Made by a program: the position numbers and the translations under genes. Shown here in pieces: positions 1 through 64,000 of a DNA stretch of 64,000 bases; position 1 is the first letter of the stretch; every line of letters starts with the position of its first letter. Source of the stretch: Pocillopora damicornis (Eukaryota); assembly GCF_003704095.1 (NCBI RefSeq), contig NW_020847149.1, forward strand, positions 62,001-126,000, given 5' to 3'. The notes beneath the pieces were generated by a model. That model was given only the letters and a program-made list of their open reading frames with translations. It ran no database searches and was not told the DNA's origin.

Positions 1-241
1 AAGAGACATGGAAAATAAAAATGTCAATAAAAGGGTTATTAGTTGATCACTACCAAATTCTCTGAACTTACATCATAAAAACTGTAGGACAGAAAGTTAG
101 GAGAATTATCAGTGAGGTATTGCAAGTGAAAGGGTTATAAGAAATAACTTTAACAAGACCCCATTTAAATAATAAAAATATTATTCTCTATAAAATAATC
201 ATGGATGATATCTATATTAAGTAAACAAGAAATTCTCTTAC

Positions 242-6315
<6,074 letters not shown>

Positions 6316-9300
6316 CTTGGAATATAATTGGCAGCATTACGTCACGTCACATGACAAATAATTTTAGGGTATGAGGGTCGAGTATGAAGTGATTGAGATA
6401 AAGAAAATTCGAAGAGTACAAAAACTACCCGGGTTACGCGAACCGTAAATTATTTTCCTCTTGTAAACAGCCCCAATGGTAGAGCAAATACCAGTAATGA
6501 ACAAATGTTCTCTTAAATTTATTCCAGAACAAATGTTGATTTTTTTAACTACACTTTTTTTTATCAATTTTCATTTTGTATTTTTAATTTTTTTCTTTTT
6601 CTTTTAGGAACACAATAGCAATACGTGTTAAAAGCAAGAGACATTACCCTCTCTTGTAAAAAGATATTCAACAAAAGCACAGTCATTCATCGAAATTTAT
6701 TTTCATTACTAGTTCGTGGTCCATAGTCTTGCCAACCGAACGTCGGCTGAAAATCTCGCACTTACATCTTGTGCGATGCTTTAATAATTAAAAAATATAT
6801 TCATAAGCCTTGTGCTTGTTTGATTTACTTTTTTATTCAAAATTCTTGTTAACCTGGTATTGAACCAGCCATTTTTCCCAACCCATACTGATGTTATAAG
6901 GAAAGATCAGGGCTGAGACTGAAAAGTTGGAAGAGGGGGGCAGGGAGAGATATCAAAGGCCAGAGCTTCCAGGAGAAACGTGTGGGTAAAAACAGAGAGA
7001 CAAGGGAGTACACGTTTGACAAATAGGCCAGGGTAGGGGGTGGTGTGGGGATTGTATCAAATCTCTCAGCACCGCATAACCTTCCTCCCCGTCACGCCTC
7101 ACAGCTCGACGAAATGTCCAACTGATAGAATAGTTTTTGGCAGTAAGCAAGGGAAACTAACAGTGACAGAATGATCAACAAAGAGCAGTCTTGAACAACA
7201 CTGAGTTGTGATCGTTTTTGGTGTAATTTATTAATCCATAATTAATCCCTAATTATACCGCGAGGTGAAAAGAACCGAATGCGTATAGCTGAATTTTCTT
7301 TTAAATTTGATTTGGTTGAGACAGAAATAATTGGTGGAAGGAGCTTTAATTCTTTTAAAAATTAATTTTTAAATATAAGGGGAACCAGTCAATTGGCACC
7401 AGTAGATTGCAAGATTTTGTCTCAAGGAACATAATGAAGCATGCCTCTAGCACACGCTATCGCAAACTGACACTTTTCTTCCTGTTTCAGTGTCTCCTTC
7501 TCAAGATAACGGTTGTCCAAATTAACGATGGGCTAAGTTGATCCAATTTACTAAAAAAATATCAAGAGGTGTTAAATCTTGGCGGGCTCTACCGCAAATG
7601 GCAATTAATTGAAATCTATTCAGTGAATAAATGTAAAAATCGAATCAGTAGGTGTGTTCTTTGTTTTTCTTGTCGATTTTTTTTCGATGCTTCTTAGATG
7701 CCAGCAAACGGGCACAGCTCTCTCGATCCAAATCCAGTTCAGTTATGTAGCTCTACGAAAATAGCTGAAGATGTTTGACTAACAAACAGACCATTATTCC
7801 ATGGTCTAGAAAGAGTGACAGAGAGGGAACAGAAATGGAAAAGATAATAACATTCGGACTGAAAAGTCGTCTTTCACATGTTTTTCAGTTTGATACAAGA
7901 GGCAATTTAAAATGAGATTTGCAAACATGGTCAAGGCTATCTAAGATCTTTTCTTAGTAAAGGTTAGGCGCTGTGTTTTACATTATTCTGGGAAGATCCG
8001 GCTCATTCATCAATATAAAGAATGTATTTCAAAAATGAACGACAAATGTTAATCGTGTCGTTGTGTATTAGGAGACAATTTATTTGTTTGCATTACAAAA
8101 CTTTTTTATTTCTGACGTAGGCCTGTATGGTCTAATCTAACTAAACATTTCAAATTGCTTCTCTAAAACATGAGAATCATATAAAACTGCTTTATATTAC
8201 TATCTTCGCAACTAAAACACAGTTTCAGAGAGAAAACATGCTGGACATATGTTTGCATTCAAATGCTGTAGCGACTTGATTCGACACGGATTGCTTTGAA
8301 ATGCAGTTCATAGTTTTGTATAGAAGCAGGGCACCTCCCATAAAAAAAAAACTTGGAGGATTTCTTTGAAATAAAAGTGATTAAAATCACAAAAAGTAAA
8401 ACAGTGAACAGAGAACAGTAGGAATTCAAAAGAGAAAATCGAACAAAGCTCATGATCAAGTCTTTATTCAAACAGGGGCACGTGTCTCTTTAGTTAATTT
8501 TAAACAATACAAGTTTAATCAAGATCGTCTAAGCATCAAACTGTTTTATGGACTTAATATGATAGAAGGAAGCCTTTCATCCTTCAGATGTGTGCGGAAT
8601 GATTTTTTATTTTCAATTAAAATCACTCGGAATGGGCGTAGATTTAAACATGCGTGAAACTAGAAATTTTGTGGGCAGAAATAGCTTACTTAGCCTCTCA
8701 CCTCTGAGAAATACGGACAAGTAATAAAAAATGTAATAAGGCATCGAATTATCGACTCAAATAAATATTGACTTTTCATTCTTCTAAACTAAAAATAGGC
8801 GGGTTTCAACAGACATCAGTTTTCCCGTTATATGCGTGATTTACTTGCCCCAAGGAAGACTTTTCCTGAGCGCGTTTCATTTTCTTCCGCTTAAAACAAA
8901 CTGATAAGCATGGAAAATAGTACTTCTTCTATCTTACCACAAACTACGCAGACGGGTAATCGATTTGCTTTCATGTCGATTTTATGAGTAAAGAACTCTT
9001 GATCACACGTGCCGCAGTACTTCTAGAATCACCTGCTGGCTGCGGGTACATAGTGTAATCCACACACGGTCGTCGATTGCCAATAAATTCATTTTCGCCG
9101 TTTACTATATTGTTTTCATACGACGCCCGCAGTTGTTATTAAATCATCAATTACTCTGACACTTTACAGATAACCTCATTTCTTTCAGGACTGCTCAATT
9201 TACTCCTGCTAAGATTATTGGTTCGTGCCGCACATCAAACAATTGTAACTGATTGTGTATTTGCGGCAGTTTGTCAGCTATTCTAAGCTCGTAAGAAGAA

Positions 9301-9933
9301 TATTTATTTCCTGATGAAAGTCGTTTCGTAAGTAATGAGTCCACTGCTTTCCTTTTACGGTCATTTTAGCTGCACTTAGACACCGATCTTTCTCAAAAGA
9401 AAGAAAAATTTTCGAAATGATATCTTCGTTCTTATCGTTATTCTTGATTAATTGCCTTTCTTCAGAGTTCTCAGCGTGGTCGGTTTTGCTTGCTTTCGAT
9501 GGATACTTTTGTGATCACTCTGTTTGCGTTTAAAATTTCCATACGATACCGCCAATCTTTATGAAATAAATTTAATCAGCCATTAAAAGTTGTTCTTTTT
9601 ATGAGCTACATTAAGAATTATTCACATTCCGAAATGTCTGGTAAAATTTGGGGTACATGATGGAATAGTTTTCAATCTCACATATTTATTTACAGAAGAA
9701 CAAACATCAGTGTAGGAGGTTACGAAGGCCAACATACTTACTGAGAGAAATTGTCAACACCTTACCATACTTAGCGGCGTTCTTTCATCAAATATCTTCA
9801 GGAAAAATAATGTAGTAATCTCTATAAGGATAAGCTTTTAATGAGAACCTACTCGGGTTCTTGTACAGGTCTCACAATCACTAACTACACAAGTAAAAAA
9901 TTCAAAGTATTCCATTTTTTTTTTTTAACTATT

Positions 9934-9980
9934 AAGTAGGAGAGAAACTTCGTTGCGTAAAACGAAGTCCTCTCCTACTT
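9934..9980. repeat. Short near-perfect inverted repeat (hairpin)
   Basis: AAGTAGGAGAGAAACTTCGTT-gcgtaa-AACGAAGTCCTCTCCTACTT, with about 20 bp arms and one small mismatch/indel. Confidence 0.8.
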
Positions 9981-11032
9981 TATAATTGGTATAAATTAAT
10001 CTCAAAAAGCATTAACCAGTTTATTGATTCCGTTTTATTAGATTAAAACAAAAAAAAACTTTCACCTTGCCTGAGAATAGGGACTACCACATTTCCACGC
10101 CAAACTGGCGGCAACCATTAGTGCTTTTGTTCGAAACTCAATTTCCAGACTCCCTTTACAGCGCATCCGATAATTAGCGCCGTTTTTCGAGGATATTGCT
10201 CTTCTACGGTCGTTATTACAACCAAACGGCTCTTTAATAAGCGCGCTTACTTGTTTGCTTGCAAACGAGCGCATTAAATTATTTACGCCAAGTGTGCGAG
10301 TGATGTGGGCTGCAAAGACGATCTGAATTCTTCAGCGCAAACTTCTGGCGCACTCAAATGGCAAATCTGCCGAGGTAATCTCTCTTCCCTTGATACGTGA
10401 CTTAGATTGAAAGTGAAAATACAAATAAAGTGACAATGAATCAGAACCTGGAGCATGTTACTTAGTTTTTTTTTTAAGCTTTTCACCTGCACTCCTTTTC
10501 CGTTAAGGGCGATTAATTTCCCATGAAATTTCTGGCACTTGTTTCGCACCCACATACGACTAGCTAATGAAAGAGAATGATTTGATTTCTAAGAAGTGTA
10601 TTTTTCAAATTATGACCATCTAAATTGCATGTTAACTATTCATTATTTTAACTTTTTGGCAGACTGTCTTTTTTTCGATAGAAAGAAAGTACAAATACAC
10701 AAATAAGATTGCCTTTTCAACGTAAGTGCACGATTTCGTTTTTCGTACTTTTCAGAATAGGTTCCCCGATGACTTTGGACAACCTGCTGACTTTAAGTGC
10801 AATTACTATACAATTTACAATGAACAACAACGTCCTTGGGACAGAAAAGAACCAAAGAACAAAATATTGCTGGTGTAGATTAGACAGTGTTACATCCGAT
10901 CTTCTGATTAAGTTATTATTACACACAGCTCAATGTACACAAAGACCAAAAATGATTATTTCTCACTTAATACAGTAATATCCGTTTCCATTTATTCCGT
11001 ATATTGACCTAAGCTTAAATAAAAGACGCACT

Positions 11033-11038
11033 TATAAA
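11033..11038 (+). promoter_or_regulatory. Probable TATA box of the Emx-like gene
   Basis: TATAAA about 90 bp upstream of the ATG at 11128. Confidence 0.5.
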
Positions 11039-11127
11039 CGCATTTAGCTCAGAGTTACCGAGCTCGGCTTCATCCAGAACCGTCCCAAAAGGAGATAAAA
11101 CCAAGAAAAAACAACAGTTGAGCCTTC

Positions 11128-12290
<1,163 letters not shown>

Positions 12291-12558
12291 AGGAGTTGAA
12301 AAAACCTGGCCAGTTCAACTCTTTGACTTCTAAGTCAAGTAATTCTCTCTTTAAGCTGCCATAGTTTACTCTTTCTTTAATTGAGAGAATTCCAAGATAA
12401 TCACACTTTAGATGATAAGTTTTTCTTGTCTCGTCTTTGCTGGATAATGTATAGGTATTGTAAGGAGAAGTAAAATTGTAATCAATTTGAGGGTTTCTGT
12501 GGCTTGTCATGGGAGTCAATCATCGCAGTCAGCTTGCAGTTAAAAAAAAGTGATTTAA

Positions 12559-12763
12559 CCCTTTAACTCCCAGAAGTGATTGGCATGTAACTTCTCCCTA
12601 TAATATCCATACATTAACCTGCACACAGGTAATAAGAATATTTAAACTAATCAGGTGGAAGTTGTTATCTTGGTCCAACACTAAATTCTCTTATCTAATT
12701 TATAAGGAGATGTGTTGCAACGAGAGGGGAGAATGAACAATCAGATTTTGGGACTTAAAAGGG
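12559..12763. mobile_element. piggyBac-type MITE with TTAA TSD
   Basis: TTAA|CCCTTTAACTCCCA ... TGGGACTTAAAAGGG|TTAA. Reverse-oriented relatives lie at about 35158 and 38173. Confidence 0.85.
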
Positions 12764-13469
12764 TTAAGCACAAACCAGTGCGAGTTTTTATATTCGATTG
12801 TCCAGGGTCGACTAGCACATTGAAAAGTTTATTTTACGACCAACTTGAGTTTTCCGCATAACTGTAACTATGCCTGGCTAAGATTCGCCTCACAATGTAC
12901 CTGTTTCACTGTGAAAAATACCTTTTAAGATAGAAAATTGTAAAACACCACTCGCGTATCATTTAGCTACGTGTAAAAACCACTGTAAAACTGCGTCATT
13001 TTGTAGATAAGTTCTTCGTATTTTCCCTTCCTTTTTTCGGATAAAGGGGAATACAACCGCTGTACATAATCTGCTCGGCTGCTCGATCATCACAAATGTG
13101 GTCGAATTCAAACCTTTACTAATTCATTTAAATTAAAACACTTTATTTGGTATAAGATTGTGTATGGTTCTTCACTCTACGAGGAAGATTTTCTCAAATA
13201 TTTTATTTAGTTTTACACCTTTGCAAAAGGGTCTACTGGCAATACTGTGTTTCCTTCCATTTTTCCTTACAGTAAGATAAAACGCTGATATAACCTAGAG
13301 AAATAAAATTAATTAATCTTGGATTAGTGGTAACCGTCTTTCGCACAACCTTGTAATGAATATAAAACGTTTCTGGCGATTGTTTTCGTTCCCGCCTCAT
13401 TAAAATGTGGGAAATTAACAACCATTACTGACCAATACCGTAAGTGCTGGCTCCATACTCATGACCACA

Positions 13470-16400
13470 CTATGGCCATATCCAACGAGGTCCTTTTCTC
13501 TCTGAAAGGCCCCAAATAACTCCCATGGACCTTTCTCGTGGGTATCCTAGGCAAAAGGACACATAGCGCACCTCATCGATCACACGGTCCCTATTACGGT
13601 GTTGATGTCCATGCAAATGTACCTTCGAGCCAATCTTTCTGATTTGCTCTTCTATGGTTTTACAACCTGCAAAGCGCGTAAAATTAAACTGGATTTGCGA
13701 TCCTTGGGCTTTGGGATTGTCTAACTGCGGGAGGTGTAGTTTTTTTCTCTCATCTTGGACTCGTTCGATGTCCTCTTCTGAAGCAGGGATGAGTTCACCA
13801 CGAGGCAAAAAATGACTGAAAGATATAATTGGCGCGTCGTAATCCCTTGTTAAAATGTTTTCGTTGAGTTTAGCAAAGTACTGAGCAACAGATCCTTGAA
13901 GCACAGGCCATTTACAGAGATGATTATCCATCCAGACCTTGTTGGACAGTTCTGCATCTTCAGTGTCCCTTCCAACAAATAACGAGTTATGGAGGTCGTC
14001 CTCTGGTTTGGCATACCAGGAAAATATTGGCACAACCCAGGCCGCGGTATCGTTACAGCATTGCACCTTTACTGGTTTGGTATGAACGCCAATCGAATCA
14101 CACATAGCCAAGATTGCGTGGAATTTATCGATGGAATTGTTGTGACAATAGGTATTTTCTACCTGACGAATCCAGAGCTCGTGGTTTCCTGAAATAAAAA
14201 AGATGTATACACAGTCGGTAGGGTAAAAAAAAAATACGAGAAAAGCTTGAGAGTAAATTGAGAACACGAAAATCCCTTACTAAAAAACCAAGTCTGGAGA
14301 ATGGAATAGCAATGATAATGATAAAGCCAACGTGAATTCCTTCGAATGAGGCATGCAAAATAAATGTCTGGTAAAAGGGGGTATCCACCGTCCCCTCCCT
14401 GCATAAAAAATAAAGGTTAGGTGTGGAAGTGACGCGCACAGATCCTCAAGACTAGCCTGTGCAGCTGGATGTTGATGGGAATTTTGAACAATTCGACTTC
14501 TCATTTGGATCTGCTGCTCCAAATGCACATTACTGCCTGAGCTCATCTAGTGTCTTCATACCATGTATTTAACTCCTAAGTGGAGACAGGCTCACTAACA
14601 CAATAGTCATGGTCGATGATAACCTCTGCCATGATCTCAGTCAGTGGAAGGTGTGAGAAAGGGTGGCACCTTTTCTCCTTTCCAAACTGCCACCAGTTTT
14701 TGCTTGCCCTATCTTACAACCCTCTTCCCTGACTGAGAGCTTAGCATAGGGTAGGCCAGGACTTGCAACTGGACATATTAGACCAGATGGATGGATGTTA
14801 AGTATTTGCCAAGGTTTCCAACTAATTTTTGTAATTGTGCAAAATCCTCATCTATCCCTACTACACCTAGGTTACAGTTACTGTATCTCGTAAATAACAG
14901 GCTCTGCTCTACTGTTATATTGATAAAATAGTTGTACAGTCAAACCTCTGAGTATGTACAATTCCCAAAAATGGACACTTGGGTATAAACACAAGTTTCT
15001 TATGTTCTCACAAACCTTTGACAGATACAGACCCTATCTCATACAGACAACAGACACATTCTCTTGTGGAAATTAAATCTCAATCCCAGAGAGAGAGAAA
15101 ACTTCTAAATCTCTTTTCTTCTTACACGCTGGTAATCAGGTGATGATAGCATGTGTATGAAATACAAATTTATGTTTACAAATACAGAAACATAAATGCT
15201 TCATTAACAAGAAACTTAGCCCAAAATAAAGAAAATACCAAAAATACTGATTAGAGAACCAACACTTCTTTGATATTTTACTCTGGTAAGATATTTCTCT
15301 CTGAGTAAAGTACTAAGATTTCTTTGATATTTTACTCTGGTAACTGATATCTGCAGTTGTGAACCCTTCCAATCTTTAGGTGCAGCATTACCTTTGGTGT
15401 TTGTTTCATTTTCTGTTAGACAGTGTCCACATTTTTCTTTTTTTCTCAACAACACAAGTATTCAAACCTGTGCCATCCAGAGACTAGTTGGGCTCCATTA
15501 TCACCTGAATTACATGTACAAAGCTACATGCTTGGAGCAAGGCAAATTTTAGTGGGTTCTTTGCTCCAGGTTAAATGTAAAATCAAGGAAACATTACATT
15601 TTCCACGGTTTTATCTGTTCCCAGTGTTTTTTTCCTATGTCTCCCCTATGCAAAAGAAAGGCAAAGTACTCTGAGATGGATGTTGATTTGTATTCTCCAA
15701 TGAGTCTGAGAGCTTGACTGTGATGAAATTAAATGACCCCTAACAAGAAGATATACCATTTCTAAGAAAATACATATTTCTTTACCAGTGCAGCCAGGGA
15801 ACTAAAACTTTCTAACATTCAGTGATCTATTTTTCAAACTTCTTTCTTCCCACAAAGGATGCACTGTCACTAAAGATGGAGCCAACTTAGAAAATTGTAC
15901 TTTGGCTCTGTGGATTACAGAGCTCATCTGCTTCCATTCACTGAGCCACATGATTGTTTGTATAGTTATTGGGATTCAAGAGTTTCCTTTCTTTGTATCA
16001 GAGAGGAAGAAACATGAAAATCAAAATTGATGGGTAATTTAAAACCAAGAAAATATTTGGATAGAAGAAAAAAAAATGACCTTATTACATGAAAGAATCA
16101 CACAGATTCAAGCCATTTTACATGCAAGTTCAAGTTGAGGATTACGCCATCTTTGACAACCTGTCCTATGATTGGGGCAAGGAAGACACAGGAGCTTAAC
16201 AATTAGCAGACAGACACAACTTTATCCAAATTAAGATTTTCAAAGAAAAATATATAGCATATTGATAAATGAAGTACAAATAATTCATAATGAAAATGTA
16301 AAGTACACACTTAAATACTTGTCACCTTATATGCTACAATAATTTAAACTAAGATAAATTAAAACTAATTTTTGAATAATGTGAAATGTATAATTTTACA

Positions 16401-17387
16401 GTCATTTTTTAAATCATATGCTGTAACTTTTTTCACTTCATTACTCTATATGCTGCTTAAAGTTTTTCAATTTTAATGTTTCAATAACTAGCAGTGTCAG
16501 ATGCAAAGGAACATCTTCCACATTTCATGGTTTACACATCTAGTCCTGGTTTTTTGGAGGGTCGGATAGGACTATCCATCAGATAAATATGTGTCCAATG
16601 GATAGCACAGTTAGTTTTGTTAACACATATATGCTGGATAGCAGTTTGTTTGGTTTAAATGGGCCCTGGAATCTAGATTGAAAGATCCATGTTTGAGACC
16701 TGGTCATCATTTATGTTGTCATGTTCTTGGGCAAGAGCCTCTTAAAATGCTCCAATTACCTCTTTGATCTACACCCATGAGTATAAATGGGTTCCAGTAA
16801 ACTGCCAAGAGAACCTGGAAAAATGCTGGAAATAACTTGTGCTGGACCAGCATCTCACCCAGGGGGGTCAGGGAACTAACAAAACTCCTTCTTAGTTTGT
16901 GCTAATTAAACCAGGATTAGTGGGCTTGAGAGAATTCTCAAAAGTTATGCAAATCCTCGAATGTATCTTAAGTTTGCATAATTATTCTGAATTCTTACAG
17001 GTCACCTCGCGTTTAGATGAGGCTAAATAAACACGGAAGACGTCCTCTACAGCCCACATTTCTATCATGTTCATCACCTGAGTTATTTAAACTTGTGACG
17101 GACCATTGCAACGCTGTTTAATAATGATTTACTCAAGTACACAAACCTGGAACATAGCAGACCTTCGAAAACTTTTGAGTCAGTGACGTCAAGACTGTTT
17201 TGAGCAGAGACAAGTTATCCGTCACATCCCCAGCAAGAATGAGTACGTCATTTTTGAAGTCAACGTCTGACCAACTATTAACCAAACGAAGGTTTTCGGG
17301 AATATCAACGTGAATGTCTGAAATGGCAAAAATTCGTGACATTCTTAGTGCAGAGGAGGACAAATATCGGCTTTTGGCGAGAAGCAT
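13470..17387 (-). CDS. Calcineurin-like metallophosphoesterase of the PptH (ACP phosphodiesterase)-like group, 2 exons
   Basis: join(complement(17147..17387),complement(13470..14188)). The intron splits VPG|NHELW. Motifs are AISDIH, LAGDVTD, PGNHELW, SHF, HGHQH and C-terminal LGYPRE. Start is uncertain (17438, 17387 or 17342). The PptH assignment is from recalled motif similarity, not a search. Confidence 0.88.
16543..16670. mobile_element. Degenerate palindromic MITE (GGATA/TATCC-rich family)
   Basis: Shares GGATAG...TATCCA...GGATAGCACAGT...TTTTGTTAACAC...GCTGGATAGC with the copies at 35375 and 41181. Confidence 0.6.
16690..16920 (+). mobile_element. Decayed CORE-type SINE (approximate ends)
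   Basis: TGTTCTTGGGCAAGA...CACCCATGAGTATAAATGGGT...GGACCAGCATCTCACCCAGGGGGG. Its 3' part matches, in reverse, the fragment at 48552-48660. Confidence 0.6.
16926..17040. repeat. Hairpin-type interspersed repeat fragment
   Basis: GAATTC...TTATGCAAAT-spacer-GTTTGCATAA...GAATTC inverted arms. Confidence 0.55.
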
Positions 17388-17438
17388 TCAAACCAAGTGG
17401 ATAGTTGGCTGTAATATCCAAACAGCTCGGTCCGCCAT
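17388..17438 (-). other. In-frame upstream ORF MADRAVWILQPTIHLV* whose TGA directly abuts the metallophosphoesterase ATG
   Basis: The minus strand reads AAAC-ATG GCG GAC CGA GCT GTT TGG ATA TTA CAG CCA ACT ATC CAC TTG GTT TGA ATG CTT. Confidence 0.7.
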
Positions 17439-19345
17439 GTTTGCTTTTTAGTCTCCAGGTTCTTCTCAAGAGGTGAGATCCGGCCACCATTACGTCACAA
17501 AGTGGGCTACGCAGCACAATTATTTCGTTGGTTGCTTGGTGTCTTTCACTGAAACACCCGATTCCAGAAAAATAGGAGGGACATACACCGTCAAGATTAG
17601 TTGATTTATTTCACCATAAATTCGTCACTGCTAACGTAACATTTTTTTTTTCATTTTACTCATTTGTTTAGCTATCTATTTATTGTTTTGTTGATTTATT
17701 TTCGCCATCGTGCACTCCTTTAGAAACAAAACAAAGTAAAAAATAAAACAAATTTGAGGAGCAGGGTAGAGTTTGAGTAATGGAACTTTGAGAAAAATTC
17801 CGCAAAATTAACATAATAATATGTTTCAAAAATACGTACAAGTAACGAGAGGAAATGTTCTATTGATGTACAATGTACGATGTGGTCTGTTATGTCTAGG
17901 GTTAAGAATCAGAATTTTGATACGATCTATGTTTTAAAAAGGACACTGAGTTGTCAAATTAGGTCACGCATTTTGCATGATGAGTCAGTCCGTGCTGATT
18001 AGATGCTATCGTTGAAATCATGAGAAGAGAATCCCTTAAAAAATGGAAACAGGAAACTAATTTATTGAAATCAACAAAACTGCATATCGAGAATTCAGGC
18101 GGGTACTCAATCATTCTTATAATCAAGGCGCTTAATTCCAACTTGTAGTACACACTGTACATATAGCTTTCCCTGTTGCTGAGCGAACTATTGCAATTTT
18201 CATTCTTGCTTTTTTGTTACTCCTTTATAATATAAAGTAAGTAACTGAACGCCAAACAGTAGAGGTATTTTAGAATTTAATACGGAAACATACTTGAGTA
18301 CGATATTGCATTTCAAAGTGATACAAGACACGTTAATTAGATTAGGGAAACCTTTTGTTTCATCGTTCTTTATTAAGATGAAGATCATGTGGAAGACTTA
18401 GTCTATTCTTAAGGTACTTCCATTATCACTATCAAACCGAGCTTTAAATCTAACCTGACAGAGCGCTTTGTTTTCTATCTCTTTTCAACTCACATTTTTC
18501 CTGCGCCACCTCGGTTGCCAGAGGCTTCTTTTGAAAGTCTAATTGCTTTTAATTCTTCATTATGTGGCTTTATTCCGGCGAGTTAAAGCTTCGAACGCAA
18601 AGCCAGAGTTTGTTGTGGCCGGATGAGCTCTTGAATTAATACTTTAAGCCTCATAGGGCACTTAATTAATTTTTCAGTCCGTAAACTACTTCGCAGAGAT
18701 GGCGAAAAGTTTTCAATTTTATAATACAAGCAAATTTTTTATTTTCACTCGAAATCTGTGAATGTACATGTACAATGTATGATTCCCCTAATTACTTCGA
18801 CTTATTAGTGAGAAATCCTCGATTTATTAATTTTTTATACAATCGAATATTTACAATTTCAAACTAAGACCATTTTCGGGCCTTCTGGAAAGAAAGAAAA
18901 AATTAAACAGATAAGTCTTTCCATATTCGAGTCATATTCTCAAATTTTTAATCAAAACTAAACGAAGAGTCGATAAATCATTATTCTTTACGGAAGAGAA
19001 GGCAATGCTCGATTTTGCTGCCTTGTGTGTACAAGATCTACATTTGCCATCTGGCTGCAAAAGTTATCGATTTTCGGGATACAGAATTTACCAAATTATG
19101 TCTTTAATGAACTAACCAGAGGTGTGTTTCTAAGTCTGCTAGTTCAGTTTTGAAATGTATACAGTTTCGCGATAAAATTGTGTGAATATGTTCATTGTCA
19201 AAACACCTTTAAGTACAGTTACACATCTTTTCTTTTCTTTTTTTTTTTCAATTTTAAATACCATGGATTGAGGCCCATCGGATGTTCGCGACTTTCATCT
19301 CTGGTAAGCATATCATAGTTTTTCCTTTGTTTCATATTTGATGTC

Positions 19346-20908
<1,563 letters not shown>

Positions 20909-23900
20909 GACCAGTCAATCGCGAAAATCAAAATCTCCGTGACTCGAGCACGACTCCTTTTTGAGGTTTTATGCACGCTCATAAATCCACGCGCCAAAGT
21001 CTTTGCTGCTACAGCTGATTTCGCTGAGTGAATCCTTCAAGTTAATGGCAGTCTTTTATACTCACAGCCGACAAAATTGGCAACTGTCTGCTGCTAATTT
21101 CATAATAGCAGTTGCTAAACGATGGACGGCCCTCAGAAATATGCTGTTTTCTCATTAAGCCATTGGTAAAATTGATTAGAGGGCCCCATACAATACATAA
21201 TCGAAAGAACCGACTTATTAGTATCTTCACAATAAACAAACAAATTGTTCACGTATCCTTTTAACTCAAACATTAACCTATAATTCTGTGCGTTCGCCTT
21301 AATGATTTAAATTGGTCTTTATGGACCATGATAAGAAATAAATAAAGCCTGCAAATTTAATATATGTTTTTGAGAAGGAGAAATTAAGAGAAAACTTCCT
21401 CAACAGCTTTGGGGTTTTCACTCTTTGCGGGCCACTTTAACAACAAAATCGAATCTCTTTTTAAACAAAAGAATCAGTTTTAATCATAATATCCGTTCAA
21501 AGCTTTTGCCAGCGAAATGTACTGTCGGCATACGACATGTGGTAGCGAAGACAAAATTGGCATTGTTCTAAAGCCTTTTGTGTCGCCTGAGTTAATTAAT
21601 ACTTTTGTAGCGAAGTAGAACACACGAGATTCACTTCCTATTCCAGAGAAAAAGAAACACGCCAAGGTTTCTGTTTGATATTCATTTCTATTCAAGCAAA
21701 ACACCTGTTTCGCAAGTTTTCATTCATTAGGCTGGTCATCTTCGATACAACAAGGCAATTTGCTTGCAGGAAAGCTTTTTAATTCATCAATTATCCTATC
21801 CCGTTTAATGAGCAAAAGATATTTCGGAGTTTATTCCTTTAAAATTAACTCGACAAGAGAAAATTATCGATAGTTGCTGTGGGTTCCAAAGGCAATTAAT
21901 TCGCTGAAAACAATTAAAAGGTTGAGATTGAATAAGAGGGAGTGAAATCGATCCCTTCATGTGCTTCAGTTCCAGGCCTCAGTTCTTTTTTGTCTGATTT
22001 ATTTTATATACGATTTCTAAGAAAAGATTGTTGGAGAACATAACGTTTTGTACAAGCTGAAACACCTTTCTACAAAGAGTTGCTTTTTGGGGACTTAGAT
22101 GCAATATTCAACGCGGCTATTGTGTATATTTAGAATCAATTAAGTTGGTTTAATGAGTTCCTCTTAACCTAATATCAGTAATTTTCAATCCATTTCGTCA
22201 TTTTAGTGGATCAAATAAGAAGGTTTCTTTTGACCACGCAATAAAGAAAGGTTAATCTCTTGGAATCAATCGAGACAGTCTTTACTGGGTCGCTAACACG
22301 ATCCAATGACGGTAATCGCGTTTATCAATGACGGATTATCAGGGGTTTTACTCATGCACAAACAAATCGAAAAGCAATAACGTGTTCGTTCGCGTGTATT
22401 ACTGAAGGGTCGCAAAAAATTTACTGATTGAAATAGAATTCCAGCCGTGTAATTCCAAAGTCATAAATTTTTTTCGTTTAATAACCTTCTTTTTTATTTT
22501 GCGAGAGACACATTCTCAATGTAGCTGTTATTGAAGTAGACTTGCTAACTTGCCCCTCCTACCACGAGCAGGCAGGCGTTCCTAGTGTTCAAAACCGCAC
22601 TAATCGCATCTGATAACCTAACAATTCACGGGATAAACTGATCCGACTCGAGTCTTGTCAAGCTGCACGTATCATGTTTTTTTCCTCAGTTTCATAACTA
22701 AGTAATCTTAGCAAACTCAATTGATTGGCTAATATGCAGGATAATTTGATTAATGCAACGAGAACTCTTTAAATGTGATCTATGACCAAACAAGTTCGTT
22801 TATACGGCTAGCGTGTTTTGATGATAACATACGAGGGGATGAAATGCCGGCCACTGATTCTAGAAACGTGATAAAAGAATTTCTGCTAAAAGATAGGAAA
22901 ACCACTGAGTGAGGTTAGGATTTGAAAAAAAATTGACATTTGAAAGCTAACGAGTTATTTGCTCAAGAGGAAAGAACAAAGATACAGATCATAATGCAAA
23001 ACTTTCCGCCATGAGATTAGGAAATGCGTTTAGTTTTTCACCAGTTTTTGTGAGACTTTTTCTTTATGGATTCGAAATGTTAAAAATAGGGTTTCAAGAA
23101 TTATTCAACACTACGATTTGTGGCTCGGCAGTTTTGCGTCTTTTCGATCAATTTAGTTATGTTTCAAAATAAAGGTATTATGATCACATTAAGATGACAA
23201 GCTAATTAGAACACTAATGCTATGAATACTAGAATAATTAAGCAGAGTTTTGAAATCTTGTTTTCAAAGGGTATTTCTGTTTAGTTTGCGAGATTCAATT
23301 TTCTTTCATATTGCTTTTTAATCCAATAATCTGGACATGTCAAAAACTTGTTTGAATGGTTAAGCATCGATGATTTTCAACAAAAATTCACATTTCAACA
23401 TACAGGAACTTTCAATTCTTAAATGACAAATATAGAGACTTTTACTGCAAAGAATGACTGTTTGAAAAGTTCTCTCGGTTATGGTAATTTTTCAATTCAC
23501 GACAGAGCGAAAGATGATTAAGTTATATCCTCACTGAAATTCTATTATTTGCTGTTCAAATAGTCTTTTGTGTGACATATAATGTGAAGGGGTTGAAGAT
23601 TTGATTTAAAAATAAAGACCGTGAGACAGATGTCCGAGAGAAGAAAATTTCAGAATTGTGGATCTGAAGAGCGGATTTATTCTACCCGCGCGTGTGAAAC
23701 TTTTTCCACTGGCTAAATTGTTTTCTGGTTTCCACTTTCTGCCATCTTGTCGCGCGGCAAGTTGTAACAGTTGAAAATCAACAAAACGATGAGACAATGC
23801 AATTTTACAAGGTCTTCGTTGTTTTGTCAATTTTTTTTTGGAAAAAAATTGAGTCATAAATAAAACCAGTGCGGTCTTAATTTAGACTCTGGCGCAGCAG

Positions 23901-26152
23901 GTGACGTGCAGTGCGGTCCGCCCATTTCAATGCTCACTGTTAAACTAATTTAACTTGAGAACAAGAACAGTTAATTGTATGAGGAAATTCACCATACATC
24001 GTAACACGAAAATTCACTAATTGGGTCGCGATTTGATACGTGGTCGGGCGGGATTCAGCGCAAAATTTGGGCGATTTGTACCGCAACTTTTAAGTCGCAA
24101 GTACTGATACAACAATGTGAAATGTGATTGATACACCTCTTTAGAGACACCTTAGAGCGTTCAGAGTTTTTTGCGAAGCAACCATTATTTACAACACGTG
24201 ATGTTCATACGGCTTCAGATCCATCATTTTTAGCTGTCAAAATGATCTTGGAGCATTTCAGCTTTCAGACTCTTATTTGACAGTTAATTTGCGAGAGAAA
24301 AACATGACTGATGCTATTGTCAGTTAAACATCAAAGTACCGATGTTTTGCTTCTTTTTACTATTCGCTTTGATACTGAGCTTCGCATTCAAACGATTAAC
24401 CACTAGTACTGCTGTTCTAAAACTGTTCACCTTTTTTTCAAATCGTGTAGAATTATTTTACCACGCACACTTTGAGAAAGCCGCGAATCGAGACAAAGAC
24501 GTATAATGATAAGATTATTATAACAATCTTTCAGTTTGTAATGGTTAAGGACAGGAGTTTTCTCTGGATATTTCCTGTTTCCGTAGCTTCCTTGTTTTCT
24601 TCACTCTACTGAATTTTTTTCTTGAGTTTCTTTGTTTCCTTTTTTTGATGAATGAGCTAATCGTTGTTGTTATTACTGAAATTAACAAGTTTGCTGTCTT
24701 CTCTATTCTGTCTTTAATTCGTGGATCTAGATATCATCATTTTTTCTTCAGAGACTTAATCTAACAATGAAAAATATACCTAGGACCACAACACCATACC
24801 TTTATCGCCAATATCTGTCACAGTACAGCTGCAAAACAACGAATTGCGATAGCAATATTTTTACAAAATCCTGCAAACTTATACTAATTTCAACTGAAAA
24901 CTTCTGGGTAGCACCTATGAGCGTAATCCGAAACAAAAGCTATTTGTTTCTTGTAAAATAGATGAGAAATGCGCCTGTCATGGTCTCCATTTTCCATGAA
25001 CTGAACCAAAATGTGCTGCAAACGAAGCCAATAGGTCGTCAAAAACAGTAAATCAGCTACCACAGATCTCTTAGGTTCTTTTTACTGACAAATGTCAGTT
25101 AAATTTTTGCTTCAGAGAATCATCTCTTCTGAACATTGCACTTAACCTGTGTCCTCACTGCCATTGCGATGCTAAAAATTGTCTCTGACAGCAACTTAAG
25201 TATAAGTTAACATTAAGAGACCCTAGGAACTGAACACCATACAAGCATGTTGGTCTCTCGAGCCAAGTTTGTTAGCTGCCTCAAACTATCATGTTCTGTC
25301 GAAAGATGCGCAAGACAAAGGCGAATACATCAAAACTGGTCACAGTTTTGGGTTTTTACCGTCGGCAGATGTTGAAGGGTATGAAAATGCCTAGATAATA
25401 AATAGCACTGTAAGCTCTACATTCAGTTCATCAGCATCCCAATTTTTCCCGTCCATGTAGCTTCCGTCATGAATTCACTAGGAAAGTCTAGTAAGTACCA
25501 GGTAGGTACACCGATGACAGGATCTCGTGAACATTCCAAAAGAGAAAAAAAGAGCCGGTTCCGCTTTTTTTGTGCTATTTTGGTTCAGTAGCTCATAAAC
25601 AAGAATTTTTCTAAACAATTTCTTCATTTACTAACGAGATTAATGTTATGAAGCTTACAGATACGTCAGCCAGCTTTATTTAAGATTTTCATCATTTCTT
25701 ATATCTTGGTTACAGGTCAGTTTAGCGAAGATTTAGGGTGGCATTTCGCTCAGATAGCCGACGAAGAAATATCTAGTAATTGAGAGAGCAATAAAACTAT
25801 ACAATATATATATTTTCTTTTAGAGGAGACGGGGAAATCAAAGAGATTGTCTAGTATGATAGCCATAGCATGTTTTTATAAGAATTTTACTTTAAATAAA
25901 AACACCATTCAACGTATATGTACAATCTACAGCACTGCCTATATACCATAAATACTCTAAGTTAGGATATTTGTACATTGTACAGCTTATAATCAAGTAG
26001 TGCATCATATGCGCAATGTCTATGCCTTGTTCTACGGTAAAAACTGTACCCTCGGAGCTGTATTTTCATAGGTAAGTTAGAATATGTAAGGCAGTCAGGT
26101 GATTCCGTATGCCTTAAGACTACGTGTGATATAGAATTATCATGATGAGTAT

Positions 26153-29100
26153 CTATGGCGATCGACTGACGAACAACGATCCTTTTGCTGTCGACCTGCG
26201 CTTTCGTTTGCTTCGACGAAGTCTGATCTTCGTCGGAGTGGCCTCGACAATCCTATATCGATCGGTCTTCTTGCGTTTTGATCTGCTGATATGGCTAGAG
26301 TCGCTGTCGTTGTCGTTTCGGCGTCGTTTCTTTGTAGATTTCACGACAGAGTATAGATTGTCTTGAAATCGGACAACTTTGAGGGGTGTCACCGTCTGTG
26401 CGGGCTTCCAAGGAGGACTCGGCGTTCCTCGGAACGATAGTTGAGTCTCCGACTTTCTCTTCGGGGTCCTACGTGATGGTGGCGAAGATGACAGCTTTGT
26501 TGGTGTCCCCTGGCTCTTATCAGTGGTGGATTTCACTGCGACGGGAGACCTACTCCTTGTTCTTGATCTGAAAAGTAAGGGTTGTGAATAAGTAAGAGGG
26601 TTGTGAATAATTTGTGTGACTGAATGTTTCTATCAAATTTTTACATTCTAATAATCGCATTATTCATAATGAGAATTTGCATCCCTATGTACCAATAGAT
26701 ATGACGGATGATTTGCTTGGCCATAAACGTATCGGCCTAAACTATTCAACCTGTTCTGATTGACTGACAACTAAATAATTGTTTCAAAGATGAATTTTCC
26801 GAATTGCGATAAAATTATTTCCACGTTTCGTGCTTACCTTGTTACACAAGTTGTCTTTGATGGGTCTCCCATCCTATTACTCCTAACTTCATCTTCAAAC
26901 TCTTTCAAACTCTTTCCTCGTCCTATGAGCCTGTCCAGTTCTGCGTAAGTATTTCTCCGTGTGGCGGTCACCTTGTGTTGTGTACTTGCGACATGTTTCT
27001 CTATTCCCACGTAATTTGCATCACACAGTTCACAGTATCCCTTCTTGTCTTCACTTCCTGTTGGTTCCCGGGTGATCTTACGTCTGTTACTCCTCCTTGG
27101 ACTCTTGGATGAGCTTCTTGATCTCGTGCGCATGCTCACAGGTTCATCAAATGGCGAGAAGCCGGGTGGGGCGTCTAAGTTAAGCCGCGGCCAGACCCTG
27201 AGTTCTTTGACAAGTGGCTTGTATTCTCTGAAGAGGAACAAACACTAACTATTGGTAAATTGTAATTTGATGTATCGATTTTTTTTAGATTATCGTTAAC
27301 ACGTAGCAGGGGGTTTTACCTGGGTTCTGACAACCAAAGAACGAAGGTATTACGAAGGTATTTCCTCATGAGCTCCAGACAGTTTACGAACTGCAAACCA
27401 AAATTTTTTTAACTCAACATTAACTTAAACTCGTATTACCTTTCCTTTGAAAGCTAATTGTTTTTTGAAATATTGTAGCTCATCAATGCGGAGCACTCGG
27501 TCTAACGACTTTTAGCTCGTCATTTAAAGACAGATAAACCTACTTGCTGGCTGTACAATATGGCCAGAATTCTTCATAATAAACTCCTCCCTTTCATTTT
27601 ACAGCAAGCATGTAAATTTATGTCATTAGATCACTAACATCGGGTCTCGAATTTAGAGCAAAGTACAGGTACTCACCGACTGTGATCTTCCACTTTCAGG
27701 AAAGCTCCCCGCAGGCTGCACATGCGACAAGTTGACTCAGCGTTTGCTTGTCGCTTCTTCTGCTCATCAATCCATTTTAAAACCAGCTCAACCTGTTTGA
27801 CTTGAACTCCCCACGTCTGTGCATTGGTAAAGACATCAGTACTCTTGACTGCGCGCTTCTCTTGCTTAACTGACTTTTGGAGCATGGCTTGAGCACGAGT
27901 TTGCTACGAGAAAGAAGGAAATCGGTTTATTAGTTGCGATTTAAGTGCCAACAGAGTAATATTCATTATTGTTTCCTGGATTTGCTAAGGCTGAGGGTTT
28001 TCAATCGATTGACTTAAAAAACACGTAACTTTTTCCACCAATTAAGAAAAAATAAAGAAAATAAAAAAAATTTGAACCAACGTAAACGACACTATTTCCT
28101 GCTCGAAGTCGCTAAGGTTTTTTGTATCATTTTTTTGTAAAGGGCATCTTCCGAAATGTCCCTTTGTTCTGATTAGCTTTGGCATGTCTTCGGTTTTGGT
28201 TTCATGAGACTCAATCAGAAAGATCCCGCTTATTTACTGATTACAAAAGATGTAAACAATACATAAAACTTACCCCCCGAAGTCTCGATAAGGCAAAGTC
28301 AGTGGATTCTTTCTTTTGAGACGTTTGGCGGAGCGATGTTATCGGCTGGTCTGTCACAACGCAGGAGAGATCCTTACTCAGAAATTTCTCGACCACCTAA
28401 AGAAAAAAAAAATGGAGTTGGACCCGTTACTCTGTTAATCTCCGATTCTGGTTTGTGCTTAAACGCGAAAATGTCCCTTCAAACCATCAAAAATGCAAAC
28501 AAACTTTACAAGTCACGTACAAGCATTCAGCCCTCCCCGCTATGGAACCTGTTCTAATCGCTAACATGTGGGTAAACATGGATACTCACCCCTCCCAGCT
28601 CCTTGATTTTCTTTTCCACTTCCCTCGCTTTAACTGCTGACCGTACGTGAATGAAAAATGTTTTTCCTTGAAGCGAGGTGACAGGGTATTGCAAGCGACA
28701 GCGACTACGTACTTCAGGAGCTAAAGTAATGAAAAGAAAGCAGAGAAGTGTTCCTTGTGAGAAAAAGTGTGAGGAAACCTAAATTATAAGCAAACTTAAC
28801 CCTTCTAATGTGAATTTTTTTTTCTTGTTCAAAGCGTCGAAGAGGGAAAAGCGTCAAAGAGATCAATCTTCATTGACCTAAAACAGGATGAATGGTTGGA
28901 AACATCAATAAATTCAGCGCAGGATGGAATCCAATTAGACGAGAAACAATCAAGCATACCCTCATCCTTTCTGATGATGTCTAGACAGCAATTTAGTTTC
29001 ATTGACCAATGCTACCTTAAAATCAATTAGCGAACGATAAAACTTGAAAATTGCGCAGCTTTTTTTTAACGAAGGAATCAAACAACTAGATTGCTTCGGA

Positions 29101-29205
29101 AACTTCCGGCAGACAGTGAAACATTGTCTTAAAACGATCAATGAGGTATAACTTACCTTTGTCTTTGAGTCTTGCTCCTCTCGTTCCCTTTGATCCAGAA
29201 CTCAT
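26153..29205 (-). CDS. DBF4: DBF4/ASK-like Cdc7 kinase activator, about 444 aa, 6 exons
   Basis: Exons 29157-29205, 28590-28720, 28274-28396, 27677-27903, 26838-27227 and 26153-26567 are phase-compatible. Motif N/BRCT: LQGKTFFIHV...IKELGGVVEKFLSKDLSCVVTD...NAQTWGVQV. Motif M: FLKVEDHSREYKP...SPF. Motif C zinc finger: KKGYCELC...EKHVASTQH. Confidence 0.92.
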
Positions 29206-29298
29206 CTTCCAGCTACTTCTTTCTTGAACTATGAACTGTTGTCACTCTCTGCTCACCACTACTAATATATTTACTATGAATAAGCCTGTCCTTTTAAG

Positions 29299-29405
29299 TC
29301 GCGCGGTCATTAATTGACGCTAATCGATAATGACGTCATAATCGGCGGTAATAAATCGCGCGAGTTTGTCGGCCGCCGAAAAAGGCGGTGTGGGGCCGTC
29401 ACGTG
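29299..29405. promoter_or_regulatory. GC-rich DBF4 promoter region with CRE and E2F-like motifs
   Basis: TGACGTCA at 29331-29338 and several CGCG/GGCG motifs, including CGCCGAAAA (TTTTCGGCG on the minus strand). These lie 100-200 bp upstream of the ATG, consistent with an S-phase gene. Confidence 0.5.
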
Positions 29406-30507
29406 TTTGATTTATACCGCCATGTACATCAAACCGTTAAAAACTTATCGAAATAAATGCATCGTTGTTAGGGGTCGTTTAGGATTCATTGATTTCTTCT
29501 GTAAGAAGACTTCACATTTTAGATATGCAGAAAGAGCGACATATGCGGATTGCCTTTTGTGCGGGTACGACATTGATGACAGAAAAAAAACGCGAGAGCA
29601 GGTGGCATTTTGTTTCAAGTAGAACCCACCTGAGAGAAGAATACAAAAAGTCCCTCCTTCCCAGCAAAAGAAAGATTTGAACTAAGCAATAAATCGTAGC
29701 CTCAGACCGCGCGTAGACCTTCTTTTTTTACCAACAATTTTTCTCTTTTCTCTTTTTCGCGATGGACTAAGCTGGGAAAAAGGCCAAAAGGAAAAACTGT
29801 ACGAGCCTACACTAAGAGTCACCTAAAACACAGAGCACATTTAAAATAAATCCTTGAAACATTCAACCGTTAGTCAGCCAATGGAGGGCTCTTAGCCGCG
29901 GTGAGCGAAAAAGCACACGAAAAGTGGTAAGCAAGCAGACGAGGCGGTTGCAGTAGTCAAGGAAACAGCTGCTTTCTTTTTCCTCCCGCTAATTTCGCGA
30001 ACGCACTAACTGAAAGCCTAGAACAGGCTAACCATTACAAAACTGCAACTATCAGAGAACAACGAACAACAGGAACAATGAGCACCAGAGAAATATTTCC
30101 GGCACTATTTACAGAAAGAACCGACAAAAGCGTATACCCCCTCGACTAAAAAGAGGATTTTTGTGATAACAAGTAAATTGATGCGAGAAACTCTTAAATG
30201 TGTGTCTGTGACCATAGATATTTCTATTTCGATAGTTACCTCTCTTACCTTTGATATCATAACCAATAAACAGCTTTTTATTAATCACTCTTTAAATAGT
30301 TTCAATAAGGCTTTTATTTGTTATTCTCATCCGGGGTAAATGGCGGCTTTACCTGAATGACACACGTTGCTTTCTTCGTGTGCATTAGTTTCCGAGGCTT
30401 TCTTTTGCCTCGTATAAAACATTTGCGAGCAGTTTCTCAGGAAATGTCTTACAAACTAGAACGTTCATTCAAATCATCAATATTAAGTCTCTTTAGTCCT
30501 TCGATCA

Positions 30508-30952
30508 TTACCAGCCTCCTTTCTTTTTCTTGGTTCGCTGTTTCTTCTTGGCAGCCTGGGGCTGCTGTTGCCGAGGCGGCACTACGTTCGCGGTACTACC
30601 CGACGCAGAGGGGGTACCAGGAGGAGAAGCGGGCTTAGGACTACCGGGTGTTTTAGGACTGGACGAACTACAGAAGAAAGAAAGAAAGAAAGAAAGAACC
30701 AATTGGATGAACCACAGAAGAAGGAAAGAAAAAACAAAATATAGCAGTTGATTAATGAAAGAACCAAAGCTGTTCAACAACCTTTAGACTAGTTCACTTA
30801 GTGCTGAAACCTTGTCTAGTGACTGTTTGGCAAGGTTTCTGTGAACCTATTTGAGATAGCAGGTAATTTAGTTTTAACAACTAAGTTGAAAACGAAAATT
30901 GGCCACCGTAAAAAATGTTAAAGGCTGACGTCTCGAGCGTTAGCGCTCTATA

Positions 30953-30991
<39 letters not shown>

Positions 30992-33900
30992 TACTCCTTT
31001 ATCTATTTGAGATAGTTTGACTCAAACGGATGAATCTTCTAGTTTTACCACTGTATCTTTAGACTGTCCGTGGATCCCGCTTAAATTTTAGGGAGGTAAC
31101 CAGCGTCGTTTTACAGTATTACAAGAAGATTGATTGCATGATCATTTGGGTAATTCAGTATGGCGCAAAATAATTATGTCTAGTCCCTAGTTGCTGCTGT
31201 GACTTTTGAAAATAACTTCCTCTTTATCAAAATTTACCGTTGAAAAAAATGATCCTCAAAGCATCGATCAATCTTAGTTCACAAAGTAACTAGTGAAAAC
31301 TATTTTATCAGAGAGCTGATCACAATCTGTGTAAAACTTTTCCGTTTTACAGATATTCCAACCCACTGTCTGTAACTTTTTCAAATAGAAAAAAACATTA
31401 TTTGAGGCTGAAACAAACCATTATTAAAAAAAACCTTTGAAGTCAGAACAATAAACACCCCAATTTATATGGTAATGTTATTGACTTTCCATGAGGCTTT
31501 TGAGCGAAATGAAGGCTTTGATTCTTGGCCACCCATTGCAAATGAGGATCTATTTTGTGATTGCATGGCATGATATCAGTCTTTTGTTTCCATATTTCCT
31601 TTCATCTCTTAAAAATAATTAAAGCATTGAGCGTGGAACTTACGCGTCTGAGGGAGCTGCAGCACCTTGTGTTCCTTTGCCTGTCATACACAGCAAAAAT
31701 CAAATATTACTTACAGCTGTATGCACAGCACTGGCAACAATATTAGGGGGTAGGAGGCGTAAAGGTTGTGACAGAGAAGGGCAGTATTCACTGACCCCAG
31801 TAGCAAAAGGATCACCATGGCAACAGAGCGAAGCCTATCTTCGGTCACCCGTCAACACAACATTAACAAACCAGTGCGTGGAATGAATATATACCCTGAT
31901 TGGGGAAGGGGAAAACGGAAAAACAATTTAAGCGGAAAAAACCAGGAGACAGTGTCCTTCAAATTTCCCTCGAGCCCCACAACACAGTGGTATAACCACA
32001 GCATGAACTTGGTTCTAACATCGCCAGAAAAAGCCGAAAGACGCATGCGCAGGCTTGAACACTTTCATTTCACCTTTGAACACTTCGCAAAATTTAGTCG
32101 CAAACCGTTGCAGTTCGATCGCGAAAACTCAAAGTGTGCAAGCTGTACTGGGCGGTCCTCAGCGACTGTTGTCAGCTTTCGTTTGCAAGAAAGCCATAGA
32201 GTGGATGGCAAATATATAATAATTGTTTGGTGTTGCTCATAAAAGTTCGTGATATACGCAGACATCATTCAGCTGTCCCCAAATGCAAATTACATCTAGC
32301 AGCGCTAATAAGTTTGCACTTGTCAAAGGAAAAATTGTCGGATACTTACTTAACCCTTTAACCCTTAAGAGTGATTAGCATCTAATTTCTCCTTACAACA
32401 TCACCCCCCAAATCACACATACAAGTCACAAGAAAAAAGGAGATGATCACCAATGATAGAAGCACTAGATTGTTAGACAAATTCTCCTTGTCAGCACCTT
32501 AGGAAATGTATTGAGAACAGTATGGAGAATATATCTACTGATGTGAGGGTGTGAAGGGTTGAGTTAGAGACCTTGTAGTTCATTAGTCTGAAAATCTGGT
32601 CAGTCAGCTTTTGAACAAGGAAATGTAGTAGAATAAAAATGTTTCATATGCTTCCATCCCAGCTGCCCAGGAAATCTTTGAACTTTCCAGTGAAAATGCT
32701 GCTCAAGGACTGGTGACGCCATTACACCCTCTGCTTCCAAACCAACGCAGAGAAACGGGTAATCCATAGAAAAACGTTAACGATCTTTGACGCTCTCGTT
32801 CACCTTCAATATCCCATACAGAGTCACCAGTGCAAACCCGTTAGCTTATTTTTTCTTTACGTTCTGAAGACAAACAAGCCACAGGCAACCTACCTACTGA
32901 GGCACCCTTCTTCTGCCTTTTACCCTTGTAGTACGTCCGTTCTCTTTTCGGTATCCAGCGTTCGGGATCTGGATCGACCTCGGCGTTGTAGTTTTTCGGT
33001 AGTTTACCTGGGTAACCAGTAGAAACATTCAAACCAAACGGAAAGAGTGAATGAAGAAGAAATAGGGAGGATAAAAATACACTGAGTGTTGATTATTGAT
33101 GACCAAAAGAAAAAAAACCGAGTCAGATCCTTTCGTTTCACTAACATTCAACAAAACAGTGAGCCATATAACCTTCTTGATCACTCATAGGGCAAGTGTT
33201 GCCTTTCTGTCAGTATCGAGTACAAAACGTGTATCAGTATACCTCTCTTCCGCTTTCTCTTCCGTCTTTTTACGAAACTTTCTTTCCTGTAAAATAGCAA
33301 TAAAAAGACGTATATAGTTGATATTCAATGAAAAAGGACTTTGGTTGTTTGATGCGAGATAAGGTTAAATCAGGACTGTTTTCGACCTAACAACTATCAT
33401 CAGTTCTCAGTAAGCATTGTTGTTGCATTTATGTTTTGCCGAGATGTTGCATAGAGAAATTGAGAATAAGCTCTGGTTATAGACAGAAATTAAGACGCCT
33501 CATTACTTACGTCAAATCCACCATTTCTGTATCGCCACCCTCTTGTTTCATTCTTGCCCGACCGTATCGAGATCCCATGGTTCTCAGCGACATCTCCAAC
33601 TCCTCCACGTTTATAGATGAACTCTGAGCCTGCGTGTCCAGCGGCTTGAGTTTTTCACTGTAACTGTATTGAACATGCAGTTAAGGAAAGGTAACTGAAA
33701 TTAAGCTGTGCTGTCATTTGATCTTCTCTTGAGAGGATTTACGGGGTTGTGGAATAATCTAGTTTTAGCAGGACCTTGCAGACAACCTTGCAAGAAGCAC
33801 CGACGAGGTTTGACTCTATCATGCAATCGGAAGTGCAAACGACAGAGCTGAAAGAAATGCACCCATGTGAAAACTTTTCGAGCTCTCGAAGGAAACCATC

Positions 33901-36900
33901 GGAACACTATGGTAAAATGACGGAATTTTGGAAAAATTGGAAAAGCAGCCAGGTTTTCTGCTCTGATGAAAACGAAGTTAAACGATTGAGCTCTAAACTG
34001 TCGCTGCGGGCCGTCGTCTTACAGCACGGAACAACACAGAACAGTACAGAACAACACACTGTAAACTGTCAGCGAAAACACTCTTAAGCACTATTCAGAC
34101 AATTGCGACAGCATGGTCACAGTATAACAATGCGTCTTACTGTTTACCGTTTACCCAATCGAGTATTGAGACTGGAGACTTAGGCGGTCTTGGAGACAGT
34201 TGTCTGACGTACAGACAGCTGAACTAATTACGCTGAACGTACCGCAGTGAAGTTTTAATTTCAAAGCTCTGTTAGGGACGTGAAGATCACAAGAAAGGAT
34301 ACTACTCTGCCTTCTGAGGATTCAATCGAGAATAAGCTTTGATAAGTTGAGCTAATGTCTTCACATCACGGGAATCCTCCCTGCAAATACAATATAAGCT
34401 ATGTTGATCCCTGGCCACAAAAAATTGAACATGATCAACCATACCCCTGATAAACAGAGAAGATAGTTTATTCAACTGAACCACCCCCAACTATAGTGAC
34501 GTCATGTTTGTCGTTACGTCACACCTCTTTCTAGAAGTTCGTTCAACCGGATTTATTACCGGTCTCTTTGATTAATCCCGGGCGAGAAATTTTCCCATGC
34601 ATCGGGTACGGAAAAAAAAAATCCCACTTTTATTCACTGCAGTAACTGAGCTGAAATTTCTGACACAAACAGTCACCGACGGAAATATCAGCTGACTAAC
34701 CAAGCTGATATTTCCTACGTGAACATAATGCAAAATTCGCTTCGTTCCCCGGGACTATGTGAAGAGGCTCTTGGCCGATTTCTTTCTCAGACCTCTGCAA
34801 AGAGTAGGTAAGATTTGACATACTTATGCAATTTCTCCAGCATGTCCACTGCCTCTTTAGCTTTACCATGTTGCAGTTTATATGCCACATTTTCTCTCAT
34901 CAAGGACAAAACCTCAGACTGTCTCATCATCGCCTATAAAAAAAGAATTGCGGCGTTAGAAAATAAAACAATTCCGTTGCCCATTTCGTTGCCCATTCCG
35001 TGAAGCCCTTTTCGATTAAGTTTTGTAAAACTAAAACCAAAGTAGTCCCAACGACTAAACGTAACATCGGAAAATATCACAAGAAGTTCAAGAAAACTAA
35101 AAAAGAAAACAACAACAAATGCAGTGACTATGTGGCGATGGTTTTAGTTCACACTGACTTTAACTCCCACGATCAGATTGTTCATTCGCCCCTGTGGCTT
35201 CTATACGTTTCTTTGAAAATTAGTTATGAGAATTTGGTGTTAAATCAAAATAAAAACTTCCACCTGATAAGTTTGAGTATTCTCATTACATGTTTGCTGG
35301 ATAATGTATGAATATTATAGGGAGATGTTACATGCTAATCACGGCTTCTGGGAGTTAAAACGTCAAGTATATGTGGCTCCGTTGTTCGAAGGTTTGATAA
35401 CGATATCCACTGGATAAATTTCCATCCGTTGGATAGCGCAGTACGTTTTGTTAACATTTGTCCGCTGGATAGCGATTTATCTGTTGGATAGCGTTATCTG
35501 CCCTTTTAACAACTGGGCCCTTATTGTTTAGGAGAATGGCGCGAATTTTCTATTACAATCATAGAGCGAAGTTAAGCGAAACCAATGGGATATTAGATAA
35601 GTTATAATACTCAATTTCAAAGTTGTTCCTTTCTACAGGCCTCTTCTAAAGGGTCACCCTAGGAACAAAGGGCTATGGGCCATTATGGATAGGTTGAGTG
35701 AAATGCTTCAGTATAAAATCGCTCCAGTCTCCCGTTTACTAACCTTGTTCTTCTGAGCATGCTCAACAGCATCATCAAGGACACCAACCGCAGAACTGAT
35801 GTCCCCAAGATGAGAATACATCGTCACCAGAGCAGACACCTGGTTTGGAGATAAACACAACGGCAGTTGAAGAGAATGAAACGTATACTCACTGCCTTGC
35901 CAACTTAATTACTCACCACGCCTGGTTTATAAGCCAAGTCTTTGATTGAGCGCAGCGTTGTACAAGCGGTGGAAACATTTCCTGTAGGATAAAATAACGC
36001 AGGCCGGTTTCAGAATGTTACCTCCTTATGAACACACCCCATACCCTAAGGGAGGTTTCATCATATCATTTCAATCGGTAAATGAAGAGCTACTCTCTAG
36101 AAAGGTTTCCAATAATCATTATCATCATTATTATCATTATAATAATCCTGTTGTAAAATTATCTGCAAGATGACCACAACACAAAAGAATAACAAAAGAG
36201 TAACAAACCTTGTGCCAGATAGAGCTGCACTAATGTAAGTTTCACATTTGTAGCAGTGTCGTCATGGGAGTCTGCGTAGTTCTAAAAAAGACAGTCAGAC
36301 CAAAAGACTTTGAGAAGGGTGTCTCTGTGTGAAGAACATGCACCAAAGTGGTCTACACTGAGACTTTGTTATTCCAGTACAAATTCAGGAAGTTTGTGCA
36401 ACTACAACAAACCAAAACTCTTTTCACATCATATAACATGACTTTAAATTTTTTGTACCCAGTCTAGTTAGCAGGAGGCAGAGTTCAACGCTTATGGAGA
36501 CAGGGATACTGCCTTCACCTTGTGGACTGCCAGTAAGTTTCTTGGATTTTTGGCTTTCAAGTTTACCTCCTTGGGAAAAATCAGAGTTTACATAAGAAAA
36601 TAACATACCTTGAGCAGTTCAATTGCTTTATCAGAATGTTTCTCTCTGTGCAGAAGTGATGCTCTCATCAGACAAGGAAAATCACTTCCAGGGTATTTTG
36701 TTTCCAAGGTGGATATCAAGCTACGACAAGCTTCAAGCTGTTTGTAGGAAGAGACGTAAAAATTTAAGACTGTTATGGAAGATAAGCAAAAGTTGGGTGC
36801 ATGAAATAAAGTGCAAGTGAAATTAGTGGGAGTGCCGAGAAATAAGTGAAATTCATGACAGCTTTTTTCTAACAATTGCAACCTCTATGTCCACTTGCTT

Positions 36901-39900
36901 ACCATTTTTAGCATGCCTACTTTTCCCCTCAAATCCATTAGCTGTGAGCCTAGCTCAAGATAAGTTTGGCCAACTGCATTACATTTATAAAATGTACATA
37001 TAGCCCCACTGTTCTTCAGGACCACTACTCAAGGCATTCACCATTAGCTAGACTGATAAGTCAAAAAACTGACTGGAGGTTTTTCAAAGGAGATTCCTCT
37101 AAGTTTTATGAGAGTTTTCTCAGAATCAAGAATTCAATTTTAAAATAAAACTGATATGGCCAGAGAGTTCATTAGAAGAATTCTCATTTTGAATGCACCA
37201 CTCAGCTATGCCACAAAGTTCTGACTAATACAGGGTGCAACTATTGTCATGGTTGTGCAGTTTCTTGAAGGGGAAACAATTTGTAACAAACCCAAAAAAC
37301 TATTTGGTATAGAAAGGGTAGCAAGTGGTAAAATTCAGAATTTGCCAGAAACTGATAAACCTGTTCCCCCTCCTATACAGTGGCCAATGGTTTAGCTTTA
37401 CTGAAATTATTGCAATGTACTCCATAGAGTTGTACAGTTATACTTTTAAAAATACTTGTTTATGTGACATGCTTTTTCTTGAATTGCATATTACACAGTT
37501 TGTCAGTCAAAATGTTGACTTTAGGCTACTCTACCTACAACCTTTGACAAAACTGCAATAATTTGAGACCAAAATTAAAGGCACCTCAAATAAGACTGTA
37601 TTGAAGAATTACAAGATTTGAGACTACGTACTGTAAAAAGTTTGCAAGACCCCTGAGTTTCCAAGTAGCATTTACCACCCTTCACTTTCTCAAATCTTGA
37701 AGAGCCCAATTTCTTAGGGTCAGTGGAACTTTAAGAATAAATATTCAACTAGAATTACCTGATTTGTGTAGAAGAGCAAGAGGCATCTGTTAAATGCCAT
37801 TGTTCGCTGTTGTGATGCAGTGGATTTGTGTTCCAGTCCATCTGCAGTCATTGATTTAACTTTCTTCTTTGAGTCAAACACATCTCGGTCCTAACAGTTT
37901 TATGAAATAGACAAACATCTTCAATCTTCTCTGCGAAAAAGCATCTACTTTACCTAAATATATACACAATATCTGATATGTGGAGCACCAGAAGTGGTTA
38001 TTTGGGATAGCCAGTTTTCATCTCAGGCATGTATTGTATCCCCAATATTTACATTCTTCTCCTACATAATTATATTCTTTTAAAAACATGTGTATTAACT
38101 ATTAAAGAAAGTACCTTATTGTGTGAATACATGTAGATTTAAATTAACATATACTTGTATTAAAATTTGGTCTAACCACTCAACTTCCAAGATCTGATTG
38201 TTAGTTCACCCCTTTAGCTGCTACACATTTCCTTGTAAGTTAGTTATAAGAATTTGGTGTTAGATCAAGACAACAGAAATAAGTATTCTCATTATCTGTT
38301 TGCTGGATAATGCATAGATATTATTGGGAGAAGTAATTTGTTAATCACTTCTGTAAATGGGCTGAATAGGTGATTGATCAATCTGCTTTCTATCATCACC
38401 AAGTCAGCTAAAAAGGTACCTGCCTTGCACTAACATTCAAATGATGAGCTAAATGTTGATTGATGGAAAGGATAGACAGTGTAAAGAACACATAGACTGC
38501 CTACCCTGTTAAGAGTGATGATATTATTGGAGGCAACAGCTGCTAAGGCAAGGTCATCAGGCCTGTGCAAAATTTAGAAAGAAAAAAGATTATCAGAATG
38601 ATTCATATTTTTAAGTCGTATCAATGAAAGAACAACAGAGGCCTAATCCTATCACTGTTTTAATTGAGTCAATAACAAAATACATGAATCCCATCGACTC
38701 TTGGCAGCCTAAAATTATTGCTTGATTTAGCTGATACAAAACCTGTCCAAAGAACCAGCAGCTTATAATTATGCAGGTCAAATCAGAAAGTTCAACAGCC
38801 AATCAAAATCAAGGAGCAACATTGAGATGCGAACATTGGAATGAATGCTGACCAATCAAATTTGAAACTAATTGAGAAATTCTTAAATTATCTTTAGTGA
38901 GCAGCTTCTTGAGTTAGCAACCTCTTGGAAGCAAAAGCAAATGAAAATTACAACTCAATAGAGTATGGTTTCCTTCTCAGGAAAACAAAAGAGTTGCGCA
39001 CAATAAAAATGCATTATTTTTAATCCAGCTTTAAACAGATGTAGGACTTTGTGATTGTATCAAATATTCTTATCTGATGAATATATCTTTTACATTATTA
39101 GCTGTTTTAGCATGATGTACTGCTGAGTATAGTTTACAAGCAACAAGTAAAAAATACTCAGCAATACCAAACACCAAAATGTCTTATAAGTTATTTATTA
39201 TCAAGCCACTCTATTTCATAAGCATTCTTTATCAGGCAGGAAAAGTGAAGCAAATAAATCGAGAAGTGGTTTGTAACAGGTTTTTTTTAAATACTTAGGT
39301 TTTTTTACAATTATACAAAATAACCAACTGTTTGAATAACCATACAATATTTCCTGACATCTGTATTTGATTTGCACCTTATTGCTGGAGTTGGATAATA
39401 GTAGGGCTTCATGTCAAACAATTCAAAAGAAATCAAGCCAATAATTTCAAATCATCTTCCTGCTATGGTCTGAGCCAATTTGAAATTACTTGCCTGGCTA
39501 ATAATTGAATTGCACGCCATTCTTTGAACTTGCCATTCTAAGCTATATAGAATTTTCCACAAGTTAAAAACATAGTACATACTTTGATTTAAGAACTTGA
39601 TTGTACAATTTCTGTGCATCGTCATTCTTTCCCTGGAGCTGATAAGTGTACGCAAGCTGGGTCCTGACAACTCCCAGCTCAGATTCAATATCTTCCTCAG
39701 CAATGTCCTTAAAGCAAGCAGATTTTAGCTTCAGTGAGGAATCCTGGATCTTTTATGAGAAAAATACTTCATTTAATTTGTTATACATGTACCGTTTTAG
39801 TGGAACAAACTCTTTGAGAATGTGATAGTCCAAGTCTGAACCCTTGACTAAGTTATCAAAACCACACATTCCACAAATTGCTTTACTTCTTCCTCACAAT

Positions 39901-42900
39901 CCTAAATCTACATGTCACAGACAAAATAGTTATGACACTCCTGCTTCTGCAATAGTTCACTCTGTATTTATGATAAAGACTTACAGGATCATCTTCAAGG
40001 CTTTTTTGACACAGCTCTGAAAAAAACAAATTAGCATATGAAAGTCATATAAAATTGATATTAAACTGGAGAGGGCAAACCTGATACACGCCCCCTCCCC
40101 TCCAGCATATGGCCATCATTGGACACAAAGGATCACATGAAAACCAATTCTCAATAGTCACTGACAATGATAATGGTGAATGTATATACACTTGTTTTAC
40201 CCACTGGGTGACTACTTCAATTTCCATAATTTCTTAACATCCACTCAGGGATCTTTGCAATCAAATACCATGTGGACAGCTGGCCTTATGTCTCTAAACA
40301 TTCACTAAGTGATCTTTGCCATCACAAAGACCATGTGGAAACCACGCTTCATGTATCAAAGAATGAAAATCAACAGATACCTCCTGCCTTTTTAAGCTTT
40401 TGCTGAGCAGTTTCTACATCATTCTGACCTAGAGAAAGGCATGCTGCATTGTAACACAGCTCATAAGTGTCTTCTCTTAAACCTGGGACTTCCTGAAACT
40501 AATAAGTTGAACTAATAAACAATGAAGTTCTCAAAGTTTATTTTATAGATTGATAATGATGTAGCAAAGAGGTAACTAGATAGGTAGAGATCTTCTTTTG
40601 AAAGTTAGAGACTGAGTCCCTCAACAATTTCAGCCACAGAACCCTTTATCGACTTACCATGATTGCTTAATAAAGATTGTTGCAACATACCATTAGCGAC
40701 AAGAAAATGTTTCATTAAAGTTTTCATTCTTTCTTTTACATTTCTTTAAGTCATAACCACATGGCAATATTTTCAATTGATAGCAATCAGACACAAACAT
40801 ATGTCACTCATAATATCTCTAAGCTGAGCAACCTTGAGCTGAGAACCTTGGTTATGAGAGCAAATCCTGGACTTTGAAACCTTGGAAAGAAATGAGGGAC
40901 TCCCACACTGATATAAAATACAAATACACTTTAAACAGTACTTCAGCACTCATTGCAAATACTGACGAGATTTCAAGATTGGATAGAAAGTTTCTAAAAC
41001 ACGCAATTCCTCAAGGTACTATTTTCTATTCCAAAAATAAAATCTGTCTCTTAGAAATGCTGATTGTTCAATGGTTCTGACTTTAAAACACCCACAATAA
41101 ATATTTTGCCTTTTGATAAGGATTGAATCCTCACCAAGAATGAAGCAAAAGTTACATGTAGTAAGAGCTACATGTGCACCTGGCCCTAGTTGTTTAAAGG
41201 CTAGTCATAACACTATCTGCTGGATTCATCTCTGTCCAGTGGCTAACACAGTATGCTTTGTTATTGTTTATCTGCTAGATAGCAATTTATCTTTTGGATA
41301 GTGTTATCCACCCCCTATACAACTAGGCCCAGTAGTTCTGCGAGATCAGATCAGACATATACCATCTGAAGTCCTCCCCACTGTGATGCGGCAGCAATAA
41401 CAGCAGCAAGGTTAGTTTCTCTTTCATCTCCATACTCATCCTATAGAGCATTTATTTATAAGTGACAATGGAAATAATCATAAATCAAAAGTAAATTGTT
41501 TCTCAAAATGAAGATCCAACAAAAATTTGAAAGGTTTGACTCAGAATATAAGAACTCATGATCATGAACAGAAAAAGTTCAATTTGTAATTATTTAGCTG
41601 TATAATTATGTAGTTTACTAAATGGTGTAAGGGTTGTCAAAATAGACAGGTAACTGGTGTATATCATTGTTTAACTATGAAAAACAGGGTGGTTATTTCA
41701 AATGTTTGTGCCCAATTTTCAGCATGGAAGCAAAACATTGTGCGGCCTACTTTGTATCACAGTCAGGTACTCAAAATCTTTTTAACAACGCTAGGCTGTC
41801 ATGCAGCCTAAATGGATAACAGGCATTGAGCATCTTGAAAAATTTTGCCTTGTAAATATTTTAAGTTGGTGATAACCTTTAGACCAAGTGGTGTTTACCT
41901 GAGAATTCTTGATTAAATCTTTGTAAAGATCCAAACAAGTCCTATAATCTTCAAGCCTATAGAGCTGTAGCAAGGAAGATTGCAACAAAACTTCTTTTAT
42001 TATACTGTTTGAGAAGAAGTGTTAGTATAAAAGGTTACAATATTTTGTTTGAATTGATAAGGAAAGAAAAAAGTTTCTCTTTTTTATTTAAAATACGCTA
42101 CTCACTATTTGAGCTTTCAATTCCTTCTCAGCTTGTGTTGGTTCAGCAATGGCATTGAGAATATCCAGAGCCTCTTGAGTTTTGTTGAGACGATACAGAC
42201 AGTAAGCCTTTTCAAAACGAAGTTCAATGTCTATCCTGGCAAGGGTTAAAATTTATGACAACAATGAGGCAGAAGACTAACAACATTACGTCAATCTTGG
42301 TTATATTCCATTTCAAAAAGGTTTCTTTTTACTAAGTAAGCTTTACCCTCTGAATATATACCTAGTAATCCAATTCATCTTTTGTTTTATAATCAATACA
42401 AAATATTTTCCAAAAATATAGGATAATAAGCACTTCAATCAAAGATACAATTGAAACACAGCATGTACATAATCTTACATTCAGTTGATAAAGCACCTAT
42501 ACCATTGGTCTTCATAACTTTTTTCAAACTCTATTTAATAAGATGTGCTACATGTACTTATAATAAACTGCATTATTACAATACCATACTCTACTAACAA
42601 CCCTAATGCTACATACAAAAACAAACTAACATTTTTAACAAAATTTTTGGTGTTAATGGTGTAATTTTTTTATATACTATATACTAATACAGAAAAAGAT
42701 GCAGACTTAAAATTTTAGTGCCTATGCTACATCACCTTGAACACATTACTCACAGTACTAATACTAGTTGCATTTATAGTCTTCGTAAACTAAATATTTA
42801 ATTAAATTCCTCATTGGGAGAGTAAAAAGCACATAAAAAGAAATATGTTTTTTTATCTTGTCACAAATTTGATGATGAATCACACTCAAAATTTTTGTCG

Positions 42901-43393
42901 TTATCCCACACTCGTGGCAAGACGAAAAAAAAACCTTCCTCTATTTCTGTACCAAGCTAAAAATTTACCTAATGATTCTATTCACACAAAAGGACATCAT
43001 TACCAATTTGTTTGTGGCAAAAAATATAACAATTATTAGTTGTAATCATAAAAACCATTAACGAGGTTAAATGCTATCATCTATTATACCTACCCTTTGT
43101 TTGATGCTGATCTGATAACGTCCACTGCTTCACGAAAGCATGACTGATGGATAAGACAAATAACTTTACAGTGAAATGCCTCTTTGTCATCAGGCTTCTC
43201 TTGGAGAACTGAGTTAAATGAAAATAACCGGCTAAAAGTTAATTCAAATGAGAAATAAAATAAAATAAATGATGCCTATTTCTTTTATCTTACTCTTATT
43301 CGCAATTTTCTGCGCCTTGACGTAGTTTCCGTCCTTTGCAAACTTGTCCAATTCCGTAAAAAGCTGAGGGATACTAGGCGACGTAGCCGCCAT
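30508..43393 (-). CDS. SRP72: Signal recognition particle subunit SRP72 (about 21 exons)
   Basis: First exon 43294-43393 (MAATSPSIPQLFTELDKFAKDGNY). TPR region with FEKAYCLYRLN (42106-42235) and LYRLEDY. RNA-binding motif GKLPKNY...DPDPERWIPKRERTYY (about 32897-33007). GKGTQG exon 31644-31680. Last exon 30508-30667 ends in KKKKGGW*. Confidence 0.97.
30858..31005. mobile_element. Short remnant resembling Penelope-like element terminal repeats
   Basis: AATTGGCCACCGTAAA...GCTGACGTCTCGAGCGTTAGC...CCCACCGACGCAGCACCACAGTTTCTTTAGAAACT, with a related remnant at about 54640-54730. The family assignment is from recall. Confidence 0.45.
32354..32558. mobile_element. piggyBac-type MITE
   Basis: TTAA|CCCTTTAACCCT ... 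AGGGTGTGAAGGG|TTGA. Aligns with the copies at 799 and 51799. Confidence 0.8.
33664..34302 (-). other. U12-type (minor spliceosome) GT-AG intron in SRP72
   Basis: 5' site GTATCCTTT and branch site TTCCTTAAC (33680-33688) about 17 nt from the terminal CAG, with no polypyrimidine tract. Splicing restores the frame KAEYYSEKL. Confidence 0.93.
35158..35366. mobile_element. piggyBac-type MITE, reverse orientation of the 12559 copy
   Basis: CTTTAACTCCCA...TGGGAGTTAAA termini, with the internal reverse complement matching 12559-12763. Confidence 0.75.
35375..35520. mobile_element. Palindromic MITE (possibly PIF/Harbinger-derived)
   Basis: GGCTCCGTTGTT ... AACAACTGGGCCC termini and internal GGATA/TATCC inverted motifs. 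Confidence 0.7.
38173..38365. mobile_element. Degenerate piggyBac-type MITE
   Basis: Internal match to the 35158 copy (GATCTGATTGTT, AGAATTTGGTGTTA, GTATTCTCATTA, TGTTTGCTGGATAATG). Confidence 0.65.
41181..41330. mobile_element. Palindromic MITE, same family as the 35375 copy
   Basis: GGCCCTAGTTGT ... ACAACTAGGCCC terminal inverted repeats. Confidence 0.7.
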
Positions 43394-44014
43394 ATTAGCT
43401 TTAAATGTTAAACCGAGCAGGTAATTGGTATGAACAGCGGTAATAGAAGATTTAGAGAGACTGTCTTGTTGTTGTAACAGTCACATACAGTCGACATCAA
43501 GTATCTTAAATATTTGAATATACTTTTATTGTTTTTTTTTTAATTCATTCTTGGATGGAAAAAGAGATTTTTAAAATAGTAAAATTGAACTTGAAAAATG
43601 ATTTATTTTATTTTAGTCTGAAGGAATGTATGTACCAACGTTAAAGAATTAACAAAAGATTATGTCAGGCAAGAGGATACATACAGTTTTCATCACATCG
43701 TTAATTTTTTGGGAGTCATGATCACACAAACAATTATTACGTGAACCCAGGAGAGCGAGATGTGACGTTCAACGTATACTACGACCTGTTTCCAAATTCC
43801 GTTACTGTCCTAGTCACAGTTCGTGTGTCACGTGCCTTGCGTTACTTAATCAAATCTCCCTGTGACTCAATTGGTCAAAAATTGGATAAATATTTTTAAT
43901 AAAGACAATGGCTGTTTATTTGAAGTATTAAATAGGACAATAGAAGCGACTGATCTGATTGGTCGAGAAACACGTCATTATAGATATATTGGGTTTGTGC
44001 ATTCTGTTCATAAT

Positions 44015-44057
44015 TCCCTCGGGAGGGTTACATCGCAAATTCTGCTGTCCTTGGGGA
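44015..44057. promoter_or_regulatory. COE/EBF binding motif(s) upstream of COE
   Basis: TCCCTCGGGA (44015-44024) is a perfect TCCCNNGGGA match. TCCTTGGGGA (44048-44057) has one mismatch. Confidence 0.6.
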
Positions 44058-44282
44058 GTTGAACAGCTCACAAACTCTTCACGACAACAAAGAAACCTGC
44101 GACTTGTGACCGCGACCCGATTTCAAGACATAAGACCGGCAAACCCGCGAATTAAGGGTCAGATCGACTGTCCGTCGACTAGTAAAACGGGACTCACAAC
44201 GCACTCGAGTGAAAATATTTGCCGAACTCAGCACGGCAACGCAGGATAAATTTTTAGCCATTTTCAGTTCACTGTTACATTC

Positions 44283-47200
44283 ATGCAAGAACATAGCGTT
44301 ACTTCACCGCTAAAAGAAGAAAGCGTCGGCTGGATACAACCAGCTACCATGGACAGTAATCAAGTGGCCAGGTTGGGTGTTTTATACTTTGGCGCGTACT
44401 AATTTCCTCTGGCAAGTAGTAGCGTAACACTGATAGCGTCGTCTGTATAAGCCACGTGATTGCAAATTCTCGAATACTGAACTCTGTGCATGGAATATTT
44501 TCTTTCAACAAAACTTTCCAGACTTAGTTTTACCTGGACTTTTATTTGTTTTATCCAGCGGGTACGGCTTGGCCAGAGCACATTTCGAGAAGCAGCCTCC
44601 TTCAAATCTCCGCAAGAGCAACTTTTTCCACTTCGTTTTGGCGTTCTACGATCGCACGGGACAAGCAGTTGAGATCGAGCGCGCTGCTTTCGTGGGTTTC
44701 ATCGAGCACCTGCCTGTAAGTCTTATTGTAGTTATTTACCCAGTTAAGTAATTAAAAAAAGTAAGTGTTTAGGCAACTTTCTTGTCTAGATGTGACTAGT
44801 TTTGCTTGTTTCTTGGTCACTTAGGATCAGAAGAACGTTCGAAATGGTGCATCTTACCGGCTACAACTTCTCTATAATAATGGTGAGTGGTTCGTGTTCA
44901 CTTGTCCATGTGTGTGTACATTTGACGGACGATGAAGTGTGTATGAGTGAACTTGTTATCAAATTAAGACAGACCCCGGTGGGAATATGAAAGTCACTTG
45001 TGGACTGATAACCGTCGACAAGGGAAAAGTGATCCGCAGTCTTTAGAGACATGTTTTGGTTCCAGTGTCCTAACCACGTCTTCATCGCGTTTCTTGGCAG
45101 CTGTTCATCTAACGGAATGCGACAATATTCGCGCTGTAGTATTTACTTAAGTTGCTGAGGTAGTTGCTTCTCTAAACAAACTGTACAAGTTGTTTGCTAT
45201 GCCTTAGGGGTCAGTTTCAATCGCTGATAAATGTCTGGCGAAAAAAAACCCTTTGGACCAACATGAAAAACAGTCCTAAAGAGAAACGGGTCAAAGTGCG
45301 TCGAAATTCACAAACGCGCGTAGGGCTAAGTGCAAAGGAAACTTTATTTTACTTGATTTCTTTGACCCATTATTTTTCCTTCTCTTTTTCGTAGGCATTA
45401 GAAGTGAGCAAGATGTATTTATTCGCCTTGTTAACTCGGCGACAAAGCAAGTAAGAAGTGAAATTTGTGTTGCGTTCATGTTTGAAAAAAGAAATTACCA
45501 TACATTTTACTTCCCAACTTATGAAGCTAATTAGCATTCTTTTCCAGCTACACTAATGAGTTGTTTTCATGCTACCAAAGCGCTGACAATAGACGACTTG
45601 AAAGTTCAATTACCTATTGACCTGAAGTCGTTTCCGTTCTTCATATTTTTCTATCATAATTCAACGAGGAAAACGTTAGATTAGACCTTGAAAAATACGG
45701 AAAAAACCTTTACGTGAGTTGGACTGCTAAACAGTTTTTTTTTCTTCCTTAGTGATGAGTTTTATTTTCAGATTTGAGCAAGAGATCTTGCTAGAGCAAA
45801 TGTTTTGGTGACCATAGTTACATTTTGTGTTTAAAAGACTGAAAGGTTAGATTAATACCGAAGTTGATCAGTTAGAAAGAAAAAGATGTTATACATAATC
45901 TTTTTTTAATAATAAAATTAAAGCTAAAATGTTTTGTTTCCCTCAGCCTATTGTATATGAAGGGCAGGACAAAAACCCTGAGATGTGTCGGGTTCTCATG
46001 ACACATGAAGTTATGTGCAGGTAATTTTTCCAACATTTCCTTGGGTTAGGATGATTTTAGAATTTGGGGGACATTTTGAAAGTTCTGGACCTTCCCCGGA
46101 CGTCATTCATTAGCTAAAAATCTAAGTGTGGTGTTGAATGCTAATTACTAAGAATCTTTTGTCTTTTCCTTTTTTAAGCCGATGCTGTGAAAAGAAATCA
46201 TGCGGCAATAAAAATGAAACACCATCAGATCCTGTTATAGTAGACAGGTACTGTTGACTAGTAACAATGTAATAGAATTATGTTCCCATGTGGTGCTTAA
46301 AGCTGAAATCTTCCCTAAGGGAAAAGTGGACCATGTTCCACTTCTAGGCCTTAGGAAGGTATTTTTATTCCTATTGTTAAGCTATTGAATTCAAAAGATT
46401 ACATGCAGAGGTGTGAAAGATGCTCTAATTGTTGTCAGCTTTTGTTTGCTTTTAACAAATACCTTCGTGAAATGTTGTTTTGTCATAATAAATGATGCTA
46501 TCTTGGAAACTGTTTTAATTCTCTCAGGAATGGTATCTACTTGTTGATCATTTTTTGAGAAAACATAGTAAAAACTGAGCTAAAAGTTTTCTCCATTTTT
46601 TTTTTGAAGGAATAACATATTTAAGTTACACCTTAGTAATTAAAACCTGGTTAACTTAAATAATTAGCCTTGATAAACTTTGTTGACAATTAACATTTGA
46701 AAAGAAATTCCTGAGCTAATCTGATTTTTTGTCACTGTAGAAACAATTGGCTATTGTTTATATTTCAATTTAAGATATTTGTGTGTTATATTGCCTGTCT
46801 GTTTCCATGGATATTCATATTTAATCAACCTGCTATTGTATGAACTCCAGGCTAGAGTGTTGAAGCTATTTATACCCACATATACTTGATATTGGTTTGA
46901 CAAGGAAAAGCAGCTCTGCTAACCAAGCTTGTAAAAACTGTGCTAACAGAATATTTTGTATTAGTTCATTGATGATGATGAAATATTGTAGTGTTTTAAA
47001 TAAATAGTATCTGAAGTGTTAAAAATCAATATTTATGTGGGTGTATCCACCCACATTTAATAACTGACAGAGGTTATTTCACAAAAAGCATTTCCCTGGC
47101 ATTTCCTTTCTATTGATAACTGACAACAATATGAACTCATCATTGTCATTATCCTCATGTTGCATACGTGACATAAGGCCCTACCATGCTAGGTCAGAGG

Positions 47201-50200
47201 TCTTTTATTTCAATAGAAAATAGTTTTTAATTAAAAATAAATTAATGTGAAGATGTTTGTCCATTGTTATAGGGTTACTGGAATAGTTGTAGTTGAAAGC
47301 AACAAAAGTCAGTGAATTACCATGAATGGTGACTAAATAGTTTGTTGCACTTTTTTTTTTTGGCTTGGAATGATGAAAAATGAGCAATTTGCGCTGGATT
47401 TACACCAAAAATTTCTGTAACCATTCCAGGAATAGATGGTTAAAATCATTTTTTTATACTATATCATTTCACTGTTGTAGTACATACTAAAACAACTATT
47501 CACCTGTAGTGGGGGTAAGTAGCTGGTTGTACACTGTAAAAACTTACCTCACCACTCCAGGGTACAGTAAACGTCAAACACCAGCCACCTGCACCTGGGT
47601 AAATAATTTTAATTTAACAAAGGGAGTTGGTTTAGTTAGTCATTTGCTTTGTTAAAGATCTAAAAGTTCAAATGTTTTGTATCTTTACAGATTCTTTTTA
47701 AAATTTTTCCTGAAATGCAATCAAAATTGTTTAAAAAATGCTGGAAATCCAAGGGACATGAGACGTTTCCAGGTAAAAAGAGCATTGACCTTAGATTTCA
47801 AATATTGCTTCCTTTTCTTGAGTGACCAAATGCAAATTACTGGTTCATGGGTGAAAAGGTTCTTGTCAGGAAATATTAAAAAACAATTCATTTTTCCTTC
47901 AGGTGCATGTTTCTTCCTCTCCTGATCCTGTTGCTGGAATGTTAGCTTGCTCTGATAACATGTTTGTGCATAACAATTCCAAACACGGTAGGAAAAGCCG
48001 CAAAGTGGAGTCTGCATATGGTAGGTTTTTATTTAAATGCGATGAAATAAAGGAAATGAATCGAAATATTAACAACATGCTGAGTTTTATCAGTAATCAT
48101 GCAAAAACATTGTCAGTGGTCATTTTTATGTTACAAATGTTGAGTGTCCTTTCTAATATAATGTTACTAATAGTTCTTAAATATCTCTTTGTATTTTGCA
48201 GCTTATCCATGTATCAAGGCTATTTGTCCCAATGAGGGATGGACAACTGGAGGAACAAATGTTGTAGTAATAGGAGAAAACTTTTTTGATGGTCTACAAG
48301 TGGTGTTTGGCTCACTAATTGTTTGGAGTGAGGTAATATATGATTCATTTGGTGGGATTCTAAGGGGTGGGGGGATTTTATTATAAGTTTGAAAAGTATT
48401 ATCATCAAGTCATGCTGATGAACAAAGCTTTCAATTGTTATCTGTGGAAATATGACCTTTTTTTTTAGCTCTGTTCAGGGGTTTTGTTTAAGGTTTGTTG
48501 ACATCACTTCGCATTGATTAAGTTTTTGCCTATAAAAGTAAAGCCTTTATATGGGCCCAAGTGGCCCATGGGGCTGGTGCTTAACTTTGGTTTTCTTAGC
48601 ATGAAGCGGCTAGGAGTATTGCTACTCCCCCCTGGATGGGATGCTAGTCCATCACAGGGTTAAAGTTTTTGCCTATGCTAATGATTAAAATAGCTTTAAA
48701 AGCATTTTGTTGAGTAGTCAAGGTTCAAGATTTCTCAAGCTTAATTAGCTTCATGATTGTGTCTACAGTCATATGTTAAAAAAAATTAATCTGACCGCAG
48801 ACATTAATCCTGTTTGTTTATTGGAAAAAAGGAGGGAAATTTCAAGTTTTCAAAGTGTTTGAGAGGGGGAAGTTGGGGTGAAACAATTGGTAGAAAACAC
48901 AGGAAGTAGTTGGACAGTGAGACTAGCTTACAGTATAATGTGCCTTGTGGCTTATTAAGCCCCCTGTAAGTGGGGGATTTCTTTGCCTTGATCTTAAGTT
49001 GAATTATTGTTGCCTTTCCTATGGATGAAGTTTATCACCCCTAATGCAATCCGTGTCCAAGCACCACCCAGACCCATCCCAGGCATGGTAGAAGTAACAC
49101 TTATGTACAGAAACAAGCAGTTCTGCAAGACAGCCCCTGGAAGATTCATGTACTCAGGTAAGAAACTGTAAAATATGAAGTGCTTGTAGTCTTTATTTAA
49201 TTTCCTTCTTTGTGGCCGGTCAGATGGATAATGAAGTGCAAAAAATTGCAAATCAGATTTCCAATGTTTATTAGCCAAATTTAACCATCAGTTACCTGTA
49301 GATGGCTTAGATTTTCAGCTTGCTTATTTTACTATTTCATGGCACCTACATCTATGAATGTTTTTGCCATTGTCAAAGAAAACTTTGCAAGAAGTCATCA
49401 TACTGTTTAAGTTTTTATATTGTTTTTATATTGGTTAATCAGTGATTAATGCTGTCACTCTATCCTTTGATTACAGCTCTTTGTGAACCAACCATTGACT
49501 ATGGCTTCCAAAGACTGACAAAGCTGATCCCAAGACACCCTGGTGATCCTGAAAAGTTACCTAAGGTAAATTATATATGAGATATGTTGGTTTTCCTTCT
49601 ATAAGATAGGATGAACATTAAAAAATTTCTTTAAATAGGACTTGAAAATTCTCATTTTATTACAAAACAAGGTTCTCTACAGGAGTGAGCAATCTAGAAT
49701 TTTCTTCAACTGAGAGAACTTAAAAATTTGATTTGCATATCACTATTTGCAGTTATTACCATTTCTGTTGTTAAGTTACTTTTGATCTTTGTGAGAATCC
49801 ACCTTGTACTTTCTCTACAGATTATCTCTCATCTGTTGAATTATTTTTCTAGGAAATCATTTTAAAGAGAGCAGCTGATCTTGCTGAAGCTGTGTGTTAC
49901 AACCTTCCTCGCACCCCAACTCAAATTCATGGGTCACAGTATCCACCCCCTGGGGGGCCACCACCCACCACTGCTGGTGGCACACATCCAATGATGATAG
50001 GACAGCACCTGACAGCCCTGTCCCCTGAAGGAATTACAAATGGAAGTACCTTCGTGACCATTACAAATCCAGAGGCTCCAGTCTATGGCAACACAAACCC
50101 TGGCAGCCAACAGCAGAGAATAGCAACTTCTGGGGCACACACTGATGCCAATAATAATGAAGTTATTGTCTCATCAGGTACTGATAACAACAGTCAAGGT

Positions 50201-53070
50201 TTTTCATGGAGGGTGAGGTTGAGGTGGTGGTTGCTAAAAATATTGGATGGTTTGGGTATAAAAATATGTAGTATAATAAGCCAATAATATCACATTGAGG
50301 ACAAGTATATCCATGAACTTTGTGAGTAGAGAGTTGTTGGAAAAGTGAGCAAGATTGTACTTTGTTGTGTTTTGCGTTGAGGCTCTTACTTTGAGGCCTT
50401 TGTTGTATGCCTTTGAGGCTTGTAACATTGGAGGCCATATCTCAAAGATGTGAAGTATCCAATACTATGTATTGTGTTTGTGTCCATTAGGTTTAGTTAG
50501 ATGTGGAGGACACAATATGTCATTTCTACCTGGTTTCACTTGTTCAGCAATCTCATATCTGTTTTCCTCCTCAGATGAATTGTTCTCCGTAATAGACCAA
50601 GTTGAACAATATAGATGGTTAATAAATTTTTTTACACTCTTAGGTAGCAGCACTCCAACTGCAAGGCATGTCAATTTGCCACCTGGTTATCCCCATGGTG
50701 GATCTCTGGCAAGTGAAGCACATGTTGTCTCCAATTCTGATGTGCCTGTAACACCCTCGGCAGCAATCAGCATGTCAAGTGCTGTAAATGGTATCAATGC
50801 ATACCCTGGGGGACTTCCACCATCGATTACATTACACAACATGGCAGTTCCTTCATCACCAAGTTTCCTCAATGGTGCCACATGTAAGTTAGAGAGTTTC
50901 ACAACGTCAAGTTAACTCTATTGATAACTCTATTTTATTGGTTATTGCTACACTTTTTTCACCGCACTATTTATTACTGGTAACTTGTAGAAATCTGTTT
51001 AACCATCTGATGATTATTTGATTTATGCCCATGTTTGGCCCATGGAAAGATTGTTTATTAGAGACTGGGTACTTGCTTCTCAATAACATTTTCACTCCCT
51101 TGATCTCATTAGTATTTGTCCTTCCTATCTGCCATACAATTCTTAAATGTTAGTTTGGAGATTTTGGTATTGGATCAACTGATAATCCCCTAATTTATAT
51201 TTTTCTTTATTTTCACTGCTTGTCTGCTTGATACTGTATTGATATTGTGAGGAGAAATTCTGTCTTGGTCAATAGTTGGAGATCTTTTCTTAAATTCTTT
51301 ACATCATTTTAAAGCCAAAAACAAAGCAGAACTTTGGAGGAGCTGATGATCCTTGGAACAAAATGTGCCTTCACTTGGAAATACCAATTAAGACAAATTA
51401 TAAGTAAATGAATATAAATCTATGCTTGTCAACCAAGCTGCATTTTGTTTTACTCAATCTTGCATTGTGTTTAATGTTATAGTTGTTCCCCAATCTCCAT
51501 CACTTCCTCCAACACCCAGCAGTGTACCACCCAGTGGAAATGCAGGAATGTTTGCCTTTCCACCAAACATGATTCAGGCTGTCAAACAAAAGAGTGCATT
51601 TAATCCTGTGATGAGACCACCCAATGTGTCTGAGGGAAGTACACCCACTGGCTCACATGGAAACTCTGCTGTTATTGTGCCAGGTGAGTGAGAAGAAAAT
51701 GAAATTGTTTGAATTAGTGCTCATTTTTCTTAATAATAGATGAAATACTTTAGATGACAAGAAATGAATTTATTCTCCTAGGTAAAATGTTACTTTAACC
51801 CTTCAACACCTGAGAATTGCTAGTATCTACATTAAATTTCTCCCAACTTTATCATCCCTGAATGATACATTCAGGTCATGAGAATAAAGGAAATGATCAC
51901 CAACTAAAGAACCTGTTGACTGGTTACGTAAATTCGTCTCGTCGGCACCTAGGATAATGTGTAGAGAACAATATGGAGATTATGCATACTGATGTTAGGG
52001 TTAGTGTCAAGTGTTGATAAAAGCCATTTCAGCAGGAAATAAGTCAGTGTTTGATAAGGCTGGAACTGTGCACCCTTGTTAAATGCTACTTCAAACGTAG
52101 GTACAAAACCAACGTTGGGAGTAAGGAAGATTTTAGGAAGTTCTTTGAATCTAACCCTAAACTGAATTTCCGTTTCTGAGTTAGTCATCGCGAATATTTA
52201 AGAATTTGTTCATGCTTAGCGTGCGGATATCGAGTTATGGATGCAAGCGGGAAGTTTGGAGAGCGCGAAAAATGCGTAAGAGTAGCTCGAGGCGCAGCCG
52301 AGAACAACTCTAGCTCTAACTCAATATACGTACAGCTAAAAGCATGAGCAAATTCTTTTATATAACAGAAAAAGATTTTCCATCGGGTTGAAAATGTTAC
52401 GAAACAATTGGTTCATACGTCAGCTGTGCGTTCATCGAGATATGAAGCACGCGGGAAGTTTGGAGAGCATGAAAGATGTGTAAGAGTAGCTCGAGGCGTA
52501 GCCGAGAGCAACTCTAGCTTCTTGACTCAAGAAGCTAGAGTTAGCATTCTCTCTAGCTTCTCTAACTCTAGCTTCTTGACTCAAGAAGCTAGAGTTGCTC
52601 TCGGCTACGCCTCGAGCAACTCTTACGCATCTTTCGTGCTCTCCAATTGGAGAATTGGTTCAATTGGTTCATACGTCAGCGTGCGTTCATCGAGATATGA
52701 AGCACGCGGGAAGTTTGGAGAACACGAAAGATGCGTAAGAGTTCGAGGCGTAGCCGAGAACAACTCTAGGTTCTTGAGTGACGTCTTAAACATTGCAGTT
52801 TGGAGAAGTTTGGAGAACACGAAAGATGCGTAAGAGTTGCTCGAGGCGTAGCCGAGAGCAACTCTAGGTTCTTGAGCGACGTCTTAAACATTGCTTTTTG
52901 CTATGGTTTATCTGTTTATACTAGAATGGCCGAATATCGACTGCTTACGCGTTATCGTGGTTTCTTCATATTCTACAGGTATGCCTTCCTCCTTTGGTGG
53001 CACATTTGCAATTCCTGTAAGTGCTGCAGTCCAGTCCAAGCCAGCGAGCCATGTGGGAGCAACCTCTTAA
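44283..53070 (+). CDS. COE: Collier/Olf/EBF transcription factor (15 coding exons)
   Basis: Exons 44283-44371, 44559-44715, 44825-44882, 45395-45450, 45947-46020, 46179-46247, 47691-47772, 47903-48020, 48202-48332, 49031-49157, 49477-49565, 49853-50177 (or 50198), 50644-50883, 51483-51683 and 52979-53070. Motifs: [24 protein letters not shown], zinc knuckle [17 protein letters not shown] domain, HLH with a single H2 helix ([13 protein letters not shown], the non-vertebrate state) and C-terminal AVKQKSAF. Confidence 0.97.
48552..48660 (-). mobile_element. 3' fragment of a CORE-type SINE
   Basis: AGCATGAAGCGGCTAGGAGTATTGCTACTCCCCCCTGGATGGGATGCTAGTCCATCACAGGG is the reverse complement of the 3' part of the element at about 16700. 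Confidence 0.6.
51799..52000. mobile_element. piggyBac-type MITE
   Basis: TTAA|CCCTTCAACACC left end and a body aligning with the 32354 copy. Confidence 0.7.
52200..52894. repeat. Tandem and inverted cluster of a hairpin repeat in the last COE intron
   Basis: Four forward copies and one inverted copy of TTTGGAGA(G/A)CACGAAAGATGCGTAAGAGTTGCTCGAGGCGTAGCCGAGAGCAACTCTAG, plus two identical 33-bp palindromes at 52510-52542 and 52564-52596. Confidence 0.9.
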
Positions 53071-54996
53071 GTCACCGCATTACAAGCACAAGCACAAGCA
53101 CATCACGCACACGGGGTCAGAACATTGACTGCAGTGAACAATTGCTCAGGAGGCTTCGCTGGAGAAATAGAATCGGCATTATTATGTACTTAGAGAAGAT
53201 CACACTGTTGAACAATCGAAAAATTGCCTTGAATCAACGAAATGCTTTGTGCGTTTACATAGCCGCCGAAGTAACTGGTGACTCTTAATTTCTTTGTTCA
53301 CAGAGTCTATGAAATTCTAATTTAACATCCTGAGGAGGCTTTGCCATTAAGGAAGATAAAACGTCGCCTTGTTTTATCCAGCAGTCCACTTTAGTATGTG
53401 TATATATATATATTTTTTTTCATTGAATTTGTTTGTTTTACACAAGTTTTCTACAAACGTACTCTATTTTGGAGTCTGGGAAATAATCGAATTTTTTAAT
53501 ATAAATTTAAGATATATTTTTTCAGGCTTTTTCTTTTGAGAGAAAAATTATAAATATTCATTGAATGCGGACACAATTAGTGTCGTATTATTTTCCTAAA
53601 AGTTAATATATTTCTTGTACTATACGTATTTTTCAAGCAATATTGGACGGTTTCGAACATTTTTGAGAAGCAGTTGGAATAATGCTTGAGTCGTACAACT
53701 TAACTTATTTTTCTATAAACGAAACGCTATTTCTATAATGGATACAGACTAGAATAATTTCACATTGACCGTAAACGATATTTATTTTTTCCTAGTTTGT
53801 AAGATGATAATTATTTAGAATGGGTTGTAAGTATTTTAATCGGTAAATCGTAGATTTCCCTTCGATTTACTTAAATATGTATGGAACAATTAAGCCAAAT
53901 GCAAAACAAGAAGCATACAGCAACCACAACATCCACTGCAGCATATTAGAAAAGTGGTCGAATTGGAATAATTTTCTTGGAGAATATTCCGTAGCACAAA
54001 ACTTCGTGTCACACAATTTTGTCACATAATTCATCTTTAACACTATGTCACGCAGAAGACTGTTATGTGACAGTCTTGTGAAGGCCATGTGCAAGTTCAT
54101 TGATACGCTCTAAATATCTACCATAAACTGTAAACGTTCATCGAATCATAACCAGTTCCTATCAATTGCAACATGTTTAAAACAGGTTTATCTGTTTCAT
54201 CCTGTAATAGCCGAGTATTTTCCACGTGTTCTCGAGAACGTGTAGATATATTTTTGGTGTGAGACGTTTTTTTTTTAACTAATGGTGTGAAATTAAATAT
54301 ATATTTTCAAACTCATTGTGTCGCTTTTTGAAGTCCACACTGCCATTAACCTTTAATTTTTGAGCATCGAAAATCATCAACTCTTACTGGGTTTTGTTTG
54401 TCTCCAATCGGACTCAAGCGTCCGAAACCGAACGAAAGTGTCCTAAATCGGAAATATTTTCTCTTTGTGTGTTCGTGCGAGGTGTTATCTTTGCAGATGG
54501 CATTTTCATGGTTTTTTTTTTCTGATTATCAAATGAAGCACGAGGCGACGTGCTTTTACGTGCTTTTAAGGGGGATATGTTTCCGGAGAAACAACTATGG
54601 TACTGCTTCAGCGGGGCTGTTATCAACTTGGTTGATGAAGAAAATTGGCCATCGTAAAGATGTTGCTAAGCTTTGAAAACTCTACGGTGGCCAATTCAAA
54701 ATATTCAACTCGGTTGATAAAACTAAATTATTTTAAAACCTGAAGCAGTCTTTATTTTTTCCAAATCCTTGATCCCTGCGCGGCTTCTGTTTCGCTCGGA
54801 CTACGATTCACCCCAGCCTCGAACAAGCGGGATCGGAGCGAGAGATAACCTTATCGGGTCGGGACCTATCGGGTGAATGGATCTTTTTTGAATGGGCTGT
54901 GCACACGATACCTGTGAATGGTCCTTCGTGTCCATGCCCTTAAGGACTTACCTCTGACAAAGCCAAAACATTTCGTTCGGCACAATGACCTGATGG

Positions 54997-57900
54997 ATGG
55001 GGAAAAGAATGAATGCCTTGCGGTATTGTTTTGTAATTTATATTCTCTCAGGATCTATCCTCTGTGAATTAAGCAAATGTACACTGAATCCTGACCACAC
55101 TGAGGAGATCTGTAACGGTGGAGGTTCTTTCTATCGTATCGAAAGCTGTCGCGAGAGGTGAGATATTTCGCGTAAAGTTTGTCGAATTGTCTTATCTGTT
55201 TCCTCAAACTCGTCAAACATCGAAATTTTTTAATTTTTATTTTTTATAAAAAAAAGAGTAAGTAGAAACATGGTTAGTGTGCTAGTGATTTTTGATACGT
55301 ATGTGTTCCTTATTTAATTTATCTAAGAGCTTCGGTTGTGAAATTCGATTGCGAATTGAATAATTTTTGTTGACTTTTGGTTATATTTATATACAACAAC
55401 TTGGGTGATAAATGTGTCGAAGATGAGCATTTTTGAATGGTCCTACTCAAAACAGTGTTTTGAAGTATTGTCAGAGTGGTCTAAAATGGACATCCTTATC
55501 GAAAAAGTAAAACTTTTCGCCTCTTTCTTCGCCATAGAAAAGAACGTGACTTGAAAAGTGGATAGTTATGTATGAGCATAGAAGATTTCCATAATACATC
55601 CATTTGATAACCAGCTGGTTTTCTAAAGAAGAGTTGTAACAGAAAATACCGTCATAAAAATTTTTTGAAAGTGTAGATGTGAGAATTTATGATCATGGAT
55701 ACTGATGACCTGTTTAACAAAATTTATTTTTAAGGGCAATTTATTGAAGAATAAATTACTTACCACGATTAGCATTTCATTTCTGTGATGACTGTACTTT
55801 TTATATCATGGAGAAAAAGGAATAGACTTTAGCTCAGATGTTTACACGGTTCAGCTGGCATCTGCTCATTTCCTGTTAGGATATGGAATATACCAGGGTA
55901 TAATGCTAGGGGGTTTTTTGCCTGTCATTTTGTAATAAATGTTTTGAACTGTATGACATGTGTTTATCACATGGTTTTAAGGTTTGGTTAAGGAGCATAG
56001 CAATAAAGAATACCACAAATTACAGGAACTAGACAGAAGTTACCATTAGATTTACATGGTTCTTACTTATATTTTGCCTTTTGGCTTAATGAAAGAATCA
56101 AATTATGTAGCTACACAATTGTATTAAGGGCTGGATTTCAGATGTCTGGAAAACTATATTTTGCTGACATATCAGGAGACTGTCAAATGTTTGTCTTTCG
56201 GATTACAGATGCCACATTATTTGTGACACAGGAGTAGTCAGAAGCCAAGCATTATAAGATGATTGGTAAAAAGCTAAAACTATCTTTGTGGTCTGGATAG
56301 GAAAAATAGAAGTTTTCCTATATCTTAAGTAAATGATTGCTGCTGATTTTCATGGAAATCTGGGATGCATTGGGAAAATAGAAATGGTTCCTGATTTTTC
56401 CTAACGTGTCAGGGGTCATTGCAAACAATTGGAATGTTTAGGGGTTGAGTCTTTAGTCAGAAAACTCTGGGATGGCCAGAAAACAGAGAAATCCCCAACC
56501 ATCTGGGATTGTCCCCAACTTAAAAACCAACCTAAGTAAATTTCAAAGTGGTTCTAACTTTGATTTTGAATTTTTCTTTAGGCATGGAGAATCAGATGTC
56601 AATATACCTGTAACACCAAAACCATCCAGGTCTGCTTGGCTCATTGAGACAGATGAGTAAGAAACAAAGCCATTCTTCTCACAAGTTATATTTGTTAGAT
56701 GACAGTCAGTGACAAAAGTCTTGGAAATGTTGAATGAAATTTTTTAATCAGATTGTGATGACAATGTTTGTTAAAAAAAAATAAACTGAAACTTAAAACT
56801 TTGCACTTTTTCAGACCCAAAAACAACCGATCTGTGATACTGAATATAATTAAGTTTTCACGACTGTGTGGTAATATGAAATTGTATATTTATGATGGAA
56901 CCTCAGTACGATCACCACTTATTGCCATATACAGGTAAGATGTTATTCTGTTAATACAACCAGTTTGGAGAATATTGGGTGTCAATTTTGATAATCATGG
57001 AAATTGTTTTGTGATCATAATGGATCAATCACTTTATAGCTTCAACATCCCTTCCCTGGGCAACCCCCTGGGCATTTGATCTCTAATAGATTGGTTTGTT
57101 CAAATTCCTGCCTCCCAAGGCAAAAGATGTGTTCAAGTGCCCCACCTAATTTTTTTGTGACCAAGCTTTAAAACCTAGACCTTATGGACCTTATAGACCT
57201 TTTCTTCGGAACCGTTTGCTTGCAAAAGTGAGCTATATGTATTTACTTTAAAACAGATACAATGCATCTACTCTGCTGGAAAAACGTCACACTGCCAGTT
57301 CAAATTCCCCACCCAAACCAGGCAAGGTTCAAACTCTCCACCTGCTGGGCACAGATGATGGTCAAATGCATGTTGGTTGTCTGAGGGGAAGGGGGATTGC
57401 TGAAGCTTCAAATCGATCAGCACATAAAGTCATAGTAACAAGTGTGGTTTGAATCACTGATAAAATTTTATTGTGTGGGCACCAAGCTGTGATGCGAACC
57501 CAGTTACTTGTGAAACTCAGATAGTTCTGAACACTTTTTATTGGATTCTGACTGGTTAATTGGGAACTCACCACTCACAGTAAAGTTCAAGCCAGGCAAA
57601 CAAATCTTGAGATGGCAAATTGATAGTTGCTGTTTGCAGTTTAGTGTTCTTACATGCTTGTTTGGCTTTTCCTCTGAAACACATAAACATTTGTGAAATA
57701 TTTCAAGGGTCCTAGTTGTTTGACTTTTGTTGTAAGTGCTCATCTGTTTGATAATCCTTTCGGGTGAGTCAGCGGGAAGCCTTATCATGGACTCATCTTG
57801 GTTACATGTATTTTCATTTGGGACTTACAGCAAGTAAGTGAAATCTGGGTCATTGAATATATATAGGCAGATTATTTACACAAAGTCTAACCCAAACCAT

Positions 57901-60900
57901 GGTTTTATGCAGGCAGTGGGCCTCAGGTATGCTCTTTAAGAGGGTTGAATTGATTAAATTAATGTCTGTTAGTTTTTAGCCTTATTGACACTGTTCCCAA
58001 AAACAAATGTTCAGATAAAAGGTTTGGCTAAATTTAAAAGATAGTTTAGAACCAAGTTTCATTGAAGAATGGCTAAACTTTGTTCAAGTAGCAAGCTCCA
58101 TGTTTTCAAATGGGAAGCATACAAATTAACATGTAGCTTTTGAATTATTTTCAGTAACCTTATCAAAGCCAGGACCAGAGAAAAGCCTAGTCCACTTCTT
58201 CAAGCAACATCTGGATCTGCACTTATTGTTCTCAGTAGAAGAAATGACAAGATAGATGATTGTTGCTTTGTCATTAAGTACAGGTAAGGCATAAAGTTCA
58301 TTTCTATACTTTGCACACCACAAGTTAAAAAGGAAATTGATTTGGCACTTAATTTCTTCTTTAAATATTTAGATACACCACAATAACAAAATTGTTGATT
58401 GGCTTTTCAACTGTAGAATGTACATTTTATCGAAATTAAATTAAGTGCAGTTTTCAACGTTCCCCATTGAAACTTATTTCCTAATTATAATCTCAATAAC
58501 TTTGCTAATTTATCATGCTATTGTATTATACTTATTGATTTTCATTCAAATTAAGAATGTGTCCTTCCAAAACAAATGAAGAAAACTATTGCCAGTACTG
58601 GTTATAACAGATAGTGCTTTGGAACTTATAAGCCATTGCTTCTTCTTATTTCACCTCTTTCAATGTTGTAGTTTTGAGGAGAAGTGCCCCATAGAGTGTG
58701 GCAGGCATGGTCTATGTTCAAAAGGGATTTGTAATTGTAGTGCTGGGTGGACGTCCAGAAACTGCAGCTTACCAACATGTCCAGTTGTATGTAATAATGG
58801 CTCATGTGATGTCAAGACCAGGAAGTGTAACTGTGCCAGTGGATATTCAGGTTTGTGAAAATTCTGAAATTATGCCCTCTTATCCTCACTTACCAGTATA
58901 TAGACCCTTAGAAGTGTTATAGTGCTAACTCATGCTATATGCTTGAAGCATATTGATCATTAGTAACAGTTGTTTATATTAGTATAAATTGATAAATATT
59001 AAATGCAAATGTAACAATAATAATCATAACATATCACTTTACTTCAGCTGCAAGTTCCCTTCAAGTTTAGCTGGGAGGTTTAAATCCTTTCAACTTTTGT
59101 TTTCCATTCCTTCCTGATTGAAATAGACCTTTTGGAGCTCAAAATGAAAAGTAATTAATTATTCTAAACCATACAAGATATGTTCAGAAATGCAGGCAGT
59201 AACAAAAATGGTAAAAATTCGTCAAAATTGTCAAATCAGCCAAGCCGATTCTTCAAATCCTTGAATTTTCACCTAGTTTGACAAGTTTTATTGTGTTTAG
59301 ATTGGTTCATGTTCTTTGTGTTTGGATGCAAACCACTAAGAAAAATTGTTATTAAAAAATATATATTTTTAGTCATTTTTTTAAAGCCCGGCACCACCAC
59401 CTAAAAGCCTTTCTGGGAGGAACTTTTTTTTTAAAGAAAACAAAAACAAATAGAGCAGGTGAAACTAAAAAAAAAAAAAGATTTTGTTGGCTTACAGTGT
59501 ATTTCTTTATTTTCATGTCTGAGGAAAGTTTGCCACAAAGTTTTGTCCTAATTTGCATGAACCAGTTCTTGTGACTTGTGTTCAAACATAATGAAGGTGG
59601 ATGAAGTTAAATGTATTTCCTGTTAATCCTGTGGGAACCTTTGAGTGATAAATGTTTGATGTTGCAGGAGAATCATGTAATATCACTGATAATAGGAACT
59701 TTTGGAGCTCACCCGTGGCAAATAACCAAGGTAAATTGTCATGCCTTAGACTCTCTGACTCATGGGAGCTAATAAGTCTCTAATGCTTTTAAATTAGAGG
59801 TCTATGGAAAAGGGGTGTCTATTGCCAAAATGATGGTTGTTTTTATTCCCTCTAAACCATTGTTCAGCTTTAATTTGTAAAAGCTGGAAACGATGTGCAT
59901 TTCATTTGTAGATCATGCAATGGAATTGTTGTCAAAAGAAAACCTGTTTTAGAATTTTCTGTCTATACCTTAGTGGGTAATGTTGGTTATAAACATCTAT
60001 GAAATTGTGACAATTATAGCATAACTGTTTTCAAAGGAAATTGTGCAATAATTATTGATTGAGTTCGGGGCAGGTACAAATTTGTTGCAGAACTTCATGT
60101 GTATGCAAAGAAAAATGAGGAATAGGTCATGGGAAGGAGATAGGTTTATCAGAAACTTTACCCCCTCAATGGGGGTTCATGAAAGTGGAATTTTATAATA
60201 CTTGTTTGGTTGTATTAAATTTTCATGAAATGTTGTGTTTAAGTTCTGCTTTGGGCAAACAATTATTCCCCTTTTTTAAATTACTGAAAATGTAGCAAGC
60301 ACATAAATTGTGCAGAGTGTGTAGTGCTTACTAGAGTCTGTTGGTGCATGAACATTCCTGTGTGGTCTTCATTCATTGATATTCAGTTTTAAACTTCTCT
60401 TAATTTAAGATGCTTTAGATGGTGTTTCTTCTCATGCTATGGCTGTAGTTGGAAATTACATATGGGTTTTTGGTGGATTTTCATTATCAAAAGGACCCCT
60501 GGATGTATTAGCAAGGTACTATCTAGGCCAATATTCAAGTGGTGTATTTTTTATTTCTTTAATTGTATTACAGATCAGTAACAGGTTTTTCTTTGAGGTA
60601 TTAAGAAGCCAAACTTAAAGTTTTCTGAAAATTAGATGATTGTGGGTCCAGAGGACCCATGTGAGGGGCTTAAGTCCATTGTTTCTAGGGGTTGGGGTGC
60701 ACTCCCTGGATTTTGTTTTTGAATTGAAGGCTGAAAAACGTATTTCCTGGCATTTTGGGGCTTGTAACTTGACATTAGAGAGACAATTTAAGCTGCAATT
60801 ATGCTGTGAAATTTTTGTCTCAAAATCCAATGTGTGGGACAACAAATTATATTGTATGTACAATGTACTTTCCTGCACAGCAGTATGATTTGTTGAAAAA

Positions 60901-63678
60901 AGACAGTCATGAACATAATGTTTCTACACTGTCCTTGAGTCAGCAATCTTTTTGATGTTTTAGACAAGATAGGCACTGCAAATTTATACTTTTATGAGCC
61001 TAAAGTTAGACCTGATAAACATCATCTCCTCACCATATTGTGACTCTTGAAGTAATGAAAATGGCTGACAAAACCTTGCAGACAAGCTGATGAACTTTAC
61101 CAGCTTCCAGCTCTTATATACAAGCTTGCAATAGGGAATGGAATTATCATTCACATAACTTTTCTTTTCATATTATTTTGGGTTCATCTCTCAAGAGTGT
61201 CACTTGATAGGATTAGGACAGTAATTTATGACCTAACCTTTTTTCAGGTTATCCCTGAGAAATTGTTCTGCAGACGTGACAAATAAATTTTTTGCACTTG
61301 TTGGATATGAGATTGGATATAGCCAACAGGCTTGCATTGAAAAATCGCTAAAACTTAGGCTATTAGTAGGTATGGATTGACATGTTTTAAAATTCTTTGG
61401 TCTTCTTTAGATACAATATAAGAGAGAATAGATGGGAAATTATTCAAGCTTCAAATGAAAAACATCAACGACCATCAGCAAGATATGGGCATTCATTAGT
61501 GGCATATGATGTAAGAATCAGAATAATCCTTCCTCCTTTGCAAAAATGCATGTCGTAGTTGTGTCTCTTCTACATTTAATAAAGGAATGACCAAGCTAAT
61601 ATTTACCAGTGTGGAACTCTCTTCAAGAACTGCTGACTATAAAGGCCTGTTCAAATGCACACAAAATTTTAATGCAATAGAAATTCGACCATTTCTAAAC
61701 TTAATCCAACACCATTGAACATCTTATAGCATGTTGTAACGTGTAGCTATAGGGTGGCCAAACAGGTGCAACATGTTGCATGCAACAATGTTGCAAGATG
61801 TTGCATTTGAATGTTATATACATTTGACCAGGCCTTCATGATATCAATGCGTTTGATTGACTGACAACAATAGCAAATTGGTTAAATCAGATTGCGACCT
61901 TACTACCAAATGTGGTAAAATATCCAATTTGTCCTTCATTTCCGGTTTCAGAATCACCTCATCTTGTTTGGTGGGACTTGCAAGAAAGGAGCTGTTTCTA
62001 ATGAAACCTGGATATTAAACACTACATCAAGGCAGTGGACACTGTTAAGAAGTTCAGTTTATAAACCAGTGGGTGTATCAGGACATACAGCCACTGTTGT
62101 TGAAAATGAGATGATTGTTTTGTTTGGATATAATCCTGAACAAGGGGTTTCAAACTTGATCCAGGTATTTGGGCTTGGTGAGTGAATGGCACATCTAGTT
62201 TTCTTCATTTCTTTAGTGATAATTTCAGACTGAGGACTCTGAGTTTGAGGAAGGGTGCTTCACCAATCAATACATGTGGTTCCAGTAAAAGTGTTCAGGG
62301 AAACTAATATATGTTAGGGGGAGGGAGGGAGAGGGGAAAGGGTTTGTCTGATTTAAATAAGCACAACCAGACATACTTAGTAGTACCCTAGCTCCCACCT
62401 TCTCAAGCCTGTTTCACACCTTAGGTTGGTCGGCCTTAAGGTAGGCAAGCACCACCAAAGCAAGGTGAAAGTGGGGAATAGGGGAGTGAAAGACTGCTTT
62501 CTTCTCATCAGTCACCTTCAAGGCGGACTTCATCACTTTTTTTGTTTGGTTATCACAGTCAACCACTATTTATGAGCCTGGACCTTCTATGCCTTAGTTT
62601 GGTTGTTATTTTTAACTTACTCTAAGGAAGTAAACTTTTGATCATTTTTATCAGTGGACAGAGTGTGGAGATCAAGTAAAGTAGACTCATCTATCGTCAG
62701 ACCCACCTATGGTCACAGCAGTGTGCTTCACCCAGGTACAGGACGTATTTATGTTCATGGTGGTTACAGAATGCTTAACAGCTCCTGCTACAGAGCATCC
62801 AGTGAAACGTTCTATTATGAGTCCAAGGCTGGAAAATGGTACCAGCTGCGTAATATTGGTATACCAAGGTTTCTTCATTCAGCAGTCATTATTGATAGCG
62901 CAATGATCATTTTTGGTGGCAGAGGAGAGAAGGAATTGGTATCGCGCCACCTGATGGTGTTCGACATTAGTGAGTGTCCTCCTTGGCTTTCTCGATTTTT
63001 CCAGTGGTATTTCAGTGTGTATCCAGCTTGTATGTTTCAATTTTGAGTGCCATTTTTCTTTCTAATTTTGCTAAGACTTAAAGCAAAAGTTTGTTTTCGA
63101 GTTTGTGTCATCATGGAAAGTTTTCTTTTGATAAAATCCCAATGGATTTAGCTGCTCACAACACATTGTGAGAACCATTGCGTTTCGTTTTGATATATTT
63201 TTTTTTTCAGTTCTCACTAAAAGTAATGTTATGATTGTAGCGGCTTCATTCCTATAAAAAATATCAATTATTGTATCGATTATTAGAGGGAATATAGTCA
63301 AGGAATCGGATGATTATGATCGTCTTATCTTTCGTGGTACAGTGGCAAAGGCACAGACAATTATACTGCTTAAATCTACAAGTAGCTTTTAAAAAACTTT
63401 GAGCTCGTCTGATCAGGCAATACATTATTTTCAGATGAAATGAAATGGAAATTTCCAATCAATACTACTGTACCAAAGACTGCATCTCGTTATGGACACT
63501 CATCTGTGGTTGTTGACAGGTGAAAAGTTTCTTTTGACTTGTTTATGGCTTCAAGATATTCGTATGATTTGTCTGCAGTTGCGCGAGTGAAACTGTTCTT
63601 TTTGTTTTTGTAGCATCATGTATGCCTTTGGTGGATTTGCAGGACTTATGTTTAACTCTTTCCTTCAATATTCCCAAG
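54997..63678 (+). CDS. ATRN: Attractin-like protein (signal peptide, CUB, EGF, kelch repeats), 5' part; continues beyond the right edge
   Basis: Exons 54997-55157, 56582-56656, 56815-56934, 58155-58283, 58672-58850, 59668-59730, 60410-60515, 61411-61510, 61952-62177, 62655-62969, 63435-63519 and 63614-63678 are phase-compatible. CUB: AWLIE, LYIYDG.S..SPLIA, ATSG.AL. Two EGF repeats follow. Kelch: SSHAM..FGG, RYGHS, GHTAT..LFGY, YGHSS..YVHGGY, RFLHSA..FGG. Domain order fits attractin/ATRNL1 better than MEGF8, but orthology is untested. Confidence 0.85.
57019..57426. mobile_element. MITE with about 30-bp imperfect TIRs
   Basis: GATCAATC..TAGCTTCAACATCCC ... GGGATTGCTGAAGCTTCAAATCGATC. Confidence 0.6.
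61643..61835. mobile_element. Harbinger-like MITE with TGTTGCA/TGCAACA internal repeats
   Basis: TIRs AGGCCTGTTCAAATG ... CATTTGACCAGGCCT. Confidence 0.7.
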
Positions 63679-64000
63679 GTAAGTTTGGTTTATCCAGGAT
63701 AAATTTCAACACACTTGAAAACTGCTCTGAGTGTGGCAACATTAAATCAGTGATGACGGAAGCTTTTTGGACTTTTAATAATTATGGCAACGATACAGTG
63801 GTGGTTGTTCATCCATGCCAAGTCTGATGATACGTTGATTGATCAAGTGATGGAGGGGCACTTCCTAGCGCAGATATCCGAAAGTAAGGGATTTATGTTA
63901 AAGCTCTTCATCCCTTCTCCTTTCTCCCCTCCCCCCCTCCCCCCCCCCCGCCCACTCTCCCTCTTTATTTCTATTAGGAGAGCTTGCTATACACGACACA

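Follow-up and report, generated by a model that had tools for sequence, protein, structure and literature searches.

On the minus strand of the window, the 64,000-nt stretch of DNA analysed here, we found a gene of two exons with an intact reading frame that encodes a 319-amino-acid product. This product is identical (319/319) to a Pocillopora damicornis RefSeq protein, P0288 (= XP_027055840.1), which is named uncharacterized. The gene is present in one copy in the coral genome (G000) and is flanked by two homeobox genes. Its features are:

17421..17451, minus strand: 5′ ends of six spliced RNA contigs (17421, 17436, 17437, 17437, 17446 and 17451)
17388..17438, minus strand: upstream ATG and 16-codon in-frame uORF, with a TGA directly before the first ATG (from the sequence)
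17343..17387, minus strand: leader of 15 codons that opens with the first ATG, in a weak context (T at −3); a candidate short mitochondrial presequence
17340..17342, minus strand: second ATG (Met16; A at −3), at the conserved beginning of the catalytic domain (by comparison)
17147..17387, minus strand: coding part of exon 1, codons 1–80 plus one base, with the leader, Met16, D24/H26 (DIH) and D54 (GDVTD) (open reading frame and RNA contigs)
14189..17146, minus strand: sole intron, 2958 nt, GT-AG, phase 1, within the Gly codon of VPG/NHE (sequence and RNA contigs)
13470..14188, minus strand: coding part of exon 2, codons 81–319 plus stop, with N82/H83, D168, H206, H275/H277, GYPRE and the insert (sequence and alignment)
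12900..13469, minus strand: 3′ UTR, at least to 12900 (RNA contigs)

Contigs from all four RNA runs, which belong to four studies, skip exactly the 2958-nt intron, and the same exon joint is present as a loose end in three further runs. Three of the four contigs extend beyond 12900 in the 3′ UTR, and AATAAA sites lie at 13207 and 13147, with a third at 12833. The contig 5′ ends between 17421 and 17451 hint weakly at where transcription begins; one more contig, the seventh, already ends at 17333. The initial annotation had placed the gene at 13470..17438. Its end at 13470 agrees with our model, whereas 17438 corresponds to the upstream in-frame ATG and the protein starts at 17387.

The upstream ATG sits in a conserved ATGGCGG motif, which we take to be TISU/YY1-like. 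The stretch above the first ATG ranges from 51 to 79 nt across coral loci, and a stop ends the upstream frame in each of the five coral sequences, of six compared, in which it is in frame. A reading of the TGA at 17388–17390 as a selenocysteine or read-through codon was rejected, as the stops lie at differing positions and the length varies; none of the RNA contigs carried an altered TGA at this site. That the upstream ATG might lie outside the transcripts was likewise dismissed, because two contigs reach 17446 and 17451.

Resemblance to mycobacterial PptH

In a sequence search of the PDB, PptH of M. tuberculosis (Rv2795c, 6UNC) was the sole significant match to the coral protein (E 1.1e-13; next 0.016). 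When the predicted model (pLDDT 92, residues 1–11 low-confidence) was searched with Foldseek, PptH was again the best match, with an E-value of 1.3e-16 versus 4e-6 for the next. Structure comparison of the model with 6UNC gave a Z-score of 29.4 and an rmsd of 2.7 over 261 aligned residues, and the next structure had a Z-score of 15.1. The protein contains a PF00149 domain (calcineurin-like metallophosphoesterase superfamily). Other calcineurin-like enzymes, namely Mre11, Lmo2642, MPPED2, Rv0805, the ADPRM-type 2nxf and Dbr1, have the same two-metal fold and ligands but reach Z-scores of 15.1 at most. With the TIGR03729 profile the coral protein scored 52.7 and 53.6 bits, under the curated cut-off of 148.25 bits, and a search of the ESM Atlas returned generic phosphoesterase clusters only.

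Every motif that had been listed for this locus was recovered in the 319-residue product. The eight metal-motif residues (D24/H26, D54, N82/H83, H206 and H275/H277) are kept in 97–100% of 117 family rows. Beyond these ligands, N32, P134, Y139, D168, G255 and G-Y-x-x-E are common to Streptomyces, plant and proteobacterial members, while the animal rows and those of close bacteria also keep R210, R264, R278, R280 and R282. In 6UNC, the residue aligned to H275 is the first His of GHLH; it would be the essential His246 of PptH, of which the Asn mutant is inactive, provided that a three-residue offset in chain numbering holds.

PptH and the coral protein have in common the fold, the full metal set, GNHELW, MCD-x-GV and GYPRE. 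In contrast to PptH, with which it is 21–25% identical, the coral gene has an intron, two starts, a leader and an insert of about 25–30 amino acids near residues 213–247. The closest bacteria have this insert too. Between the last two metal motifs there are 69 residues in the animal clade versus 41 in Streptomyces members, and 56–63 in transferase-linked close relatives. The insert, absent from the Streptomyces members, could alter the substrate, although the transferase-linked close relatives have it too. In addition, an FNF motif is particular to the animal-bacterial clade.

Orthologues of the coral protein are already named ‘acyl-carrier-protein phosphodiesterase PptH(-like)’ in RefSeq, among them XP_058961821 (Pocillopora verrucosa) and XP_001641232.3 (Nematostella). 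Further such entries come from Acropora, Oculina, Montipora, Branchiostoma, Antedon and Diadema, and so include corals, amphioxus and sea urchins. The PptH-like label itself is therefore not new. These names seem to have been transferred automatically, and the entries are silent on localisation and on the two starts. Our literature search found no publication that uses the label, and none that tests the enzyme in an animal; this agrees with the earlier statement that the enzyme is uncharacterised in animals, but its orthologues are already named in RefSeq.

Animal clade and bacterial gene neighbourhoods

Two trees were built, a quick one of 117 family rows and a careful one of 43 chosen rows. 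The animal copies form one clade (support 99/97 in the careful tree) amid aquatic bacteria and apart from the plant and protist homologues; their nearest non-animal relatives are bacterial, with 40–49% identity. Orthologues range from placozoans and cnidarians to amphioxus, and no vertebrate, tunicate, arthropod, nematode or sponge names were among the best 120 of 1088 matches listed. The intron position is shared with other corals and apparently also with bilaterians. PptH has been described as limited to mycobacteria (PMC8557913), which contrasts with the homologues that we found across many bacterial phyla and eukaryotes.

We also inspected the gene neighbourhoods of the bacterial relatives. 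At least five of the 80 closest bacterial loci have a 4′-phosphopantetheinyl transferase gene no more than 6 kb away, compared to 0.27 expected, and no transferase was visible in the other 75. These counts rest on a Pfam scan of cluster representatives plus one immediate neighbour per cluster, which may miss distant small AcpS-type genes. In three loci (L026, L036, which is from Spongiibacter thalassae, and L045) the transferase immediately precedes the gene on the same strand, at a distance of 9–19 nt, and L036 and L045 also encode a carboxylic-acid-reductase-like protein that contains a carrier motif. The five linked loci, all gammaproteobacterial, are spread over about three distinct branches within the animal-holding clade. 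Among new Pseudomonadales loci with 1.5-kb flanks, only 1 of 21 had a transferase. Of 34 plasmid matches, six were opened: three adjoin a transferase, one follows an NRPS/PKS and two are without carrier context. Furthermore, the distant relative P0417 has the PptH-like domain fused to an AASDHPPT-type transferase (one of 15 long homologues), and other fusion partners in the family are TPR, rhodanese, GNAT, WWE and DnaJ domains. In the 75 close loci that lack a visible transferase, the neighbours include TPP enzymes, TRAP transporters, SDRs, sulfatases and peptidases; in the 80 closest loci, no neighbour besides the transferase repeats across unrelated phyla. Pairing with a transferase, a point of likeness to PptH, is seen in some relatives of the coral protein and not in most of the close loci. 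Linkage to a transferase or to PKS/NRPS genes in the animal-holding clade, its sister proteobacterial group and the actinobacterial outgroup makes one ancestral function the simplest reading. Sequence, fold, residue set, these neighbours and the one fusion together support the family match first proposed from the motifs.

Two start codons and the leader

Two in-frame ATGs are present in exon 1. The second, Met16, is the start common to bacteria and to all leaderless animal models. Its context is the better one in all six coral sequences compared (A at −3), whereas five of them carry T at −3 of the first ATG. As Met16 is the conserved start in the better context, a leaderless cytosolic form is likely. 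Among 49 long-leader family representatives, a methionine occupies the Met16 position in only five. The first ATG, for its part, is found at exactly −45 nt in all seven coral genomic loci, with no indel or stop in between. In a star-tree simulation, both the ATG and the open frame survived by chance across three deep lineages with a probability of 0.03–0.04, a rough estimate that ignores indels and UTR constraint.

The conserved leader positions are Arg7, Leu9, Ser11 and Arg15. Among ten coral leaders, L/F9 and S11 are present in all, and R/K7 and R/K15 in eight each; conservation of R/K15 may simply mirror a purine needed three bases before the second ATG, at −3. Mitochondrial cleavage motifs have been defined by an Arg at −2, −3 or −10 (PMC7723863). 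Arg7 and Arg15 lie at −10 and −2 relative to Ser17, so that a long form cut before Ser17 would share the mature N-terminus of the short form. The fixed position of the first ATG together with the conserved Arg7, Leu9 and Ser11 agrees with leaky scanning that yields a mitochondrial form in minor amounts, and such an isoform is plausible from these sequence comparisons.

The composition of the leader is as originally described (basic, Ser-rich, no acidic residues), but as a targeting signal it is by itself near chance (p about 0.10). Among 1000 ATG-started open 15-codon frames drawn from the 64-kb window, 10% combined at least three basic residues with a lack of acidic ones, and the hydrophobic moment of the leader was reached by 19%. 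Net charge was +2 or higher in 10/10 lineage representatives (Fisher p 0.006, for leader-bearing lineages only and with Pocillopora representing all stony corals). However, Acropora has a net charge of 0, and P. meandrina, the Stylophora-type P0005 and L119–L121 have +1. At 15 residues, the leader is also short. A leader before the second Met is missing in 7 of 25 named animal genera; the models of sea urchin, crinoid, Owenia, Capitella and Glandiceps are without it. P0345 has no motif and was left out of the leader table. Comparison of the window with L115 gave pN 0.09 versus pS 0.65 for the mature part, indicating purifying selection, which was not detected in the 14 codons compared for the leader (pN 0.40 versus pS 0.33).

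A candidate carrier-protein hydrolase in an animal

The intact, single-copy gene encodes a two-metal phosphoesterase of the PptH family. We consider it probable that this enzyme is a carrier-arm hydrolase, likely mostly cytosolic through initiation at Met16, and of which a longer form from the weaker ATG may enter mitochondria. By analogy to PptH, a Mn/Fe-type centre would activate water to cut the serine phosphodiester, thereby converting holo-carrier to apo-carrier in opposition to the transferase. Hydrolysis of carrier-protein 4′-phosphopantetheine by the coral enzyme is likely, on indirect evidence. PptH is active on foreign FAS and NRPS carriers (PMC8557913). Putative substrates are the carrier domains of the same genome, two PKS-type, one NRPS-like and the mitochondrial ACP (L085), which this genome encodes. 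Ribosomes would leak past the first ATG, with its pyrimidine at −3, to Met16, and initiation at the first ATG would add 15 residues to the protein. Editing of mitochondrial ACP is plausible, albeit tentative, and effects on lipoylation and Fe-S assembly could follow from it. AcpH of E. coli and other Gram-negatives carries out the reaction proposed here, holo to apo, with an HD-family fold unrelated to PptH (PMC8557913).

A PptH-fold phosphodiesterase could also act on another substrate, such as a small nucleotide, a CoA-related compound, a lipid phosphodiester or a serine-linked adduct, with the carrier link confined to other branches of the family. The 75 close loci that lack a visible transferase or carrier gene, the insert and FNF motif of the animal-bacterial clade and the low identity to PptH are in line with such a shift. 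Yet the carrier-related linkage spans the animal-holding clade, its sister group and the outgroup, and no alternative neighbour is repeated between unrelated phyla among the 80 loci. We regard a shifted substrate as possible but on balance unlikely.

Far less probable is the proposal of the initial annotation, a dedicated mitochondrial enzyme produced mainly from the first ATG that edits mitochondrial ACP and tunes mtFAS, lipoylation and Fe-S assembly. The basic, Ser-rich leader with its two arginines upstream of Ser17, the low-confidence residues 1–11 of the model and a genome-encoded mitochondrial ACP would suit it, but the better context of Met16, the rarity of a Met at that position in long-leader representatives, the leaderless genera, the zero net charge of the Acropora leader and the similar pN and pS argue against it. 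The bacterial nearest relatives could also suggest a bacterial contaminant or a pseudogene in the coral assembly; this is extremely improbable and is refuted by spliced RNA in four studies, the single animal clade and purifying selection on the mature part. Together with the shared intron position and the two flanking homeobox genes, these data bear out the earlier view that the single GT-AG intron belongs to a host gene.

With the carrier-arm hydrolase as the preferred reading, the coral protein is an animal member of the PptH family with a predicted activity. How the phosphopantetheine arm, which derives from vitamin B5, is put on carrier proteins has been studied well, but the enzymes that PMC8557913 describes for its removal are bacterial, and their purpose is called unknown in that paper. 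The intact single-copy orthologue is a concrete animal candidate for removal of the arm. Entry of the long form into mitochondria would make holo-ACP there enzymatically reversible. A more speculative idea, to which we give a rather low probability, is a bacterially derived eraser, gained once near the base of the animals and retained by corals and many other invertebrates, whose two starts send it to the cytosol and to mitochondria, where it would switch mitochondrial ACP off. If true, this would be the first identified animal enzyme that removes the phosphopantetheine arm, and it would exert direct control over lipoylation, LYRM-dependent complex assembly and polyketide synthesis.

Gene structure and family assignment

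The PptH-like gene is single-copy in the coral genome and lies between two homeobox genes, which we take to be Emx-like and Not-like; linkage of Emx and Not is known.

Features of the PptH-like locus
11988-12290, plus strand: homeobox gene (Pfam Homeodomain), one flank
14188-13470, minus strand: exon 2
Between exons 1 and 2, minus strand: intron of 2958 nt, GT-AG, phase 1
17387-17147, minus strand: exon 1
17388-17451, minus strand: conserved ATGGCGG motif at the transcript 5′ end, TISU/YY1-like (upstream of exon 1 in coral loci L115-L121)
19349-20914, minus strand: homeobox gene (Pfam Homeodomain), other flank

The open frames at 26156-27244 (minus), 49853-50912 (plus) and 62642-63043 (plus) presumably encode DBF4-type zinc finger-, COE/EBF factor- and Kelch protein-like products, and a unit repeated in overlapping frames at 52366-53285 (plus) is probably a repeat element.

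Of the donor-acceptor pairs tested, only that of this intron gave the 319-aa open frame. The intron was precisely skipped in RNA contigs from all four runs (four studies), confirming the single GT-AG intron of the initial annotation, and an identical exon joint was found in three of four further RNA runs, the fourth being DNA-like read-through. The range proposed initially, 13470..17438, was correct at 13470, the end of exon 2, but 17438 is an upstream in-frame ATG whose frame closes directly before the ATG at 17387. The product is identical at 319/319 residues to the P. damicornis RefSeq protein P0288, listed as 'uncharacterized', and contains every motif named at the outset.

The frame of the ATGGCGG motif is in frame with the gene in five of six distinct coral sequences and stop-closed in all five. 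The 5′ ends seen in spliced contigs fall at 17421-17451, which places the upstream ATG no more than about 13 nt away from them, an arrangement resembling the TISU element outlined in PMC3177215.

The structure of Mycobacterium tuberculosis PptH (6UNC), which removes 4′-phosphopantetheine from carrier proteins, was the sole significant PDB sequence match (E 1.1e-13). With an AlphaFold2 model of protein P0004 (98% identical to the coral product; pLDDT 92, pTM 0.90), 6UNC was also the top match in Foldseek (E 1.3e-16; next family 4e-6) and in VIA-align (261 residues aligned at rmsd 2.7, Z 29.4, against Z 15.1 for the runner-up), which upholds the original placement in the PptH group. Residues D24, H26, D54, N82, H83, H206, H275 and H277 are 97-100% conserved over 117 family rows; P134, D168, G255 and E299 are conserved alongside them. 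None of the NCBIfam models matched the coral protein at its own cut-off. Orthologues in Pocillopora verrucosa, Acropora, Montipora, Oculina, Nematostella, Branchiostoma, Antedon and Diadema already carry the RefSeq name 'acyl-carrier-protein phosphodiesterase PptH(-like)', and the family label is therefore no discovery. Phosphopantetheine-removing activity in animal tissue is the subject of older biochemical reports, none of which turned up in our literature search. The claim that the enzyme is uncharacterised in animals fits the literature searched, PMC7731229 included, where we found no report of a eukaryotic PptH-type enzyme; homologue lists accompanying the PptH discovery and structure papers may already name eukaryotes, and RefSeq already supplies the PptH label.

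Start codons and the leader

The first ATG opens a 15-codon leader ahead of Met16, the position at which bacterial family members start. A leader of 7-26 residues followed by a second Met is found in 18 of 25 named animal genera and is absent in seven; first-ATG extension is a common tendency of gene models. All seven coral genomic loci whose exon 1 is complete (five distinct sequences) place the first ATG at −45 nt, free of indels and stops, whereas its distance to the ATGGCGG motif further upstream ranges between 51 and 79 nt. Leader pN is near pS, unlike in the mature part, yet 10/10 coral leaders retain L/F9 and S11, and 8/10 retain R/K7. Scored alone, the coral leader is unremarkable. Net charge is +2 or more for every representative of 10 leader-bearing lineages (combined p 0.006); it is 0 in Acropora and +1 in several corals. 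Under the R-2, R-3 and R-10 presequence motifs as defined in PMC7723863, Arg7 and Arg15 indicate Ser17 as a candidate mature end by pattern fit; Ser17 is also the first residue of the short form once Met16 is removed.

The −3 base is T at the first ATG in five of six sequences and A at the second in all six, and a weak start followed by a better one is the arrangement expected under leaky scanning. The dedicated mitochondrial enzyme of the initial annotation is thus very improbable, Met16 being the start in better context, although a minor mitochondrial form is possible.

Bacterial neighbourhoods, fusions and phylogeny

PptH uses a Mn-Fe centre to strip phosphopantetheine from FAS, PKS and NRPS carriers, both native and foreign, and its authors describe it as limited to mycobacteria (PMC8557913). 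Of 473 bacterial loci, the 80 best include at least five with an Sfp/EntD-type 4′-phosphopantetheinyl transferase, the opposing activity, within 6 kb, against 0.27 expected by chance (from 66 transferase matches across 46 of the same genomes). All five are gammaproteobacterial, from about three branches; gene neighbours vary across the remaining 75 loci. In L026, L036 and L045 the transferase lies 9-19 nt upstream of the phosphoesterase on the same strand, and L045 has the order reductase-with-carrier-domain, transferase, phosphoesterase. In the marine gammaproteobacterial loci L045:1749-6900 and L036:5299-12864, a reductase-like carrier protein, a transferase and a PptH-type gene are grouped; these may be native enzyme-substrate sets. 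The Spongiibacter order gave 22 matches in 251 genomes, with a transferase within 1.5 kb at one of 21 new loci. One of the 22, L100, comes from a bacterial genome bin but has the same sequence as the eukaryote-like long-leader protein P0177; this bin may be contaminated. In the Calditrichota loci L004:1208-3412 and L079:3066-5273, the gene lies downstream of a cysteine desulfurase-like/SelD-like fusion.

Of six loci examined among 34 plasmid matches, one in Agrobacterium vitis carries PKS, transferase, phosphoesterase and fabD, two in Streptomyces have the phosphoesterase gene overlapping the transferase gene, and in Vibrio nigripulchritudo it lies behind NRPS/PKS; carrier or transferase context is absent at the other two. 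PKS clusters with an unstudied metallophosphoesterase, of this or another family, are listed in PMC5819245 and 10.1101/2020.09.18.303172, one adjoining a transferase. In P0417 (980 aa; three Logan contigs) a PptH-type domain (about 218-484) is fused to an AASDHPPT-type transferase (523-737), a predicted writer and eraser in a single chain; it is the only such fusion among 15 long homologues, of which others carry unrelated domains.

Among the 120 matches listed out of 1088, orthologues sharing roughly 46-86% of their residues with the coral protein come from cnidarians, Trichoplax, amphioxus, hemichordates, echinoderms, Lingula, annelids and gastropods. Remoter homologues are present in Arachis, Balamuthia, Pygsuia, Klebsormidium, Symbiodinium and Eimeria. 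Partial records with the GNH motif, several closest to bilaterian proteins, show unrelated sequence immediately N-terminal of it in 18/20 cases, as expected for ORFs reading out from an intron placed as in the coral gene. Plant and eukaryote-like homologues P0262, P0253, P0164 and P0211 have long N-terminal extensions, by eye plastid or mitochondrial transit peptide-like, and are candidates for action on organellar ACP.

In a 43-row tree the 12 animal rows form one clade (support 99/97), nested in a group (97/99) that also holds 17 bacterial rows, and the three other eukaryotes fall separately. A tree uniting all 15 eukaryotes was rejected (AU p 0.0065; LG+G4, grouping picked after a quick tree). 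This fits an old bacteria-to-animal gain near the animal base, the tree not proving the direction of transfer.

Probable activity in the coral

The coral genome encodes a mitochondrial ACP, at least two PKS-type carrier domains and at least one NRPS-like one. Two intron-containing PKS-type genes (L084 and L086; G000:C3843 and C2496) have ketoreductase-like, carrier and thioesterase-like exons, with domains assigned by eye. PptH chemistry, bacterial linkage, the fusion and the coral carrier genes together make carrier-protein hydrolysis the most likely activity. The main rival, use of another substrate, appears considerably less likely; action of a mitochondrial form on mitochondrial ACP is plausible but less likely than not, and a purely mitochondrial enzyme would be surprising. 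Our joint reading, which we hold with moderate confidence, is that the enzyme would turn holo-carrier proteins into apo-carrier proteins, chiefly as a cytosolic form that starts at Met16, while a minor form longer by the leader may be mitochondrial.
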